The position numbers and the translations under genes were made by a program. A DNA stretch of 64,000 nt from an uncultured Chloroflexia bacterium (GTDB lineage Bacteria; Chloroflexota; Limnocylindria; Limnocylindrales; CSP1-4), in contig CAVVJT010000002.1 in the NCBI GenBank assembly GCA_963748625.1, forward strand, positions 32,001-96,000, read 5' to 3'. Below are positions 1 through 64,000 of this stretch, in pieces. The notes under the pieces were generated by a model. That model was not told where the DNA came from. It saw only the letters and a list, made by a program, of their open reading frames with translations, and searched no databases. How positions within the stretch are numbered: position 1 is the stretch's first letter; the number at the start of each line of letters is the position of its first letter.

Positions 1-554
1 TCGGCGACCGCCGTGGCGAGGCCCACCGGCTTCCCGCGGACGAGGATCTCCGCGCCGTCCTCGCCGCCCGTCACGCGATCGCGTGGCCATGCCCTGGCCT
101 CGCCGCCCGCCATGGTCATCGTGCCCACACCGGCGACGGTCAGGCGCGCGGCCGGCCCAAGGATCAGCGGTCTGGCCGAGAGGTCGAGCCCGACGAACTG
201 CGGGATCGCGTCATCGGCGGCCCAGGTGTCGTTGCGGGCGGCGACGGTGGCCGTCGTCAGCCGGATCATCCGGCCGCGGTTGACCGCGAGGCGCCGGTCG
301 AGCGCCACCGCAAGGGCAAGGCTGCCTTCCGTGGCGAGGGGGCAGCCCTCGGCGTCGAGGCCCGGCGTCGCCGTCGGGGCAGGCGCGGGCGTCGCCGAGG
401 CGGTCGGTGAGGACGCCGTCGGAGCGCTCGAGGCCGGAGCGGTCGCCGTCGAGGTCGCCGTCGGGGTCGCCGGCGCCGTCGAGCCGCAGCCCGCGAGCGC
501 CACCGACGCTGCAACGGCCAGGGCCAGGATCACCGGGACAGATCGGGCGTGCAT
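1..554 (-). CDS. Putative lipoprotein, truncated at window edge
   Basis: Manual minus-strand translation from ATG 554: MHARSVPVILALAVAASVALAGC-GSTAPATPT. Lipobox LAGC, then a Pro/Thr/Ala linker; the frame stays open to the window start. Confidence 0.7.
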   Translation of the reverse strand, partial: MHARSVPVILALAVAASVALAGCGSTAPATPTATSTATAPASSAPTASSPTASATPAPAPTATPGLDAEGCPLATEGSLALAVALDRRLAVNRGRMIRLTTATVAARNDTWAADDAIPQFVGLDLSARPLILGPAARLTVAGVGTMTMAGGEARAWPRDRVTGGEDGAEILVRGKPVGLATAVA

Positions 555-611
555 CGGTACCCCTCGGACGTGCGGGCGCTCGCCGCCCGCCGATCGTAGA
601 CTGGCCGGACG

Positions 612-1370
612 ATGGCCATTCGGATTGTCGACATCACCGACGCCTCCAGCTTCGCCCATGTGGCGCCCTGCGCCGATGCCGGGTTCGACCACCGCTCGTG
701 CGACTACTGGGAGGACGCCGACCGGGGCTCCAGGGCCGCACGCGCTTCCTGGCTTGAGGCCTCCCCTCCACCCCCGGTCGCGAAGCCAAGGCCGCGCAAC
801 CCGTTCGCCGATGACGATGACGAGCCGGGGTTCAACCCGTTCGCGACGCCGGCCAAGGCGCCCGCCTTCAACCCGTTCGCCGACGACGACGAACCCGCCT
901 TCAACCCGTTCGCGCCCACGCCGGCTGCCAGGCCGGCCGTTGCTGCCGGTGCGCCGCCCAAGCTGCGCTTGCTGGCGAGGGGCCTGGCGGTCTTCGGCTC
1001 CTACGCGAAGGTGCTGCTCGAGGACGACGAGCCGCTCGCGTACGCCCAGTTCGGGCCACTGTCCGCGTACCCGCGGGCGCTGCGGACCCGGGACCTGTAC
1101 CCCCGCCTTCCGGCCGCACCGCTGCCCGCGGTGATCACCTGCATCGCGACCACAGCGGCCGCCCGTGGTCGGGGTCTCGCGGCCATGCTGGTCGATGCCG
1201 TCTGCGATGACCTGGCCGCACGCGGGTTCGCCGCGATCGAGGCCTACCCCGAGGTGGGCGCGAAGCCGAATGCCACCAGCGCCGCCACACCAGCGTTCTG
1301 GGAGGGCCTGGGGTTCGTCGTTGCGGCGCCGGACGAGCGCTTCCCGGTGATGCGCCGGGAGCTCGGGTGA
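612..1370 (+). CDS. GNAT-family N-acetyltransferase (YoaP-like) with an NPF-repeat insertion
   Basis: Acetyl-CoA motif ARGRGLA, IEAYP, and FWEGLGF near the C-terminus; -10-like TAGACT at 597-602. Confidence 0.8.
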   Translation: MAIRIVDITDASSFAHVAPCADAGFDHRSCDYWEDADRGSRAARASWLEASPPPPVAKPRPRNPFADDDDEPGFNPFATPAKAPAFNPFADDDEPAFNPFAPTPAARPAVAAGAPPKLRLLARGLAVFGSYAKVLLEDDEPLAYAQFGPLSAYPRALRTRDLYPRLPAAPLPAVITCIATTAAARGRGLAAMLVDAVCDDLAARGFAAIEAYPEVGAKPNATSAATPAFWEGLGFVVAAPDERFPVMRRELG

Positions 1371-2017
1371 TCCGTCGCTCGCGAGCGCGTCCGCCGCCGT
1401 GCGGTGCTGGCGGTCGCGCTGGTCGGCCTGCGGGACCGGCGCCCGCCCCGTCTCGAGGCCGCCGTCCGCCGTCGCTCACTCCGTCGCCGCCGCCATCGGC
1501 GCCGCCCACCACGACGCCGTCGACCACCCCGACGTCGACCTCGCTCGCGACCCTGCCGACCGACCGACCCGGCATCGAGGAGGACGAGGCCCTGCTCGCG
1601 GTCCTGCCCGAGGAGGTCGGAGGGGACGCCGCTGCGCATGGAGCACCAGGCCTTCGTGGAGGCCAGGACAGATCCGGACGTTCGCGGCGAGCATCGGGTC
1701 CGCCGTCGTTCTTCGTGGGCCCGGGCCCCGACGACATCGTCTCGGGCCTGGTGGCGCGGCCGCGCGACGGCGTGTACTCGGAGGCCTGGCTGCTCGACTG
1801 GCGCGAGACGTACGACAACGGCGCCTGCGGGCAGGCCGGCGGCGTGGGCGGGCGCGCGGAGACGAACCTCGGGGGCCGGGCCGTCCACATCACGACGTGT
1901 GCCGGTGGCATGCGGGTCTACCACGCCTGGGTGAAGGAGCAGGGTGTGGTGGTGTCGTTGATCTCGATCGGCGAGGGTCGCTGGGGCGAGCAGGTCATGG
2001 GATCGCTCCGGCCCTGA
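1367..2017 (+). pseudogene. Probable lipoprotein with several frameshifts (sequencing errors or pseudogene)
   Basis: Plausible segments lie in different frames: VLAVALVG / SACGTG lipobox / Pro-Thr linker / PLRMEHQAFVEARTDP / DIVSGLVARPRDGVYSEAWLLDWRETYDNGAC. GTGA overlap with the upstream stop. Confidence 0.5.
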
Positions 2018-2057
2018 CGCCTGCCGCGCCACCCCGTGAAGTCGTAGACTCGCCGCC

Positions 2058-3743
2058 GTGAGCACCGAGAACACGGGCATCGCGGCCTCAGGTCCGCGCC
2101 CCGTCCGCGCCCCGCGCGGGACCACGCTGTCCACCCGCGGCTGGCAGCAGGAAGCCGTGCTGCGGATGCTGATGAACAACCTCGATCCGGAGGTCGCCGA
2201 GGACCCGGACCACCTGGTCGTCTACGGCGGCACCGGTCGGGCCGCCCGCTCCTGGGAGGCGTTCGACGCCATCGTCCGCGAGCTCCGCAAGCTCGCCGAC
2301 GACGAGACGCTCCTCGTCCAGTCGGGCAAGCCGGTCGCCGTGTTCCGGACGCACGAGTGGGCGCCGCGCGTCCTGATCGCCAACTCGAACCTCGTGGGCA
2401 AGTGGGCGAACTGGGAGCACTTCCGGGAGCTCGAGCGGAAGGGCCTGATGATGTACGGCCAGATGACCGCTGGGTCCTGGATCTACATCGGCACCCAGGG
2501 GATCCTGCAGGGCACGTACGAGACGTTCGCCGAGTGCGCACGGCGCAACTTCGGCGGGACGCTGCGCGGGACGGTCACGCTCACCGCGGGCCTCGGTGGC
2601 ATGGGCGGGGCCCAGCCGCTGGCGGTCACGATGAACGAGGGCGTGTGCATCGCGATCGAGGTCGACGAGCACCGCGCCGCTCGCCGCCACGAGATCGGCT
2701 ACGTGGACCGCCTGACCCACGATCCCGACGAGGCGCTCCGGCTGGCCCGCGAGGCTGCGGCCGAGGGCCGCGCCCTGTCGATCGCGCTGGTGGGCAATGC
2801 TGCCGAGATCGAGCCCATGTGGGTGAAGGCAGGCGAGCAATTCGACATCGTCACGGACCAGACCTCCGCGCACGACGCGCTGGGTGGCTACATCCCGGCC
2901 GAGATCTCGCTGGAGGACGCCTCCGTGCTGCGTGAGGTGGATCCGGCGCTGTACGAGGAGCGCTCGAAGCGGGCGATGGCCGCCCACTGCCAGGCGATCC
3001 TGGACTTCCAGAAGGCCGGCTCGATCGCGTTCGACTACGGCAACAACCTCCGCGCCCAGGCGCAGGAGGCGGGGGTCGAGAACGCGTTCGACTACCCGGG
3101 GTTCGTGCCCGCGTTCATCCGGCCGCAGTTCTGCGAGGGCCGCGGGCCCTTCCGCTGGGTGGCGCTCTCGGGCGACCCGGCGGACATCCTGCGGACGGAC
3201 CGCGCGATCCTGGAGCTGTTCCCCCATGACGAGGGGCTGCGCCGCTGGATCGAGATGGCCGAAGCCCAGGTCCCGTTCCAGGGGCTGCCGGCCCGGATCT
3301 GTTGGCTGGGCTACGGCGAGCGGCACCTCGCGGGGCTGGCGTTCAACGACCTGGTCGCCCGAGGCGAGGTCAAGGCGCCGATCGTGATCGGGCGGGACCA
3401 CCTGGACTCCGGGTCCGTCGCGTCGCCCAACCGGGAGACGGAGGCGATGCTCGACGGCACCGACGCGGTCGCCGACTGGCCGCTGCTCAACGCGCTGGTG
3501 AACACCGCGGCCGGGGCGACCTGGGTGTCGATCCACCACGGGGGCGGCGTGGGCATCGGCTACTCGCAGCACGCGGGCATGGTGGTCGTGGCCGACGGCA
3601 CGGAGCTGGCGGCGCGCAAGCTGTCCCGGGTCCTCCGCACGGACTCCGGCATGGGCGTGGTGCGCCACGTGGACGCGGGCTACGAGCGCGCGATCGAGGT
3701 CGCGAAGGAGCGCGGCGTCCGCATCCCGATGCTGGGGATCTGA
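2058..3743 (+). CDS. hutU: Urocanate hydratase
   Basis: [40 protein letters not shown] and HHGGGVG signature motifs; 561 aa. Confidence 0.98.
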
Positions 3744-3755
3744 ACGAGGGTTGCA

Positions 3756-3828
3756 GCCGGGTCCGCCGCCCCCAGCCGGGTGCGCCGCCCCCCAGCCGGG
3801 TGCGCCGGGTGCGCCGCCCCCCAGCCCC
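3756..3828. repeat. Short imperfect tandem repeats (GCCGGGTGCGCCGCCCCCCA-like)
   Basis: About 3 copies visible directly downstream of hutU. Confidence 0.6.
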
Positions 3829-3841
3829 CCATGTGACTGGA

Positions 3842-3972
3842 AGTCAACGAAACCCCGCAAGCTCGGGCTCGAGGAGCCGAAACCGGACTCGTTGCGGGGA
3901 TTCGTTGTCCGCCACGCAGCGGAAGCCCGCAACGGGGACAGGCGGGGCGCCGTTTGCGAGGTTTCGTTGACT
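3842..3972. repeat. Inverted-repeat (MITE/REP-like) intergenic element
   Basis: AGTCAACGAAACCCCGCAAGC (3842-3862) matches the reverse complement of 3952-3972 (AGTCAACGAAACCTCGCAAAC) with 2 mismatches; internal partial copies of the arm are present. Confidence 0.75.
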
Positions 3973-4024
3973 CGGACGCAGGCCGGTCAGGCTGGCGCAG
4001 GATGGGCCGCCCCGACCGGCGACC

Positions 4025-5323
4025 TCACGCGGGCGCCGGGCCCCCAGCCGTCGCCGCTCCAGCATCGTCCACCGGCTCCGGCATCGTCGTGATCCGGCGC
4101 ACCGACGAGAGCGTCACCGGGATGAACGCCACCAGCCCGCCCAGCGCCGCCACCACGATGGTCGGCTGCAGTCCGATCACCTGCGCGAGCGCGGCTCCCA
4201 TGATGGACCCGACCGGCATCGTGCCCCACACGATGAAGCGCATCGTCGCGTTCATCCGGCCCTGCATCCGGGGCGGTGTGATCGCCTGGCGCAGCGACAC
4301 CTGGTTGATGTTCCAGGCCACGCCTGCGAACCCGCCCAGGAACGTGGATGCCGCGAGCCCGTACCACACGAGGGCCGCCGGGGCGAACGCGAGGAACAGG
4401 TTCGACACCGAGAACGTGAGCGACGTTGCGACGAGCATCCGGCCCACCCCGGCACGCTTCGTGAGCCACGTCGTCGACAGTGCGGCGACGAGGACCCCCA
4501 CCGATCCAAGGGAGAAGGCGAAGCCGATCGCCTCCGGGCCCAGGCCCCGCTCGTCCACCAGGTACAGCACCAGGATCGCGCCACCCAGGCTGGCGAACAG
4601 GTTGGAGATGCCCGTGGTCGCCGCGATCGAGCGCAGCCACCGGTGGCCTCCCACGTAGCGCAGACCCGCAGCCATCTCCGAGCGCATCGACGGCTTCGGC
4701 CCGTGGACGGCCTCGTCGTGATGTGCCACGGGCGGCTCCGGTCGCCGGATCCAGAACAGGAACACGGCTGAGACCAGGTACGAGACGGAGTCCACAACCA
4801 TCGCGAACGGCGCCTTGAACCAGCCGATGAGCAGGCCCGCCATGCCCGGCCCCAGGATCTGCGCCGCCGACCGTGTGATCTCCAGCTTCGAGTTGCCGTC
4901 CACCAGCTGGTCCCGCTCCACCACCGATGGCAGGTAGCTCTGGTAGGCGACGTCGAAGAAGACGGTGAAGCAGCCGACGGTGAAGCCCACGATGTACAGC
5001 TGCCAGATCGTGAGGGCGTCGAAGTAGAAGGCGACCGGGATCGACGCGATCGCGACGGCGCGCCCGAGGTCGCCCGCGATCAGGATGGGGCGTCGTCGGA
5101 GGCGGTCCACCCAGACCCCGGCCGGCAGGCTCAGGAGGATGAACGGCAGCATCTCGATCGTGGTCAGCAGCCCGAACTCGAACGGGCTGACCGAGAGCGC
5201 GGTTGCGGCGATGATCGGGATCGCGAGCTGCGTGATCGCGGTCCCGAAGACCGAGACGGTCTCAGCCGTCCAGAGCTTGAGGAAGTCGGGGTGGCGGAGG
5301 AGGCTGCGGTTTGGGCCTGACAC
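4025..5323 (-). CDS. MFS transporter (MFS_3/drug-efflux-like)
   Basis: GVWVDRLRRRPIL motif A, about 12 hydrophobic segments, PPRMQGRMNAT. Confidence 0.9.
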   Translation of the reverse strand: MSGPNRSLLRHPDFLKLWTAETVSVFGTAITQLAIPIIAATALSVSPFEFGLLTTIEMLPFILLSLPAGVWVDRLRRRPILIAGDLGRAVAIASIPVAFYFDALTIWQLYIVGFTVGCFTVFFDVAYQSYLPSVVERDQLVDGNSKLEITRSAAQILGPGMAGLLIGWFKAPFAMVVDSVSYLVSAVFLFWIRRPEPPVAHHDEAVHGPKPSMRSEMAAGLRYVGGHRWLRSIAATTGISNLFASLGGAILVLYLVDERGLGPEAIGFAFSLGSVGVLVAALSTTWLTKRAGVGRMLVATSLTFSVSNLFLAFAPAALVWYGLAASTFLGGFAGVAWNINQVSLRQAITPPRMQGRMNATMRFIVWGTMPVGSIMGAALAQVIGLQPTIVVAALGGLVAFIPVTLSSVRRITTMPEPVDDAGAATAGGPAPA

Positions 5324-5395
5324 GGCGCGAGTCTACCGGGGCTTTCCCTGCCGCGGAGGCAGCGCGTTCAGCATCCTGTGAGCGCCGGGCTCCGC

Positions 5396-5545
5396 CGCGC
5401 ACCGATCGCACACACGGTGCGGTGCCGTCGCTGGATGCGCGAGCGGCGCGCAGGACATGCGCGCGGGGGACGCCGCCACGGCGGGGCGTGCGCACGGATC
5501 CGTCAATTAGCGACGGGACTGCACGGTGTGCCTGTCTGGCGCGCA
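5396..5545. repeat. 150-bp imperfect palindromic element, divergent copy
   Basis: Aligns without gaps to 8511-8660 and 57800-57949 (CACACGGTGCGG at +15, GTGTGC at +130). Confidence 0.65.
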
Positions 5546-5645
5546 CCAGGACCGAGGCACGAGGACCGAGGACCGAAAACCTCGCCCTGGCCTACCCCCG
5601 TGGCCGGAGATCGCACGGCGCGCGGCCGCCGGCCCCGCTGCGCGG

Positions 5646-5906
5646 TCATCCGCCCGACACGACCTCCGCGACCGGTGCCCGCACCACGCTCTCGAACCCG
5701 ACCGCCTTGTGCGAGGAGTCACAGAAGGGCTTGTTGGCAGAGTGGCCGCAGCGGCACAGCCAGACGGCCTTGCCCTCCGGGATCGGCCAGGTGTTGCCCT
5801 CCTGGTCGGCGAGCACGACAGGCCCGGTCACCTTGTAGGAGCCGTTGTCGCGCGGGGTGATGGTGACGACTGGCATGGTGACGGGCTGGGCGATGGGGTC
5901 GGTCAT
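5646..5906 (-). CDS. CDGSH iron-sulfur domain protein
   Basis: NGSYKVTG and WLCRCGHSANKPFCDSSH motifs. Confidence 0.92.
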   Translation of the reverse strand: MTDPIAQPVTMPVVTITPRDNGSYKVTGPVVLADQEGNTWPIPEGKAVWLCRCGHSANKPFCDSSHKAVGFESVVRAPVAEVVSGG

Positions 5907-6041
5907 GGGGGCTCGGACTCACGCTGCGGGTGGGGAACCTGTCTGGATGTGGGGACGCAACGGAGGTTCGCCGGGCTGACGGTACCGGATTGGGCGCAGC
6001 GCGGCCGCAACGGTCACCGTTGCGACAGGTAGCATCGCAAC

Positions 6042-7016
6042 GTGCTTGTTGAAAGCGTCCCCAACGTCTCCGAAGGCCGCCGGCTCGACGTCGTCGAGCG
6101 CCTGGCCAACGCCCTGACCTCGGTCCCGGGCGTGTTCCTGCTCGACCGGACGTCGGATGCCAGCCACAACCGCTCGGTGTTCACGATCGCCGGCCAGCAC
6201 GACGATGTCACCGAGGCGCTCGAGCGCCTGGTGATGCAGGCGCTGGTGGACATCGACATGGAGCAGCACACCGGCGAGCACCCCCGGATCGGCGCCGTTG
6301 ACGTCATCCCCTTCGTGCCGCTCGCCGATACGACGCTCGACGACTGCATCCAGGTTGCCCGGCGCTTCGCCGAGCGCATCGCGTCGCGCAACGACATCCC
6401 GGTCTTCCTCTACGCCCACGCTGCCCTCCGCGGCGATCGCGTGAAGCTCTCCGACGTGCGCCGAGGCCAGTACGAGGGCCTCCGCGCGGAGATCGCCCAG
6501 CATGGCCGTGAGCCCGACCTCGGCCCGGCCCGCATGCATCCGCGGTTCGGCGCCATGGCCGTCGGCGCCAGGCCGTTCCTCATCGCCTGGAACATCAACC
6601 TCGACTCGGACGACGTGGAGCTTGCCAAGCGCATCGCGCGCCGCGTCCGCGAGTCCGGCGGCGGCCTGCCACGCCTGCAGGGCAACGGGTTCCGCGTGGA
6701 GGAGCCGGAGCGCGGGCACCCGGTGCTGGCCCAGGTCTCGATGAACCTGCTCGACTTCCGCACCACCGGCCTGTGGCAGGTCTGGAAGACCGTGGAGGCG
6801 CTGGCGGCCGAGGACGGCGTCGCCCTGCTCGAGTCCGAGCTGATCGGCCTGGCGCCGGTCGCCGCGCTCACCGATGTCGCCGATGCGGTCGGCGTGCCCG
6901 GCGATGCCCCGGTGGAGCAGCGCCTGGCGGCGGCTGCGAGCGCGATCCACCTCCGGGACTTCACGCCGCAGCGTGCGCTGGAGCTGCGGCTGGCCGCAGC
7001 ACGCGACCGCCGGTAG
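6042..7016 (+). CDS. ftcd: Glutamate formimidoyltransferase
   Basis: ESVPNVSEGR, HNRSVFT, GEHPRIGAVDVIPFVP and AQVSMNL motifs; lies next to hut genes. Confidence 0.95.
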   Translation: MLVESVPNVSEGRRLDVVERLANALTSVPGVFLLDRTSDASHNRSVFTIAGQHDDVTEALERLVMQALVDIDMEQHTGEHPRIGAVDVIPFVPLADTTLDDCIQVARRFAERIASRNDIPVFLYAHAALRGDRVKLSDVRRGQYEGLRAEIAQHGREPDLGPARMHPRFGAMAVGARPFLIAWNINLDSDDVELAKRIARRVRESGGGLPRLQGNGFRVEEPERGHPVLAQVSMNLLDFRTTGLWQVWKTVEALAAEDGVALLESELIGLAPVAALTDVADAVGVPGDAPVEQRLAAAASAIHLRDFTPQRALELRLAAARDRR

Positions 7017-7027
7017 CGGGCCGGATC

Positions 7028-8395
7028 GTGACGCTGCGCCTGATCGAGGGGGGGCGTGCCCACGCCGACGCCCCGGGACTGCTGATCCACGGGGCATCCC
7101 AGGTCGCCACGCTGGCGGGCGGCCTGCGGCGAGGCGCGACCCAGGGCGACCTCGGCCTGCTCGATGCCGCCGACGCAGGCGGCCCCAGCGCCCCCGGCGC
7201 ACCGGTGGTCGCCTGCTGGGAGGGCAGGATTGTCGGCGTTGGTCCACGCGATCGCGTGGAACAGGGCCTGGAGATGAGCGGCTACCCGCTCTCCCGCTTC
7301 GTACGCCTCGATGCCGCGGGAGGTGTCGTCACGCCCGGGCTGGTGGATCCCCACACCCACCTGCTCTTCGCGGGCAGCCGCGAGGGTGAGCTGGTGCTCC
7401 GCCAGCAGGGTGCGGGCTACATGGAGATCCTCGCGTCCGGCGGCGGGATCCTGTCGACGGTCGAGGCGACCCGCCGCGCCACCCCGGAGGAGCTCTGGGC
7501 TCACGGCCGGCGCTGGCTCGACGAGATGGGCAGGCACGGCGTGACCACCGTCGAGGCGAAGTCCGGGTATGGCCTGGACCTGCTGACGGAGCTGCGGCTG
7601 GTGGAGATGGCCGACGAGCTGGGGAAGGAGGGCCCCATCGACGTGGTGCCCACGTTCCTGGGCGCCCATGCCGTCCCGCAGGAGTACCGCGCCCGGCCCG
7701 ATGGCACCGAGGCCTACGTCCGCCACGTGATCGAGGAGCAGCTGCCCGGCATCGCCGCCCAGGGGCGTGCGCGCTCCTGCGACGTGTTCTGCGAGCAGGG
7801 GGTGTTCACGGACGACCAGAGCCGGCGGATCCTGCAGGCGGCCCGCGGCTACGGGCTCGCCGTACGGCTCCATGCGGACGAGCTCGCCCCGTCGGGTGGC
7901 GCGGAGCTCGCGGCGGAGCTGGGTGCGCTGTCGGCCGATCACCTGCACACGCCCTCCGACGAGGGGATCGCCGCCATGGCGGCATCGGCGGATGGCCCCA
8001 CGCCCACGGTGGCGACGCTGCTTCCCGCCACGACCTGGTTCCTCATGACCGACGACGCGGCGCCCGCCCGCCGGTTCATCGACGCCGGCGTCCCGGTGGC
8101 GCTGGGCACGGACTTCAACCCGGGCACCTCGCCCACGCCCAACCTGCCCCTGGTGATGACCGTCGCCTGCCTCGCGATGAGGATGTCGCCCGAGGAGGTC
8201 CTCGCCGCGGTCACCATCAACGCCGCGCACGCGGTGGGCGTGGCCGACCAGGTGGGGTCGCTGGAGCCGGGCAAGACGGCGGACATCGTGATCTGGCACG
8301 CGACGTCGGTCCGGCAGCTGCCCTACTGGGTCGGAGCCGACCTTGCCGACGTGGTGATCAAGCGCGGCCGGGTGATCCACCGCCGGATGACCTAG
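7028..8395 (+). CDS. hutI: Imidazolonepropionase
   Basis: PGLVDPHTH, GGGILSTV, EAKSGYGL, LHADE and GTDFNPG motifs; start placed at GTG 7028, just after the ftcd stop. Confidence 0.95.
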   Translation: MTLRLIEGGRAHADAPGLLIHGASQVATLAGGLRRGATQGDLGLLDAADAGGPSAPGAPVVACWEGRIVGVGPRDRVEQGLEMSGYPLSRFVRLDAAGGVVTPGLVDPHTHLLFAGSREGELVLRQQGAGYMEILASGGGILSTVEATRRATPEELWAHGRRWLDEMGRHGVTTVEAKSGYGLDLLTELRLVEMADELGKEGPIDVVPTFLGAHAVPQEYRARPDGTEAYVRHVIEEQLPGIAAQGRARSCDVFCEQGVFTDDQSRRILQAARGYGLAVRLHADELAPSGGAELAAELGALSADHLHTPSDEGIAAMAASADGPTPTVATLLPATTWFLMTDDAAPARRFIDAGVPVALGTDFNPGTSPTPNLPLVMTVACLAMRMSPEEVLAAVTINAAHAVGVADQVGSLEPGKTADIVIWHATSVRQLPYWVGADLADVVIKRGRVIHRRMT

Positions 8396-8760
8396 GCTCC
8401 CGATTCGCTGGTCGCTGGCGGCGTGCGGACCGCCGCTCCGGGTCCTGGCGCCGTCCGGGTCCTGTCTCCGTCCGGGTCCTGTCTCCGTCCGGGTCCTGTC
8501 TCCGTCCGGCTGCGCGCCGGACGGCCACACGGTGCGGCGGCAGCGCTCGATGCGCGGCTGGTGCGCAGGTCGTGCCCTCGGGACCCTGGCGGAGCGCACG
8601 GGCGGAGCACGGGGCGCACATCCCGCGACGTCACCGCTCCGTGTGCGCGCCGGGTGCGCACGGCAGCAGCCGTCGTGGGCGACGCCCGGTGATGCCGCCT
8701 CCGACCAGCGGCACGGGCACGGAGGGGTATCCGCCGGGCATTGGCGGCACGCGACACCAG
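8392..8760. repeat. ~350-bp dispersed repeat (MITE-like or structured RNA), copy 1, containing the 150-bp palindrome
   Basis: Clearly homologous to 57708-58048; starts at CTAG overlapping the hutI stop; internal 17-bp tandem expansion (CCGTCCGGGTCCTGTCT x3). Confidence 0.85.
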
Positions 8761-8786
8761 GCTCCGGCGCGTCTCTTGCGCGTTCC

Positions 8787-8838
8787 AGCCCGCGCCGGCT
8801 CAGCCCGCGCCGGCTCAGCCCGCGCCGGCTCAGCCCGC
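8787..8838. repeat. 15-bp tandem repeat CAGCCCGCGCCGGCT x3+
   Basis: Directly visible in the sequence. Confidence 0.8.
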
Positions 8839-8858
8839 CAGCGCCGGCCTGCTCCGGC

Positions 8859-9521
8859 TCAGCCCGTCAGCGCCACCACCAGCAGCAGCTGGCCCACGTG
8901 GTACGTGGTGATCACGCCCATCCGCAGCGGTCTGGGCGCCCTCCCGGCCTCGTCCCTGCCCACCACGAACTGCCCCCAGCCGAGCAGCGCATCGGACGCG
9001 ACGAACAGCCACGCGCCGACGATGGCGACCGGGATGCCGGTCCGGGTCGCGACAATGGCCATCGCGCTGATGGCTGCGAGGTAGACGGCAACCGGCCCGC
9101 TCATGCCCCTCGGGCGGGCGGCGGCCACGAGCCTGCGGCCGACCGTCACCGCCACGATCCCCGCCATGGCGATCCCGGCCAGCAGCCAGGCGGGACTGCC
9201 GTCGAGCCGGGCGAAGGCGAGCGCGTACGCGAGATGCGCCACGAGGAATGCGATGAGCCCGGGCAGCAGGCGTCCCGGCGGGAGCAGCAGCACGTCCCCG
9301 ATCAGCGATGCCGCGAGCGCGACCACGAGGAGCGCCCGGACGACCACGTCCGAGTCCGCCCACGGCCAGGTCATGGACGCGAGCAGCAGGAGTCCGAGGA
9401 CCGCCGGCTTCGCGACCCGCTCGATCAGGCGGGCACGTGAGCCTTCCGCCCAGACCGCGGCCCAGTCCACGGCCGCCGCGAGGGCAGCCAGCCCCAGCAG
9501 GACGGTGGCCGGCATGGGCAT
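8859..9521 (-). CDS. Lysoplasmalogenase / YhhN family membrane protein
   Basis: AKP, GDVLL, FLVAHLAY, FVASDALL and TYHVGQ motifs. Confidence 0.9.
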   Translation of the reverse strand: MPMPATVLLGLAALAAAVDWAAVWAEGSRARLIERVAKPAVLGLLLLASMTWPWADSDVVVRALLVVALAASLIGDVLLLPPGRLLPGLIAFLVAHLAYALAFARLDGSPAWLLAGIAMAGIVAVTVGRRLVAAARPRGMSGPVAVYLAAISAMAIVATRTGIPVAIVGAWLFVASDALLGWGQFVVGRDEAGRAPRPLRMGVITTYHVGQLLLVVALTG

Positions 9522-9559
9522 GGCGTCAAGCCTTGCTGCGGGTCAGGCCCTGCTCCGTG

Positions 9560-10234
9560 TCAGGCCTTGCCGCGCGACTCCAGGAGCACCGTCGTCGTCT
9601 CGGGCGGCAGGCTCGACAGGGTCACCGACAGCTTCGCCTGCACCGTGGGCTCAGCACCCATCTCGTGGAGGAACTTCTTGAGGGCCTCTTCGCAGTCCGC
9701 CTCTTCCTCGCAGACCGGCATGGGCACCACGATCTTGGGATCCAGCTGGGCGATGAGCTCGGCGGCCTTGGTGGGCGAGAGGGCCCCGCCGATGGGCACG
9801 CAGGCGATGTCGATCCGGCCGATGTCGCCCAGCTTCTCCTCGGTCATCTCGTGCCCGATGTCGCCCAGGTGGATGGTGTGCAGCCCGTCGAGCTCCGCGA
9901 CGAACGCCGTCTGGCGCCCGCGCTGCCTGCCCTTGACGCCGTCGCGATAGGTGCGCACGCCCGTAATCAGGACGTCGTGCACCTCGTACTCGCCCGGTCC
10001 GTCAAGCACGAACGCGTTCTCGAGGCTGGTGGGGATGATCGTGCCGCCATCACGCGACAGCCTCCCGGTCGCCTTCTTCGCCAGCGGTGCGTCGTCAGGA
10101 TGGCTGTACGTGATGACATCGCCCGTGATCCCGCGCCCGGTGGGCCCGACGATCGAGGGGTAGGGGTCGTTCACGACGACGGCTTCCTTGCCGCGCAGCC
10201 GGATGCAGGTTCGTCCGTACCAGGTGAGCTCCAT
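9560..10234 (-). CDS. MBL-fold metallo-hydrolase-like protein (Lactamase_B_3 type)
   Basis: ELTWYG, NDPY, GPGEYEV, HLGDIG and PKIVVPM; the HxHxDH motif is degenerate (SHPDD). Confidence 0.85.
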   Translation of the reverse strand: MELTWYGRTCIRLRGKEAVVVNDPYPSIVGPTGRGITGDVITYSHPDDAPLAKKATGRLSRDGGTIIPTSLENAFVLDGPGEYEVHDVLITGVRTYRDGVKGRQRGRQTAFVAELDGLHTIHLGDIGHEMTEEKLGDIGRIDIACVPIGGALSPTKAAELIAQLDPKIVVPMPVCEEEADCEEALKKFLHEMGAEPTVQAKLSVTLSSLPPETTTVLLESRGKA

Positions 10235-10287
10235 GCCGGTGATTCTGACACAGGCCGCTCATCCCGGGCGTATCGCGTTCGCCGGAC

Positions 10288-10367
10288 AAAGAGAAGGACC
10301 GGAGATGCCTGCCCAATCGGCATCTCCGGTCCCGAGGGAGGGAGGATGGAACCTGAGGGAGTGTTCC
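10288..10367 (-). ncRNA. Candidate small RNA (CU-rich, two hairpins, intrinsic terminator)
   Basis: Minus strand reads GGAAC-ACUCCCUCAG-GUUCC, then AUCCUCCCUCCCUC, then a 14-bp stem GGACCGGAGAUGCC/GGCAUCUCCGGUCC followed by UUCUCUUU. A promoter lies immediately upstream. Confidence 0.55.
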
Positions 10368-10374
10368 GAGGAGA

Positions 10375-10403
10375 ACCATAGTCCGCGCCTGATTCACCTC
10401 CAA
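10375..10403 (-). promoter_or_regulatory. Sigma70-like promoter of the candidate sRNA
   Basis: TTGGAG-17 nt-TATGGT on the minus strand, 7 nt before the first hairpin. Confidence 0.5.
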
Positions 10404-10491
10404 CCGGGCGAACGGTAAAGAAACGCACACCTTGGAAGCGGAACCTTCACCTTTCGAGGCAGCCCCCGGATCGCGTGGCATCATCCGCGCC

Positions 10492-11874
10492 ATGATCCCC
10501 ACTGCCAGACTGACCCGCCTCGCTGCCGTGCTCGCGGTCGCGCTCGCTGCCACCGCGTGCGGTGCCGCCGTTCCCACCGCATCGGGCACGCCCGTGCCGA
10601 CCATCGAGTCCCCGGGCTCGTCGGCCCCAGCCGCCACCCCGGGTCCCGACCCGACGCCCGTCGGCGGCTCGACCGGGTCCCCCGCGGCCGCGCTGACCTG
10701 TGACGACGACGTCACCGGCAGCCCGGCCGTCTCGGACGACACCGATCCCAACGCGCCCACCTACGCCGAGATCGAAGGGCAGGTCCAGGCGCTCCGCGGC
10801 ATCACGGCCACCACCCCGGTTGCCCGTGGCGTCTTCGACCAGGCCAGCCTGTGTGCGTACCTGCGCACGAGCTTCCGGGAGGACAACCCGGCCGACCTCA
10901 TCGCTGCCACGGAGGCGCTCTACAAGCACCTGCTCCTGATGCCCGAGGACGTGTCGCTCGAACAGCTCTACCTCGACCTGCTCACAAGCCAGGTCGCCGG
11001 GCTCTACGACGATGACGACAAGCACATGTACGTGGTCACCTCGGACGGTGATATCGGACCGGCCGAGGAGATCACCTACGCTCACGAGTTCACCCACGCG
11101 CTCCAGGACCAGCAGTTCGTGCTCAAGCAGCTGATGGGCGAGGACTTCGACCAGAGCGACCGCTCGATGGCGCGTGCCACGCTGGTGGAGGGCGACGCCA
11201 CGCTGCTGATGTCGCTCTGGGCCCAGCAGAACCTGACTGCGGCCGAGCTGGGCGAGGTCGCGTCCACCACCGATCCCGCCTCCCAGGCGGTCCTGGACCG
11301 GATGCCCGCGATCCTCAAGGACCCGCTGCTGTTCCCGTACACGCAGGGCCTGACCCTCGCGCTGACCGCGTTCACGCAGGGCGGCGGCTTCGCGGGGGTT
11401 GACGCGCTGTATGCCAACCCGCCGGCCTCCACCGAGCAGGTGCTGCACCCGGAGAAGTACGAGGCCGCGGAGGCGCCCGTGGACGTGGTGTTCCCGTCCG
11501 ATCTGGCGGCGCGGCTGGGCGACGGCTGGAAGGTGTCGATGGAGGACACGATTGGCGAGCTGCTCCTGGGCATCGTGCTCAAGGAGGGCGGCGCGACCGC
11601 CACCGGCGACGCGGCGGCAGGGTGGGGCGGCGACCGGATCGCGCTCATCGAAGGCCCCGGCGGCGAGGTGGCGGTCGTGATGGACACGGCGTGGGACACC
11701 TCCGCCGATGCCGACGAGTTCGCGGCGGCCCTCGAGCCGATGGCCGCCAAGTTGACGGCTGCCGGGCGATCCGCGTCCGTGCTGCGGCCATCCGAGGGTC
11801 GCGTGGTCCTGGTGTCGGCGACATCGCCTGACGTGATGGGCCGCGTGGCGAACGTGCTGGGCCTCGCCGAGTAG
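10492..11874 (+). CDS. Lipoprotein with zinc metallopeptidase-like domain (Hvo_1808-like)
   Basis: Signal ending ATAC, HEFTHALQDQ (HExxH), EGDA, FPY and STEQVLHPEKY motifs. Confidence 0.85.
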   Translation: MIPTARLTRLAAVLAVALAATACGAAVPTASGTPVPTIESPGSSAPAATPGPDPTPVGGSTGSPAAALTCDDDVTGSPAVSDDTDPNAPTYAEIEGQVQALRGITATTPVARGVFDQASLCAYLRTSFREDNPADLIAATEALYKHLLLMPEDVSLEQLYLDLLTSQVAGLYDDDDKHMYVVTSDGDIGPAEEITYAHEFTHALQDQQFVLKQLMGEDFDQSDRSMARATLVEGDATLLMSLWAQQNLTAAELGEVASTTDPASQAVLDRMPAILKDPLLFPYTQGLTLALTAFTQGGGFAGVDALYANPPASTEQVLHPEKYEAAEAPVDVVFPSDLAARLGDGWKVSMEDTIGELLLGIVLKEGGATATGDAAAGWGGDRIALIEGPGGEVAVVMDTAWDTSADADEFAAALEPMAAKLTAAGRSASVLRPSEGRVVLVSATSPDVMGRVANVLGLAE

Positions 11875-11904
11875 CGTTCCGCTCTCCCGGGGCATCGCGA
11901 CCGC

Positions 11905-12018
11905 TTGACCCTGCCTCGGGTCACCGGGTGACTGTCGCCGCAGGGGCCGTACTGCGAAGTCCGACTTGGCTGCACGAAGGCGCAGGTAGTCCGAGCGGGT
12001 GACTCCCAGCGGTGTCAA
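11905..12018. repeat. Long imperfect palindrome between convergent genes
   Basis: TTGACCCTGCCTCGGGTCACC matches the reverse complement of the right end (TTGACACCGCTGGGAGTCACC); central AAGTC-C-GACTT. Confidence 0.6.
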
Positions 12019-12058
12019 CGCGCCGGAAGGCTCCGACCCGGGCCGCTGAAGCCGGAAC

Positions 12059-13753
12059 CTACATCGACTCGGGCGCGGAGATCCCCAGCAGGCCCAGCGC
12101 GTTGGCGAGGGTCGTCTTCGCGGCCAGTGCCAGGGCGAGCCGCCGCGCGGACCGCTCGGGAGCGTCCGGGTCCACAACCCGTGCGTCACGGTAGAACGCG
12201 TGGAACTGGGTGGCCAGCTCGGTGGCATAGGCGGTGATGCCCTGTGTCTCCTCCGCGAGGACCGCGTCCTCGACCACCTCGGGCAGACGCGAGAGCTCCC
12301 GCGCCAGCAGCGCCTCCGGCTCGCCCTCGAGCAGACCGGCCGTGGACGAAGCGGGCGCCAGGCCCGCCTCGGACGCCTTGCGCAGGATCGACGCGATCCG
12401 CGCGTGCGCGTACTGGACGTAGTAGACGGGGTTCTCGGCTGACTGCTTCTTGGCCTGCTCGATGTCGAAGTCGAAGGCGACGTGCGCTGCACGAGAGGCG
12501 AAGAACCAGCGGGCCGCGTCCGTGCCCACCGCATCGAGCAGGTCGTCGAGGGTGACGAACGTGCCCGCCCGCTTCGACATCGACACCTCCTCGCCGTCCA
12601 GCACGAACCGGACCCAGCCGATCAGCAGCACCTGGTAGTGCTCCGGGTCGTAGCCCATCGCCTGGGCCGCGTTCTTGTTGCGGGCCACCGTCCCGTGGTG
12701 GTCCACGCCCCAGATGTAGATCAGGTGGTCGAAGCCGCGGCTGAACTTCTCGGTGACGTAGCCGATGTCGGCGGCGAAGTAGGTGGGCCGCCCGTCCGAC
12801 TTGAAGATGACGCGGTCCTTGTCGTCGCCGTAGGCCGTCGAGCGGAACCAGGTCGCCCCGTCCTGCTCGTAGACCTCGCCCGCGTCGCGCAGGCGCTCGA
12901 CGGCGCGCGCCACCCAGCCCTCGTCGTGGAGGGAGGCCTCCGACTTCCAGACGTCGAAGTGGACGCCCAGGCGCGACAGGGATGCCTCGATCATCCCGCG
13001 CACCCGGCCGGACGCCCACGCGCCGACAACCTCAGCCTCGGCGGCACCGGTTTCCTGGGAGGCCGACCACACGTCAGCGGGCAGCTCTGCCGCGAGCCCC
13101 TCCACGTACGCGCCCTTGTAGCCGTCCTCCGGCACCGGGTCGCCGCGCTTCACCGCCGCCACCGACGCGCCGAGGTGGTTGATCTGCACGCCTGAGTCAT
13201 TGAAGTAGTACTCGCGGGTCACCTCCTGGCCGCCCGCTTCGAGGACCCGGCACAGGAGATCGCCCACGAACGCCCCGCGCGCGTTGCCCACGGTGAGGGG
13301 GCCGGTCGGGTTGGCCGAGACGAACTCCACGTTGACCTTGCGCGGGTTCACGGCCGGGATCCGGCCCCAGGCCGCCGGCGCGTCCAGGACCCCGCCCACC
13401 AAGGATTCGTAGGCCGCGTCGGTCACGCGGATGTTCACGAAACCCGGCCGCGCGACCTCCGCCGAGGCGACGAGCCCGGCGCCCGCCTCGCCGCGCAGCG
13501 CCTCGGCCAGTGCCTCCGCGATCTCCAGCGGCGAGCGGCGCAGCGGGCGGGCCAGCTTCATGGCGAGATTGGACGCGAAGTCCCCAAAGGCCGCGTTCGC
13601 GGGGCGCTCGACCTCCACGGTCGGGGCGGCCACGCCCTCCTCGACGGCCGGGATTCGCCCGGCCACCACGGCGTCGGCCCAGGCCTGCTCCACGGCGGCG
13701 CGGACCAGCGTTCGGATGGCCGCAGGCGCGATGGGGGGCTGGGACGTGGACAC
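12059..13753 (-). CDS. argS: Arginine--tRNA ligase
   Basis: VEFVSANPTGPLTVGNAR, MSKRAG and NPVYYVQYAHARI motifs; AGGAGG RBS before GTG 13753. Confidence 0.97.
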   Translation of the reverse strand: MSTSQPPIAPAAIRTLVRAAVEQAWADAVVAGRIPAVEEGVAAPTVEVERPANAAFGDFASNLAMKLARPLRRSPLEIAEALAEALRGEAGAGLVASAEVARPGFVNIRVTDAAYESLVGGVLDAPAAWGRIPAVNPRKVNVEFVSANPTGPLTVGNARGAFVGDLLCRVLEAGGQEVTREYYFNDSGVQINHLGASVAAVKRGDPVPEDGYKGAYVEGLAAELPADVWSASQETGAAEAEVVGAWASGRVRGMIEASLSRLGVHFDVWKSEASLHDEGWVARAVERLRDAGEVYEQDGATWFRSTAYGDDKDRVIFKSDGRPTYFAADIGYVTEKFSRGFDHLIYIWGVDHHGTVARNKNAAQAMGYDPEHYQVLLIGWVRFVLDGEEVSMSKRAGTFVTLDDLLDAVGTDAARWFFASRAAHVAFDFDIEQAKKQSAENPVYYVQYAHARIASILRKASEAGLAPASSTAGLLEGEPEALLARELSRLPEVVEDAVLAEETQGITAYATELATQFHAFYRDARVVDPDAPERSARRLALALAAKTTLANALGLLGISAPESM

Positions 13754-14088
13754 AGGGAGCCTCCTGGAGGGCTGGCGGAAGGGTGGCGTCATGCTACCGC
13801 CCGTCTCCTGGCGGGGCCGGTACCACTGGTGCTCTACGTCAACAGTCCTAGGACCAGGCGCCCAGAAAGTAAGGCACCTGTAAGGGCATACGCAATTCGC
13901 ACTAGTACGCTTGGGTGACCCTGGCCAGTACTGGCGGGGGATCGGGGACCCGGCCCACCAGGCGTCGGGAGGAGGCCGCACCATCATCGCGGCCGTCCCG
14001 TTTCGGGGTCATCGGCGCTGTATGGCGCCACCAGCTTCGGGATCGTCAGGCTGCCAGTGCCGCGGCGGGCGATCCGGGAAGGATTGCG

Positions 14089-17000
14089 ATGTCGGGGAAG
14101 ACTCGTCCCGCGGGGCGGCAGGTGGTGCGGCGTGCCGCGGCCCTGCTGGTGGCCGTCGGGCTCATCACGGGCATCCAGCCCACCCTCGTCGCGCCGGTGC
14201 GCGCGGCGGACTCGCCGGGGGCTCCCGCAGCCCTCGCCGACCCCAACCTCCAGTGGAAGGACGCATCGAACGCCCTCGGTGGCGCGGACGACAACAGCGT
14301 CGCCACCGCCAGCGGCGACAACAAGGACCAGGGCTTCCGGGACTTCAGCTTCGGCATCCCCGCCGGGTCGATCATCAAGGGCATCACCGTCACCGCCAAC
14401 GCATGGGCGCCGGACACCGACTGCCGACTCGGTGTGCGCCTGTCGGGCAACGGCGACGCCAACACCAACTGGACCAGCTGGTCGTACAAGAACCTCTCCA
14501 CGGTGGACAGCAGCATCCTGACCTTCGGGTCTGCGAGCGACACCTGGGGCGCGGTCTGGGATCCCACCCAGACGACCAACGGCAACTTCCGCCTCCAGGT
14601 CCGCAATGACGCCCCCAGCGGCTGCGCCAGCACCCTCATCACCTCGCTCGACTGGGTCAGGGCCAGCGTCGACTACGAGACGATCACCCCTCGAACCAAG
14701 GACAACGACCCGATCAGCAAGACGGTCTGCGACGTCGCCGACTTCAACTTCGTCGTCGACATGTCCGGCTCCATCGGCGAGCAGAGCGGCAATCCGTCCA
14801 ACCTGCCCGATCTCCAGGCCGGCATCAACGGCTTTGTCGTGGCGTTCCAGGGCGCCGGCGGCGACGGCAAGTACAGCCTCACCCGCTTCAACGACAACAG
14901 CGCGAACACGCTGACCAGCGGCTACGTGTCGCCCTCGGACTTCCAGAGCGCCGTGGACGGCCTGTCGAGCCCGAGTGGCTGGACGCCCACCTCCAAGGGC
15001 ATCGACACCGGCAGGACCAACAACAGCGGTGGCCGCTCAGGCGCGCAGAACATCATGTTCGTGCTGACCGACGGCTCGCCCAACCAGCCTCCGGTCAACC
15101 CCGACACCCGCATTCCGGCCGTCTGGCTCGGCGCCGCCAACGCGGCGATCGCCTCCGCTGACGCCGCACGCAGCGGCTACGTCGTGCAGGCCGTGTACCT
15201 CGCCACCGACGGCGACCCCGGCGACACGTCCCTGCCGTTCTCGCCCGCGGGTGACCGCCAGTGGGCCACCAAGGTGATGGACGAGATCGGCGGCGGGAGC
15301 CACCTCAACGCCGACTTCGCGAACTTCGCGCTCGACCTGCTCGACCAGATCGGCTGCAACCCCCCGCAGATCACCATCGCCAAGACCGCGGTCGAGAGCC
15401 CCGTGAATGCGGGCGATCAGATCGCGTTCGACATCAGCGTCACCAACTCCGGCGAGGAGACCGCTGACGCCGTCAAAATCCACGACGTCCTGCCGGGCGA
15501 CGACAGCCTCGCGTGGGAAGTCGACAGCCAGGCCTGCTCCATCGGCAAGCAGGTGGTCGACACCAAGGACCGGTGGGTCCTCGACTGCACGATCGACAAC
15601 CTCAAGGTCGGCAAGGACAACGCCAAGACCGTGAGGGTCAGCACCAAGACCGCGCCCGCGTGCGGCACCTACGACAACACCGCCAGCTTCACCTGGAAGG
15701 ACCAGAAGGGGAGCGCAGACGCGTCCGTCAAGGTCCTCTGTGCCGCCATCTCGATTACCAAGGAGGCTGACAACGCCTCCGTCACCGCGGGCGACCCGAT
15801 CGGCTTCACGATCACCGTCAAGAGCACGGGCGATGCCCCGGCCAAGGGCGTGAAGGTCAGCGACACGCTGCCCGCCGATGCCGGCCTCGACTGGGCCATC
15901 GACGGCGGCGATGACGCGGCCAGCTGCTCCATCGCGTCCGGCACGCTCACGTGCGACTTCGACGCCATGGCACCCGGTGCCTCCAGGAACGTCCACATCT
16001 CGAGCCCCACGACCCGGGCGACGCTTGCCGACAGCCCTGTCGACAACACCGCGAAGGTCACGACCACCAACGACGGCAAGGACACGTCCTCGGACAAGGT
16101 CGACATCCTCGCGGGCAGCATCAAGATCGCGAAGGATCCCGACAAGGACGTGGTGGACGCCGGTGATCCGATCGGCTTCACCATCACGGTCACGAGCACC
16201 GGCCCCGGCACGGCCAGGGGCGCAGTCCTCACCGACACCCTGCCCACCGATGCCGGCACCTCGTGGTCGGTCGACGGCGGGACCGCCGCCGGCACCTGCA
16301 GCATCGACCTCGGTGTCCTCACCTGCAACCTCGGCGACCTGCCGAACGAGGCCGTCCGCACCGTCCACCTAACCAGCGGCACGTCCACGGCGACGGGCGC
16401 CGACTCGCCCGTCCACAACGTGGCGAAGGTCACCACCACCGCCGACGGCGAGGCCCAGGACGACGCCGACGTCGTGGTCCTGGTCGGCTCGCTCGCCTGG
16501 TCCAAGTTCGACGCCCACCAGCACCTGCTCGGCGGCGCCAGCTTCCAGGTCACCGGCCCGTCCGGCTTCGACGAGACCGTCGAGGACAACACGGGCGCCC
16601 CGGGCTACTCCGGCCTTGATGCCGACGAGACCGCGGGCGAGTTCCTCCTTGAGGACCTCATGCTCGGCGAGTACAGGGTCACCGAGACCGTGGCCCCGGC
16701 CGGGTACATGCTCGACGAGACCCCGCAGTCGGCCATCCTGACCCGGGAGCAGCTCGACGCCTCCATCGAGAGCCCGTTCGTCAACACGCTCGGCGAGCTG
16801 AGCTGGACCAAGGACAACGGCAAGGGCACGCCCATCGGCGGCGCCACGTTCTCCGTGGAGCCCGACCCGTTCACCGGCACCGGCACCCTGTCCGTGAAGG
16901 ACAACGACGCCAACGACCAGGACAAGACGGCCGGCGCGTTCCACCTTGAGGACGTCCGCGTGGGCAGCTACACGGTCACCGAGACCGCGGCGCCCGAGGG

Positions 17001-18741
17001 CTACGTGCTCGACGAGGGCTCGTGCTCGATCACCGTGGGTGAGGTCAGCGTCGATGCCAGGCTGTCGTCCGAAGTCCCGGCGTGCGCGTTCCACAACACG
17101 CCCATCCCGCCGGCCATCGCCATCATCAAGACCGCCGGCGGCAGCGCCGGCAGCCAGGCGGCCGACGACACCGCCTACAAGGCCGAGTCGTTCGCCGGCA
17201 ACGTCACCTACAAGTACGTCGTCACCAACACCGGTGAGGTCCGCCTGACCGGCGTCTGGGTCGTCGACGACAACGGCACCCCGGCCAACACCGAGGACGA
17301 CTGGCTCCCGGCCTGCTATGCGGGCGACCTCCTGCTCGTCCAGCCGTTCCAGCTCGCGGCAGGCGCGTCGGTGACGTGCTACGCGACCATGGACATCACC
17401 GAGGACACCACGAACGTCGCGACCGCCTCGGGCACGAGCGTCGGTGAAGGCACCGAGGTCTCTGCCAACGACGATGCCGCGGTCAGGATCGTGGGCCCTG
17501 CTGTGACGATCGTGAAGACGGCCGGTGGCTCGGCTGCCAGCCAGGTCGCGGACGGCGAGACCTACGCGACCGAGAACGGCACGGACAACGTCGTCTACAA
17601 GTACGTGGTCACCAACACCGGCGACACGCCGCTGACCATCACCAGTCTCTCCGACGACAAGCTCGGCTCGATCTCGGTCGAGGACTGCGACACGTGGAGT
17701 CTCCCTGACAAGGGCGACAAGGCCACGTGCACCGTCAGCGCGTCGATCTCGAAGGACACCGAGAACACCGCCAGCGTCAAGGCGACGTCCCCGGCAGGTG
17801 CCGAGGTCCAGGCCACCGACAAGGCGAACGTGATCCTCCGCCACGTCGCCATCGAGAAGGCCAACGACGCGGAAGCGCCGCTCCTCGAGGGTGACAACGT
17901 TCACTACACCCTGACCTTCGACGTCCAGAACGGGCCGATCACCAGCATGACGGTGACCGACACGCTGCCCGCCGAGGTCGTCAACCCGCGCGACTTCAGC
18001 GTCGCCCCCGCGTCCGTCGTGGGCCAGGTCATCACCTGGAACCTCTCGAACGTGGCCGACGGCGCCACCATCACCTACACCGCCACCATCGCCGACGGCA
18101 CCGCCGCCGGGAGCTACACCAACGTGGCCGAGATCACCGACGGCCCGTGCGTCGCCGGCGACTGCGATGACGACTCCACCGTGCGGGTGGTCACCGCCTC
18201 GATCAGCCTGGTCAAGACCGCTGGCAACGCTGCCGACGGGACGACCCTCAGGGTCGACAAGCCGGGCAACGTGATCTTCACGTACGTCGTGAAGAACACC
18301 GGCACCGCAGACCTCGAGAACCTCGAGCTCATCGATGACAACGCCACCCCGGCGAACACCACCGACGACGTCAAGGTCACCTGCCCGAGCACGACGCTCG
18401 CGGCCGGAGCTTCGATGACCTGCACCGCCACCCTGCCGGTGGTCGTCGGGTCCAGGACCAACATCGCCGTGGTCACTGCCAACCCGGAGCTCGACAACGA
18501 GACCGAGGTCAGCGACAGCGATGACGCCGTCGTCCTGGTTCCGGAGCCGGTGAAGCCGACCCCGAAGCCGACGCCGAAGGTCACCCCGCCCCCCACGTCC
18601 ACCATCGACGGCACGGACAACGGCACGACCGGCACCACCGGCCTGCTGCTCGTCTTCGCCGCCCTCGCCGGGCTCATGCTCGCGGTCGGGTACCTCAACC
18701 CGGCCCGCGCCACGGCCCGCAAGCGGAGCCGCAGGGGCTAG
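14089..18741 (+). CDS. Large secreted surface adhesin: vWA + DUF11-like + SpaA/CnaB-like Ig repeats + TPPPT-TM-basic C-terminal signal
   Basis: Signal peptide (…LVAPVRA-ADS); MIDAS motif DMSGS…TDG; repeated I.K.VTNTG..N.A domains; E-box YRVTETVAPAGY; C-terminus VTPPPTST-TM-RKRSRRG. Confidence 0.9.
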   Translation: MSGKTRPAGRQVVRRAAALLVAVGLITGIQPTLVAPVRAADSPGAPAALADPNLQWKDASNALGGADDNSVATASGDNKDQGFRDFSFGIPAGSIIKGITVTANAWAPDTDCRLGVRLSGNGDANTNWTSWSYKNLSTVDSSILTFGSASDTWGAVWDPTQTTNGNFRLQVRNDAPSGCASTLITSLDWVRASVDYETITPRTKDNDPISKTVCDVADFNFVVDMSGSIGEQSGNPSNLPDLQAGINGFVVAFQGAGGDGKYSLTRFNDNSANTLTSGYVSPSDFQSAVDGLSSPSGWTPTSKGIDTGRTNNSGGRSGAQNIMFVLTDGSPNQPPVNPDTRIPAVWLGAANAAIASADAARSGYVVQAVYLATDGDPGDTSLPFSPAGDRQWATKVMDEIGGGSHLNADFANFALDLLDQIGCNPPQITIAKTAVESPVNAGDQIAFDISVTNSGEETADAVKIHDVLPGDDSLAWEVDSQACSIGKQVVDTKDRWVLDCTIDNLKVGKDNAKTVRVSTKTAPACGTYDNTASFTWKDQKGSADASVKVLCAAISITKEADNASVTAGDPIGFTITVKSTGDAPAKGVKVSDTLPADAGLDWAIDGGDDAASCSIASGTLTCDFDAMAPGASRNVHISSPTTRATLADSPVDNTAKVTTTNDGKDTSSDKVDILAGSIKIAKDPDKDVVDAGDPIGFTITVTSTGPGTARGAVLTDTLPTDAGTSWSVDGGTAAGTCSIDLGVLTCNLGDLPNEAVRTVHLTSGTSTATGADSPVHNVAKVTTTADGEAQDDADVVVLVGSLAWSKFDAHQHLLGGASFQVTGPSGFDETVEDNTGAPGYSGLDADETAGEFLLEDLMLGEYRVTETVAPAGYMLDETPQSAILTREQLDASIESPFVNTLGELSWTKDNGKGTPIGGATFSVEPDPFTGTGTLSVKDNDANDQDKTAGAFHLEDVRVGSYTVTETAAPEGYVLDEGSCSITVGEVSVDARLSSEVPACAFHNTPIPPAIAIIKTAGGSAGSQAADDTAYKAESFAGNVTYKYVVTNTGEVRLTGVWVVDDNGTPANTEDDWLPACYAGDLLLVQPFQLAAGASVTCYATMDITEDTTNVATASGTSVGEGTEVSANDDAAVRIVGPAVTIVKTAGGSAASQVADGETYATENGTDNVVYKYVVTNTGDTPLTITSLSDDKLGSISVEDCDTWSLPDKGDKATCTVSASISKDTENTASVKATSPAGAEVQATDKANVILRHVAIEKANDAEAPLLEGDNVHYTLTFDVQNGPITSMTVTDTLPAEVVNPRDFSVAPASVVGQVITWNLSNVADGATITYTATIADGTAAGSYTNVAEITDGPCVAGDCDDDSTVRVVTASISLVKTAGNAADGTTLRVDKPGNVIFTYVVKNTGTADLENLELIDDNATPANTTDDVKVTCPSTTLAAGASMTCTATLPVVVGSRTNIAVVTANPELDNETEVSDSDDAVVLVPEPVKPTPKPTPKVTPPPTSTIDGTDNGTTGTTGLLLVFAALAGLMLAVGYLNPARATARKRSRRG

Positions 18742-18850
18742 CCCCTGACGGCACCGGGGCCGGTCACCGGCCGGCCCCGGGCCACCCGCACCCAACCCTT
18801 GGGGTCCCCGAGACCCGGACGGGACGCACCGGCCTGAGTGCGTCCCGTCT
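17844..18850 (+). repeat. ~1 kb direct repeat, copy A (3' part of adhesin 1 plus terminator)
   Basis: Matches 24354-25360 (offset 6510); the only difference I found is at 18831/25341. Confidence 0.95.
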
Positions 18851-18856
18851 CTTTGT
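18818..18856 (+). terminator. Intrinsic terminator
   Basis: GACGGGACGCAC-loop-GTGCGTCCCGTC followed by TCTTTG. Confidence 0.75.
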
Positions 18857-19196
18857 GTGTCGGGACCCGTACTTCCGTACCAGTCGGGAACGGAGCGCGC
18901 GTCGGCCGTCATGCGCCCGGGACGGTGCCATGGCGCACCGCTATCGTCCCGCTGCCTCCCTCCCGGGCATGCGGTGCAGGCTATTTCCTACGTAAATCGG
19001 ACTATGGAACGCGACATTTGACTAGTACTTTAGGCGCTCTGTAAGGACTACTGTCGGTAGTCCACGGAGGTCCGCCCGCAATGGGCTCCGTTCGGACCGG
19101 CGCCAAACCGGACACTTCAGGCCCCGGTCGCCGGGCAGCACTCATAGGAGTTGGCGGTATCGCCAGTCACCGTCCCACTGGGAGGTCAGGGAAGAA

Positions 19197-22100
19197 ATGT
19201 CTCGGGGAACCATCTTCGGTCTGAGCGCCGGAACCAGGCGGGGATTCGTCCTGCTCTGGTCGGCGCTCCTCATGTGTTCACTGGTCCTGCAGTACGCGGT
19301 TGTCGCTCCCGCGCCAGCCGTCGCCGCCACCGGCCTGCTTGCCGGGACGGTCGCGGGCTTCGAGGTCGACGGCGACCTCACGTCCGGCAACGCCGCCAGC
19401 AATCCGGGCGCCATCCCGTCCGGCCTCATCGCGAGCCTGTCCAACGCCCAGGACTGGCTGGACGGCAACGCGACCGGTGGCCTCGTCGATCCGGCGAACC
19501 CGCCGGAGTCCTTCCTCTTCCGCGACGCGGTCGACAAGGTCCTCGTGGCCGGAGACAGCGCGCCCGACAAGAGCGCCTACGTGGGCGGCAACAAGGAGGA
19601 CGACACCACCAATTGGGGCTACTTCAACGAGTCTGGCCCCAACGACAAGACCGACTACCGCCATGTGATGGCGGGCGTCAAGGTGTCCGGCGGCAACCCG
19701 TACGTCTTCCTGGGCGCCGAGCGGATCGACACCAGTGGCACCATGGTCGTGGACTTCGAGCTCAACCAGAAGCCCTTCAAGGTCTTCCCGGGTGCCCCCG
19801 GCGTTGACAAGCCCGACCGGAGCATCAACGACATCCTGATCTCCCTCGAGTATGCCAATGGCGGCTCGAACCCCGAGGTCACCCTCTACCGCATCACCGC
19901 GGTGCAGGAGTTCAACACCGGGCAGGTGGTGACCTTCGACAAGATCAGCGACGCGAAGACGATCGACGCCGTCCGTTCGGCGACGAACTTCGTGCCCCTG
20001 ACCAACGTTGCCTTCCCGTCGGCGACCTACAACGTGGCGGCGTTCGCCTGGGCTGAGGCGTCGGTCAACATCAGCGCCCTCGACCTCCCAGCGAGCTGCC
20101 TCAACTTCGGCCAGGGCTCCATCCGCAGCCGGACCGGCGGCGCCCCTGATCGCTCGGCGCTCAAGGACGCCAGCCAGCCCTTCCCGCTGTCGGTCAACAC
20201 CTGCGGCAAGATCACCGTCGAGAAGCGCGACAAGATCACGAACGACCTCGTCGCGGGCGCAACCTTCAAGTTCGAGCCGGACCCGACCGTCGGCTCCAAC
20301 AAGGCATCCCTCACCGTCACCGACGGCGGCGCGAATGATCCCGACGGCAAGGCCGACGGCAAGATCGTGTTTGCGGCCTGCGACCCAGACACCTACAAGG
20401 TCACGGAGATCGCGCCGCCGCCCGGCTACTTCCCGCCGGCCGACCTCTTCGACACTAAGACCGTCGTCGCGGGCGGTTCCGCGACCTTCGTGTTCGAGGA
20501 CCCGCTCGCCAGGATCAAGTGGCAGAAGGAAGACGCGTCCGGCAAGCTGATCGCCGGCGCCACCTTCACCATCACGCCCAACCCGCGCACCGGCGACGGC
20601 AGCCTGACCGTCGTGGACAACACCGGCCAGGCCGGCTACGACGGCGCCGACTACGACGAGACGGAAGGCGCGTTCACCGTCCGTCGCGTGAAGATCGGCG
20701 GCCCGTACGTCATCGCCGAGACCACCCCGCCGGACGGCTACATCGGCACCAGCGCGACCTACAGCATCACGATCACGGACAAGCTCGACACAGACGGCTA
20801 CGTGGTCGAGGTCCCGGTCGAGACGTTCGTCAACACCCTTGGCTCGCTGGCCTGGCAGAAGGAGAACGCGACAGGCGGCCTGCTCGTCGGCGCCACCTTC
20901 CACGTCACCGGCCCCTTCGGCTACGACGAGACGGTCGTCGACAACAGCGCACCCGACGCGGACCCGGCCGACGGCAAGTTCCTGCTCGAGGACCTGAAGG
21001 TCGGCGAGTACACGGTCACCGAGACCGCGGCCCCGGCCGGCTACATCCTCGACTCCGGCCCGGCCAAGGCCACCGTGTCGGCCGACAAGCCGAACCAGAC
21101 CATCGCTGCCAAGACGTTCATCAACCACCTTGGCAAGATCACCTGGGTCAAGTACGGCCCGGACGGCAAACTGCTCGGCGGGGCGACGTTCTCCGTCACC
21201 CCGGATCCGTACAGCGGCGCAGCATTCCTGACCGTCAAGGACAACGACGTCCACGACGCCGACCCGGCCGACGGCAAGTTCCAGCTCGACAGCATCAAGA
21301 CCGGCACGTACGAGATCGTCGAGACCGCAGCACCCGCGGGCTACGTCCTGGACACCAAGAAGCTGACGGCCGTCGTCACCCAGACGCTCAAGTCGCCGTA
21401 CACGGTCGATGCGGGCAGCGTGAAGAACACGCTCGGCTCGATCAGCTGGGTCAAGAACGGCCCCGACGGCAAGGAGCTGCTCGGCGGCGCCACCTTCACC
21501 ATCACGCCCAACCCGCAGACCGGGGCCGTTGAGCCGCTCGTGGTCGTCGACAACGGCGCCAACGACGCCGACGACACCCTCGGCGCGTTCAAGGTTACGG
21601 GCGTTCTCGTCGACTCCAAGGATCCCCACTACTCGATCGCCGAGACCGCAGCCCCCGCGGGCTACGTCGGCGACGCGTCCGTCGAGATCGTGAACCCGAC
21701 GACCGCCAGCCCTGTCGTCTCCGTCAAGGCCGGCACCTGGGTCAACACGCTCGGCTCCCTCGCCTGGGTGAAGCATGACGGCGACGGCGCCCTCCTGGGC
21801 GGTGCCACCTTCCGCATCACCGGCCCGTTCGACTACGACGTGACCGTCAAGGACAACACGGGCCTCGACGCCGACCCGGATGACGGCGAGTTCCTGCTCG
21901 TCGGCCTCAAGCTCGGCACCTACGAGGTCACCGAGACCCTGGCGCCCGACGGCTACATCCTCGACGGCGACAAGCAGTCCGCCATGCTCACCGCGACGGC
22001 TGTGGACGGGGCGATCGAGCTTCCGTTCGTCAACACGCTCGGCTCGCTGGCCTGGCTCAAGCAGGACGCGGCCGGGAACCTCCTCGGCGGCGCCACCTTC

Positions 22101-25100
22101 CACGTCACCGGCCCGTTCGGGTACGACGAGATCGTCCTGGACAACGCCGCCCCCGACGCCGACCCGGTCGCCGGTCAGTTCCTCCTCGAGGACCTGAAGC
22201 TCGGCACCTACGAGGTCCAGGAGACCCAGGCGCCCGACGGCTACATCCTCGACGCCGACAAGCAGTCCGCCAGCGTGACCGTCGAGGATCCCTCGGCCGT
22301 TATCGAGGCCCCGTTCGTCAACACCCTCGGCGAGCTGACCTGGACCAAGGACAAGGGCGACGAGAAGAGCACGCCGCTTGGCGGCGCGACCTTCAGCGTC
22401 GAGCCCCAACCCCTACACGGGCATCGGCAGCCTGATGGTTGTCGACGATGGTCCGTTCGACCAGGACGACACGGACGGCACCATCCGCCTGATCAACGTC
22501 CCGGTCGGGACGTACGCCGTGACCGAGACCGCGGCTCCCGAGGGCTACACGCTCGACGAGGGCTCCTGCGAGATCACGGTCGATTCCGAGAATCCCACGG
22601 GCACGCCCGCGTGCTCGTTCAGCAACCCGCCCATCCCGCCGGCGATCTCGATCGTCAAGACGGCCGGCACCTCTGAGGCCGTTCAGGTTGCCGATGGCGG
22701 CACCCTCAAGGTCGAGTCCTTCAAGAAGAACGTCACCTACAAGTACGTCGTCACGAACACCGGCAACGTCGGCCTCGTCAACGTGACCGTGAGCGACGAC
22801 AAGCTCGGTGACATCACATGCCCGCAGACGACGCTGGCCGCGAAGGACGACCAGTCCGATGCCGACGAGATGACCTGCTACGCCACGCCGCTTGATGGCA
22901 TCACCGCCGACACGACCAACATCGCGACGGCGAAGGGCTTCAGCATCGGCGAAGGGACGGAGGTCTCCGATACCGACGATGCAATCGTCGAGATCGTCGG
23001 GCCCGCCATCACCGTCGTGAAGACCGCCGGCGCGTCCGCCGGCAGCCAGGTCGCCGACGACACCGACTATGAGACCGAGGCGTTCCCGTCGAACGTCACG
23101 TACAGCTACCTCGTCACCAACACCGGGACGACCACGCTGGTCACCGTCTCCCTGAGCGACGACAAGCTGGGTAGCATCACGTGCCCGAAGACGGCCCTCG
23201 TGGTCGGCGAGAGCATGACGTGCACCGCGACGACGACCGTGCTCGTCGACACGCCGAACATCGGCACCGCCACGGGCACCTCGGCCGCTGGCGCCACCAA
23301 GACGGCGACCGACCCGGCCATGGTCGTGATCCTCACGCCGTCGATCTCCATCGTGAAGACGGCGGGTGACGCCGCGAACGGCGACCCGTACTACACCGAC
23401 GGTGGCCCCGTCACCTACACCTACGTCGTGACCAACACCGGCGAGGTGGCGCTGTCGGACGTCGTCGTCACCGACGACAAGCTGCCCACTGTCACCTGCC
23501 CGCAGGACACCCTGGCCATCGGCGAGTCGATGACCTGCACCGCGACCGGCACCATCACCGTCGACACGACGAACGTAGGCTCGGTCGAAGGCAAGACGCC
23601 CCACAAGACGGTCACTGACACGGATGACGCCGTCGTTCTTGTCCGCGACGCCTCCATCGAGAAGACCAACGACGCCACGGGCACGAAGGCCCCCGGCGAC
23701 ACCGTGGCCTACACGATCACGCTTGACGTGGTCAACGGCCCGATCCCGGCCCTGACCGTGGTCGACACCCTGCCGGCCAACTTCGGGACACCCAGCGCCA
23801 TCTCCGACGGCGGTGTCTACGACTCCGTCAAGAACGAGATCACCTGGAAGCTGACCAACGTGGCCGACGGCGAGGTCCTGACCTACTCGGTCGAGATCGC
23901 CACGACCACCCAGGGCGGGGACTACGTCAACACCGCCGAGATCACGGAAGGCCCGTGCGCCACGACGTGCGACGACGACTCCACCGTGCCGGTGTGGCGC
24001 GTCGCCATCGAGAAGACCAACGACGCCACGGGCACGAAGGCCCCCGGCGACACTGTGGCCTACACCCTCACCCTCGACGTCCAGAACGGCCCGATCGCGG
24101 CCATGAAGGTGGTCGACACCCTGCCGGCCAACTTCGGGACGCCCAGCGCCATCTCCGACGGCGGTGTCTATGACGCCGCCACCCGGACGATCACCTGGAC
24201 CCTGGCCGACGTGGCCGACGGCGAGACCCTGACCTACTCGGTCGAGATCGCCACGACCACCCAGGGCGGGGACTACGTCAACACCGCCGAGATCACGGAA
24301 GGCCCGTGCGTCGCCGGCGAGTGCGACGACGACTCCACCGTGCCGGTGTGGCGCGTCGCCATCGAGAAGGCCAACGACGCGGAAGCGCCGCTCCTCGAGG
24401 GTGACAACGTTCACTACACCCTGACCTTCGACGTCCAGAACGGGCCGATCACCAGCATGACGGTGACCGACACGCTGCCCGCCGAGGTCGTCAACCCGCG
24501 CGACTTCAGCGTCGCCCCCGCGTCCGTCGTGGGCCAGGTCATCACCTGGAACCTCTCGAACGTGGCCGACGGCGCCACCATCACCTACACCGCCACCATC
24601 GCCGACGGCACCGCCGCCGGGAGCTACACCAACGTGGCCGAGATCACCGACGGCCCGTGCGTCGCCGGCGACTGCGATGACGACTCCACCGTGCGGGTGG
24701 TCACCGCCTCGATCAGCCTGGTCAAGACCGCTGGCAACGCTGCCGACGGGACGACCCTCAGGGTCGACAAGCCGGGCAACGTGATCTTCACGTACGTCGT
24801 GAAGAACACCGGCACCGCAGACCTCGAGAACCTCGAGCTCATCGATGACAACGCCACCCCGGCGAACACCACCGACGACGTCAAGGTCACCTGCCCGAGC
24901 ACGACGCTCGCGGCCGGAGCTTCGATGACCTGCACCGCCACCCTGCCGGTGGTCGTCGGGTCCAGGACCAACATCGCCGTGGTCACTGCCAACCCGGAGC
25001 TCGACAACGAGACCGAGGTCAGCGACAGCGATGACGCCGTCGTCCTGGTTCCGGAGCCGGTGAAGCCGACCCCGAAGCCGACGCCGAAGGTCACCCCGCC

Positions 25101-25251
25101 CCCCACGTCCACCATCGACGGCACGGACAACGGCACGACCGGCACCACCGGCCTGCTGCTCGTCTTCGCCGCCCTCGCCGGGCTCATGCTCGCGGTCGGG
25201 TACCTCAACCCGGCCCGCGCCACGGCCCGCAAGCGGAGCCGCAGGGGCTAG
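19197..25251 (+). CDS. Second large surface adhesin (~2000 aa; SpaA/CnaB-like and DUF11-like repeats; TPPPT signal), split by a +1 frameshift near 22405
   Basis: ORFs 19197-22676 and 22378-25251 join at GAG CCC C AAC CCC TAC, restoring FSVEPNPYTG (paralog FSVEPDPFTG in adhesin 1). Multiple W.K…ET.AP.GY…FVNTLG repeats. Confidence 0.85.
23656..24360 (+). repeat. Intragenic tandem domain duplication (351-bp period)
   Basis: ATCGAGAAGACCAACGACGCCACGGGCACGAAGG occurs at 23656 and 24007. Confidence 0.9.
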
Positions 25252-25360
25252 CCCCTGACGGCACCGGGGCCGGTCACCGGCCGGCCCCGGGCCACCCGCA
25301 CCCAACCCTTGGGGTCCCCGAGACCCGGACGGGACGCACCCGCCTGAGTGCGTCCCGTCT
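24354..25360 (+). repeat. ~1 kb direct repeat, copy B
   Basis: Matches 17844-18850. Confidence 0.95.
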
Positions 25361-25508
25361 GCCTCTCCCTTCAGGTAGCAGCTCGCTGCACCACGACAGC
25401 CTTCGTGGAAGATCGCCGACATCGCACCGCAAGCTCTGGCAATTGCCCCCACTGAGCAGTACCGTCCGAAGCTGCGGATAGGACTTATGGGCTATGGAGG
25501 CCTCCACG

Positions 25509-26194
25509 ATGCGCACTCGCTCCGCCGGCTGGATCGCCGGTTCAATTCTCATCGGCGCGGCGATCCTGGCGCCTGCTGCCGCACTTGCCAACGTGCAGAG
25601 CCAGAACATGCCCATCAGCTGGGACCAGGCGAAGCTCGGGTCCGAGGCCCAGTGCTCCGACCTCGACCTGACCGAGGGCCAGGTGTACTGGCACATCCTG
25701 CAGAACCAGGTGTCCGCCAACATCACCACCGGCAAGCTGACCGCCACGTTCCAGGACGCAGGCGTGGTCGGCCCGGTGGACTCGTACCAGAACTCCGGCG
25801 GTACCCTCCACTGGGGCGTGACCACCGGCAAGGACACGGTTCTCGCTTTGTCCACCGACGTGGAGAGCGATGGGAATCTGGTGGTGAGCCACGTCTGCTG
25901 GACCACGCCGCCGAGCAACCCGCCGAGCAACCCGCCGAGCAACCCGCCGAGCACCCGCCGAGCAACCCGCCGAGCAACCCGCCGAGCAACCCGCCGAGCA
26001 ACCCGCCGAGCGCAAGCCCGTCCAGCTCGGTCGAGGCTGTCACCGGCACACCGAGGATCACGCCGCCCCCGACCGACTCGGTGGGCGGTGGCTCTTCCTC
26101 CGGTGACGGCTGGGGCATCGCGATGATCGCCATCGGCGCGCTCGCAGCCTTCGCCCTCCTCGCCAGCCCTGTCCGCCGGCGCCTCAACCGCTAG
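25509..26194 (+). CDS. Secreted protein: small Cys-bracketed domain + (PPSN)n linker + TPPPTDS-TM-basic tail; frameshift at ~25953
   Basis: GGAGG RBS before ATG 25509; signal peptide AALA. One 12-bp CCGCCGAGCAAC unit lacks an A, which moves the C-terminal signal to another frame. Confidence 0.8.
25908..26011 (+). repeat. 12-bp tandem repeat encoding PPSN
   Basis: About 8 copies of CCGCCGAGCAAC. Confidence 0.9.
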
Positions 26195-26240
26195 CTGACG
26201 GTAGGAACCCCCGCAGCGGGGGTCCAGTCGACGCACATGC

Positions 26241-26274
26241 CAGGACCGGGATCCCCCAGGGGGTCCCGGTCTTC
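26241..26274 (+). terminator. Putative terminator hairpin
   Basis: GGACCGGGATCCCC-CAG-GGGGTCCCGGTCT followed by TCT. Confidence 0.55.
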
Positions 26275-26370
26275 TGGTACTGGGAGGACCCCGGACCGGT
26301 ACGAGTGGTGCGAGGAAGCACCGTGTTCGCCTGCGCGATAGCGGACAGGTACGGTCTGGTGGACTCGGGT

Positions 26371-26386
26371 TAGGACACCAGTACTA
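26371..26386. promoter_or_regulatory. Palindromic putative regulator site TAGGAC-N4-GTACTA
   Basis: Related sites at 13835, 18867, 25479 and 30575. Confidence 0.4.
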
Positions 26387-26496
26387 GACGGCATGAGTAC
26401 CCATCGTCGAGCATCAGGTCACCGCCGTCAGGCAGCGGGACCGGAGGGCAACAGCCGGTAGTACCACCAGGCACCACGCAGCTCGGGGACCACACG

Positions 26497-27341
26497 ATGA
26501 ACCGCTTCGGGACTTCCACGCGCACCGTCAGTCTCATCGTCGGCGCCGCCATGGCGCTGGCGCTCACGCTGCCGGCCCTTGCGAACGACGGCCACCAGAG
26601 TGGCTGGGGCATCGGCTGGGACGATCCTGACTTCCAGGGGTCCGGTACCGAGTGCGAGGGCGCGAACCTCGACAATGGCGAGGTCCTCTGGCACTTCGTG
26701 CAGACCCAGGTCCCCTCGGGCATCGCGAGCGGTGAGCTGACCGCCACGTACCAGGAGGCCGGCACCCTTACCTCCGACTCCTACAAGAAGGCCGGGTCCG
26801 TCCTGCACTGGGCGGTCATCACAGGACGCGACACGCTCCTCACGTTCAGCTCGGACGTCGTGAGCAATGGCCAGCTGAACCTCAGCCACATCTGCGCCGG
26901 TGACGACGAGGAAGCGTCCTCCTCCCCCTCGCAGGAGCCGTCGGACAAGCCCAGCGACAAGCCGTCGGACAAGCCCAGCGACAAGCCGTCGGACAAGCCC
27001 AGCGACAAGCCGTCGACAAGCCCAGCGACAAGCCGTCCGACAAGCCCAGCGACAAGCCCAGCGACAAGCCGTCGGACAAGCCCAGCGACAAGCCGTCGGA
27101 CAAGCCCAGCGACAAGCCGAGCACCTCGCCCGAGAACGAGAGCCAGAGCCCGTCGGTGAAGCCGTCCAGCTCGGTCGCGGCCGTGACCGGCAAGCCGCAG
27201 ATCACCCCGCCCCCGACCGACTCCGTCGGCGGCAGCAACGGCAGCGGCAACAGCACCGGCTGGCTGCTGGCGGTCGTCGGCCTCGCCGCCCTGGTGGTGA
27301 GCCTGGTCATCCGGACCCCGGCCCGTCGCACGAGCCGGTAA
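26497..27341 (+). CDS. Paralog of 25509: Cys-bracketed domain + (PSDK)n linker + TPPPTDS-TM-basic tail; frameshift at ~27015
   Basis: Shares C..L..G.V.WH..Q.QV…G.LTAT.Q.AG…LHW.V.TG.DT…SH.C with 25509; one CCGTCGGACAAG unit lacks a G. Confidence 0.8.
26938..27120 (+). repeat. 12-bp tandem repeat encoding PSDK
   Basis: Alternating CCGTCGGACAAG and CCCAGCGACAAG units. Confidence 0.9.
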
Positions 27342-27385
27342 CACCCGGGCCGCAGCGCGGCCCCTCGAGCACGCGACCTGGTGTC

Positions 27386-27418
27386 AAGGAGCCGGAGCCT
27401 TCGGGCCCCGGCTCCTTC
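27386..27418 (+). terminator. Putative terminator hairpin
   Basis: AAGGAGCCGGAGCC-TTCG-GGCCCCGGCTCCTT. Confidence 0.6.
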
Positions 27419-27717
27419 GCGTTCGGCGCAACTGCACGCGGGGGGCCGCACGCGGGTGGGCCGCATGGCGCGGCCCGGACGGTCCTCGTCCTGCCCCTAC
27501 CCTGCCCATCGGTACCACCCGGGTCCGGTGCCCACGGGCAACGTTCCTCGGCGTCCATGTGCGGTCTGGTCCGGTCGGGTGCGCAGATAGGGCACCAGAC
27601 GTACTGGACGAGTCCCACGCGGTAGCCGATGCTTCCCTTGACCTGCAGGCAACGGGTCACGGCAAGCCCGTGAGGGCGGCCACGAAGGCATACATCGTCA
27701 GCACGTTCGGGGACACT

Positions 27718-28083
27718 GTGAAGCGATCAGTCATCACGTCGACCGCAATCGCGCTCCTCATGGCACTCGGAGCTGCCACGAGCGTGGTCGCCGCCGACCC
27801 CTCCGTCGACCCCTCTGCCAACCCGGTCATCAGCGAGACGCCGGATCCGAGCGGCGAGATCTCCGTCGACCCCACCTTCACGACACCCAAGCCGGTGGCC
27901 ACGCCGATCAGCGAGGTCATGGGTGCGACGGGTCGTCCTCAGCGGACCCCGCCGCCGACTGACACGATCGGCGAGCCCACCCAGGCGCCGGGCACGGGCC
28001 TCCAGGTCCTGCTCCTGCTCGGTGCTGCCGGTTCCACCCTGGTGCTGATCGCCGGACGGTTGCCTGTCGCCCGGCGTCGCTAG
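27718..28083 (+). CDS. Small secreted Pro/Ser/Thr-rich protein with TPPPTDT-TM-RRR tail
   Basis: GTG start, signal peptide KRSVITSTAIALLMALGAATSVVA, C-terminus RTPPPTDTIG…LQVLLLLGAAGSTLVLIAG-RLPVARRR. Confidence 0.75.
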   Translation: MKRSVITSTAIALLMALGAATSVVAADPSVDPSANPVISETPDPSGEISVDPTFTTPKPVATPISEVMGATGRPQRTPPPTDTIGEPTQAPGTGLQVLLLLGAAGSTLVLIAGRLPVARRR

Positions 28084-28108
28084 CGCGTCGCTGTCCCCGT
28101 AGCGACTT

Positions 28109-28140
28109 CGACCGGGCCGCGGACTCCGCGGCCCGGTCGT
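28109..28140. terminator. Hairpin between convergent genes
   Basis: CGACCGGGCCGCGGA-C-TCCGCGGCCCGGTCG. Confidence 0.65.
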
Positions 28141-28187
28141 TCCATGTCCAGGACCGCCCGGGGCCGGGCGCAGGCCCTGCCGCCGGC

Positions 28188-28934
28188 TCAGAGGTCGATG
28201 ACCGTCCCCGGCCAGACCATCTCCACGGCGCCTGCGAAGCACGCCCGCGCCGAGGCCAGGGTCGCATCGGGATCGTGGCCCATCTGCAGATGTGTGAGCA
28301 GCGCACGCCCGGCGCCGGTTGCTGCGGCCAGGCGGCCCACCGACGGCCCATCGAGGTGCGGGACGCCGTCCGGGACAGGTCCTGCCCCGAAGGAGACCTC
28401 GGCCAGCACGGTATCCCCCGCCTGCACGAGTGGCGCGACATCGGCCGCCTCACCGCAGTCACCCGAGTACACCAGCCCTGGGCCAGTGCCAGACGCGGGC
28501 GCTACGCGGATGGCGTAGCTCTCGTCGGTGTGGGTGACCAGGCGTGCCGTGACCTCGAGGGTGCCCACCCGGTGGGGACCTGTCCCCAGGGTCTCAGTGT
28601 CCAGCACACCGCTTGAGAACGGGTACGCATGGAGTGCGTCCAGGCGCGCAGCGAGGTCAGCCGGTCCAAGGACGCGCATCCGTCGCGGCGGCTCGAACTC
28701 GTAACGCAGGTAGTGGCGCAGCGGCACCAGGTCGATGAAGTGGTCCGGGTGCAGGTGGCTCACCGCTACGGCATCCAGGGCTTCTGGCGAAACGTGCGGG
28801 AAGATGCGCGGGAAGGAGCCCTGTCCCAGGTCCAGGAGCAGGTGCGTGCCGCCGTCCGAGACCAGGTAGCAGGCTCCCGATGCTCCAGGACGGTCGGTGT
28901 ACGCGGGCCCCGCCCCGAGCACGGTCAGCCGCAT
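28188..28934 (-). CDS. MBL-fold metallo-hydrolase (RNase BN/Z-like phosphodiesterase)
   Basis: LTVLG, DLG.G, SHLHPDH, YSGDC and LTHL motifs. Confidence 0.9.
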   Translation of the reverse strand: MRLTVLGAGPAYTDRPGASGACYLVSDGGTHLLLDLGQGSFPRIFPHVSPEALDAVAVSHLHPDHFIDLVPLRHYLRYEFEPPRRMRVLGPADLAARLDALHAYPFSSGVLDTETLGTGPHRVGTLEVTARLVTHTDESYAIRVAPASGTGPGLVYSGDCGEAADVAPLVQAGDTVLAEVSFGAGPVPDGVPHLDGPSVGRLAAATGAGRALLTHLQMGHDPDATLASARACFAGAVEMVWPGTVIDL

Positions 28935-29031
28935 GCGCTCCTCCACTGCGTGGTGCTGGCAGGGTAGCGCCAGAGCGCCTGCTGGAGTCGCGGCGCTGCG
29001 CAGCCCGCCCGCGATGGCCGGGCCACCGCGG

Positions 29032-29955
29032 TCAGGGTGAAGGGGACTCCCGGTTTGGGTTGGCCTGGTCGGGCGCGGCGGGGGTCGGACGCGGCTTCGG
29101 CGTGCGCTCCGGCTTCGGCGTGGCCTCGGGCTTGGGCTCCCTGGTGGGCTTGGGCGTGGCCTCGGGCTTGGGCTCCTTGGTGGGCTTCGGCGTGGCCTCG
29201 GGCTCGGGCGTCGGCTTGCCGGCCTGACCCCCGCCTGGCTGCCCGCCGCCCCCGCCTCCGGCGCCGCCCGATCCGCCGCCCGATCCGCCGCCCGCCGACA
29301 CCGTCTCGTCGAGGCGCACGATCAGCGTCTCGCTGTTGGCGATGGCCCGGTCGAGCCCGGCCGCTGCCGACGCCGGTGCATGCGCAAGCACCTCCACCAG
29401 GACGGCCCGGTGCACCCGGATCGCCTCGAGCGCCCGCTCGGCTCCCGGTCCCGTGGCCGATCCCAGCTCCTCGATGGCCTGTCCGTACGCTGCGAGCGAT
29501 GCCTCGAGCGCTCCCTCATCCCCGCGCGTCGACGCATCGACTGCCTCCGCGAGGCGGGTCTGGGCACGGGCGAGCTCCGCCTCCAGGCGTGAAGCTGGAT
29601 CGGAGGGGAGCGCCAGCTCCTCGAGGCCCAGCCGGGCGTCGTAGAGCGGGCCGCCAGCCCGCGAGGCCGCAAGCGTGGTCGAACCCACGAGCAGGCCGGC
29701 CAGCACCGCGGCTGCCAGCGTGCCGCTCAGGCGGCGCATGCTCCAGCCGGCGAACAGCCCTCGACGACGGGGTCCCACCACGGGCGCGCCAGTCCGTTCG
29801 AGGTGGCTCCTCCAGGCCGTGTCCATGATGGCGGCGCGCGCGCGCTTCGACGCGGCCGGGCTGGGATCCAGCCTGACCCGCGCATACCGCGCCAGTGTCC
29901 GTTCGAGCTCGTCCCCCGCGAACTCCTCGTGAACCGCCATCTCGTCCTCGTTCAC
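29032..29955 (-). CDS. Single-TM protein with DUF5667-like domain; putative anti-sigma partner
   Basis: Overlaps the ECF sigma stop; TM segment then AGGPLYDARLGLEE; C-terminal EATPKPT repeats. Confidence 0.65.
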   Translation of the reverse strand: MNEDEMAVHEEFAGDELERTLARYARVRLDPSPAASKRARAAIMDTAWRSHLERTGAPVVGPRRRGLFAGWSMRRLSGTLAAAVLAGLLVGSTTLAASRAGGPLYDARLGLEELALPSDPASRLEAELARAQTRLAEAVDASTRGDEGALEASLAAYGQAIEELGSATGPGAERALEAIRVHRAVLVEVLAHAPASAAAGLDRAIANSETLIVRLDETVSAGGGSGGGSGGAGGGGGGQPGGGQAGKPTPEPEATPKPTKEPKPEATPKPTREPKPEATPKPERTPKPRPTPAAPDQANPNRESPSP

Positions 29956-30551
29956 CGGGACTCCCCCGCAGCCCTCGGCAGCTCATCGGTCGCCGGGTCG
30001 ATACCCAGCTCCCGACGCAGCGCCGCGATGGCCCGGAACTGGAGACCGCGGACGGTCCCTTCCTGCCGGCCCATGGCCTCGGCTGCCTCCCGCGCGGACA
30101 GGCCCGCGAAGAACCGCAGCTCGATGGCCTCGCGCTGCTCCGGGGTCAGCCTTCGCAGCGCCCTGGCGACGCTCGCCATCTCCTGGCGGATCGCCGCCAG
30201 CTCGTCGGGCCCGTCCTCGTCGGTCGCCTGTTCGGCGATGATGTCGAGGTTCGAGTGTTCGCGACGGGTCCGAACATGGTCGATGACAACATTCCTGGCC
30301 AGCCGGAAGAGCCAGCCCCCGAAGGGGACGCCCCGCGCCTCGTAGCGCGGCAGCGCCTCCAGGGCCTTGACGAAGACGAGCTGCGCCAGGTCCTCCGCGT
30401 CGCTCGGGCGGCCGACGCGGGCGGCGATGAAGCGGTAGACCGGAGCGTGGTAGTGGTCGAACAGCGCCCCGAAGGCATCGGGGTCCCCGTGCTGCGCCCG
30501 TTCCACGAGGCGGTTGACCGCGTCGTCGTCGATCGTCATAACGACCTGCAC
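29952..30551 (-). CDS. ECF sigma-70 factor
   Basis: AEDLAQLVF, WLFRLARN, LTPEQREAIELRF and GTVRGLQFRA motifs. Confidence 0.93.
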   Translation of the reverse strand: MQVVMTIDDDAVNRLVERAQHGDPDAFGALFDHYHAPVYRFIAARVGRPSDAEDLAQLVFVKALEALPRYEARGVPFGGWLFRLARNVVIDHVRTRREHSNLDIIAEQATDEDGPDELAAIRQEMASVARALRRLTPEQREAIELRFFAGLSAREAAEAMGRQEGTVRGLQFRAIAALRRELGIDPATDELPRAAGESR

Positions 30552-30573
30552 GCCCCCGTGTTAGGTCTCGCGC

Positions 30574-31554
30574 CTAGGACAATGGTCGTAGGGGCAGGGC
30601 GACCGTTTCCCGTTCGCCCCCGCGGCGGAACGTGAGCGCCTCGAACCCGGCGCCTCCGACGTGACGATACGCCTCTGCCAGCCCGTACGCGAACCACGCG
30701 GTCCGGTGCGCGTCCGAGCCCACCGTGACGTGCTGCCCGCCCAGCTCACGGTACCGCGCGACGATCGCGGGTGACGGGTACGTCTCGCGCGCGAGCTGCC
30801 GCAGGCCCGATGCGTTGACCTCCAGCGCCGTCCCGCCCTCGACCATCGCGAGCAGGACCGGCTCGTACAGCTCCGGGGCCGCGGCAAGCTGCGCCGGCAT
30901 CACGTGGGGTACCAGGTAGCGCTTCACGAAGTCCATGTGGCCGATGGTGTCGAACAGGCCGGAGCGCGCCGCGCCGATGACCTCGTCGAAGTAGGGCGCA
31001 ACGATGTCCGGCAGGGACCGCCCGGCGACGAAGCCGCGGACGTTCGACGCCTTGTACGGCGAGACCTCGCTGATGTGGACGCTGCCGATCACGTAGTCGT
31101 GGGGATGGCGCGCCAGCCAGCCCCGGATCTCCTCCTCCAGGCGGCGCTCGTAGGTGACCTCGATGCCGAAGCGGATGGAAAGGCCGCGGTCCGCCCAGCG
31201 CCCAGCCGCCTCGCGCACGTCCCGTTCCCGGTCCAGGTACGACGAGAACCCGTAGGCGGGCATCGTCGGGTCGAAGTCCACGTGGTCGGTGATGGCCAGC
31301 TCCGCGATCCCCCGTTCGACCGCAAGCACGCAGTAGGCCTCGAGCATGGCGTTCGCGTCCGGCGAGCGCACCGTGTGCAGGTGGCTGTCGAGCGGCAGGT
31401 CGCGCGAGTCACCCAGACCCGCGGCAATGCCCGCGAGGTACACGTCGTGCTCGATGTCGGCGCGAGGGCGCGTATCGGCGGGGTCGGGGGTGCCGACGGG
31501 TCCTGCGGGTGCGGTGTGGCCCGAGTGCCGGTGGCCGTGATGGCGGCTGCTCAC
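30574..31554 (-). CDS. PHP-family histidinol-phosphatase (HisJ-like)
   Basis: DSHLHT, ITDH, GIEV, IGSVH, GHMD, LEVN and GSDAH motifs; GTGA overlap with the kbl stop. Confidence 0.85.
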   Translation of the reverse strand: MSSRHHGHRHSGHTAPAGPVGTPDPADTRPRADIEHDVYLAGIAAGLGDSRDLPLDSHLHTVRSPDANAMLEAYCVLAVERGIAELAITDHVDFDPTMPAYGFSSYLDRERDVREAAGRWADRGLSIRFGIEVTYERRLEEEIRGWLARHPHDYVIGSVHISEVSPYKASNVRGFVAGRSLPDIVAPYFDEVIGAARSGLFDTIGHMDFVKRYLVPHVMPAQLAAAPELYEPVLLAMVEGGTALEVNASGLRQLARETYPSPAIVARYRELGGQHVTVGSDAHRTAWFAYGLAEAYRHVGGAGFEALTFRRGGERETVALPLRPLS

Positions 31555-32786
31555 CCGGCGATCACGCCCAGCTCGCGGCCGACCTTCCCGAACGCCTCGA
31601 GGGCCGTGTCGAGCAGCTCGTCCGTGTGGGCGGCCGTGACGATGGTGCGGATGCGGGACTTGTCCATGGGGACCGTCGGGAAGACCACCGATGTGCCGAA
31701 GACGCCCTCCTCGAACAGGCGGTTCGAGAAGCGGATGGTCGTCGCGGGATCGCCCAGCATCACCGGGGTGATCGGCGTCTCGCTGCGTCCGATGTCGAAG
31801 CCCAGGCGGGCGAGCTCGGCCTTGAAGCGGCGCGTGTTGGCCCACAGGCGCTCGATCAGCTCGGGCTCCTCCACCATGATCCGGATCGCCTCGCGGCAGG
31901 GCTCCGCGACGGCCGGTGGGTGGCTGGTCGAGAACAGGAAGGGTCGAGCGCGCTGGGTCAGGATGTCGCGCAGGGCCGAGGACCCGGCCACATACCCGCC
32001 CAGGACGCCGACGGCCTTGGAGAGCGTGCCCACCTGGATGGCGACCCTTCCCTCGAGGCCGAAGTGGCTGACCGAGCCACGGCCGTCCCTGCCTAGGACA
32101 CCGCTCGCGTGCGCGTCATCGACCAGGACCGCGGCGCCGTACGCCTCGGCGGCATCCACGATGCCGGGCAGCGGCGCGATGTCGCCGTCCATCGAGAACA
32201 CACCATCGGTGACGACGAGGACCAGGCGGTGGGGCGTGCCCTGGTCGTCGCGGCCCTTCGAACGCGCCTCACCCAGGACCCGGCGGAGGTCGTCCACGTC
32301 GGCGTGCTTGTAGATGACGCGAGGCGCCTTCGAGAGCCGCATGCCGTCGATGATGCTGGCGTGGTTGAGCTCGTCCGACACGATCAGGTCGGTCTCGCCG
32401 GTGATCGTGGGGATGACCCCGGTGTTGGCCGTGAAGCCAGACTGGAACGTGAGGACCGCCTCCGTGTGCTTGAACGCGGCAAGCTCGGCCTCCAGCGCCT
32501 CGTGGGTGGTCATCGTCCCAGCGATGGTCCGGACCGCGCCGGACCCGGCACCGTACTGCTCCACCGCCCGGATGGCCGCCGCCTTCATGCGCGGGTGGTG
32601 CGACAGGCCCAGGTAGTCGTTGGAGCTCAGGCTGATGACGCGCCGGTCGTCGAGCGAGACGATCGGCCCCTGCGCTGAGGACATCACGCGCAGCGGGCGG
32701 TAGAGATGGCGCTCCCGGAGCGCGGCCAGCTCATCGTCGAGGTGGGCGAGCGGGTTGGCCATGGGGTTCGGCCTGGGGGTTGTCAT
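31551..32786 (-). CDS. kbl: Glycine C-acetyltransferase (2-amino-3-ketobutyrate CoA ligase), AONS family
   Basis: SSNDYLGL, DELNHASIIDG, DDAH and GTLSKA (PLP lysine); adjacent to tdh. Confidence 0.88.
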   Translation of the reverse strand: MTTPRPNPMANPLAHLDDELAALRERHLYRPLRVMSSAQGPIVSLDDRRVISLSSNDYLGLSHHPRMKAAAIRAVEQYGAGSGAVRTIAGTMTTHEALEAELAAFKHTEAVLTFQSGFTANTGVIPTITGETDLIVSDELNHASIIDGMRLSKAPRVIYKHADVDDLRRVLGEARSKGRDDQGTPHRLVLVVTDGVFSMDGDIAPLPGIVDAAEAYGAAVLVDDAHASGVLGRDGRGSVSHFGLEGRVAIQVGTLSKAVGVLGGYVAGSSALRDILTQRARPFLFSTSHPPAVAEPCREAIRIMVEEPELIERLWANTRRFKAELARLGFDIGRSETPITPVMLGDPATTIRFSNRLFEEGVFGTSVVFPTVPMDKSRIRTIVTAAHTDELLDTALEAFGKVGRELGVIAG

Positions 32787-32800
32787 GGTCGCCTCCCGCC

Positions 32801-33829
32801 TCACGCGGTCCAGTCGAGGAGGACCTTCCCGGAGTCACCGGAACGCGCCGCCGCGAACGCGGCCTCGTGCTCGGTGAACGGGAAGCGGTGGGTGATGCAC
32901 GGCTTGATGTCCATGCCGGACTGGAGCATCACGGTCATCTTGTACCAGGTCTCGTACATCTCCCGGCCGTAGATGCCCCGGATGGTCAGCAGCTTGAAGA
33001 CGATCTCGTTGACGTCGATGCTGATGTCCTGGGTGGGGATGCCCAGGATCGCGATCGAGCCGCCGTGGGCCATGCCGTCCATCATCGACCTGATGGCGGC
33101 GGGGTTGCCGGACATCTCCAGGCCCACGTCGAAGCCCTCGACCATGCCCAGCTCGGCCTGGACGTCCGCGAGGTTCTCCACGCGGGGGTCCAGCGTCCTG
33201 GTCGCGCCCATCCGGGCGGCGAGCGCACGGCGGACCGGGTTGGGCTCGCTGACCACGACGTGGCGGGCGCCGGCATGACGGACGACGGCGGTGGCCATCA
33301 GGCCGATGGGGCCGGCGCCGGTGATGACCACGTCCTCGCCCAGCACGGGGAAGGCGAGGGCCGTGTGCACCGCATTCCCGAACGGGTCGAAGATCGCGGC
33401 AACCTCCTCGTCGACGCCCGGCCAGTGGTGCCACACGTTGGTCATCGGCAGGGCCACGTACTGCGCGAAGGCCCCGTCCCGCCCCACACCCAGGCCGACG
33501 GTGTTGGCGCACAGGTGGCGCCGACCGGCCAGGCAGTGCCGGCAGCGTCCGCAGGTCACGTGGCCCTCACCTGACACGATGTCGCCGAGGTGGAAGTCCA
33601 CGACGTTCGAGCCCGTCTCCACGATCTCGCCCACGAACTCGTGGCCGGCGATCAGCGGAGGCTGGATCGTCTTGGCGGCCCACGGATCCCAGGACTCGAT
33701 GTGCAGGTCCGTGCCGCAGATGCCGGTCCTGCGCACCTTGATCAGCACGTCGTTGATGCCGATCACGGGGTTCGGGACGGTCTGCAGCGAGAGGCCAGGT
33801 CCGGGCGCGGTCTTGACCAGGGCGAGCAT
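32801..33829 (-). CDS. tdh: L-threonine 3-dehydrogenase
   Basis: [30 protein letters not shown] and [11 protein letters not shown] motifs. Confidence 0.97.
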
Positions 33830-33877
33830 GGGTCGGCTCCTGTTCGGTGTTGGCCGCGACGTCGGCCGTGGCGTCCG

Positions 33878-34852
33878 TCAGGGGAGCGGGCGGGGATCCT
33901 CGGTCCAGTCCATGACGGGATTCTCCACCATGCCGATCCCCTCGATCTCGACGCGGGCGCGATCGCCGGGCTCCAGGAACACGGGCGGGTCCCGGAATAC
34001 CCCGACGCCTGCCGGGGTGCCGGTGGCGATCAGGTCGCCGGGTTCCAGGGTGACGTGGCGCGAGATGAAGCTCACCAGCGCGGGCACGTCCCAGATCATG
34101 TCGGCCGTGCTCCCGTCCTGCATCAGGACCGGCTCCGAGTCCTCGCCGGCGGGGATGCGCCAGCTGCGGACGGCAAGGCCGGCCTTCGGGTCGAGGTCGT
34201 CGGGGGTGACCATGGTGGGACCGATGGGCAGGAAGGTGTCCGAGCCCTTGGCGCGCAGCCACTGGCCGTCGCCCTTCTCGCCCTTGTGCAGTGCCGCTGG
34301 GTTGCCCTGCCAGTCCCGTGCGCTCACGTCGTTGACCACGACGTACCCGGCGACGCAGGCCATGGCGTCCGCTTCGACGACCCTGCGTGCGGTCCTGCCG
34401 ATGACGACCCCCAGCTCCGCCTCCAGGTCGAGGGCGCGCGTGCCCTCCGGCCGGACGATGGCCTCGCCGTCACCGATCACCGTGTTGGCGAACTTGGCGA
34501 AGAGCATCGGGCGGTCCGGGACGGACCGGCCGCCCTCCTTGACGTGGTCGGCGTAGTTGAGCCCCACGCAGACGATCTTGCCCGTGGTGATGTCGTTGAG
34601 CGCCGGCGCCGGGATCCGGTCGTCGAGGTTGCGCAGGGGGGCGCCCTTCTTGAGGGCCCGCTTTGCCGCACGGTCAAGCTCGCCCAGCCAGTCATCCTCG
34701 AAGCCCAGCTGAAAGCCGATGCCCAGGTGGGTGTCGATGGCGGGGTCCAGGCCGCCCCGCTTCTCCAGCTGCGATCCGGTGAGGAGGCGGCCCATGACCA
34801 GCACGCCGAGGCGCTCGTCCCCGAAGCGGTCGTAGTAGGCGTACAGGCGCAT
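33878..34852 (-). CDS. Fumarylacetoacetate hydrolase family protein
   Basis: CVGLNYADH, EAELGVVIG, NDVSARDWQ and PGDLIATGTP motifs. Confidence 0.93.
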   Translation of the reverse strand: MRLYAYYDRFGDERLGVLVMGRLLTGSQLEKRGGLDPAIDTHLGIGFQLGFEDDWLGELDRAAKRALKKGAPLRNLDDRIPAPALNDITTGKIVCVGLNYADHVKEGGRSVPDRPMLFAKFANTVIGDGEAIVRPEGTRALDLEAELGVVIGRTARRVVEADAMACVAGYVVVNDVSARDWQGNPAALHKGEKGDGQWLRAKGSDTFLPIGPTMVTPDDLDPKAGLAVRSWRIPAGEDSEPVLMQDGSTADMIWDVPALVSFISRHVTLEPGDLIATGTPAGVGVFRDPPVFLEPGDRARVEIEGIGMVENPVMDWTEDPRPLP

Positions 34853-34882
34853 GGGCGTTCGCGATCCTTCCTGGGTGCCGGT

Positions 34883-35725
34883 CTAGTCGCCGGCCGACGG
34901 GGTCGGCGTCGGGACCAGGCACTGGGGCTCCGGCGGTGCGACGAAGCGGCCGTCGACCACGCGCTCACCATAGCGAGTGTAGAAGTCGTAGGCCTCTGCC
35001 GAATCGAGCGAATCGAGGTACAGCACGCGATTCCACACGAGCGCAGCGTACTTGGTCGGCATGTCCTCGAACCGGGCGATCACGGGCCCGACGTCGCCGG
35101 CCGGCAGCTTGCAGACGGCGCTCTCCGGGAAGCCCTGGTCGAAGGCGGCCAGGGCCGCAAGTCCGGCCTCATCGCAGGCACCCTGCTCGCAGGAGTACAG
35201 GAGCACGAGGCCGCCGTGCTCGAGGTTGTGGACCCAGCCGTTGGGCTCGCTCTTGTCCTCGGGGCCGTACACCTGCGGCTTGAGCGGGCCGAACCCGGGG
35301 TTGTTGAGGTGCTTGCCGGAGGCCGGCGGGCAGACGGGGTAGGTGACCTTGTCGCCGCGGTTCACGTGGCCGTTGCCCTGGTCGGGCTGGACCTGACCGA
35401 GCTCGCCGTCCGCAGCGGGCTTGACCTTCTCGATGCTGCTGCAGGCGTAGGCGGGCGCCGCGGCGCTCGAGAAGACCCAGGCGCCGACGCCTGCGACGAG
35501 CGCGACGACGACGATGGCGAGAATTGGGGTGCGCAGGCGCTGCAGGAGCGGGGGCTTCTCGGCGGCGCGGCTGGGGCGGGGGGTGTGGCGGCGGCCGGCA
35601 CGCCTGGAGCCGGTGGGGCTGGAGGAGCCGGTGGGGTTCGAGCCCTGGTGGTTCGAGCCCTGGGGGCGGCCGCCTCCCTGCGGCACGTCGGACGAGGAGG
35701 GCTTGGGGCGCTTCGGCTCAGACAC
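34883..35725 (-). CDS. DUF3105-like membrane-anchored protein
   Basis: TM segment followed by PPASGKH and VHNLEHG motifs. Confidence 0.85.
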   Translation of the reverse strand: MSEPKRPKPSSSDVPQGGGRPQGSNHQGSNPTGSSSPTGSRRAGRRHTPRPSRAAEKPPLLQRLRTPILAIVVVALVAGVGAWVFSSAAAPAYACSSIEKVKPAADGELGQVQPDQGNGHVNRGDKVTYPVCPPASGKHLNNPGFGPLKPQVYGPEDKSEPNGWVHNLEHGGLVLLYSCEQGACDEAGLAALAAFDQGFPESAVCKLPAGDVGPVIARFEDMPTKYAALVWNRVLYLDSLDSAEAYDFYTRYGERVVDGRFVAPPEPQCLVPTPTPSAGD

Positions 35726-36040
35726 TGGTGGGACGCTCCGGTGATGCTGGGTCGGTGGCGAACGGGACGGGTCATCGCCGTGGGGGAAGCGTAGCGCAGC
35801 GTGGCGCAGGACCCCGTCCCGCGGCCCGGCCGTCGCCGGGCCGGAGCCCGGCCCGCCCGCGGGCCGCCCGCCTCGCCGTGAGGTGGCCGATTCCATCCGC
35901 AGGAGGATGAAACCGCCGCCTCATCCGCGTGGGAATCGAATCCGAGCGGACCGTGCAGGGGTCAGACCGCGGAGTCGGGGTTCGGCCCCCGACCTCCGCA
36001 CGCCCCAGGCGGATTTCACCACGGGGATCGTTGGCCGAAT

Positions 36041-36105
36041 CCATCCGCGCAGGAATGGCCGGCCGGATCCATCCGCGCAGGAATGGCCGGCCGGATCCAT
36101 GCGCG
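36041..36105. repeat. 28-bp tandem repeat x2+
   Basis: GGCCGGATCCATCCGCGCAGGAATGGCC repeated. Confidence 0.75.
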
Positions 36106-36155
36106 TGCGTGAGGAGAAGGCCCGCGTGCGTGCGGCGAAGGCGGGACCCGCAGGC

Positions 36156-36527
36156 CTACGGCTCGTTGAGCCAGGAGCGGACGTCCGGCCGGGTCAACCC
36201 GAAGAAGAGCAGCGCCGCCAGGACGGCCATCACCAGCGCCATGATCGGCTGCGCTGCAAGCAGCCCAAGCGGGATGGCCGGGATCGTCAGCGTGGACAGG
36301 CCGAGGGCAAGTCCGCGTGATGCCTGCTTGCGTTGCAGGACCAGCGTGGTCGTGAAGATCGTGTAGGCGAGCAGGATCATCACCACGATCCCAGGCAGCG
36401 AGATCGGAGCGCTGATGGCCTGGTCGATGACCCAGCGCAGCGACAGCCCGATCAGGCCGAGGACGAGGAACGCATAGCCGAGGAAGATGCGGATGCCGCC
36501 GGGCATCGCGAGGAAGGTGCTGAGCAT
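36156..36527 (-). CDS. Small 4-TM membrane protein
   Basis: Four hydrophobic helices; -10-like CATCAT 6 nt before ATG 36527. Confidence 0.75.
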   Translation of the reverse strand: MLSTFLAMPGGIRIFLGYAFLVLGLIGLSLRWVIDQAISAPISLPGIVVMILLAYTIFTTTLVLQRKQASRGLALGLSTLTIPAIPLGLLAAQPIMALVMAVLAALLFFGLTRPDVRSWLNEP

Positions 36528-36853
36528 GGGGGCATGATGCCACCGGGAGTCGAACGTACGCCCGCCGCGAACGCACGCCCGCTGCTGGCCGATCAAGCGC
36601 CGGCCGATCAGGCGCCCAGGGCTGCTGCCACGGCCCACCACGGCCCACGTGGGGGGCGTTTCGGGCCGTGCTGAGCGTGTCGTGCGGGCGAAACCTCGGG
36701 TTCTCGACGCGGCGTGTGCGTGCGAGGAGCGGATATGGCCCCCAGGTGGGGCGCGCCGCTGGGGCGCGCCGCGGGCGAGCAGCAGGGATCCCCGGCCAAC
36801 CGCCCGATCCACCGCGATCCGGCCCTCGCCGCCGAACCCGAATCACAACACGC

Positions 36854-36912
36854 TTGACACCACGCGGATACGCCACTAATCTCCGCTAAACCGGTTTGCT
36901 AAACCGGTTTGC
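36854..36912 (+). promoter_or_regulatory. Sigma70 promoter plus two tandem LacI-type operators
   Basis: TTGACA(36854)-17-TAATCT(36877); AAACCGGTTT palindromes at 36888 and 36901. Confidence 0.85.
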
Positions 36913-36969
36913 ATCACCGAACCGGCACCTGCCCACAACCCGGGCGCCCGGCTCGACACCGAGGAGAAC

Positions 36970-38046
36970 GTGGACCAGGGCACCCCCCGACGCGCGCGCA
37001 TTGCCGACGTCGCCCGCGAAGCGGGCGTCTCGAAGACGGCGGTGTCGTTCGCGTTCAACAGCCCCGACCGGCTCTCGCCCGAGACGGCCAGCCGGATCCT
37101 CGATATCGCGGATTCCCTCGGCTACCGGCCCCACCCGGTGGCCAGGATGCTGACCCAGCGCCAGACCCACACGCTGGGCGTCCTCACGCCGCAGGCGCTG
37201 TCGGTGATCTTCTCGAACCCCTACTTCGGCGCCTTCTCGGAAGGTGTCGCGCTGGCGGCCGAGCGCGATGGCTACGCGCTCCACTTCATCTCGCCGCTTC
37301 ACGGGTCCCTGGCCCGCGCGATGGGTCGGGCCACGGTGGACGGGGTCGTGGCGGTGGGCCTCAGCGCCAGGCACCCCGAGGTGGAGCAGATCCGGGCCGC
37401 CGGCCTGCCGCTCGTGATGGTGGACTCCACGGCGCTGCCGGACCAGCCGGCTGTGCAGGTCAACGACGAGGGTGGGGCGCGTGCCGCCGCCGAGCACCTG
37501 CTGAGCCTGGGCCACCGGAACATCCTGGTCACCGGCATCGAGCCGCCCGAAGCCGGCGAGATCATGGACCAGGACGGCGTCACCGCCCGTCGCCTGCGCG
37601 GCTACCAGGCAGCATTCACCGCCCGCGGCCTGGCGCTCGACCCGCAGGCCGTCATCGTCGCGCCCGCCACCATCGAGGGCGGCATCAGCGTGATGCGCCG
37701 GGCCTGGGACGATGGCCTGCGTCCAACGGCGGTGCTCGCCATGTCGGACGCCATGGCCATCGGCGTCCTGCGCGCCGCGCGCGAGCTGGGCCTGCGGGTG
37801 CCGGAGGACCTGTCGGTCGTCGGGTTCGACGACATCGACATCAGCCAGCACACCAACCCGCCCCTCACCACCGTGCACCAGCCGATCCGCCAGAAGGGCG
37901 AGAGCGCGGTGCGCCTTCTCCTGTCCGTCGTCGAACGACGGGATCCAACCCCCGAGCAGCTCCGCCTGGAGACGCGGCTGGTGATCCGCGGTTCCACGGG
38001 GCCGGCGCCGCGCACGCGGCAGGAGGTGGAACGGGCCCGAGGCTGA
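36970..38046 (+). CDS. LacI-family transcriptional regulator
   Basis: IADVAREAGVSKTAVS, VPEDLSVVGFDD and LTTVHQP motifs. Confidence 0.97.
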   Translation: MDQGTPRRARIADVAREAGVSKTAVSFAFNSPDRLSPETASRILDIADSLGYRPHPVARMLTQRQTHTLGVLTPQALSVIFSNPYFGAFSEGVALAAERDGYALHFISPLHGSLARAMGRATVDGVVAVGLSARHPEVEQIRAAGLPLVMVDSTALPDQPAVQVNDEGGARAAAEHLLSLGHRNILVTGIEPPEAGEIMDQDGVTARRLRGYQAAFTARGLALDPQAVIVAPATIEGGISVMRRAWDDGLRPTAVLAMSDAMAIGVLRAARELGLRVPEDLSVVGFDDIDISQHTNPPLTTVHQPIRQKGESAVRLLLSVVERRDPTPEQLRLETRLVIRGSTGPAPRTRQEVERARG

Positions 38047-38227
38047 CGACGCAGGAGTCTGCGGCACGGGCCTGAGCAGGCCCGGGGGGTCCGCGCCGGG
38101 ACACCGGCGTGGCACTGCCGCCGCTCCCACCAGGTTCAGGACCGGACCCGGTCCGACAGCGATCCGCTCCGCGGGTCGCATGCCACTAGGCAACCCACAT
38201 GGTTTTCTTGAGGAGACCTACACCAGG

Positions 38228-39547
38228 ATGAACACCAAGATCAAGCTCGCTTCGCTCCTTGCGGGCGCGGCGATCGTCGTCACCGCGTGCGGTGGCAGCG
38301 CCGCCACCCCGGCTCCGGCCGCCACCGAGGCCCCCGCGGCCACCGAGGCTCCGGCCGCCACCGAGGCTCCGGCCGCCACCGAGGCCCCCGCGGCCTACTG
38401 CACCGACGCACCCACCGCCCTCACCATCTGGACCAAGGAGGGCGATCCGTCCCTCGCCTACGTCCAGCAGGTCGCTGCCGACTACACCGCCGCGCACCCG
38501 AACGTGACCTTCGAAGTCGTCAACAAGGACGTCGAGGCCCTCCGCGAGGACTTCCAGACGTCGAGCCTCGCGGGCGATTCCCCCGAGATCCTGTGGACCG
38601 TCGCGGACCACATCGGCCCCTTCACCTCGGCTGACCTGATCCTGCCGCTCGACGACATGATCGACACCGCCAGCTACGACGCTGCAGCTCTCGCCATCGC
38701 GCAGGCTGACGGCAAGACCTGGGGCGCGCCGATCTCCTTCGGCAACCAGCTGATGATGTACTTCGACAAGAGCGTCGTTGCCGAGGCTCCGGCCGACAGC
38801 ACCGCCTGGATCGAGGCCGCCAAGGCCGCCACCACCGGCGACAACTACGGCATCGTCTTCAACCAGACCGAGTCCTTCTGGCTCGTCCCGTTCCTGGGCG
38901 GCTTCGACGGCGCCGTCTTCGCTGAGGATGGCGTCACCCCCACCCTGGACACCGACGCCATGAAGGGCGCGCTCCAGTTCATGTATGACCTCAAGTACAC
39001 CGACAAGGTCATGCCGGCCGAGGCCGACTACAACGTCGCCGACGGCCTGTTCAAGGACGGCAAGGCGCCGATGATCATCAACGGCGACTGGGCCATGGCT
39101 GACTACAGCACCGCCAAGGGCGACAACCTGGGCGTGGCCCCGATCCCGCAGATCACCGGCAAGAGCTGGCCGGCCCCGTACATCGCGGGCTCCTTCTGGA
39201 TGGCCAGCAAGGCCGTTGGCGACAACGCCGACATCAAGTGCATCGTCTCCGACTTCTTCACCTGGTCCACCAGCACCGACGAGCAGATCAAGATGGTCTC
39301 GACGCTCAAGCGCCTCCCCGGCAACGCCGCGGCCCTTGCTGACGCCGTCGTGACCGGCGATCCGCTCCTGTCCGGTGCTGCCGAGGCCGCCATGAAGGGC
39401 GTCCCGCAGCCGACCAACCTCGAGATGCGCTGCGTGTTCGACAGCATGACCGCGGGCGTCAAGGACATGTTCGCCGGCAACAGCGACATCGCGAGCATCA
39501 CGGCGACGATGCAGTCGTCCGCCGAATCCTGCATCTCGCAGCAGTAA
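38228..39547 (+). CDS. Maltose/maltodextrin ABC transporter substrate-binding lipoprotein
   Basis: Lipobox VTAC, TEAPAA repeats, FKDGKAPMIINGDW; GH13 gene context. Confidence 0.9.
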   Translation: MNTKIKLASLLAGAAIVVTACGGSAATPAPAATEAPAATEAPAATEAPAATEAPAAYCTDAPTALTIWTKEGDPSLAYVQQVAADYTAAHPNVTFEVVNKDVEALREDFQTSSLAGDSPEILWTVADHIGPFTSADLILPLDDMIDTASYDAAALAIAQADGKTWGAPISFGNQLMMYFDKSVVAEAPADSTAWIEAAKAATTGDNYGIVFNQTESFWLVPFLGGFDGAVFAEDGVTPTLDTDAMKGALQFMYDLKYTDKVMPAEADYNVADGLFKDGKAPMIINGDWAMADYSTAKGDNLGVAPIPQITGKSWPAPYIAGSFWMASKAVGDNADIKCIVSDFFTWSTSTDEQIKMVSTLKRLPGNAAALADAVVTGDPLLSGAAEAAMKGVPQPTNLEMRCVFDSMTAGVKDMFAGNSDIASITATMQSSAESCISQQ

Positions 39548-39560
39548 CCTGTAGGCGGGC

Positions 39561-39595
39561 AACGGGCCCCGGGGCATCGCCCCGGGGCCCGTTCT
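39561..39595 (+). terminator. Stem-loop after the SBP gene (terminator or mRNA stabiliser)
   Basis: AACGGGCCCCGGGG-CATCG-CCCCGGGGCCCGTT. Confidence 0.7.
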
Positions 39596-39642
39596 CCGCC
39601 CCGTCAATCCTTCCCGCACAAACGACCTGAGGGAGGATCCAT

Positions 39643-40668
39643 TTGAGCATCGACGCGGTCATCAACGCACTACGGCAGGTCGGCCTCACCCTCGTTGTCG
39701 TCGCCGTGATCGTTGCGGTGCTCGAGGGCGCCCTCTACCTGCTCCTCGTCAAGGGACTCAAGACCAAGTGGGCGGTCCCCGTCATGCTGGTCGCCCCCGC
39801 GGTCCTCGGGCTCGCCATCCTCGTGGTCTGGCCGCTCCTCTGGGAGGTGAACGTCTCGTTCACCAAGATGAGCCTGAAGAACTTCAGGGACCCCGGGTTC
39901 CTCGGCCTTGCCAACGGCATGTGGGTCGGCCTGGAGAACTACATCCAGGTCTTCACCGAGCCCGTCCTGAAGCTCACCTCGTTCTGGCAGCTCCTCGGCC
40001 AGACGATCCTGTGGACGATCATCAACGTCTTCTTCCACGTCGCGGTCGGCATGGCGCTCGCCCTCCTGCTGCACCGCAAGATGCGGGGCAAGGGCATCTA
40101 CCGCGCGCTGATCATCCTGCCGTGGGCCATTCCCCAGGTCATCGCCCTGCTCGTGTGGCGGACCGAGTTCAACTTCCAGTACGGGATGGTCAACCAGATC
40201 CTGGGGATCTTCGGCATCCCACCGGTCCCCTGGATGTCCGACCCGATCGCGAACTTCGTGGCGATGTGCTTCACCAACATCTGGCTCGGAATCCCGTTCA
40301 TGATGGTCATCATCCTCGGCGGTCTCCAGAGCATCTCGCCGGAGTACTACGAGGCGGCCGAGATCGACGGCGCCAGCAGCCGGCAGTCGTTCCGGGCGAT
40401 CACCATGCCGCTGCTGCGGCCTGTGCTGACCCCGGCGATCATCCTGGGCACCGTCTGGACGTTCAACAACATCAACGTCCCCTTCTTCATCAACCAGAAC
40501 GAGCTCGAGACGAGCGACATCCTGGTCACGGCGCTCTTCCGCCAGGCCTTCCAGTACAACCGGTACGGTGATGCGGCGGCGTTCGCGATCGTGATCTTCC
40601 TGCTCCTGCTCGCCTTCACCATCGTGTACGTCCGCAAGACCGGCAGCCTGAAGGGGGCCTACGAATGA
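39643..40668 (+). CDS. Carbohydrate ABC permease (MalF-like)
   Basis: EAA loop YEAAEIDGAS; PWAIP. Confidence 0.93.
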   Translation: MSIDAVINALRQVGLTLVVVAVIVAVLEGALYLLLVKGLKTKWAVPVMLVAPAVLGLAILVVWPLLWEVNVSFTKMSLKNFRDPGFLGLANGMWVGLENYIQVFTEPVLKLTSFWQLLGQTILWTIINVFFHVAVGMALALLLHRKMRGKGIYRALIILPWAIPQVIALLVWRTEFNFQYGMVNQILGIFGIPPVPWMSDPIANFVAMCFTNIWLGIPFMMVIILGGLQSISPEYYEAAEIDGASSRQSFRAITMPLLRPVLTPAIILGTVWTFNNINVPFFINQNELETSDILVTALFRQAFQYNRYGDAAAFAIVIFLLLLAFTIVYVRKTGSLKGAYE

Positions 40669-41585
40669 GCGGTGCCGTCCCCCCCGTCCAGCAGGCGGGA
40701 GCGCTCCAGAAGGCGTCCCAGAACCGCATCAAGGGCAATACCGGTGAGGGTGGCCGCACCGATGGCCCGCTCAAGCGGCTGGTCATCCACGCCGTCCTGG
40801 CCTTCGCCGCCCTGGTCGCCTTCTTCCCGATCGTGCGCGTGTTCAGCGTCGCCGTCCGACCGGGCAACCAGATGCTCTCCACGGACCTCTCGATCATCCC
40901 CGATGGCGCCACGCTCGAGTCGTTCCGCAAGGTCCTGTTCGAGTCGGACCTGCCGCTCTGGCTCTGGAACAGCCTGATCATCACCCTGGGCACCTCGGTG
41001 CTGGGCGTGATGATCGCGGCGACGTCCGCGTACGCCTTCAGCCGGTACAAGTTCCCGGGGCGCGGCATCGGCCTCACGATGCTGCTGGCCACCCAGCTGA
41101 TCCCGGCCGCGATGCTCCTGGTCCCCCTGTACATCATCGCCGTGCAGCTCAAGCTCCAGAACTCGTACGTGGGCATGGTCATCGGCCTGTCCGTGACCGC
41201 CGTCCCGTTCAGCATCTGGATCCTGAAGGGCTACTACGACACCGTGCCGATCGAACTGGAGGAGGCCGCCCGCATCGACGGCTGCTCGGAGCTGTCGGCC
41301 TTCTGGCGGGTTCTCCTTCCCCTGTCCACGCCGGCCCTCGCGGTGGTGTTCCTGTTCAACTTCCTGTCGGCGTGGAACGACTTCTTCCTCGCGCGGATCC
41401 TGATCTCGAAGGAGACGATGCTCACCTGGCCACTCGGCCTGCAGCGCTTCCAGGCCCAGTTCCAGACGCAGTGGAACGAGCTCGCCGCGTCCTCGATCCT
41501 GATCGCGATCCCGGTCGTGCTCCTGTTCCTCTACTCGTCCAAGTGGCTGGTCTCCGGCGTCACCGCCGGCGGCGTCAAGGGCTAG
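40665..41585 (+). CDS. Carbohydrate ABC permease (MalG-like)
   Basis: EEAARIDG; C-terminal GVTAGGVKG. Confidence 0.93.
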   Translation: MSGAVPPVQQAGALQKASQNRIKGNTGEGGRTDGPLKRLVIHAVLAFAALVAFFPIVRVFSVAVRPGNQMLSTDLSIIPDGATLESFRKVLFESDLPLWLWNSLIITLGTSVLGVMIAATSAYAFSRYKFPGRGIGLTMLLATQLIPAAMLLVPLYIIAVQLKLQNSYVGMVIGLSVTAVPFSIWILKGYYDTVPIELEEAARIDGCSELSAFWRVLLPLSTPALAVVFLFNFLSAWNDFFLARILISKETMLTWPLGLQRFQAQFQTQWNELAASSILIAIPVVLLFLYSSKWLVSGVTAGGVKG

Positions 41586-41661
41586 CCACCCTCCATCCCG
41601 CTGCCACACCCGGGGCCGGTCCGCATCGCGGTCGGCCCCGCGTCCATTGAGGGCCACGTTC

Positions 41662-43215
41662 GTGCCGATCACCACCCCCTCGTGGGTGCAGGACGCCGTG
41701 TTCTACCAGGTCTTCCCGGACCGGTTCGCACGGAGCGGGCGCGTCCGCGCGCCGGGCACGCTTGAACCCTGGGACACGCCGCCCACCACGCTCGGGTTCA
41801 AGGGCGGGGACCTCTACGGCGTCGCCGACCATCTCGACCACCTCGTGGACCTGGGCGTCACCGCCGTCTACCTGAACCCGATCTTCGCCTCCGCCTCGAA
41901 CCACCGTTACCACACCTACGACTACTACCAGGTGGACCCGCTCCTGGGCGGCAACGACGCCCTGCGCGAGCTGCTGGACCGGGCACACGCGAAGGGCATC
42001 CGCGTGGTGCTCGACGCCGTGTTCAACCACGCCAGCCGCGGCTTCTGGCCGTTCCACCACGTCATGGAGTGCGGCGTGGCCTCCCCGTACGTGGACTGGT
42101 TCTACCTGGACGCCGACTATCTCGCCTCCGGCCGCACCCTGGAGGCGTACCCGCAGCGCGAGCTGCCCGTGCTCGACCACTCGACATCGCCGTGGCTGAC
42201 GAGGACCGGCGACTGGTCCAAGCGCGAGCTGGGCTTCCGGGCATGGTGGGACCTGCCGGCGCTGCCCAAGCTCAACGTGGAGAACCCCGAGGTCCGCGAG
42301 TACCTCATGGGGGTCGCGGAGCACTGGATCCGCTTCGGGATCGACGGGTGGCGCCTGGACGTGCCGGACGAGATCACCGACGACGACTTCTGGCGCGAGT
42401 TCCGGCGCCGGGTCAAGGCGCTCAACCCCGAGGCGTACATCGTGGCCGAGATCTGGGCGATCCGGCCGGAGGTCCTGCGGGGCGACATGTACGACTCCCT
42501 GATGAACTACCCGCTGGGCGCCGCGGCGCTGTCGTTCGCCGGCGCCGGGCACCTCGACCGGCCCACCGTGGATGCGCACGCCGGCGTCGGCACGTTCGTC
42601 CACGATGACGACGGACCTGCGTTCGCCACCCGCCTCGAGGAGGTCATCGGCGCCTATCCGCCGGAGGTCGCGGCAGCGCAGCTGAACCTCATCGACAGCC
42701 ATGACACCGCCCGCGCCATCACGATGTGCAGCGGCGACGCGGCCTCGATCCGGCTGGCCACCCTCGCCCAGATGACCCTGCCCGGCGCCCCGTCCATCTA
42801 CTACGGCGGCGAGATCGGCCTAGCCGGCGGCTTCGACCCGGACTGCCGGCGCACCTTCCCGTGGGAGCACCCGGAGACCTGGGACCGGGACCTGCTGGCG
42901 TTCGTCACTGCGGCCATCCACCTGCGGCACGCCACCCCGGTCCTGCGACGGGGCGCGTTCCGCATCGCCGCCGCCGAGGGGCCCGCCATCGCGTGGGTCA
43001 TGGAGGACAACACGTCGGCTGCCCTCATGGTGCTCAACAACGCCGACCAGCAGGCCACGCTCGCCGTTCCGGCAGCCTCGCTGGAGGGACGCACATTGCG
43101 GTCCGCCCCGCTCCCCGGCGACGCGGAGACGGTGACCATCGAGGTCCCCACCGACTCTGCCGCATCCTTCATGCTCACCGTCCCGGCCCGATCCGGCCGG
43201 GTGCTGCTCGCCTAG
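41662..43215 (+). CDS. GH13 neopullulanase/cyclomaltodextrinase, paralog 1
   Basis: YQVFPDRF, SNHRY, DAVFNH, DGWRLDV, AEIW and SHD motifs. Confidence 0.93.
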   Translation: MPITTPSWVQDAVFYQVFPDRFARSGRVRAPGTLEPWDTPPTTLGFKGGDLYGVADHLDHLVDLGVTAVYLNPIFASASNHRYHTYDYYQVDPLLGGNDALRELLDRAHAKGIRVVLDAVFNHASRGFWPFHHVMECGVASPYVDWFYLDADYLASGRTLEAYPQRELPVLDHSTSPWLTRTGDWSKRELGFRAWWDLPALPKLNVENPEVREYLMGVAEHWIRFGIDGWRLDVPDEITDDDFWREFRRRVKALNPEAYIVAEIWAIRPEVLRGDMYDSLMNYPLGAAALSFAGAGHLDRPTVDAHAGVGTFVHDDDGPAFATRLEEVIGAYPPEVAAAQLNLIDSHDTARAITMCSGDAASIRLATLAQMTLPGAPSIYYGGEIGLAGGFDPDCRRTFPWEHPETWDRDLLAFVTAAIHLRHATPVLRRGAFRIAAAEGPAIAWVMEDNTSAALMVLNNADQQATLAVPAASLEGRTLRSAPLPGDAETVTIEVPTDSAASFMLTVPARSGRVLLA

Positions 43216-43225
43216 AGGTCCCGTC

Positions 43226-44773
43226 GTGTCGATCACCACCCCGGAGTGGGTCAAGGACGCCGTCTTCTACCAGGTCTTCCCGGACCGCTTCGCCCGCAGC
43301 GGGCGCGTGGACCAGCCCGGTGACCTGGAGCCCTGGGACGTGCCGCCCACCTACCACGGGTTCAAGGGCGGCGACCTCTACGGCGTGGCCGACCGGCTGG
43401 ACTACCTGGCCAGCCTCGGGGTCACGGCGATCTACCTCAACCCGATCTTCTCGTCGGCATCGAACCACCGGTACCACACGTACGACTACCTCGAGGTGGA
43501 CCCGCTCCTGGGCGGTGACGCCGCCCTGCGCGAGGTGCTGGACCGGGCCCACGCGAAGGGCATCCGCGTGATCCTCGACGGTGTCTTCAACCATGCCAGC
43601 CGCGGCTTCTGGCCGTTCAACCACGTGCTGGAGTGCGGTCTGGACTCCCCGTACGTGGACTGGTTCTACGTCGACCGCGACCAGCTCGCGGCCGGCCGCC
43701 CGCTGCGCGCCTACCCCAACCAGTCCCCGGCAGAAGCCGCCCAGGAGTCGGGCGGCGCCGACCACTTCGGCCAGGAGGGCATCTCCTCGCTTGGCTACGC
43801 CGCGTGGTGGAACCTGCCCGCGCTGCCCAAGCTCAACACCGGCAACCCGCGCGTGCGGGAGTACCTCATGGGGGTCGCCGAGCACTGGATCCGCTTCGGC
43901 GCGGACGGCTGGCGGCTGGACGTGGCCGCCGAGATCGACGACGACGAGTTCTGGCGGGAGTTCCGCCGGCGGGTCAAGGGTGTCAACCCCGACGCCTACA
44001 TCGTGGCCGAGGTCTGGCACGAGGATCACCGCTGGCTCCAGGGCGACCAGTTCGACGCCTACATGAACTACCCGCTGGGCTTCGCGGCCCTCTCGTTCAC
44101 GGCGGCGGGCCACCGCGACCAGGCGGTCATCGACCAGCACGGCGACGTGCGCGCCGGCATCCGCTGGGAGGACGGGGCGGGCTTCCTTGCCCGGGTCCAC
44201 CACCAGCTCACGACCTACGACCCGGCGATCATCGCCGCGCAGCTCAACCTCCTGGGCTCCCACGACATGCCGCGGATCCTCTCGATCTGCGCCGGCGATC
44301 GGGCGGCGGTCCAGATGGCGACCCTGGTGCAGATGACGGTGCCCGGCGCGCCCTGCATCTACTACGGCGACGAGATCGGCATGGCGGGCGCGCATGACCC
44401 GATGTGCCGTGGCGCCTTCCCGGTTGACGAGGGTGCGTGGGACCACGCGATGCTCGCGTTCGTGCGCGGGATCACGGCCCACCGCCATGCGCACGAAGCG
44501 CTCCGGCGCGGGACGTTCACGCCGCTCGCCTCTCACGGGATGGCGGCCGCCTACCAGATGTCCCTCGGGAAGACCGTGTTCGTGGTCGCCCTCAACGCGG
44601 CCGAGGAGTCGTCCACGCTGGTTGTCCCGCTCCACGGTCATGACGGTGCCTCGCTCGTCCCCGAGCTGCCCGGGGGCTGGCCGTGGCCCGCCGGCGAGCC
44701 GGTCCGTGTCGCCGATGGCACTGCCACCATCAGCCTTCCCGCACGCTCCGCGCGCCTGTTCCGCATCCGCTGA
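43226..44773 (+). CDS. GH13 neopullulanase/cyclomaltodextrinase, paralog 2
   Basis: Same catalytic regions (DGVFNH, DGWRLDV, AEVW, SHD). Confidence 0.93.
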   Translation: MSITTPEWVKDAVFYQVFPDRFARSGRVDQPGDLEPWDVPPTYHGFKGGDLYGVADRLDYLASLGVTAIYLNPIFSSASNHRYHTYDYLEVDPLLGGDAALREVLDRAHAKGIRVILDGVFNHASRGFWPFNHVLECGLDSPYVDWFYVDRDQLAAGRPLRAYPNQSPAEAAQESGGADHFGQEGISSLGYAAWWNLPALPKLNTGNPRVREYLMGVAEHWIRFGADGWRLDVAAEIDDDEFWREFRRRVKGVNPDAYIVAEVWHEDHRWLQGDQFDAYMNYPLGFAALSFTAAGHRDQAVIDQHGDVRAGIRWEDGAGFLARVHHQLTTYDPAIIAAQLNLLGSHDMPRILSICAGDRAAVQMATLVQMTVPGAPCIYYGDEIGMAGAHDPMCRGAFPVDEGAWDHAMLAFVRGITAHRHAHEALRRGTFTPLASHGMAAAYQMSLGKTVFVVALNAAEESSTLVVPLHGHDGASLVPELPGGWPWPAGEPVRVADGTATISLPARSARLFRIR

Positions 44774-44823
44774 CACCCGCCGCCACCCGGCGGTCTCGAC
44801 CTGACCGGAGGGGATCCGCTCCC

Positions 44824-47800
44824 ATGGCTACCAGGAACCGCACCCGATCCGGCCGGATGGCCCGAGCGCTGCTCGCGCTGGCCTTGGGCAGCACCGTCCT
44901 CGGCGGCCTGCTGGCTGCGTGCGCGCCGACCGTGACGCCCACGCCCGAGGCGTCTGGTCCCGTGCCCTCGGCATCGGCGGGGACCGGGATCGTGCTGGCG
45001 GCCGACAAGGTGCCCCTCGCCCCCGACGGGGTCATCGACGAGGCGGGTCTCGCCCACGACAGCCGCGACGATGCCTACCGCACCCCGTTCGGCTCGGCGC
45101 CCGCCGGCTCCAGGATCACGCTCCGCCTGCGGGCGACCGCCGGAGACCTGACCGGCGCCACCGTGCGCGTGTGGGACGCGGGCCAGGAGCTCCAGGCGCT
45201 CATCCCGATGAAGGTCATCGCGAGCGACCGGACCGCGGGCGACCACGGCACCGACTGGTGGCAGGTGACCCTGCGCACGCCCGCCACCCCCACGGTGCTC
45301 TGGTACCGGTTCATCGTCACCGACGGCCCCACCACGCGCTACCTCGAGGACGATGCCGCGGCCGACGGCGGGGTCGGCGAGGTCTACTCGGAGAGCCCGG
45401 ACCTCTCGTGGCAGATCGTGCTCCACGAGCCCGGCTTCCGGACGCCCGAGTGGGCGCACGGCGCGACGGTGTACCAGATCTTCCCGGACCGCTTCTACGA
45501 CGGCGACCCGGCCAACAACCCCACGCCCGACGCCGTCCAGGGCACAGAGGGTGCGTCCCTCTTCCGCTACGGGGACGTCTACGGCAACGACGTGCTCCCC
45601 AAGGCATGGGGCGAGCTCCCCGAGGGCGCCTGCCGCGCGTGGCAGGGCGTCGAGTGCACCGAGACCCCGTGGGGTCGTGACTTCTTCGGCGGCGACCTCG
45701 CGGGCATCACGGCAAAGTTGGACGACCTCCAGGCGCTCGGCGTGACCGTCCTCTACCTCAACCCGATCTTCGCCGCGCCGTCGAACCACCGCTACGACAC
45801 GAGCTCGTACACGTTCATCGACCCGGACCTGGGCACGCAGGCGGACTTCGACGAGCTTGCGGCGGCCGCCAAGCGCCGCGGCATGCGCCTCATCCTCGAC
45901 GGCGTCTTCAATCACGTCTCCTCCGACTCGCCCTGGTTCGACCGGCAGCGGCGCTTCGCCGAGACCGGCGCCTGCGAGTCGGCGACGAGCCTCTACCGCA
46001 CCTGGTTCACCTTCCGCGAGCCCAAGCCCGATGAGCCGTCGCCGTGCGCCGCGACCACCGAGGGCGGCACCGACACCTACTACACCGGTTGGTTCGGCTT
46101 CGACACGATCCCGGAGGTCGTGGAGCAGGGGAGCGTGTACGAGCTCTTCACGGGCTCAGCCGGCATCGTCCAGGCCTGGATCAAGCGCGGCAGCGCCGGC
46201 TGGCGGCTCGATGTCATGGACAACCTGTCCCACGGCTTCATGCGCAAGATCCGCGAGGCCGTGAAGGCGACCGACCGGGACGCGCTCGTGCTCGGCGAGA
46301 AATGGGACGACGCGTCGATGTACCTCCTGGGCGACCAGGCCGACAGCGTCATGAACTACCGCTTCCGGCGGGCGGTCATCGGGCTTGTCAACGGCGACAC
46401 CGGCGACCTCGACGGGGCGATCGACGGCCTGACGCCCACGCAGTTCACCGAGGCGATGCGCTCGGTCCAGGAGGACTACCCCGACGCGGCCTTCGCCAGC
46501 CTGCTCAACCTCGTGGACAGCCACGACACCACGCGCATCCTGTGGACGCTCGCGCCCGGCGCCGACACCCCGGCCGAGAAGGAGGCGCCCGTGAACCTGG
46601 CCGTCGGCAAGAGGAAGCTGCGGCAGGTCGCGGCGCTGCAGATGACGTGGCCCGGGATGGCATCGGTCTACTACGGCACCGAGGCGGGCCTCACCGGCCA
46701 GGACGATCCCGACGACCGGCGCACGTACCCCTGGGACAACGTGGACACGGAGTTGCGCGACTGGTACCGGACGCTGGGCCAGCTGCGCCTGGGCTCCGAG
46801 GCGCTCACGACCGGGGACCTGGAGTTCCTGCCCGCCGATGATGCGGCCGGGATCGTGGCGTACGTCCGCCGCTCCCCGACACAGGCCGCGGTGGTCGTGC
46901 TCAACGTCTCCGACACTCCCGCCGAGGCTGCGCTCGTGCTCAACCCCTACCTGCCGTCGGGCACGGTCCTGACCGATGCGCTCAGCGGCGTGACGGTGCA
47001 GATGGGCGAGGAGCCGTCGATCGTCGAGGTGCCCGCGCGGGGCTCGCTCGTGCTGTTCACCCCGCCCGGCGCGGACCTCGAGGCGCCGGCCGCGGCGGGC
47101 GAGGTGACCGCGCTCCCCGGGCCGTCGATCGTGAACCTGTCCTGGGCGGCGGTCGACGGCGCCGCCGGCTACGAGATCTGGCGCAGCATCCTGCCCGGCG
47201 GTGGCTACGAGTCCGTCGGGAAGGGGACCGCGACCACCTACAACGACACCGACGTCCGCAACGGCACCCGCTACTACTACGTGGTGCGCACCGTGGACGG
47301 CGCGGGCAACCTGGGCGATCCCTCGCCCGAGGCCTCCGCTACACCGCAGCTGGAGCTGCTCGACGCGCGCCTCACCGGCGAGGCGGACGTCACCCAGGCC
47401 CTGTCCGCCACGCCCGACGGACGCATCCCGGCTGCGGTCAGTGCCACCGGGACGGCGGCCCCTGGCGCAACCATCGGCATCCGTGCCCAGGTGGGCATCG
47501 GTGCGGACACCGGCGATCCGGTCACCGACTACGCGTGGTCGGACATGACCTTCGCGTCGGACCTCGACGGAGCCGACATCCTCGAAGGGGTCGTCATTCC
47601 GGAGGCCGAGGGCATCTACACGGTCGTCCTACGCGTGTCCACCGACGACGGCACCACGTGGTCCTACGCGGACATGAAGGGCATCGTGGCCGCCGACGGC
47701 GCCACCTGGACCCACCAGGCCGAGTGGGCGCTCACGCTCACCGCCGTCCCCAGCGCGGACACGCAGGCCCCGCCGGCACCAGCCGCCCCCACGGTCGTCA

Positions 47801-48375
47801 CTGTGACCGACGCCTCGATCACCCTTGCGTGGACGCCGGTCAGCGCCCCCGACCTGCTCCGCTACGAGATCCTGCGTGGCACCGCGCCCGGCGGCCCGTA
47901 TGACCTGGTTGGCACGGCCATCGAGCCGGCCTTCACCGACAACTCCGTCTCCAAGGGCACCGCCTACGTCTACGTGGTGCAGGCGGTGGACACGGGCTTC
48001 AACCGCTCCGAACCATCACCGGAGGCCGGCGGCAGCGCCCAGACCCGGCCGGTCGAGGTGACGTTCACCGTCACCCTGCCGCCCTCCACGCCCACCAAGG
48101 AGACGATCTTCATCGCGGGCGACTTCCAGGGCTGGGATCCGGCTGGCACCCCAATGACCAAGGTGGACGACACGTCCTGGTCCGTCACCGTCCCATTCAC
48201 CGAGGGTGACGCCCCCCAGTACAAGTACACCCGCGGGTCATGGGAGGCCGTCGAGAAGGACGCCGCCTGCGGTGAGATCCCCAACCGCACGACCGCGGTC
48301 GCCTGGTCCGAGGGCGGCGTGATGGCGGTCGCCGACACGGTCGCCAAGTGGAGGGACGTGGACCAGTGCCCCTGA
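44824..48375 (+). CDS. Amylopullulanase-like GH13 lipoprotein with FN3 domains and a C-terminal CBM20-like domain
   Basis: Lipobox LAAC; GWRLDV, GEKW, SHD; FN3 motifs YYYVVRTVD and YVYVVQAVD; IFIAGDF…QYKYTRGSWEAVEK. Confidence 0.9.
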   Translation: MATRNRTRSGRMARALLALALGSTVLGGLLAACAPTVTPTPEASGPVPSASAGTGIVLAADKVPLAPDGVIDEAGLAHDSRDDAYRTPFGSAPAGSRITLRLRATAGDLTGATVRVWDAGQELQALIPMKVIASDRTAGDHGTDWWQVTLRTPATPTVLWYRFIVTDGPTTRYLEDDAAADGGVGEVYSESPDLSWQIVLHEPGFRTPEWAHGATVYQIFPDRFYDGDPANNPTPDAVQGTEGASLFRYGDVYGNDVLPKAWGELPEGACRAWQGVECTETPWGRDFFGGDLAGITAKLDDLQALGVTVLYLNPIFAAPSNHRYDTSSYTFIDPDLGTQADFDELAAAAKRRGMRLILDGVFNHVSSDSPWFDRQRRFAETGACESATSLYRTWFTFREPKPDEPSPCAATTEGGTDTYYTGWFGFDTIPEVVEQGSVYELFTGSAGIVQAWIKRGSAGWRLDVMDNLSHGFMRKIREAVKATDRDALVLGEKWDDASMYLLGDQADSVMNYRFRRAVIGLVNGDTGDLDGAIDGLTPTQFTEAMRSVQEDYPDAAFASLLNLVDSHDTTRILWTLAPGADTPAEKEAPVNLAVGKRKLRQVAALQMTWPGMASVYYGTEAGLTGQDDPDDRRTYPWDNVDTELRDWYRTLGQLRLGSEALTTGDLEFLPADDAAGIVAYVRRSPTQAAVVVLNVSDTPAEAALVLNPYLPSGTVLTDALSGVTVQMGEEPSIVEVPARGSLVLFTPPGADLEAPAAAGEVTALPGPSIVNLSWAAVDGAAGYEIWRSILPGGGYESVGKGTATTYNDTDVRNGTRYYYVVRTVDGAGNLGDPSPEASATPQLELLDARLTGEADVTQALSATPDGRIPAAVSATGTAAPGATIGIRAQVGIGADTGDPVTDYAWSDMTFASDLDGADILEGVVIPEAEGIYTVVLRVSTDDGTTWSYADMKGIVAADGATWTHQAEWALTLTAVPSADTQAPPAPAAPTVVTVTDASITLAWTPVSAPDLLRYEILRGTAPGGPYDLVGTAIEPAFTDNSVSKGTAYVYVVQAVDTGFNRSEPSPEAGGSAQTRPVEVTFTVTLPPSTPTKETIFIAGDFQGWDPAGTPMTKVDDTSWSVTVPFTEGDAPQYKYTRGSWEAVEKDAACGEIPNRTTAVAWSEGGVMAVADTVAKWRDVDQCP

Positions 48376-48432
48376 CGCCTGCCTGCCCGCCGGGGTGGCG
48401 GGGCGGGTGCTGCACGCGTATGCTCGGGCCCA

Positions 48433-49104
48433 GTGGCTGATCTCCTCGAGCGCGTCCCGCACCTTGCGTCCCGCCTCGCCGGCGTCATCGACGTCGAAGG
48501 CAAGATTCCGCGCGCCCTGGTCGGGCTTGGGCCGCTCGAGGGCCGCGATGTCGTGCTCCTCGACTCCCCTGGTGCCCCGTTCCTGCCGCTGGTCCTGGCG
48601 GCCGGCGCCGACCCGCAGGTGGTTGAGGTCGTCTCGCCCCTGGCCATCCCGGCAGCCGATACCTCCCTGGACTTCGTGGTGACCCTGTGGTCCGGCTTCC
48701 AGGGCGTGAGCGAGGAGGATCTGCAGGAGGTGGACCGCGTGCTGCGGCCCGGTGGGCGCCTGCTCGTGGTGCATGACTACGGCCGCGACGACGTGAGCCT
48801 GCTGCGTGACCCCGAAGCGCCCGAGTACCGGCTCTGGGGCCGGCGGGAGGGGCCGTTCCTGCGGGGCGGCGGCTTCCGGATCCGTGTCGTGCACTGCTTC
48901 TGGACGTTCCCCGACCTCGACGAGGCCAAGGCCGCGCTGGAGGAGCTGTTCGGGGAGCGCGGAACGGCCGTCGCCGACCGTCTGAAGCGGCCGCGCCTTT
49001 CCTGGAACGTTGCGGTGTACCACCGGTGGCGCGACGGCGTTGCGGCAGCCCCCGGGGACGCCCCCGACGACGGCGCGGACGCCGTCACGGATGGCGGCGC
49101 CTGA
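48433..49104 (+). CDS. SAM-dependent methyltransferase-like protein
   Basis: SLDFVV and EVDRVLRPGGRLLVV; the glycine-rich motif I is degenerate. Confidence 0.65.
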   Translation: MADLLERVPHLASRLAGVIDVEGKIPRALVGLGPLEGRDVVLLDSPGAPFLPLVLAAGADPQVVEVVSPLAIPAADTSLDFVVTLWSGFQGVSEEDLQEVDRVLRPGGRLLVVHDYGRDDVSLLRDPEAPEYRLWGRREGPFLRGGGFRIRVVHCFWTFPDLDEAKAALEELFGERGTAVADRLKRPRLSWNVAVYHRWRDGVAAAPGDAPDDGADAVTDGGA

Positions 49105-49174
49105 CGCCGCGACCGGCAGCCTGGCCCAGGCCGGTTCGGGCCGCCTCGGGCGCCCTCCTGCTACGCTCGGCCCA

Positions 49175-49633
49175 ATGAGCAGCCGCCAGCCGCGCGACCA
49201 GCGCTCCGGGGTGCCACGCCGGGCATCCGCGGGCGGCCGCGGGGCGTACGACCCCGCCACCCCCGACCCGGCCCGAGCGCCGGCGCCGTCGCGCAAGGGT
49301 GGTCCCCACATCGGCCCGCTCGCGATCACGCCGCTCCGCGTCACGCTCATGGTCGCGCTCGTGGGCGGTCTCGCGTTCCTTGCCTACTCGCTGCTGATCC
49401 GGGACGCCCTCCAGGTGCCCCTGATGGCGACCGGCTTCGCGGTCTGCGGGATCGTCATGGCGCTCATGGCGCTGCTCGCCCTGGTGGCGGTGATCCGTGC
49501 CGGTCGCGAAGGCCGCGATGGCACCGCCGTCCTGGCGGCGCTCGGCGGGGGGATCCTCGCGGTCGGGGCGATGATGTGCCTCGCCGCGGCGACGATCTTC
49601 GCCATGATCTGGAGCGGCACGAAGGCCGGCTGA
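49175..49633 (+). CDS. Small 3-TM membrane protein
   Basis: Three hydrophobic helices; TACGCT -10 seven nt before the ATG. Confidence 0.7.
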   Translation: MSSRQPRDQRSGVPRRASAGGRGAYDPATPDPARAPAPSRKGGPHIGPLAITPLRVTLMVALVGGLAFLAYSLLIRDALQVPLMATGFAVCGIVMALMALLALVAVIRAGREGRDGTAVLAALGGGILAVGAMMCLAAATIFAMIWSGTKAG

Positions 49634-49732
49634 CGCCGGGACGTCGCGGCCGGCCCCTGTCGTGACCGGCCCCTGTCGTGACTGGCCCCGGAGCCTGCCT
49701 GCTACACTCGCCCGGCCCGTCCCCGCGCCCGT

Positions 49733-49809
49733 GCCCCCATCGTCTAGAGGCCTAGGACGCCGCCCTTTCAAGGCGGAGATCACCGGTTCGAATCCGGTTG
49801 GGGGTACCA
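49733..49809 (+). tRNA. tRNA-Glu (anticodon TTC)
   Basis: Acceptor stem GCCCCCA/TGGGGGT, anticodon arm CCGCC-CTTTCAA-GGCGG, GGTTCGAATCC T-arm, encoded CCA. Confidence 0.97.
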
Positions 49810-49855
49810 CCGTCGCGACCCGCCACGGCGCTCGCCGATGCGGCATCCTGCAGGC

Positions 49856-50812
49856 ATGAGCATCGTCCCGTTCGCCGACGAGCACGTCCCGGCGGCCGCG
49901 GCCCTCGCCGCTGCTGGTGTCGAGCGCCTGCGCCGGCGCGTTCCCGCCCTTCCCGATGCGTGGACGGATCCTCTCATCGTCGCCCCGGTGCTCCACCGAC
50001 TCGTGGAGCAGGGGACCGGCCTCGCGGTCCTCGACGACGGCGAGCTGCTGGCGTTCCAGGCGGGCAGGGTGCTCGACGGGCACGGCGGCAAGTGGTCGTA
50101 CACGCCCGATGTCGGTCATGCGGCACCCGCCTCCGGCTCCGGGCGCATGCGCGAGCGCCTGTACACGGGCCTCGCCGAGACCTGGGTGCGGGGCGCCTGC
50201 CCGGAGCACGTGATCACCACCCTCGCGGACGACGGGGATGCCCAGGGCGTGCTCGCCCGGCTGGGCTTCGGTCACGTCGTGGTGGACCTGGTGCGCGACC
50301 TGGCCCCTGTGGAGGACGTGGTGCTGCCCGACGGTGTGCAGGTGCGTCAGGCGGAGCCACGCGACGCGGGTGCCCTCGTGACCCTGGACGCCGGGCTGCG
50401 CCGCCACCTCCAGGCGTCGCCGGTGTTCCTGCGCCTGGGACCTGCCCCGACGCTCGAGGTCCAGCGCAGGCACGTGGAGGACCCGGCCCAGGCCATCTTC
50501 GTGGCCGAGCGTGAGGGACGACCAGTGGCCTGCCTGCGTATCGGCCCGTGCGCCAACGACGTGGCGATGGTGGTGCGTGATCCGGGGACCGCCAGCATCA
50601 CCGGCGCGTTCACGGACCCCACCCTGCGTGGCTGGGGCGTGGGCACGGCGCTGCTCGCCGCGGCCGTCGCCTGGGCCGAGGAGCACGGGTACGCCCGATG
50701 CGCGGTCGATCACGAATTGGCCAACCGTGAGGCAGGTCGCTTCTGGGTCCGGCACTTCACGCCGGTGGCGCTCTCGATGGGCCGGCGGCTCGCGCACACG
50801 GCCCTGACCTGA
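49856..50812 (+). CDS. Tandem-domain GNAT acetyltransferase
   Basis: LRGWGVGTALL and NREAGRFW motifs. Confidence 0.85.
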   Translation: MSIVPFADEHVPAAAALAAAGVERLRRRVPALPDAWTDPLIVAPVLHRLVEQGTGLAVLDDGELLAFQAGRVLDGHGGKWSYTPDVGHAAPASGSGRMRERLYTGLAETWVRGACPEHVITTLADDGDAQGVLARLGFGHVVVDLVRDLAPVEDVVLPDGVQVRQAEPRDAGALVTLDAGLRRHLQASPVFLRLGPAPTLEVQRRHVEDPAQAIFVAEREGRPVACLRIGPCANDVAMVVRDPGTASITGAFTDPTLRGWGVGTALLAAAVAWAEEHGYARCAVDHELANREAGRFWVRHFTPVALSMGRRLAHTALT

Positions 50813-50838
50813 CCGGGTGCGGTGGTATCCTGCCTGCC

Positions 50839-51192
50839 GTGGAGATCATGGGCGTGACGATCCGCACCATCGTCAACGACAACGTCGCGATCCGCTGTGA
50901 CGGCTGCCGGGAGATCATCCCGGGAACGCCCTGGCGGGTGAACCTCCTTGACGTCGTCTCCCCCGAGGTGGCCGTCGGCTGGGCGGAGTCCACGCCCGTC
51001 AACCCCGGCCCCCACCAGTTCCACGGGGATCCCGCCTGCGTCAGGAGCTGGATGGCCGAGAAGGGCTACCTGTTCTGCCGCCGTGGCGAGGTGCGCGAGA
51101 TCATGCGCCCGGTCCTGCTGCCCACGGAGCCCGCGACCTTCGGTCTGTGCGACGGCATCCACCGCGACGATCACGAGTTCGTCCCGGCCTGA
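50839..51192 (+). CDS. Small Cys/His-rich hypothetical protein (putative metal binding)
   Basis: CDGC…HQFH…C…CRRG…CDGIH…H; TATCCT -10 seven nt upstream. Confidence 0.7.
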   Translation: MEIMGVTIRTIVNDNVAIRCDGCREIIPGTPWRVNLLDVVSPEVAVGWAESTPVNPGPHQFHGDPACVRSWMAEKGYLFCRRGEVREIMRPVLLPTEPATFGLCDGIHRDDHEFVPA

Positions 51193-51214
51193 ACCGGCGT
51201 CTGCGGCCCCGCGA

Positions 51215-51290
51215 TTGACGCGCGGCGCGACCTTTCCTACACTCGCCGCGCCCGGTCTCCGCGCGAACCTAGGTTTGCCTAGATTCTAGA
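51215..51290 (+). promoter_or_regulatory. Promoter with CTAG-rich putative operator
   Basis: TTGACG-17-TACACT, followed by AACCTAGGTTTGCCTAGATTCTAGA. Confidence 0.6.
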
Positions 51291-51322
51291 CCCACGCCGA
51301 CCGGCTCCAGCCGGAGTCCCGC

Positions 51323-52024
51323 GTGTCGTCCCCCAGCTCTCCCCAGGATCGCCCTCGACCCGAACGCCTCGCCCTGGGCGAGGCGAGCCGCCTGCTGGGC
51401 GTTGACCCCGACACGCTCCGCCGCTGGGCCGACGAGGGTCGTGTGCCGGCCTTCACGACCCCGGGCGGCCACCGGCGCTTCGACCGGCGGGCGCTGGAGC
51501 GCCTGATCGAGGCCCGCCGCACGGGACCGGCGGGCGAGCTCGCCGCGTTCGGGGCCACACCGGACCGGCTGTCCGCGGCCTACCGGCGCCGGTATGGCGA
51601 GGCGCATGCGCTGGCCCCGGACCCGCGCACCACCGTACCCGACGCCGACCGCGAGTCCTTCCGCGAGACCGGCCGGCGCCTGGTGGACGCCCTCGTCCGC
51701 CACCTCGACGAGACCGGCACCGCCCGTGCGCTGGCCGAGCGCGAGGCCGTGGACCTGGCGGCACACCTGGGTGAGCGCCTGGCCCTGCACGGCGTGTCCC
51801 TCTCGGACGGCGTCTCGATGTTCGTGTCGGCCAGGCGCCCGTTCCTGGCCGAGCTGCGGGTCGTGGCCCGGCGGCGCGGCGTGGACTCGATGCGGGTGGC
51901 CGAGATCTACGACATCTCCACCGGGCTCCTCGACCGCCTCCTCATCGCATTCGTCGCGGGCTACGAGCTGGCCTCCAGGAACGCCCGCGGGTCGGCCGGT
52001 GCAAGCGGCTCGGAGCCGGCATGA
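51323..52024 (+). CDS. MerR/BldC-like HTH (HTH_17) regulator with helical C-terminal domain
   Basis: LGEASRLLGVDPDTLRRWADEG…TPGGHRRF. Confidence 0.85.
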   Translation: MSSPSSPQDRPRPERLALGEASRLLGVDPDTLRRWADEGRVPAFTTPGGHRRFDRRALERLIEARRTGPAGELAAFGATPDRLSAAYRRRYGEAHALAPDPRTTVPDADRESFRETGRRLVDALVRHLDETGTARALAEREAVDLAAHLGERLALHGVSLSDGVSMFVSARRPFLAELRVVARRRGVDSMRVAEIYDISTGLLDRLLIAFVAGYELASRNARGSAGASGSEPA

Positions 52025-53103
52025 GCACCTGGGTGCCGGCTGTCACCTCCATCCTGGCCTTCACGTTCGCGGCCATGCTCCTCGACCAGTGGCGCGAGCG
52101 ACGCCACGGCTTCCAGCTCGTGTGGGCGTTCGGCATGCTCGCGTACGGCCTCGGGTCGGGCGCGGAGGCCGTCGCGGGGTTCACGGGTTGGACGGAGGCT
52201 GCCTACCGCCTCTGGTACCTCGCAGGTGCGGTCTGGACGGCCGGCTGGCTGGGCCTGGGAACGGCGTACCTGCTGGGGAAGACCCGCTTCGGCTACACCT
52301 ACGCGTTCCTGCTGGCCGTCTCGGGCCTGATCGCGCTCATGATCCGCAACAGCCCCAACTACGCGGGTGCCGGCCCGCTGCCGCTGCTGTACTTGATCGG
52401 CGCGGCGATCCTGGCCCTGGCGATCGCCGTGGAGACCTACTTCGGCAACGTGCGCTGGCCGTGGTTCGCGGGCGGGGCCGTCATCGCGGTCACGGTGCTG
52501 TCCGCGGTGCTGATGGTCCTCACGCCTCCGCTGCCGGCGCCCGGCTACTCCCTCAGCCCCACCACGGGCCAGCCGACCGGTGACCTGATGCCGGGCTACC
52601 TTCGCCTGCTCACGCCGCTGATGAACATCACGGGTGCGGGCTCCCTTGTGCTCGGCGCCGTCTTCTCGACCTACGTGTTCATGCCCAAGAAGCGCGTGCT
52701 GCCCTACTCGCTGGACCCGGACCAGAAGGGCGACGAGTTCCTGTTCAACCTGCTGATCGCCGTGGTGGCGATCCCGGTGAACCTGGTGGCCTCGCTGCCC
52801 GGCGCGTTCCGCGACCTGGTCGGCGGCAGGCTCCACCCCCGTGTTCCCGCGACCATCCTCATCGCGATCGGCGGCATGTTCCCGGCCATCACGGACTCGC
52901 TGCTGCGCGCGGGCAATGCGCAGTACGGCGCCCTGGGCAAGCTGCTGGGCGTGGTCTTCCTGTTCGCCGGGTTCCTGGTGTCCGCGGAGATCATCCGCGA
53001 GGTCCGGGTCCCGTTCACGCGTATCCGGCTGGGCACGCGGTCGCGGCGCCAGGCCCAGCGTGATGCGGTGGCCCCCGAGGCCGAGACCCAGGGCTCCCGC
53101 TGA
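52021..53103 (+). CDS. Polytopic membrane protein of unknown function
   Basis: About 10 hydrophobic segments; ATGA overlap with the HTH gene. Confidence 0.8.
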   Translation: MSTWVPAVTSILAFTFAAMLLDQWRERRHGFQLVWAFGMLAYGLGSGAEAVAGFTGWTEAAYRLWYLAGAVWTAGWLGLGTAYLLGKTRFGYTYAFLLAVSGLIALMIRNSPNYAGAGPLPLLYLIGAAILALAIAVETYFGNVRWPWFAGGAVIAVTVLSAVLMVLTPPLPAPGYSLSPTTGQPTGDLMPGYLRLLTPLMNITGAGSLVLGAVFSTYVFMPKKRVLPYSLDPDQKGDEFLFNLLIAVVAIPVNLVASLPGAFRDLVGGRLHPRVPATILIAIGGMFPAITDSLLRAGNAQYGALGKLLGVVFLFAGFLVSAEIIREVRVPFTRIRLGTRSRRQAQRDAVAPEAETQGSR

Positions 53104-53168
53104 GTTCCCAGGCTCCCGCTGGGACACCGCATGACGACCGTGCCCGTGGCCGACTATCCTCTCCGGCG

Positions 53169-53849
53169 ATGGACACTGCCGCGCTGATCCAGGCTGCCGA
53201 GGGCTCCCCGCCCCGCATCCGCGTACTCCTCGCCGATGACCACGGCGTGGTCCGCCGCGGGCTGCGCGCGTTCTTCGAGCTGCTCGATGACATCGAGATC
53301 GTCGGCGAGGCCGAGGACGGCCGGCACGCCGTGGACCTGGTGGAGGTGCTCCAGCCCGACGTGGTCCTCATGGACCTGCTGATGCCGGGCGTGGACGGGA
53401 TCGCCGCCACTGCCGAGATCAAGCGGCGCTGGCCCGAGGTGGAGGTCGTCGCGCTGACGAGCTTCATCGAGGAGGAGCGGGTGACCGCGGCCCTCGAGGC
53501 CGGGGCGACGGGCTACCTGCTCAAGGACGCCGATGCCGACGACGTGGCGACCGCGGTCCGGCGCGCCCATGCGGGCGAGGTGCACCTCGACCCGCAGGTG
53601 GCGCGCCTGCTGGCCACCCGCATCCGTGCCCGCAAGGAGCCTGCGGCCCCCGACCACGAGCCGCTCACCGAGCGCGAGCTCGAGGTGCTGCACCTGGTGG
53701 CCAAGGGCCATGCGAACAAGGAGATCGCGGCCCGGCTCTCCATCACGGAACGCACGGCCCGGACGCACGTGTCCAACATCCTGGGCAAGCTCGACCTGTC
53801 CAGCCGCACGCAGGCGGCGCTCTGGGCGATCGAGCACCGGATCGTCTGA
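53169..53849 (+). CDS. NarL/FixJ (LuxR-HTH) response regulator
   Basis: LADDH, VLMD, GYLLK and LTERELEVL motifs. Confidence 0.96.
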   Translation: MDTAALIQAAEGSPPRIRVLLADDHGVVRRGLRAFFELLDDIEIVGEAEDGRHAVDLVEVLQPDVVLMDLLMPGVDGIAATAEIKRRWPEVEVVALTSFIEEERVTAALEAGATGYLLKDADADDVATAVRRAHAGEVHLDPQVARLLATRIRARKEPAAPDHEPLTERELEVLHLVAKGHANKEIAARLSITERTARTHVSNILGKLDLSSRTQAALWAIEHRIV

Positions 53850-53852
53850 GCC

Positions 53853-54638
53853 GTGACCGGCATGGAGCAGGCGACCGGGGCCACGACGCGGCCCTGGGTC
53901 GCGCTCGGGCCGGTGGACGCGCCGGGCATCGTGTTCGTGCATGCCACGCGGTTCACGCGCACGCTGTGGTACCCGCAGCTCCGGCGCCTCGCGGGCCGCT
54001 ACCGGTGCGTCGCCATCGACCTGCCGGGACACGGTCGCCGGGCCGAAGAGCCGTTCTCGATGGAGGCGGCGGTGAAGGCGGTGGACGAGGCGATCGCCGC
54101 CGAGATTCCGTCGGGCCGGGCGGTCCTCGTGGGCCTGTCCCTGGGCGGCTACGTGGCCATCGAGACCGCCGTCGCGCACCCCGAGCGGGTCACGGGCCTG
54201 GTGCTGGCGGGCTGCTCTGCGGAGGGTGTCGGGGTGACCGGCTGGTCATTCGCCGCCTTCGCGCGGCTCCTGGAGCTTGCGCCGGACCGGCTTCTCGGGC
54301 TGGCGAGCCGCACGTGGTTCCGCGTGCGCTACGGGCGGGGCATTGCCGGCCCCATCGCGGAGGCAGGCCTCTGGCCGGTCGGCGGCGCCCAGGCCGTGCA
54401 CGCCATCATCGGCCGCCGGGTGCTGGAGCGCCTGGGTCGCCTCTGGGTTCCCGTGACGATCCTGAACGGAACGCTCGACGTGGTCTTCGCCCCGCAGGGT
54501 GACCACTGGGCGGCGTCGTGCCGGTCGGGCCGCCACGTGACGCTCGCCGGGGCCACCCATCTCTCGAACCTCGACCGGCCCGCGGGTTTCGCCCGGGTCG
54601 TGGCCACCTTCACCGAGTCGATCAACCGCGAAGGCTGA
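53853..54638 (+). CDS. Alpha/beta hydrolase
   Basis: DLPGHG, GLSLGG nucleophile elbow, Asp (GTLD) and His (GATH). Confidence 0.9.
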
Positions 54639-54736
54639 TGTCCCTCACCCCGTCGGGCGGATGGGGGTCCTCGGGGCCCGACGGTATACTGGAAGCCTTC
54701 GCCAGGGCTCTTGGCCCACCTGTCCCGAGAGGTTCG

Positions 54737-55621
54737 ATGCGCGTCCGTAAAGCCGTGTTCCCCGCCGCGGGCTGGGGGACCCGATTCCTGCCGGCGACGA
54801 AGGCCCAGCCCAAAGAGATGCTGCCCCTCGTCGACAAGCCGGTCATCCAGTACGCCGTCGAGGAGGCGGTCGCCGCAGGCATCGAGCAGGTCATCATCGT
54901 GACCTCCTCGCAGAAGCGCGCGATCGAGGACCACTTCGACCTCAACTACGAGCTGGAGCACCTCCTCGAGGAGAAGGGCGAGATCGAGAAGCTGCGCCAG
55001 GTGCGCCACATCAGCGACCTCGCGCAGATCGCCTATGTGCGCCAGAAGGAGCAGCTGGGCCTGGGCCACGCGGTGCTGATGGCCAAGGACCTGATCGGGC
55101 ACGAGCCGTTCGCGGTCATCCTGCCCGATGACGTCGTCATCGCGGACCGGCCCTGCATCGGCCAGCTGATCCACGTCTACCACCAGCACCACGGGTCGGT
55201 GGTCGCGGTGACCGAGGTCCCGCCCGAGGAGACCCGGCGGTACGGCGTCATCGGCGGCGAGCTCGTCGAGGACAGCAGCCACCACGATTCGGACCGGACG
55301 TACCGCGTGACCTCGATCGTGGAGAAGCCGGAGCCGGAGGATGCGCCGTCCAACCTGGCGGTCATCGGGCGGTACGTCCTCACGCCCAAGATCTTCGACA
55401 AGCTCGAGCAGACGCAGCGTGGGGCCGGCGGCGAGATCCAGCTGACCGACGCCATCCAGGCGCTCATGGACGAGCAGAGCGTGTTCGGCTACCGCTACGA
55501 GGGCGTTCGCTACGACGCCGGGACCACGATGGGCTGGCTCAAGGCGTCGGTGGAGCTGGCGCTGGCCCGGCCGGAGTTCGGCAGCGCGTTCGCGGACTAC
55601 CTGCGTTCACTCGACATCTAG
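54737..55621 (+). CDS. galU: UTP--glucose-1-phosphate uridylyltransferase
   Basis: [36 protein letters not shown] and GEIQLTDA motifs. Confidence 0.96.
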
Positions 55622-55714
55622 CGTGGCGGGCCTGAACGGGCCCGCACGCCGCCGTGCGGTAGGATGCCCCGACGGCACCCGCCACACGCAGCGCAGAGGG
55701 GAGACGACACCACC

Positions 55715-57631
55715 GTGACCGAGATCGGAAGCGTCCTGGGCGGCCGCTACCGCCTGGTCGAGCTTCTCGGCCAAGGCGGGATGGCGACCATCTATCGTGC
55801 GCGTGACGCCCAGCTGGACCGTGATGTCGCCGTCAAGCTGTTGCGCCCGGAGTTCGGGCAGGACCCGGACTTCCTCGCCCGCTTCCGCGACGAGGCCCGT
55901 GCCGCCGCCTCCCTGAACCACCCCAACATCGTCGCGGTCTTCGACTTCGGCGAGGGTGAGGACGGCCCCTACATCGTGATGGAGCTGATCGACGGCCAGG
56001 ACCTGGGCGCGATCATCCGCGAGAATGGCGCCCTGCCGCCGCGCCAGGCCGCGCGTGTGACGGCCGAGACCGCGAAGGCGCTCCACGCCGCCCACGTGAA
56101 GGGCATCGTCCACCGCGACGTGAAGCCGTCCAACGTGCTCATCGGTCGCGACGGACGCGTGAAGGTCGCGGACTTCGGCATCGCGCGTGCCATCACCGAG
56201 GCCCAACTCACGCTGCCGGGCGTCACGATGGGCTCGGTCCACTACTTCAGCCCGGAGCAGGCGCGGGGCGAGACCGCCACGATCTCGTCGGACATCTACT
56301 CCCTGGGCATCGTCCTCTATGAGTGCCTGACCGCCCAGCGCCCGTTCTCGGGAGACGGCGCGGCCGCCGTGGCGCTCGCCCGCCTGACCTCAACACCCCC
56401 GCGACCGTCCGCACTCCGCCCGGGCACCCCGACTGAGCTCGATGCGATCGTGACCCGCGCCATGGCGCTCGACCCGGCCGCCCGCTACGCCTCTGCGGCG
56501 TCGATGGCCAGCGCGCTCGAGGGCTGGCTGGCGGCTCCCTCCGCCCAGCCGGGCGCCGCGGCAGGTGCTGCGGTCGCCGGTGCGGCCATCGTGGGCGCCG
56601 CCACGGTGGCCAGCGCACAGGCTCGTCCGAACGCCGTGCCCTACCCGCCCGACGCCTACGCCCGCGCGACACCGCCGTCGGCACCCGTCACCACGCGCTC
56701 CGCCCCGCCCCCGCCGCCCGTCGACGTGGACCAGGGGGACGATGAGGGCGGCGCCGGACCGTGGGCCTGGGCCGCCGGCATCCTGGGGATCGTGATCCTC
56801 GCGATCGTCGGCTTCCTCATCTTCCAGATGCTGACGGGCGGGTCGGACGGCCCGACGGCCTCCGCCTCGCCCGACGCCTCGCCCGTGGCGGTTCCGTCGC
56901 TGGTGAACCTCCTGTATGCCGATGCCGAGGCCGCGGCTGCCGAGCTCGGCCTGACCGTGACCCGGGCTGCCACTGAGCCGCGCACGGACGTGGAGCCCGA
57001 CACGGTGCTCGCCCAGGACCCGCCCGCGGGCCAGGCGGTGGCGCCCGGCACGGAGCTCAAGCTCACGGTGTCCGTGGGCAAGGTCGCAGTGTCCACACCC
57101 AGCATCGTGGGGATCCCGGAGAACCAGGCGGTCCAGACGATCGTCCAGGAAGGACTGACGGTCGGGGCGCGGACCGAGGCGTTCGACCCGATGGTGCCGG
57201 CGGGATCGGTGGTGAGCCAGAACCCCCAGGCCGGGATCTTCGTGAACCCCGAGACCCCGGTGGACTACGTGGTCTCGAAGGGCCCGGAACCCACCCCGTC
57301 CCCGACGCCGGAACCCACGCCGACCCCGACGCCCACCCCAACCCCGACCCCGACCCCCACCCCGACCCCCACCCCGACCCCGACGCCTACCCCCACGCCC
57401 GCCCCGATCAACGTCGGCGACTACCGGTGCGTGACGCTCGATGAGGCCACCACCAACATCGACGTTGACACGTTCACGTTGGGCGACGTCACCACGCTGA
57501 CGCCAGGTGGAACCTATGACCAGGCGTGGGTCGTAGTGGACCAGAAGCCCAACCCGGGCACCAAGAGGCCCGGGGGCACGGCGATCGACCTGGTCGTCGA
57601 GGATCCCGCACTGGTCACCACCTGCCCCTGA
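55715..57631 (+). CDS. pknB: PASTA-domain Ser/Thr protein kinase (PknB/Stk1 family)
   Basis: LGQGGMA, VAVK, HRDVKPSN, DFGIA; TM segment, PASTA repeats and a (TP)n linker. Confidence 0.93.
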   Translation: MTEIGSVLGGRYRLVELLGQGGMATIYRARDAQLDRDVAVKLLRPEFGQDPDFLARFRDEARAAASLNHPNIVAVFDFGEGEDGPYIVMELIDGQDLGAIIRENGALPPRQAARVTAETAKALHAAHVKGIVHRDVKPSNVLIGRDGRVKVADFGIARAITEAQLTLPGVTMGSVHYFSPEQARGETATISSDIYSLGIVLYECLTAQRPFSGDGAAAVALARLTSTPPRPSALRPGTPTELDAIVTRAMALDPAARYASAASMASALEGWLAAPSAQPGAAAGAAVAGAAIVGAATVASAQARPNAVPYPPDAYARATPPSAPVTTRSAPPPPPVDVDQGDDEGGAGPWAWAAGILGIVILAIVGFLIFQMLTGGSDGPTASASPDASPVAVPSLVNLLYADAEAAAAELGLTVTRAATEPRTDVEPDTVLAQDPPAGQAVAPGTELKLTVSVGKVAVSTPSIVGIPENQAVQTIVQEGLTVGARTEAFDPMVPAGSVVSQNPQAGIFVNPETPVDYVVSKGPEPTPSPTPEPTPTPTPTPTPTPTPTPTPTPTPTPTPTPAPINVGDYRCVTLDEATTNIDVDTFTLGDVTTLTPGGTYDQAWVVVDQKPNPGTKRPGGTAIDLVVEDPALVTTCP

Positions 57632-57645
57632 CGGAGGCCGGCGGT

Positions 57646-57692
57646 GGAGCTCGCGGAGGAGCTCGCGGAGGAGCTCGCGGAGGAGCTCGCGG
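57646..57692. repeat. 12-bp tandem repeat GGAGCTCGCGGA x~4
   Basis: Directly visible after pknB. Confidence 0.8.
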
Positions 57693-57707
57693 GGCTGGTC
57701 CGGGCCG

Positions 57708-58048
57708 CTAGGGTCCCGATTCGCTATGCGCTGGTCGCTGGCAGCCTGCGGACCGCCGTTCCGGGTCCTGTCGCCCTCCGGATGCGGCCGTCGTCCGGCT
57801 GCGCGCCAGACGGCCACACGGTGCGGCCGGAGCGCTCGATGCGCGGCTGGTGCGCAGGTCGTGCCATCGGGACCCTGCCGGAGCGCATGGACGGCGCACC
57901 GGGCGCACATCTAGCGACGTCACTGCTCCGTGTGCGCGCCGGGTGCGCACGGCAGCGGCCGCCGCGGGCGACGCCCGGTGATGCCGCTTCCGATCAGCGG
58001 CCCGGGCACGGTGGGGTATCCGCCAGCCACTGGCGGCACGGGTCCTAG
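57708..58048. repeat. ~340-bp dispersed repeat, copy 2, bounded by CTAG…CTAG
   Basis: Homologous to 8392-8760; ends are CTAGGGTCCCG and CGGGTCCTAG; the right CTAG provides the stop of the minus-strand gene. Confidence 0.85.
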
Positions 58049-58545
58049 CCTTCGGGCCAGGGCTCCGGATCGCCCCACAGCCACCATGTGCCGGGCACCC
58101 TGGTGACGGGTGTGGGCATGGACCCCCGATCGTCGGTGCCGGGTGCCGCGGACGACGCGGACGCCGGTTCGTCAACCGGAACGAACGTTCTGGGCTGGCG
58201 TGTCTCCCTGCCGTCCGTGGCGGCTGCCCCCCGCATCGCGGCGGTGGTGACCGTGGCAGCCACGGCCGACCTGCCCACCGCGTCGCCTGGGACCCGGACG
58301 TGGGTGGAGCCGGCCCAGCGACGCTCGAGGTCCACGGGCGGCGGCGCCGCGACCCAGCAGGGCTTCATCTCGGTGCCGTTCAGCGCAAGCCGCTTGGGAT
58401 CGAGGCCGCACAGGCCCAGGCCGCCGGCGACGCCCTTGCGGAAATGCCGGCAGGTGGCGCACGAGGTCGTGGAGCGACGACAGACCCAACACCGCGAGGT
58501 TTCCGACTGCGGCGTGTTGCAATGCGGGCAGCGCCAGACCGGCAT
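58045..58545 (-). CDS. Cys-rich hypothetical protein (zinc-ribbon-like N-terminus)
   Basis: CPHC, CWVC, CATC plus further Cys; TACGAT -10 six nt before ATG 58545. Confidence 0.7.
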   Translation of the reverse strand: MPVWRCPHCNTPQSETSRCWVCRRSTTSCATCRHFRKGVAGGLGLCGLDPKRLALNGTEMKPCWVAAPPPVDLERRWAGSTHVRVPGDAVGRSAVAATVTTAAMRGAAATDGRETRQPRTFVPVDEPASASSAAPGTDDRGSMPTPVTRVPGTWWLWGDPEPWPEG

Positions 58546-58662
58546 GCGCGGATCGTAGCTGCGCCAACGGCGGCTGTCGAGGCGATTCCTGCGCAAGCAG
58601 AACGGATGCTCGATCCGTTCTCGCCCCGTTCGACGGCGAGGTCGACCAGGTCCGTCGGCGGC

Positions 58663-59868
58663 CTACTCGACCGTGAGGGTCGCCCGATCCGTCCCCTGGC
58701 CGTCGGCTGGAGTGTCCACGAGGACCGTCGCAAGCCCGCTGCCGGGCATGGCGCCTGACGGGATCGTCGTGGTGAAGGTGGCGACGCCACCCCCGTCTGT
58801 CTGGATCTCGCGCGAGATGATCGCCTCGAGGCCGGGGACGGACACGGTGAACAGCGCCGCCGCGCCCTTGACACGCTGCCCGTCCGAGCCCGTGACGGTC
58901 ACGGTGAACGTCACCTCCTTGGGCAGCTTGGAGGCCGAGAACCGGTAGCGGCTGCCGATAAGCACCACGGACAGCTTGCCCTCACCACGGCGCAGCGTGA
59001 TGGTGTTGGTGTTCTCGTTGCCCGCGAGGTCCGTCACCGTCACGGTGATCACGTTGGCGCCGTCCGCGAGCGCGATCGACGTCTCCCACAACCCGTCATC
59101 GCCGGCAATCGCCTCGGCGTTTGCGCCGTTGGAGGCGTTCTGGGCGCGGACCGCGGCCTTGGGCTGCGTCTTGCCCTTCAGCGTCGCCGTGCTCTTCTTG
59201 ATCCGGGCGCCGTCCTTGGGCGAGATGATCGTCGCCTTCGGCTTGAGGTTGTCCATCACCCAGGTGGCCACGCCGGAGGGCTCGCTCTCGCCGCCCGGCC
59301 CCACCACCGTGGCCTGGAAGTCGTTGCGACCCTCCGCCAGCTCGACCTCGGGGATGACCAGCTTCGAGAGCTCCCCGACGCCGACCTCGGTGACGAGGGC
59401 CGGATCCTTGTCGGCGACGGCGACGTAGAGCCGGATCGTGTAGCCCTCAATGCCGGTGATGGCGGTGGGCACGTTCACGATGATGTCCGTGGTCGCCTCG
59501 TTCGTGTACGGGGTGTCGGGGGCCTCGATCGTGGGCGGCTCGCCCACCTCCGGCGCCGCTGTCGGTGCGGAGCTGCTGACCACGCCGCCGACCTGGGTCA
59601 CGAACCCCCCGATGCCGGCGACCACGGACGACACGAAGGGGCCGACCGCCCCGCTGCCGATCCAGACGATGGATGCGCCCAGGGCGAGGATGGCCACGGC
59701 GAGGAACAGCTTCATCGGCAGTGGCAGGCCGCGGCGCCGCTCCAGGTCCCGGTACCGGTCCATCCGGCGCGGCGACGGGGCGCTGGGCCGGACCCGGCTG
59801 GTCACGGGCCGGCGGCCGGCGGGGGGACGGGGTCGGACCTGCGAGGTCCGGTCGCGGCGGGAGTCCAT
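58663..59868 (-). CDS. Membrane-anchored protein with bacterial Ig-like domains
   Basis: N-terminal TM; LAEGRNDF and LADGANVITVTVTDLAGN Ig-type motifs. Confidence 0.8.
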   Translation of the reverse strand: MDSRRDRTSQVRPRPPAGRRPVTSRVRPSAPSPRRMDRYRDLERRRGLPLPMKLFLAVAILALGASIVWIGSGAVGPFVSSVVAGIGGFVTQVGGVVSSSAPTAAPEVGEPPTIEAPDTPYTNEATTDIIVNVPTAITGIEGYTIRLYVAVADKDPALVTEVGVGELSKLVIPEVELAEGRNDFQATVVGPGGESEPSGVATWVMDNLKPKATIISPKDGARIKKSTATLKGKTQPKAAVRAQNASNGANAEAIAGDDGLWETSIALADGANVITVTVTDLAGNENTNTITLRRGEGKLSVVLIGSRYRFSASKLPKEVTFTVTVTGSDGQRVKGAAALFTVSVPGLEAIISREIQTDGGGVATFTTTIPSGAMPGSGLATVLVDTPADGQGTDRATLTVE

Positions 59869-60117
59869 CTGGCGGAATTGTCGCACGGACAGGGGATCCC
59901 GCATCGGGGCGTGGGAGCGTGTCGCTGCGCGTCCCACCACGTCCCAGGCCGGAGCCTGCTGCCACCCACGGGCCGCACGGTGGTACGCTGCGTGCCACGT
60001 GCGACCCCAACCGCCCACGGGTCGCTCGAAGAGGGTGGAGTGGAGTCCCGAGACCGGAGGCCTGTGCGCCCGTCGCCGGGAGATCGTGGAGCCTGGAGGC
60101 ATGGCCCCATCTCCCGG

Positions 60118-60627
60118 GTGACTGCGCGCCCGGTACCGCCGGATGAGACCGCTGGCGCAGCCGGGTCCGCGGCTGGCGCAGCCGGGTCCGCGAACGGCTC
60201 GTCCGCCCCCGCGCGCAGGATGCCCGCACCACCACCTCGCCGCCAGCTGCCACCGGCGCCGTCGCCCACCGCCCCGCTGTCCGCCGCCCGGCCCTCAGCC
60301 CCGCAGCCGCCGCGCGTCTTCCTGGCCGCGAACCGGGTGGCCGCGAACCGGGCCCAACTGGCCACCGGCGCTGCCGGCAGGTCCGGCTTCGGGCTGCCGA
60401 GCCTGCGCCGCAACGTGTGCCCGCACTTCTACATGACGGGCTCCCGCGGCGCGATCCCCATCCAGGCCCCGCATCTGCTCAAGGGCCTCCTCCGCCAGCC
60501 CAACACCATCTCCCGATGCCAGCTTCGGGGCGGCGTCCATCTCGACGAGGGCTACGTCAACGACGTGTGCCTGACGCCCCGGTTCAACCAGTGCGTCTTC
60601 TACGAGGACGAGCTGACGCGCGAGTGA
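60118..60627 (+). CDS. Hypothetical protein with a 4-Cys C-terminal domain; start uncertain
   Basis: NVCPHFY…RCQL…VCLTPRFNQCVFYE; GTGA overlap with folC. Confidence 0.5.
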   Translation: MTARPVPPDETAGAAGSAAGAAGSANGSSAPARRMPAPPPRRQLPPAPSPTAPLSAARPSAPQPPRVFLAANRVAANRAQLATGAAGRSGFGLPSLRRNVCPHFYMTGSRGAIPIQAPHLLKGLLRQPNTISRCQLRGGVHLDEGYVNDVCLTPRFNQCVFYEDELTRE

Positions 60628-62060
60628 GCACGACGGATCCGCAGTCCGCGCCGCACTCTGAGGCCACGGGACAACCGCAGCCCCTCTCGACCGCACGGGC
60701 CACCGGCAGCACCTACGCCGAGGCCCTGGCTGCGATCGAGGCACGCGGCCGGTTCGGCATCCGCCTCGGGCTCGGCAGGGTCACGGCCCTCCTGCGCGCC
60801 ATGGGCGATCCGCAGCGCGAGGTGCGAGGCGCGCTCGTCGCGGGCACCAACGGCAAGGGCAGCGTCATCGCGCTGGCCGGGTCCGCCCTGCGCGCTGCCG
60901 GCTACCGCATCGGCGAGACGCCCAAGCCGCACCTCGTGACCTACCGCGAGCGGATCGTGGTGGATGGCCGCCCCATCGATGCGACCACGTTCGCGCGCCT
61001 GGTGGACGAGGCGATCCCCGCCGCCGATCGCATCGCGCGCCGCCTGGGTCCGCCCACGGAGTTCGAGCTGCTCACCGCGGTCATGTTCCGCCACTTCGCC
61101 GACGCGGAGCTTGACCTGGCGCTCGTGGAGGTGGGCCTCGGCGGCCGGCTCGACGCCACCAACGCCTGGGACGGCGGCGTCGCGGTGCTGACCAACGTGG
61201 GTCTCGACCATACCGACCGGCTGGGTCCCACGATCGCCGCGATCGCGAGGGAGAAGGCGGCGATCGTCAAGCGGGGGAACCTGGCCGTGACCGGCACGGA
61301 CGGCGAGGCCCTCGCGATCCTGCGCCGCCGGTGCGCCCGCCTCGGCGTGCCGCTCATCGTTGCCCCGCCCGCGCCGGTGCTGGGCTGGACGCGCGACGCA
61401 CTCACCGTGGAGCTGCCAGGCCTGGGCGCCGTGGACCTGGGGCTGCGCGGGCGGCACCAGGCGGCGAACGCGGCCGTCGCCGATGCCCTGCTGGACGCGC
61501 TGGCGGCCGCCGGGATCGCGTCGGTGCCCGCTGAGGCGCGACGCCGGGGCTACGCGACGGCGACCTGGGCGGGGCGCCTGGAGCTGGTCGAGGGACCGGG
61601 CGGCCGCGAGGTCCTCCTCGACGGGGCCCACAATCCCGACGGGGCGGCCGCGCTCGCGACGGCGTTGGACGACCTGCGGCCGCACCTGGCGGGGGGTCGC
61701 GACACGCCGGCGGCGCCGCTCACCCTCGTCTGGGCGGCCATGGCGGACAAGGACGTCGAGGGGGTGCTGCGCGCCTTAGCGGTCTCGCCGACGCTGGCCG
61801 GGGCCCGCATCGTGTGCACCGCGCCCGACCTCCCACGCGCGCTGCCCGCCGCGGCGCTCGCCGACCTGTGGCGCGCGGTCCTGCCAACCGCCCAGGTGGA
61901 GACCGCTCTCTCACCGGAGGCCGCCGTGGCGCGGGCCCTCGCCGCCGGCGGGTCGCACGCACGCGGGCCGGTGGTCGTGGCGGGCTCCCTCTACCTGGTG
62001 GGCGCCGCCCGGGCCGTGCTCGTGGACGATCCCGCGCTGCGGGACCCCGTGGCAGGATGA
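60624..62060 (+). CDS. folC: Dihydrofolate synthase/folylpolyglutamate synthase
   Basis: AGTNGKGS, EVGLGGRLDATN, DGAHN and GSLYLVG motifs. Confidence 0.95.
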   Translation: MSTTDPQSAPHSEATGQPQPLSTARATGSTYAEALAAIEARGRFGIRLGLGRVTALLRAMGDPQREVRGALVAGTNGKGSVIALAGSALRAAGYRIGETPKPHLVTYRERIVVDGRPIDATTFARLVDEAIPAADRIARRLGPPTEFELLTAVMFRHFADAELDLALVEVGLGGRLDATNAWDGGVAVLTNVGLDHTDRLGPTIAAIAREKAAIVKRGNLAVTGTDGEALAILRRRCARLGVPLIVAPPAPVLGWTRDALTVELPGLGAVDLGLRGRHQAANAAVADALLDALAAAGIASVPAEARRRGYATATWAGRLELVEGPGGREVLLDGAHNPDGAAALATALDDLRPHLAGGRDTPAAPLTLVWAAMADKDVEGVLRALAVSPTLAGARIVCTAPDLPRALPAAALADLWRAVLPTAQVETALSPEAAVARALAAGGSHARGPVVVAGSLYLVGAARAVLVDDPALRDPVAG

Positions 62061-63052
62061 CGGGCATGCACGAGCGCGACATCCCGGCCGATCGCAACGT
62101 GGTCCGTGAGCACCCCGCGCAGGGTGGGGGCGCGGCGACACCGTCATTCGGCCTGCCCAAAGGCGCCCCGACGGGCATCCCGGAGCCACCTTCCCCGCTC
62201 CAGGCCGGTCCGCTGCGCCTCGTCTGGGGCACGCGCACCTACGTCATGGGTGTGCTCAACGTCACGCCTGACTCGTTCTCGGGCGACGGGCTCCTCACGC
62301 CGGCGGGCGTCGACCCCGTGGCGGCCGCCCTGGCGCAGGCGCGCCGCATGGTGGCTGACGGCGCCGACATCCTCGACGTGGGCGGCGAGTCCACCCGGCC
62401 CGGCCACGCCCCTGTCGCCCAGGACGAGGAGCAGGCCCGCGTGGTGCCCGTCATCCGGGCCATTCGCGAGGCGCTCCCGAACACCGCGATCTCCATCGAC
62501 ACGACGAGCACCACCGTGGCCGCCGCCGCCCTCGATGCAGGCGCCCACATGCTCAACGACATCTGGGGTGTCTCGGTCGACCCTGCCATGGTGCGGCTCG
62601 CCGCCGCGCGGGGCGTGCCGATCGTGCTCATGCACAACCGCGCCGAGGCCCGCTACCGCAACGTCGTCGCCGAGGTCGTGACCGACCTCGCACACGCGCT
62701 GGACCGGGCGCTGGACGCCGGCGTTCCCTGGGATCACCTCGTGGTCGATCCCGGGTTCGGCTTCGGCAAGACGCCCGACCACAACCTCGCCGTCCTGGAG
62801 CACCTGGCAAGCCTCAAGGTCCTGGGCCGCCCCATCCTGCTCGGAACGTCGCGCAAGTCCACGCTGGGCAAGCTGCTGGACCTGCCGCCCGACCAGCGCG
62901 TCGAGGCCACCGCGGCAACGACCGCCCTGGGGATCGCGGCGGGAGCTGACATCGTCCGGGTCCACGATGTGCGCGAGAACGTCCGCACGGCGCGGGTCGC
63001 AGATGCGATCCTCCGTGGATGGCGCCCGGACGGGTGGCTGGCAGGCGGGTAG
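62057..63052 (+). CDS. folP: Dihydropteroate synthase
   Basis: MGVLNVTPDSFS, GGESTRPG, DPGFGFGK, GTSRKS and RVHDV motifs. Confidence 0.97.
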   Translation: MTGMHERDIPADRNVVREHPAQGGGAATPSFGLPKGAPTGIPEPPSPLQAGPLRLVWGTRTYVMGVLNVTPDSFSGDGLLTPAGVDPVAAALAQARRMVADGADILDVGGESTRPGHAPVAQDEEQARVVPVIRAIREALPNTAISIDTTSTTVAAAALDAGAHMLNDIWGVSVDPAMVRLAAARGVPIVLMHNRAEARYRNVVAEVVTDLAHALDRALDAGVPWDHLVVDPGFGFGKTPDHNLAVLEHLASLKVLGRPILLGTSRKSTLGKLLDLPPDQRVEATAATTALGIAAGADIVRVHDVRENVRTARVADAILRGWRPDGWLAGG

Positions 63053-63055
63053 GAC

Positions 63056-63421
63056 GTGAGCGACCGGATCTTCCTCGAGGGCATGGTGTTCTCGGGCACG
63101 CACGGCGTGTACGAGGAGGAGCAGCACAACCCGCAGCCGTTCGAGGTGGACGTGGAGCTCGCGCTCAACCTCCAGCCCGCCGGTCTCACCGACGACCTGG
63201 CACGGACCATCGACTACTCGAAGGTCTTCGACACCTGCCGGGAGATCGTCGAGACGACGCGCTTCAACCTGGTCGAGGCCCTGGCCGAGGCGATCGCGCA
63301 CGAGCTCCTGGCCAACTACCCGGCCGAGGAGGTCACGATCAGGATCTCGAAGCCCGCGATCCAGCTCGGCGGCACCTTCCGCGAGGCCGGCGTCGAGATC
63401 CGGCGGCGCCGCACGGCCTGA
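63056..63421 (+). CDS. folB: Dihydroneopterin aldolase
   Basis: HGVYEEE, DDLARTIDY, LVEALAE and KP motifs. Confidence 0.96.
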   Translation: MSDRIFLEGMVFSGTHGVYEEEQHNPQPFEVDVELALNLQPAGLTDDLARTIDYSKVFDTCREIVETTRFNLVEALAEAIAHELLANYPAEEVTIRISKPAIQLGGTFREAGVEIRRRRTA

Positions 63422-63515
63422 GCCGCTCGGACAGGGAAACGCGCCGTCCCGGGGCCCATCCGGAACGGCGCGTTGGAAGCGGCGACGGCGCGGACACCCG
63501 CACCGCCACCGTGCC

Positions 63516-64000
63516 TCACGGGTTCTCGGGGCGCGTGCCGAGCGTGAGGGTCAGGGAGATGGCCTCGCCGTTGCGGAGCACATCGAGGGTCACGGTGTCC
63601 CCGGGCGCGAACTGGACCAGGACCGCGTCCAGGGGATGGAGCTGGTCAAGCTTCTGGCCGTTGATGGCCGTCACGATGTCGCTGTCGAGGAGGCCGGCCG
63701 CGGCGGCAGGGCTGCCGGCCACGATCGCGGAGCCGGTCCCGCCCTGGTTGGTGACCAGCGCACCCTCTGCCACGGGCAGGCCGAGGTCCTTCTGCGCCTG
63801 CAGGTCGAGGGTCAGGAAGCGGATGCCGATCCACGGCCGGCTCAGGTCCACGCCGGCCAGGGCCTGGTCCATGATCGGGCGCGCGATGTCGATGGGGATC
63901 GCGAAGCCGATGCCGCTGGAGTCGGTCGCCACCGCGGTGTTGATCCCGACCACGGCGCCGGTGGCGTCGGTCAGCGGACCACCCGAGTTGCCTGGGTTGA
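63516..64000 (-). CDS. HtrA/DegP-like serine protease with PDZ domain (C-terminal part, truncated by window)
   Basis: NPGNSGGPL at the window edge, VVGINTA, GIGFAIP, and PDZ motif GSPAAAAGL. Confidence 0.93.
   Translation of the reverse strand, partial: NPGNSGGPLTDATGAVVGINTAVATDSSGIGFAIPIDIARPIMDQALAGVDLSRPWIGIRFLTLDLQAQKDLGLPVAEGALVTNQGGTGSAIVAGSPAAAAGLLDSDIVTAINGQKLDQLHPLDAVLVQFAPGDTVTLDVLRNGEAISLTLTLGTRPENP

Follow-up and report, generated by a model that had tools for sequence, protein, structure and literature searches.

A candidate gene for a small RNA (sRNA) of about 80 nt is found upstream of an MBL-fold hydrolase gene in the stretch of DNA analysed here (the window, 64,000 nucleotides). 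The reading that we favour, with a probability of roughly 55%, is that of an independent, trans-acting sRNA gene confined to the class Limnocylindria, the product of which would repress translation by pairing with Shine-Dalgarno sequences. The candidate lies on the minus strand at positions 10286..10367, with its 5′ end placed from the −10 hexamer and its 3′ end from the terminator tail; transcription would start at G10367, about 7-8 nt downstream of the −10 hexamer. The predicted fold begins with a 5′ hairpin (10348..10367, minus strand; GGAAC / loop ACUCCCUCAG / GUUCC), followed by an unpaired tract consisting only of C and U, AUCCUCCCUCCCUC (10334..10347), the putative seed; an invariant 19-mer, GUUCCAUCCUCCCUCCCUC (10352-10334), spans this tract. 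The terminator hairpin (10295..10333) comprises 14 Watson-Crick pairs and a closing G-U pair (15 pairs), is predicted by folding as well as by covariation, and exposes a conserved loop, GAUUGGGCA (10318-10310). It ends in a pyrimidine-rich tail, UUCUCUUUGU (10286..10295), whose C/U-rich sequence varies in relatives. All minus-strand features listed in the initial annotation are present, namely TTGGAG, the 17-nt spacer, TATGGT, the two hairpins, the C/U tract, the tail and the downstream CAGAAT.

The two-hairpin structure is the predicted minimum free energy fold (−38.1 kcal/mol, z = −3.5); it coincides with the centroid and accounts for 55% of the ensemble, and none of 200 dinucleotide shuffles folds as well as the native element. 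A terminator scan of positions 9400-11000 returns one terminator-like site, located at the element. Furthermore, single-base insertions and deletions occur within the element among close relatives, which rules out a conserved reading frame. Three features of a stand-alone sRNA gene, its own promoter, an intrinsic terminator and no conserved open reading frame, are found at this locus.

Conservation is evident already within the genus, where BLASTN finds the segment 10432-10288 at 78-84% identity in 21 of the 24 other genomes, well beyond what chance would give. Within the family to which the window belongs (f1), a covariance model matches 104 of 108 genomes. In a second Limnocylindria family (f4) it matches 48 of 50, a tally that takes in the unpublished genomes G226, G232 and G250. 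The C/U-rich tract, which had been described as exposed, is predicted to be unpaired and is indeed the best-conserved part of the element: it is invariant in all 20 genus sequences, save one deleted U in L002, and near-invariant in 19 loci drawn from family-wide model matches, where L048, with AACC in place of AUCC, is the sole exception. Both f1 and f4 have the core UCCAYCCUCCCUCC. A search of public genomes for the exact 19-mer gives at least 119 stretches, almost all of which bear a Chloroflexota or Limnocylindria label; the choice of 80 loci by the exact 19-mer and the mutual relatedness of the genomes both inflate the apparent conservation.

The stems, in turn, vary with compensation. In the terminator, 12 of 14 pairs show compensatory changes and 97.1% of the cells are paired, with covariation values reached by 0 of 500 shuffles; the alignments A4 and A6, having been fitted to the model, are biased towards its structure. 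The 5′ hairpin (helix 1) is 89.8% paired, both sides changing in two of five pairs, and its stem shifts register or lengthens, to GAACC/GGUUC in other f1 genera; in f4, some loci have GGAAACC/GGUUUCC, and folding predicts a longer 5′ hairpin for this family. G-U pairs occur on the minus strand only, which fits a minus-strand transcript and gives the strand of the RNA. Regarding the terminator loop, almost every f1 copy retains the core AUUGGGC (AUGGGC or AAUGGGC in a few), as do f4 and four of the five copies found in genome G147. An invariant unpaired tract between stems that vary with compensation is the pattern typical of a base-pairing sRNA. A pseudoknot between the loop GAU(U)GG and CCAUC was also considered and rejected: its two sides are invariant and so offer no covariation in its favour, and it does not hold in f4.

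Genome G147 carries five tandem copies of the gene, and every copy has a promoter and a terminator of its own. No two of the five tracts are alike (one example is CCAACUCUUCUCUCUCU); they consist almost purely of C and U, apart from a CAA triplet (three copies) and a G (one copy). Differing, nearly pure C/U tracts give this array the look of seed-pairing sRNA families. The cuckoo family of sRNAs has a tandem multi-copy arrangement.

Outside the class, a sample of 137 other Chloroflexota genomes yields three weak model matches and no convincing one. The best of the three, in G366 (33.5 bits), was rejected as a chance C/U-rich stretch next to a terminator, being found in one of the 41 genomes of its family, namely G366 itself. 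Among further families, two f2 matches are weak (E ~5e-4), and ahead of the MBL gene at one f2 locus lies a C/U-rich stretch that has diverged and scores 17 bits; in f3, the element is absent upstream of the MBL gene in four of four loci. Judged by these sequences, the family is confined to the class Limnocylindria within the genomes searched.

The promoter region shows a conserved but unusual organization. The −10 hexamer TATGGT (10375..10380, minus strand), recognised as such from the outset, is kept across genera as TANNNT: positions 1, 2 and 6 are T, A and T, while positions 3-5 are free, giving TATGGT, TAAGGT, TAGTGT, TATCGT, TATTGT, TACCTT, TAGCGT, TACTGT, TACCGT and similar variants. 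The TTGGAG originally taken for a −35 box (10403-10398, minus strand, 17-nt spacer to TATGGT) is present in the sequence but unconserved in relatives, and this assignment is abandoned; a consensus promoter scan reports no sigma-70-type site at the element. Conserved in both position and sequence across the alignments is a proximal element, TGAATC (10391..10396, minus strand), which lies 10 nt upstream of the −10 hexamer and partly overlaps the expected −35 place. It reads CTGAAYC in most genera and CTTAAG in G147 (CTTAAG-N10-TATTGT); the form in f4 and at some loci of f1 is ATTCAC. A distal element, GTTTCTTTACCG (10413..10424, minus strand; core TTTCTTWA at 10423-10416), is located about 35 nt upstream of the −10 hexamer; it is near-invariant in f1, appears as GTTTCTTAAG in the f4 alignments and recurs in G147 ahead of all five tandem copies. 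Its use as a regulon marker was rejected, since TTTCTTWA occurs just twice in the 4.6-Mb, 71% GC genome. The CTTAAYC portion of the distal element, about 23 nt away, resembles the proximal element, and the pair may be read as a direct repeat. A DNA-binding activator probably recognises the repeat-like TTTCTTAAYC and CTGAAYC, in which case the proximal element, at its distance of 10 nt from the −10 hexamer, would replace the −35 box.

The favoured mechanism follows the predicted architecture: between the 5′ hairpin and the strong terminator hairpin, the unpaired C/U tract of 13-14 nt would pair with the purine-rich Shine-Dalgarno regions (GGAGG, GGGAGG) of several mRNAs, block binding of the 30S subunit and thus repress translation in trans. 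The invariant terminator loop may serve as a handle for an RNA-binding protein. The 16S rRNA tail of the genome is the usual ...GAUCACCUCCUUUCU, and GGAGG-type sites are therefore available for pairing. It had been remarked that many genes near the locus seem leaderless, and genes of this type are common in the genome as a whole (about 340 of 3049 crude ORFs), where Shine-Dalgarno-led starts are also present; leaderless mRNAs, including those of both neighbour genes, would escape the RNA.

Target prediction by a duplex scan of 16,995-17,029 candidate starts (17,029 with a set of 3054 crude ORFs) is not discriminating, with strong duplexes at thousands of candidate starts, mostly internal GTG codons; such duplexes are abundant because the genome is G-rich (71% GC). 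Perfect complements of the tract of at least nine nucleotides occur at 263 sites in the genome, the best ribosome-binding-site-like duplexes lying at C7:689739 and C10(-):927351, and conservation of the Shine-Dalgarno sequence at candidate sites cannot separate targeting by the sRNA from translation of the ordinary kind. Outside the sRNA gene, the genome contains no complement of the invariant tract in its entire length. Pairing with multiple targets does not account for the fact that the entire 19-mer and the terminator loop are invariant in two families, and Shine-Dalgarno pairing likewise does not account for the fixed adjacency to the MBL gene (51 of 51 loci).

This invariance is an argument for an alternative that we consider unlikely, in which the RNA titrates a protein: the tract and the AUUGGGC loop would bind, for instance, a KH-domain protein or a reader of the 16S tail, and act by sequestration instead of mRNA pairing. 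A tract of 14-19 nt and a terminator loop that are both invariant across two families fit a protein handle better than a degenerate seed, and the loop is kept in the G147 paralogues despite their differing tracts. Moreover, the tract AUCCUCCCUCC resembles the 16S tail GAUCACCUCCUUU, and the genome encodes KhpA/B-type KH proteins, while neither Hfq nor CsrA was found in it. Conversely, the divergent G147 tracts are more readily explained by diversified seeds than by a single protein site or by mimicry of 16S, and the neighbouring genes, for a hydrolase and a surface protein, suggest no protein partner.

That the RNA base-pairs with partners other than ribosome-binding sites appears just as doubtful. 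Such an RNA might pair with G/A-rich coding stretches, with another sRNA as a sponge, or with leaderless 5′ ends through their start codons. The last variant draws on the variable base of UCCAYCC, which yields CAU in f1, CAC in f4 and CAA in L048 as well as in three G147 copies, the complements of AUG, GUG and UUG; in addition, GUUCCAU can pair with AUGGAGC, the first nucleotides of the MBL reading frame. Against this, changes in the CAN triplet are not accompanied by changes in the MBL start codon, most f4 loci combining CAC with ATG. Furthermore, GUUCC is sequestered in the 5′ hairpin, and the lack of an extended complementary site in the genome applies to such partners as well.

The neighbouring genes bear on whether the element could instead act in cis. 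Downstream on the minus strand lies the gene for an MBL-fold hydrolase without an assigned function (9560..10234, ATG at 10234; Pfam PF13483, E = 1.8e-32), for which the closest solved structure is TM0207 (1vjn). The divergent upstream gene (10492..11874, plus strand) encodes a lipoprotein-like protein with a HEFTH motif; it has no Pfam family, and its score against the NCBIfam Hvo_1808 family surface protein model is 128.6 bits, under the cut-off of 200. This gene is the divergent neighbour in 30 of 30 f1 and 20 of 20 f4 loci and is replaced by ArgS in G147. The MBL gene adjoins the RNA in all of these f1 and f4 loci and in G147, and is co-oriented with it in 49 of the 51. Such constancy would fit a cis-acting leader or attenuator that controls the MBL gene, or a dual-role RNA, the hairpin stopping or passing transcription from upstream; in f4, moreover, the MBL start lies only about 20-50 nt past the end of the model match.

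Several observations speak against a cis-acting leader. The claim that the MBL gene has its own −10 box holds: CAGAAT (10242..10247, minus strand) precedes its ATG by 7 nt, the corresponding hexamer in relatives is TAGAAT, TACAAT or AAGAAT, and in f4 TAGCAT, TAGAAT, TACACT or TACCAT stands 9-11 nt before the ATG, directly after the terminator. A conserved TANNNT-type box is thus located between terminator and start codon in both families, at a leaderless-type distance. The spacer between RNA and MBL gene is unconserved, with lengths between about 20 and about 500 nt. In two of the 30 f1 loci, L043 and L044, the MBL gene is inverted (convergent), and G147 carries its five complete units in tandem. 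A single fold dominates the prediction, with no competing antiterminator fold in the predicted ensemble of the element, and no Shine-Dalgarno site that the tract could mask precedes the MBL start codon, either at the window locus or in the alignment of relatives. Constant co-orientation, a target gene lacking its own promoter and an antiterminator fold, as expected of a cis leader, are therefore not what is seen here. The sRNA gene is independent of the MBL gene, and the initial description of a stand-alone unit, with its own TANNNT box and terminator, stands.

RNA libraries provide further context, on the basis of Logan contigs of four runs (shares of words in the run search 0.04-0.18; contig depth and gaps are uninformative). 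In the soil metatranscriptome X10, contigs from relatives cover the RNA; these contigs show neither transcript ends nor strand. Two X4 contigs bridge the terminator interior (10325) and the MBL gene (10208), as a cis leader would predict, and some contigs extend into flanking DNA, so that read-through or carry-over of DNA is possible. Overall, a cis-acting or dual-role element is improbable.

A more speculative scheme, to which we give about as little credence, is a translation-mode switch operating across the class: when induced by its activator, the RNA would mask Shine-Dalgarno sites or titrate a factor reading the 16S tail, thereby favouring several hundred leaderless mRNAs, with the adjacent leaderless MBL hydrolase as a partner, for example in RNA turnover.

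Searches for known families return no relative of this RNA. With the 4227 families of Rfam 15, which presumably include the models of 6C (RF01066), cuckoo and RsaE, the window gives nothing at the element at the gathering score. At E ≤ 10, positions 10150-10550 yield two unrelated matches only (mir-BHRF1-1 and Atu_C7), and at E ≤ 1 nothing is found at the element in the loci of four relatives. The RNAs with which the element had initially been compared, 6C, cuckoo and RsaE, are consequently functional analogues only, and the host, a Chloroflexota MAG of the class Limnocylindria, falls outside the groups that carry them. A full-text literature search found no description of this RNA. On the favoured reading, the element is the founding example of a new sRNA family.

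Among described systems, the csRNAs of Streptococcus are comparable in plan: in these RNAs (PMC3091779), two stem-loops flank an unpaired region complementary to Shine-Dalgarno sequences, and the CiaR-type promoter is (N)TTAAG-N5-TTTAAG, 10 nt upstream of the −10 box. The same order of stem-loop, unpaired anti-Shine-Dalgarno region and stem-loop is found here, with CCUCC contained in the tract; both are short genes consisting of promoter and terminator, present in several copies and sometimes in tandem (PMC3091779). Both promoters also lack a normal −35 box and have a direct repeat with the proximal copy 10 nt upstream of the −10 hexamer. In contrast to the CiaR pattern, the repeats of the present element are CTTAAYC/CTGAAYC (CTTAAG in G147), spaced about 23 nt centre to centre. 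Furthermore, the two RNAs share no sequence or model similarity, Rfam being without a match, and the host here belongs to Chloroflexota rather than Firmicutes; the seed is longer and pure C/U, and the terminator loop is conserved.

The cuckoo/CcsR RNAs of Alphaproteobacteria (RSs0680, alpha-r14) display CCUCCUCCC in the loops of 2-4 adjacent hairpins (PMC4615179). In both cases strong sequence conservation is limited to a C/U anti-Shine-Dalgarno-like motif (CCUCCUCCC there, CCUCCCUCCC here), the stems change with compensation, and many members are reported to keep their genomic context. The position of the motif differs, as CCUCCCUCCC occupies a single unpaired linker between two hairpins and not a loop; the phylum is also another one, and no covariance model matches. 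6C RNA of Actinobacteria has two hairpins, each with a run of at least six C in its loop (PMC1950547). It resembles the element in being a small two-hairpin RNA with exposed C-rich sequence in a high-GC genome. Unlike in 6C RNA, loop 1 here is ACUCCCUCAG (ACCCCUCAG in relatives), with at most about five C interrupted by U and variable between genera, and loop 2 is GAUUGGGCA, which does not have the C run of 6C RNA; the present host, moreover, is not an actinobacterium.

Limnocylindria, a class of bacteria from soil and freshwater, have no cultured representative that we know of, and the genome records examined here are all MAGs. To our knowledge, hardly any work has dealt with RNA regulators of Chloroflexota. 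The present element provides a well-delimited candidate sRNA gene of this class, with a covariance model, a promoter signature and a conserved seed that can be tested. The RNA can be sought directly in metatranscriptomes from soil, sediment and freshwater, and the conserved promoter repeats should lead to the regulator of the sRNA. Both Shine-Dalgarno-led and leaderless genes occur in these genomes. An sRNA of the anti-Shine-Dalgarno type would therefore act on one class of mRNA only, which constitutes a testable idea on how such bacteria divide translation.

The minimum-energy fold of the candidate RNA is exactly a two-hairpin shape, with a free energy of −38.1 kcal/mol and a 55% share of the ensemble. 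Sequence reading and the fold give, on the minus strand, a 5-bp 5′ hairpin (GGAAC/GUUCC, loop ACUCCCUCAG; 10367-10348), an unpaired C/U tract, AUCCUCCCUCCCUC (10347-10334), and a terminator stem of 14 Watson-Crick pairs and one G-U pair with the loop GAUUGGGCA (10333-10295), followed in the sequence by the tail UUCUCUUUGU. The fold is unusually stable (z = −3.5; none of 200 shuffles folds equally well), and the only terminator-like site returned by a simple scan of 9400-11000 lies at the element. The hairpin, unpaired tract, 14-bp stem, tail and downstream CAGAAT described in the initial annotation are all found on this strand. The 85-aa and 76-aa open reading frames over the stretch are mechanical calls, and a conserved reading frame is ruled out because close relatives differ by single-base indels.

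Upstream of the RNA, the −10 hexamer TATGGT (10380-10375, minus strand) is preceded, across a 17-nt spacer, by TTGGAG (10403-10398), originally read as the −35 box. The sequence is present and the −10 is conserved as TANNNT, but TTGGAG is not conserved in relatives. The −10 hexamers of relatives (TATGGT, TAAGGT, TAGTGT, TATCGT, TATTGT, TACCTT, TAGCGT, TACTGT, TACCGT and TAGCCT, among others) retain T1, A2 and T6 and leave the middle free, the pattern expected of a genuine −10. No sigma-70 consensus promoter is detected in 9400-11000 by a simple scan. Two further upstream elements are conserved: a distal TTTCTTAAYC(G), some 35 nt from the −10, and a proximal CTGAAYC, at exactly 10 nt from it. 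The latter is replaced by CTTAAG in the genome G147 and by ATTCAC in a second Limnocylindria family (f4) and in one group of the window's own family (f1). Their sequences suggest a direct repeat spaced by about 23 nt, at which an activator might bind. The 8-mer TTTCTTWA occurs just twice in the host genome (4.6 Mb, 71% GC) and therefore does not mark a large regulon.

The element is present as a single copy in its own genome. The proposed BLASTN comparison of the intergenic region with relatives bears out its conservation: 10432-10288 is matched at 78-84% identity in 21 of the 24 other genomes of the genus, and no match is obtained in 16 genomes of the sister family with ~1.1-Mb genomes. A first covariance model, built from 20 genus sequences, finds matches in 104 of 108 f1 genomes, covering all 26 genera sampled, and weakly in 2 of 42 genomes of the sister family f2. 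In a class-level search with the same model, whose tally takes in three unpublished genomes as counts, matches are found in 44/44 f1 genomes, in 48/50 f4 genomes (E 1e-9 to 1e-6), in 1/49 f3 genomes (E = 0.004), in 0/6 f2 genomes and in the single f5 genome not at all (0/1). R2, a broader model based on 54 sequences from f1 and f4 and run over 150 Chloroflexota genomes, matches 3/3 f1 and 10/10 f4 genomes and gives three weak matches in the other 137. The best of these outside matches (G366, 33.5 bits) was rejected, being confined to 1 of 41 genomes of its own family, namely itself. The genomes are mutually related and the samples are drawn from larger groups; all counts describe the genomes searched. 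Upstream of the MBL orthologue, four f3 genomes lack the element, and one f2 genome carries a diverged C/U-rich stretch and hairpin (17 bits) about 60-230 nt before the MBL start (ACCUCCCUCCCGU ... hairpin CCAGGAGGG/CCCUCCUGG ... ACCUCCCCCUCCACCC; locus L196, G025:C2), the C/U-rich stretch being preceded by CTTTACC and GATTCAC. This may be a remodelled homologue overlooked by the models.

The exact 19-mer GTTCCATCCTCCCTCCCTC is present in at least 119 stretches of a collection of species-representative genomes. The 80 loci listed are titled as Chloroflexota, Chloroflexia, Candidatus Limnocylindrales or Limnocylindria MAGs, apart from two titled Verrucomicrobiia; in the latter contigs (L091 and L098) the exact Limnocylindria 19-mer occurs together with a match to the RNA over its full length, and an error of binning or labelling probably explains their titles. 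From the titles of the loci, the window therefore derives from an uncultured member of class Limnocylindria. The genus sequences show no variation, or next to none, in the 19-mer GUUCCAUCCUCCCUCCCUC and the terminator loop, and the terminator stem varies. The 19-mer is retained, apart from one variant, in 19 loci taken from matches of the family-wide model, and a set of 86 loci agrees on it, 80 of these having been selected by the exact 19-mer. The core common to f1 and f4 consists of UCCAYCCUCCCUCC and the loop AUUGGGC. In the 54-sequence alignment, which is fitted to the model and biased in its favour, 12 of the 14 terminator pairs have changed on both sides, 97.1% of cells are paired, and a shift of the partners by one to three columns lowers pairing to 39-52%. 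None of 500 shuffles reaches the observed terminator covariation values, and G-U pairs at several positions are compatible with a minus-strand transcript only. The 5′ hairpin retains its structure, with register and length shifting from genus to genus; its f4 form is longer and begins at a conserved GCGAG.

In G147, five tandem RNA genes spaced 220-250 nt apart occupy the minus strand of locus L202 (G147:C1:3555200-3559200; locus positions 1504-2506). All five units carry both promoter elements, distal and proximal, along with a −10, and they share one terminator; the C/U tracts differ among them (CCCCUUCCUCCCUCCCU, CCAACUCCUCUCUCCCUCC, UCUGUCUCCUCUCCCUCCC, CCAACUCUUCUCUCUCU and CCAACUUCUUCUCUUCCCUCC). 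The same locus also contains, at 3744-3782 on the plus strand, a sub-threshold Rfam hit for the Guanidine-II (mini-ykkC) riboswitch, at 24.7 bits vs a gathering score of 32.

As read from the sequence, the element has the build of a putative seed-pairing sRNA, with a hairpin on the 5′ side, a conserved tract that is left exposed, and a terminator, and its paralogues differ in their tracts. This tract consists of nothing but C and U in the copy of the window, as in most others, and within it lies CCUCC, the anti-Shine-Dalgarno core; the 16S tail of the same genome reads ...GGAUCACCUCCUUUCU. Such a tract would pair with ribosome-binding sites, and leaderless mRNAs would escape the RNA. In a rough ORF set, an estimated ~630 starts above internal background carry a 5-mer Shine-Dalgarno motif and ~340 of 3049 have TANNNT 5-10 nt upstream, so both mRNA classes exist; the latter feature is ~11-fold above internal control codons (2.2% vs 0.2%), in agreement with the earlier remark that many genes here appear leaderless. 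Hfq and CsrA were not found in the 98%-complete genome, which encodes KhpA/B-type KH proteins. Apart from the RNA gene, the genome holds no site complementary to the whole tract. Targets could not be named, because G-richness swamps both the 263 perfect complementary sites of at least 9 nt and the energies of duplexes at 17,029 candidate starts. The complementary-site scan also returned five head-to-tail 46-nt repeats (...CCCGCCTGGCGGGAGGATGGCCGCGGAGAACGCCGCTGACGCAG) outside the window, on the minus strand of contig C7 (~394309-394493). Pairing with ribosome-binding sites is the best-supported mode of action, at slightly better than even odds. Two other roles are still alive, namely protein binding or a decoy function and a functional tie to the MBL hydrolase, because the invariance of the full 19-mer and of the terminator loop and the constancy of the MBL neighbour lack explanation.

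The fixed position speaks most strongly for a cis role on the MBL gene. In 30/30 f1 and 20/20 f4 loci the element lies between a divergent HExxH lipoprotein-like gene and the downstream MBL-fold hydrolase (PF13483; nearest solved structure TM0207), a gene order kept although the hydrolase is 40-44% identical in f4. The divergent gene (10492-11874, plus strand) encodes a 460-aa protein in which LAATAC is a signal of lipoprotein type and the motif HEFTH is present; the protein has no Pfam family and matches the NCBIfam Hvo_1808 family surface protein below cut-off. From its −10-like CATCAT, 7 nt before the ATG, this gene appears leaderless. Against a cis role, the MBL gene has its own −10 after the terminator in both families. 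The −10-like CAGAAT noted initially stands 7 nt before its ATG (10234, minus strand), and in f1 and f4 a hexamer of TANNNT type, additional to that of the RNA, occupies this place between terminator and start, 7-11 nt before the ATG, which therefore indicates a leaderless-type promoter; no Shine-Dalgarno site precedes the start in either family. Furthermore, the RNA-to-MBL spacer ranges from ~20 to ~500 nt and is unconserved, the MBL gene is encoded on the other strand and converges with the RNA in L043 and L044, five units precede it in G147 (where an ArgS gene replaces the lipoprotein gene upstream), and a single fold with no competitor is predicted. The proposal of a stand-alone unit is upheld by the unit's own −10 and terminator, the variable spacer, the two inverted loci and the tandem copies, and we place the probability that the element is an independent RNA gene at about 0.9. 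With regard to expression, 15 RNA-labelled runs contain a small part of the sequence words of the stretch (20 matching entries in all, from 14 studies); the four inspected consist of assembled contigs, which carry no information on ends, strand or level and may include DNA carry-over. In the soil metatranscriptome library X10, the four contigs listed, from relatives, cover parts of 10288-10396. In X4, two contigs reach from the MBL start into the terminator (10208-10325), which leaves room for read-through. At most, these contigs hint weakly at expression.

The suggested Rfam comparison gave no model match to the element in the window or in the loci of four relatives. At gathering score, the sole Rfam 15 match in the whole window is a tRNA gene (49733-49806, plus strand), and at E ≤ 10 only two unrelated matches fall in 10150-10550. 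The 6C and cuckoo RNAs cited in the initial annotation are functional analogies. 6C RNAs have two loops of at least 6 C each (PMC1950547), and CCUCCUCCC occupies the loops of the 2-4 hairpins of Cuckoo/CcsR RNAs (PMC4615179); when tested, both defining features are absent from the element, and its host belongs to the Limnocylindria, not to the actinobacteria as these analogies might suggest. The nearest known RNAs in plan are the streptococcal csRNAs, in which two stem-loops likewise flank an unpaired region of anti-Shine-Dalgarno type (PMC3091779). In their promoters, a repeat for a response regulator lies 10 nt before the −10, and these RNAs occur in multiple copies per genome; repeat sequence and spacing, host and RNA sequence all differ from those of the element. 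Full-text searches, with subscription journals outside their reach, returned no description of an sRNA in Limnocylindria or of the motif in Chloroflexota. The element is a real, well-delimited candidate sRNA gene and founds a new family that is restricted, among the genomes searched, to Limnocylindria, and whose kind, the C/U-rich anti-Shine-Dalgarno sRNA, is already known.

Follow-up and report, generated by a model that had tools for sequence, protein, structure and literature searches.

A putative C-terminal sorting and anchoring domain on surface proteins of the uncultured Chloroflexota class Limnocylindria

Introduction

The C-terminal signals by which proteins are sorted to the cell surface include LPXTG, PEP-CTERM, PGF-CTERM, GlyGly-CTERM and MYXO-CTERM. 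To our knowledge, every such signal recognized to date has pointed the way to a dedicated enzyme and has opened the surface proteome of the lineage that carries it to reading. In the PEP-CTERM and PGF-CTERM systems, the signature adjoins the transmembrane helix. Limnocylindria is a widespread, uncultured class that is common in soil and in lakes and other freshwater, and we know of no well-studied cultured member and of no account of its cell envelope. A literature search for Limnocylindria and sortase together gave no match, names beginning with Limnocylindr had zero occurrences in the best-ranked literature on exosortase, archaeosortase, rhombosortase, LPXTG and sortase, and the literature on Chloroflexi retrieved with sortase terms contained nothing on a TPPPT motif; the only match to 'TPPPTD' concerns an insect Dbf4 orthologue.

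Here we describe a C-terminal tail encoded five times within a 64 kb window, the whole stretch of DNA analysed, which seems to be a hitherto undescribed signal that anchors proteins at the cell surface. The eight attributes of tripartite sorting signals with which we compare it are those given by Haft (2023, bioRxiv 10.1101/2023.06.07.544157, section 5).

Results

Five co-oriented genes of the window encode proteins that terminate in the same kind of tail. Adhesin 1 (14089..18741, + strand, 1550 aa, delimited by its translation and start codon) combines a signal peptide with VWA, DUF11, DUF7507 and SpaA (prealbumin-fold) domains and ends in the tail (Pfam); it also scores 34.4 bits (cut-off 30) on the TIGR04226 isopeptide-forming domain (NCBIfam). 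Adhesin 2 (19197..25251, +), which spans about 2018 codons in an interrupted frame, consists of a signal peptide, at least seven SpaA repeats, DUF7507, DUF11 and the tail (Pfam), and its intact relatives P0035, P0193 and P0195, which have the N-terminus or the body in common with it, are 1793–2052 aa long. Small surface protein 3 (25494..26194, +, frame interrupted) has a signal peptide, a domain of ~110 aa without a Pfam family, a PSNP repeat and the tail. Its paralogue, small surface protein 4 (26497..27341, +, frame also interrupted), combines a signal peptide and the same unnamed domain with a PSDK repeat and the tail. Small protein 5 (27718..28083, +, 121 aa, GTG start) contains a signal peptide, a short Pro-rich part and the tail, and its relatives P0009–P0019 are of 117–147 aa.

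The tail domain is located at 18559..18738 (+) in adhesin 1, with the core TPPPTS at 18583-18600 and a score of 56.1 bits on our tail profile HMM, and at 25069..25248 (+) in adhesin 2, where it has the same sequence as in adhesin 1 (core TPPPTS, 25093-25110; 56.9 bits). The three small proteins carry the core TPPPTD, at 26060-26077 within the tail of protein 3 (26012..26191, +; 83.1 bits), at 27204-27221 within that of protein 4 (27159..27338, +; 81.3 bits) and at 27946-27963 within that of protein 5 (27901..28080, +; 71.4 bits). In all five tails, a spacer of ~12 residues separates T-P-P-P-T-[S/D] from a membrane helix, after which come a proline and an Arg cluster, with basic ends that read RKRSRRG, VRRRLNR, RRTSR or VARRR. 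The profile, built from 18 tails, exceeded 25 bits in the window at these five tails only (56–83 bits; 764 six-frame ORF pieces), scores that are partly by construction because four window tails belong to the seed alignment, and reached at most 15.6 bits in 20 dinucleotide shuffles of the window. The eight remaining PPPT matches in a six-frame translation of the 64 kb, all without such a tail, were judged to be non-coding frames because their translations are rich in arginine and broken by stops.

These data agree with much of what the first-pass annotation had proposed for the locus: the five motif sites with their spacers, helices and basic ends were all found on the + strand, the starts of all five genes (14089, 19197, 25494, 26497 and the GTG at 27718) encode signal-peptide-like N-termini, and the upstream V-x-[AG]-[VA]-T-G-x-P-x-x stretch of the three small genes was read correctly. 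The five genes themselves are all present and co-oriented as described; passed over, however, were the 1-nt changes that interrupt three of them, single-base frameshifts at short homopolymer runs. The frame of adhesin 2 is broken at a C4 run (22404-22407), and the breaks in small genes 3 and 4, near 25953 and near 27015, fall in irregular units of the PSNP and the PSDK repeat, respectively. The view that the two adhesin copies are not independent was also correct, since an exact direct repeat of 987 nt (copy 1 in adhesin 1, 17844..18830, +; copy 2 in adhesin 2, 24354..25340, +) covers the last body domains together with the tail and continues ~90 nt downstream of the stop codon, and the window therefore holds four independent versions of the tail.

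The core consensus of the tail is T-[P/L]-P-[P/S/A]-T-[D/S]. When 130 whole proteins were aligned independently with MAFFT, the T, P and T of the core proved invariant and an upstream T and P were kept at ≥90%; the same invariant residues are held by tails just 27–45% identical to the first window tail. The variable core pair in the 176 distinct tails is PP (100), LP (25), PS (24) or PA (17), with MP (3), PQ (2) and VP (1) as minor forms. The second Thr is followed by D in 139 tails, S in 33, N in 2, A in 2 and G in none, once four tails anchored on a second, downstream T-x-P-x-T had been corrected by eye. In the raw count, both variable positions were without Pro in 4 cores, where 8.8 were expected (Fisher p=0.048). 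As all four proved to be mis-anchored, none of the 176 cores has fewer than two adjacent prolines, and we regard a Pro-Pro constraint as suggestive only.

From the core to the helix, the spacer has a median length of 14 residues. The helix itself is an uncharged run of 17 residues in the median (range 14–32, 176 tails), with Kyte-Doolittle maxima of 2.2–3.4 in the related loci, and is followed in most tails by P-[A/S/T] and then a basic cluster; by eye, such a C-terminal cluster, mostly Arg, is visible in every listed tail. Additional conserved parts are an upstream T-G-x-P, the G-[W/L/F] that opens the helix and the Pro past it, and the tail, at roughly 60 residues, is longer than classical sorting signals. 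The residue that opens the helix is far less constant than T-x-P-x-T: among the 20 commonest triplets at the helix start of the 176 tails, G/S/T-W is found in 90 tails (68 of them continuing with R or Q, plus GWL, GWG, GWS and SWA), G-L in 44 and G-F-G in 8. None of the 18 aligned tails contains Cys.

The upstream block takes the form [E/L/G]-[A/G]-x-T-G in 124 of the 176 tails. An upstream LAxTG was rejected as a cleavage motif, as it occurs in just 8/176 and the window adhesins are without the upstream block. We also discarded an LPxTG hidden in the spacer as a general motif, since [LIVMA]-P-x-[TS]-G follows the core in only 16/176 tails, mostly as L-P-x-S-G in one subfamily and as strict LPxTG in only one.

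The tail recurs outside this locus. With the profile of 18 tails, 626 protein clusters, defined at 50% identity, were recovered at E≤0.001 among 1.84 billion representatives, 112 of them at E≤1e-10. Of 180 fetched proteins, 177 have the match at the C-terminus, at most 15 residues from the end (at most 5 in 170), and the three non-terminal matches look like read-throughs. Outside the tail, 9,206 of 10,011 protein pairs have no BLASTP similarity (E<1e-5, ≥40 aa), and even the commonest Pfam family, DUF7507, is present on only 18 of the 130 tail proteins scanned. The first-pass reading of a shared tripartite domain of the sorting type, C-terminal and on mostly unrelated cargo, is supported, and of the refuting observations that the annotation had named, none of those examined here was made. 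By a crude rule, 101 of 143 tail-bearing relatives have a signal peptide, and of the remaining 42, many begin within a domain and seem to be truncated gene calls. Genomic copies of the tail were found almost solely in metagenome-assembled genomes of Limnocylindria (Chloroflexota), where 22 related loci contain 30 tails, with a maximum of 4 per locus and at least six different genomic neighbourhoods, and where 5 of 17 genome bins have tails on two contigs; taxonomic range and copies per genome are lower bounds, because the scan, with an 11-tail alignment, covered TGTPx[IV]TPPP as the sole motif variant.

No existing model was found to cover the tail. In Pfam there was no match on the window tails or on those of 130 relatives, and in NCBIfam release 20 no model covered the four distinct window tails, searched as 60-aa pieces at E≤10, for which the best noise was GVDTG_CTERM (10.4 bits against 29) and MYXO-CTERM (8.1 against 20). 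Among 140 relatives, no NCBIfam anchor model reached its cut-off. The LPXTG_anchor model TIGR01167 did not match the four window tails at E≤10 or the 140 relatives at E≤0.01, and the PEP-CTERM, PGF-CTERM, GlyGly-CTERM and MYXO-CTERM models stayed below cut-off in both sets. As a positive control, which worked, the LPRTG or TAFTG tails of four homologues scored 20.4–25.6 bits on TIGR01167 (cut-off 15.9). Models of ArtA-dependent S-layer glycoproteins gave weak sub-threshold matches to the tail, at about 15 bits against 400, and some tails read ...SNPGFGLMLALL..., like PGF-CTERM.

The tail resembles LPXTG/sortase signals in its tripartite build, in a five-residue signature with a constant Pro, a constant Thr two residues on and variable first and middle residues, and in the type of cargo that it sits on (SpaA and isopeptide domains, DUF11, VWA). 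It differs in that the Thr is followed by Asp or Ser and never by Gly (0/176), in a spacer of ~14 residues as compared with 3–9, and in having further conserved blocks, both upstream and around the helix. The first-pass annotation's view of the motif as an LPXTG variant for a transpeptidase is at this stage a proposal with points on both sides. Of the LPXTG residues, only the P at position 2 and the T at position 4 are fixed, with P, L, M or V at position 1, and LPRTG occupies a similar place in adhesin homologues; by contrast, the Gly, the short gap and a match to the LPXTG model are all lacking, the conserved helix flanks are not sortase-like, and homologues of the small proteins bear a PEP-CTERM-like tail. 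With PEP-CTERM/exosortase and PGF-CTERM/archaeosortase A, the tail shares the tripartite build, many substrates per genome and what would be an enzyme encoded elsewhere, as well as a Thr/Pro-rich linker before the signal and, in a minority of tails, P-G-F at the helix start. Unlike in those systems, its strongest signature lies ~14 residues upstream of the helix. The tail has all eight of the attributes set out in section 5 of Haft (2023). It shares these with the four signals of that preprint, together with the discovery route, the restriction to one lineage and an enzyme not known at discovery; those signals have an invariant Cys and 20–34 residues, whereas the Limnocylindria tail is Cys-free and has ~60.

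Homologues of the cargo domains also occur with other tails, of LPxTG, LAxTG-like or PEP-CTERM-like kind, in other lineages. Among 118 homologues of the adhesin bodies, 47 bear the Limnocylindria tail and 4 more match it at 20–23 bits, and the other tails are of the PT-AFTG (22), LPxTG (8), [VL]PNTA (6) and LAxTG (1) types, with spacers of 3–9 residues for LPxTG and 5 for AFTG. In homologues of adhesin 1, LPRTG, LPSTG or LPNTG is found about equally far from the last body domain. MAFFT can also pair the '[IV]TPP' of the tail with an 'ITPP' linker that precedes LPRTG in homologues, and on that reading TPPPT would be linker-derived. The [VL]PNTA tails are like the window tail in their x-P-x-T-x signature, 15-residue spacer, helix, Arg end and related adhesin bodies, but differ in the P-N-T-A signature, in having a different helix and in being without the T-G-x-P block. 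They matched no NCBIfam anchor model, and one such protein, P0293, is named by NCBI as Candidatus Limnocylindria. The domain of the small proteins has 12 homologues, 7 with the Limnocylindria tail and 4 with GGPPPE[IV]PEAP, a helix and RR; the PEP-like tails of P0189 and P0192 reach 13.3 and 11.8 bits on PEP_CTERM TIGR02595 (cut-off 16).

A processing enzyme was sought in the 64 kb window and in about 420 kb of related loci (23 regions). In Pfam searches, no sortase, exosortase, rhomboid or CPBP/Rce1-like family was detected in the 49 ORFs of the window, as the first-pass annotation had noted for sortase, in 271 of the 277 gene calls of the 22 related loci (the other 6, in L012, repeat the L011 region) or in 129 further ORFs of these loci out of 236 uncalled ones, the remaining 107 being shorter than about 150 aa. 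The GC-based gene caller used for the loci misses Thr/Pro-rich genes and splits frameshifted ones, and weak enzyme matches may be hidden because the Pfam cut-offs ranged from 1e-3 to 1e-8. The sole recurrent neighbour, in three synteny groups, was an ECF sigma factor family (all-against-all BLAST of loci and window), a possible regulator and not an enzyme. In addition, the window encodes a PASTA kinase and a Mur ligase, and a peptidoglycan wall is therefore indicated.

Discussion

We suggest, with somewhat better than even confidence, that the tail is a C-terminal sorting and anchoring domain of ~60 residues that is specific to the class Limnocylindria of the Chloroflexota. In the scheme that we infer for its topology, recognition, cleavage and attachment and for the class of its enzyme, the N-terminal signal peptide would direct Sec export, and the C-terminal helix with its Arg cluster would then stop transfer, leaving the Arg end in the cytoplasm and placing T-[P/L]-P-[P/S/A]-T-[D/S] outside the membrane, ~14 residues away from it. 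A dedicated multi-substrate enzyme, encoded elsewhere in the genome, would recognize the signature and remove the helix, and the mature protein would end up joined to the wall or to lipid.

As to the type of enzyme, we favour a sortase-like transpeptidase that would cut after the second Thr. The variation of the signature, which mirrors that of LPXTG with a loose position 1, a fixed P, a free X and a fixed T, points in this direction, as do the cargo families SpaA, TIGR04226 isopeptide and VWA, all of which are Gram-positive sortase substrate families, and the peptidoglycan wall indicated by the PASTA kinase and Mur ligase. The missing Gly after the Thr, the long spacer, the lack of a TIGR01167 match and the possible linker origin of TPPPT argue against a sortase, and the length of the domain, with its conserved parts around the helix, could fit a permanent membrane stalk as well.

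Such a permanent anchor, in which the helix is kept, the products are type I membrane proteins and the conserved T-x-P-x-T-[D/S] and T-G-x-P elements form either a rigid proline-rich stalk or an O-glycosylation or wall-docking site that bears the cargo through the wall, appears to us rather unlikely. In high-GC Gram-positives, O-glycosylation typically occurs in stretches rich in Thr and Pro, and a retained stalk would suit the ~14 residues between motif and helix, the two or more adjacent prolines in every one of the 176 cores, the residues conserved on either side of the helix in most tails (G-[W/L/F] before, P-[A/S/T] after) and the finding of no processing enzyme near any of the 23 regions examined. 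However, neither a stalk nor a loose glycosylation site would be expected to preserve T-x-P-x-T-[D/S] exactly, and at constant spacing from the helix, in 626 clusters with unrelated cargo, the same cargo carries genuine cleavable signals in other lineages, with LPRTG tails that reach the TIGR01167 cut-off, and all eight attributes that section 5 of the preprint assigns to cleaved sorting signals are present. The lead triplets that open the helix (G/S/T-W, G-L, G-F-G) suggest another site of processing, namely cleavage at the G-[W/L/F] boundary by a membrane-embedded enzyme of the exosortase/archaeosortase-like, rhomboid or CPBP type, with T-x-P-x-T-[D/S] as an upstream recognition or modification element. 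The PGF-CTERM-like tails (SNPGFGLMLALL) with the weak ArtA-dependent glycoprotein matches, the P-E-x-P-E-A-P tail on homologues of the small-protein domain and the conserved Pro after the helix, which suits a reading of the whole helix, are consistent with this; yet no PEP-, PGF-, GlyGly- or MYXO-CTERM model reaches its cut-off on the four window tails or the 140 relatives, the helix-start residue is much less constant than T-x-P-x-T and no such enzyme was detected in the flanks (Pfam), and we consider cleavage at this boundary improbable.

Within the window, both adhesins have the exact 987-nt 3' cassette in common and the tail DNA of the paralogous genes 3 and 4 is 86% identical over 71 nt. 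The conserved look of the tail might on these grounds be put down to a functionless cassette that spread recently among paralogues by duplication and recombination, but this is already contradicted by invariant residues that persist at 27–45% tail identity, by the occurrence of tails in at least six genomic neighbourhoods and in 626 clusters at 50% identity, and by the tail DNA of gene 5, which is just 62% identical to that of gene 3; we give this explanation almost no credence.

Returning to the sorting domain that we prefer, a further-reaching and more tentative possibility is that Limnocylindria have a sorting system of their own, based either on a sortase subclass that cuts T|D (perhaps also P-N-T|A) ~15 residues above the membrane or on an enzyme family not yet linked to sorting, by which dozens of adhesins and small Pro-rich proteins would be attached per cell. 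If so, the 60-residue tail would be a recognition domain. A sortase with T|D specificity would extend the substrates known for an enzyme family on which protein engineers often draw, and if the enzyme is not a sortase, a new sorting enzyme awaits discovery. The tail HMM is a precise query for phylogenetic profiling toward that enzyme, and with a curated model of the tail, many small proteins of Limnocylindria bins would no longer be labelled 'hypothetical protein'. The tail marks surface proteins of this class at once, in at least 626 clusters.

Five adjacent surface-protein genes share a C-terminal tail

Translation of the + strand between 14089 and 28083 confirmed that five consecutive genes share a C-terminal tail, and the coordinates, motifs and basic tails of the first-pass annotation were all borne out. 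In each of the five, a signal-peptide-like N-terminus is combined with a C-terminus that runs in the order T-P-P-P-T-[S/D], spacer of ~12 residues, hydrophobic helix, proline and arginine cluster. Adhesin 1 (14089–18741, 1550 aa) contains VWA, DUF11, DUF7507 and SpaA domains as well as the isopeptide-forming domain TIGR04226 (34.4 bits versus a cut-off of 30), and adhesin 2 (19197–25251) carries at least seven SpaA repeats, with DUF7507 and DUF11 coming after them. Small proteins 3 (25494–26194) and 4 (26497–27341) are paralogues with a ~110-aa domain (within 25494–25900 and 26497–26900, respectively) that has conserved W-H-F-V and N-L-S-H-I-C motifs and is without a family in Pfam or NCBIfam, while small protein 5 (27718–28083, 121 aa) begins with a GTG start codon. 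Between domain and tail of the two paralogues lie 12-nt tandem repeats, encoding (PSNP)n at 25905–26010 and (PSDK)n at 26896–27143. The repeat units of relatives, which are 220–326 aa long, are different (APTAKPSQ, TEAPTTAP), and thus the length of this linker evolves fast.

The two adhesin genes share an exact 987-nt direct repeat (17844–18830 and 24354–25340, + strand, copies 6,510 nt apart), which spans their 3′ ends including the tail and continues ~90 nt past the stop codon. The five genes therefore provide four independent versions of the tail, as had been counted at first pass. The repeat could have arisen by recent gene conversion, by duplication or by assembly collapse.

Three of the five tail genes are broken by 1-nt changes in short homopolymer runs, which the first-pass annotation had missed. 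The breaks are located at a C4 run in adhesin 2 (22404–22407) and at irregular repeat units in small protein 3 (PSNP, near 25953) and small protein 4 (PSDK, near 27015), all on the + strand. Because further genes of the window, which has a G+C content of ~71%, also seem to be broken up into ORFs that overlap or follow one another (7017–8858, 48376–49633, 51290–53103 and 57632–58948), and the same fragmentation is seen in related loci from long-contig metagenome bins, we consider the three frameshifts to be probable errors of an error-prone long-read assembly. Alternatively, they possibly reflect real slippage or variation within the 12-nt repeats.

Upstream of the tail genes, a 493-aa ORF (10393–11871, + strand) scores 128 bits on the model for archaeal Hvo_1808 family surface proteins, below the cut-off of 200, and is without any family in the Pfam scan. 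Syntenic copies of this ORF adjoin the arginyl-tRNA synthetase gene in two related loci (L001 and L002).

Anatomy of the tail

The tail is a domain of ~60 residues that can be divided into six parts. It opens with the block G-x-V-[E/L]-[A/G]-x-T-G-x-P-x-[I/V], which lies upstream of the core T-x1-P-x2-T-x3. When 130 whole proteins were aligned independently, the T, P and T of the core showed no variation. At x1/x2, PP occurs in 100 tails, LP in 25, PS in 24, PA in 17, MP in 3, PQ in 2 and VP in 1; this tally omits four tails that the script anchored on a second, downstream T-x-P-x-T and whose cores read TPPPTD or TLPPTD by eye. With these four corrected by eye, position x3 among 176 tails is occupied by D (139), S (33), N (2) or A (2), and by G in none. 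The core is followed by a variable spacer (median of 14 residues up to the uncharged run), whose usual endings are G-L, G-F-G, or G/S/T-W with R or Q after it. The last three parts are the uncharged run itself (median of 17 residues), P-[A/S/T] and a basic cluster.

In one subfamily (L003, L017, L019; P0041, P0062, P0076, P0086, P0087, P0095, P0102 and others), T-P-P-P-T-[D/S] is directly followed by T-L-P-x-[S/T]-G-T-P-G-G-D-[S/T]-W-R, placing an LPxSG/LPxTG-like element ~8 residues from the helix. This element may be a relic of a sortase-type site, or a second such site.

Distribution and genomic context

The tail is beyond chance and is present outside its own locus. When a profile built from the four window tails was run on longer proteins, 8,000 candidates were scored and 35 of them matched at E ≤ 0.01, every one with the same tail build. 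An 18-tail profile searched against 1.84 billion representatives recovered 626 clusters at E ≤ 0.001, 112 of them at E ≤ 1e-10. A local HMM exceeded 25 bits in 180 of 185 retrieved proteins, the match ending within 15 residues of the C-terminus in 177; the other three resemble read-throughs. In a six-frame scan of the window, the five tails alone exceeded 25 bits, and the maximum over twenty dinucleotide shuffles of the window was 15.6 bits.

The taxonomic scan, using one genome per species and the motif TGTPx[IV]TPPP, gave 152 DNA matches, of which 23 were confirmed, in 22 loci from 17 genome bins. These loci span at least six different genomic neighbourhoods and contain 30 tails, every one on the strand of the query match. 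The titles read ‘uncultured Chloroflexia’ for 16 of the 22 loci and ‘Candidatus Limnocylindrales’ (class Limnocylindria, Chloroflexota) for four. The two odd titles, Verrucomicrobiia (L004) and Methylomirabilota (L021), belong to loci with a G+C content of 0.68–0.71 and with flanks syntenic with the window, comprising arginyl-tRNA synthetase, or aminotransferase-ADH-FAA hydrolase-DUF3105. These two titles are suspect, and the contigs may have been put in the wrong bin or given the wrong label. The G+C content is consistent with the 68.9% given for Limnocylindria in PMC10608941.

The only gene family that recurs across three synteny groups encodes an ECF sigma factor, located no more than a few kb from genes with the tail (L001, L002, L008, L009, L010, L011, L012, L013, L015, L016, L017, L018 and L022). 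In the window, this gene and a Pro-rich partner resembling an anti-sigma factor are found on the − strand (29035–29982 and 29955–30560). The sigma factor is a possible regulator of the tail-bearing surface proteins.

Relationship to known sorting signals and possible processing

Neither the window tails nor 140 relatives scored at or above the cut-off of any model in Pfam (2025 copy) or NCBIfam release 20, and our literature search found no description of a TPPPT[D/S] tail motif. As a positive control, LPRTG and TAFTG tails of homologues, of similar string length, scored 20.4–25.6 bits on the LPXTG_anchor model TIGR01167 (cut-off of 15.9). All the available sequence-based criteria, among them all eight attributes of tripartite sorting signals set out by Haft in section 5 of bioRxiv 10.1101/2023.06.07.544157, support the proposal that the tail is a novel protein-sorting signal.

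That the tail would be an LPXTG variant cut by a transpeptidase, as suggested at first pass, is a reasonable guess. A sortase-like enzyme is favoured by the variation pattern of the core, which mirrors the LPXTG signature, by cargo families typical of sortase substrates, and by the wall-related genes in the window (a PASTA kinase and a Mur ligase). On the other hand, the tail has Asp or Ser where LPXTG has Gly, its spacer is 14 residues compared with 3–9 in LPxTG homologues, conserved residues surround the helix, and one alignment pairs its ‘[IV]TPP’ with the linker that precedes LPRTG in homologues, all of which argue against a sortase. The main rival is that the tail, with a conserved stalk, would anchor the protein permanently in the membrane. 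Consistent with the earlier remark that no sortase gene is visible in the window, a search by family name that covered 49 window ORFs, 271 of the 277 gene calls from the loci and another 129 ORFs found no sortase, exosortase, rhomboid or CPBP. According to section 5 of Haft (2023), such signals usually belong to one-to-many systems whose enzyme is encoded elsewhere.

Replacement of the tail in homologous proteins

The cargo of the tail is diverse. When N-terminal parts were compared in 10,011 pairs, 9,206 had no detectable similarity; in a Pfam scan of 130 tail proteins, the commonest family occurred in 18 and the majority were without any family. The tail is present in 47 of 118 adhesin-body homologues, and four more score 20–23 bits. 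The others end in LPxTG (8), PT-AFTG (22), LAxTG (1), [VL]PNTA (6) or another helix with a basic end (7), or have none of these (23, many of which look truncated). The [VL]PNTA proteins (P0282, P0284, P0293, P0295, P0296 and P0297) show S-[VL]-P-N-T-A, separated by 15 spacer residues from a helix with an Arg cluster after it, and are matched by no NCBIfam anchor model; the NCBI name of P0293 places its source in Candidatus Limnocylindria. These tails hint at a putative enzyme of this lineage that would have its active site further from the membrane.

Similarly, the 12 relatives found for the ~110-aa domain of the small proteins (P0183–P0192 among them) bear the tail in seven cases, GGPPPE[IV]PEAP with a helix and RR in four (P0188, P0189, P0191 and P0192) and another helix in one. 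On the PEP_CTERM model, tails of the GGPPPE[IV]PEAP type stayed just below the cut-off of 16, with 13.3 and 11.8 bits, and may represent another unmodelled, PEP-CTERM-like signal variant. Because homologues have LPxTG, AFTG or PEP-like ends instead, the tail occupies the place that recognised sorting signals hold in other lineages. This replacement, the eighth of Haft's attributes, we regard as the most telling result of the analysis.
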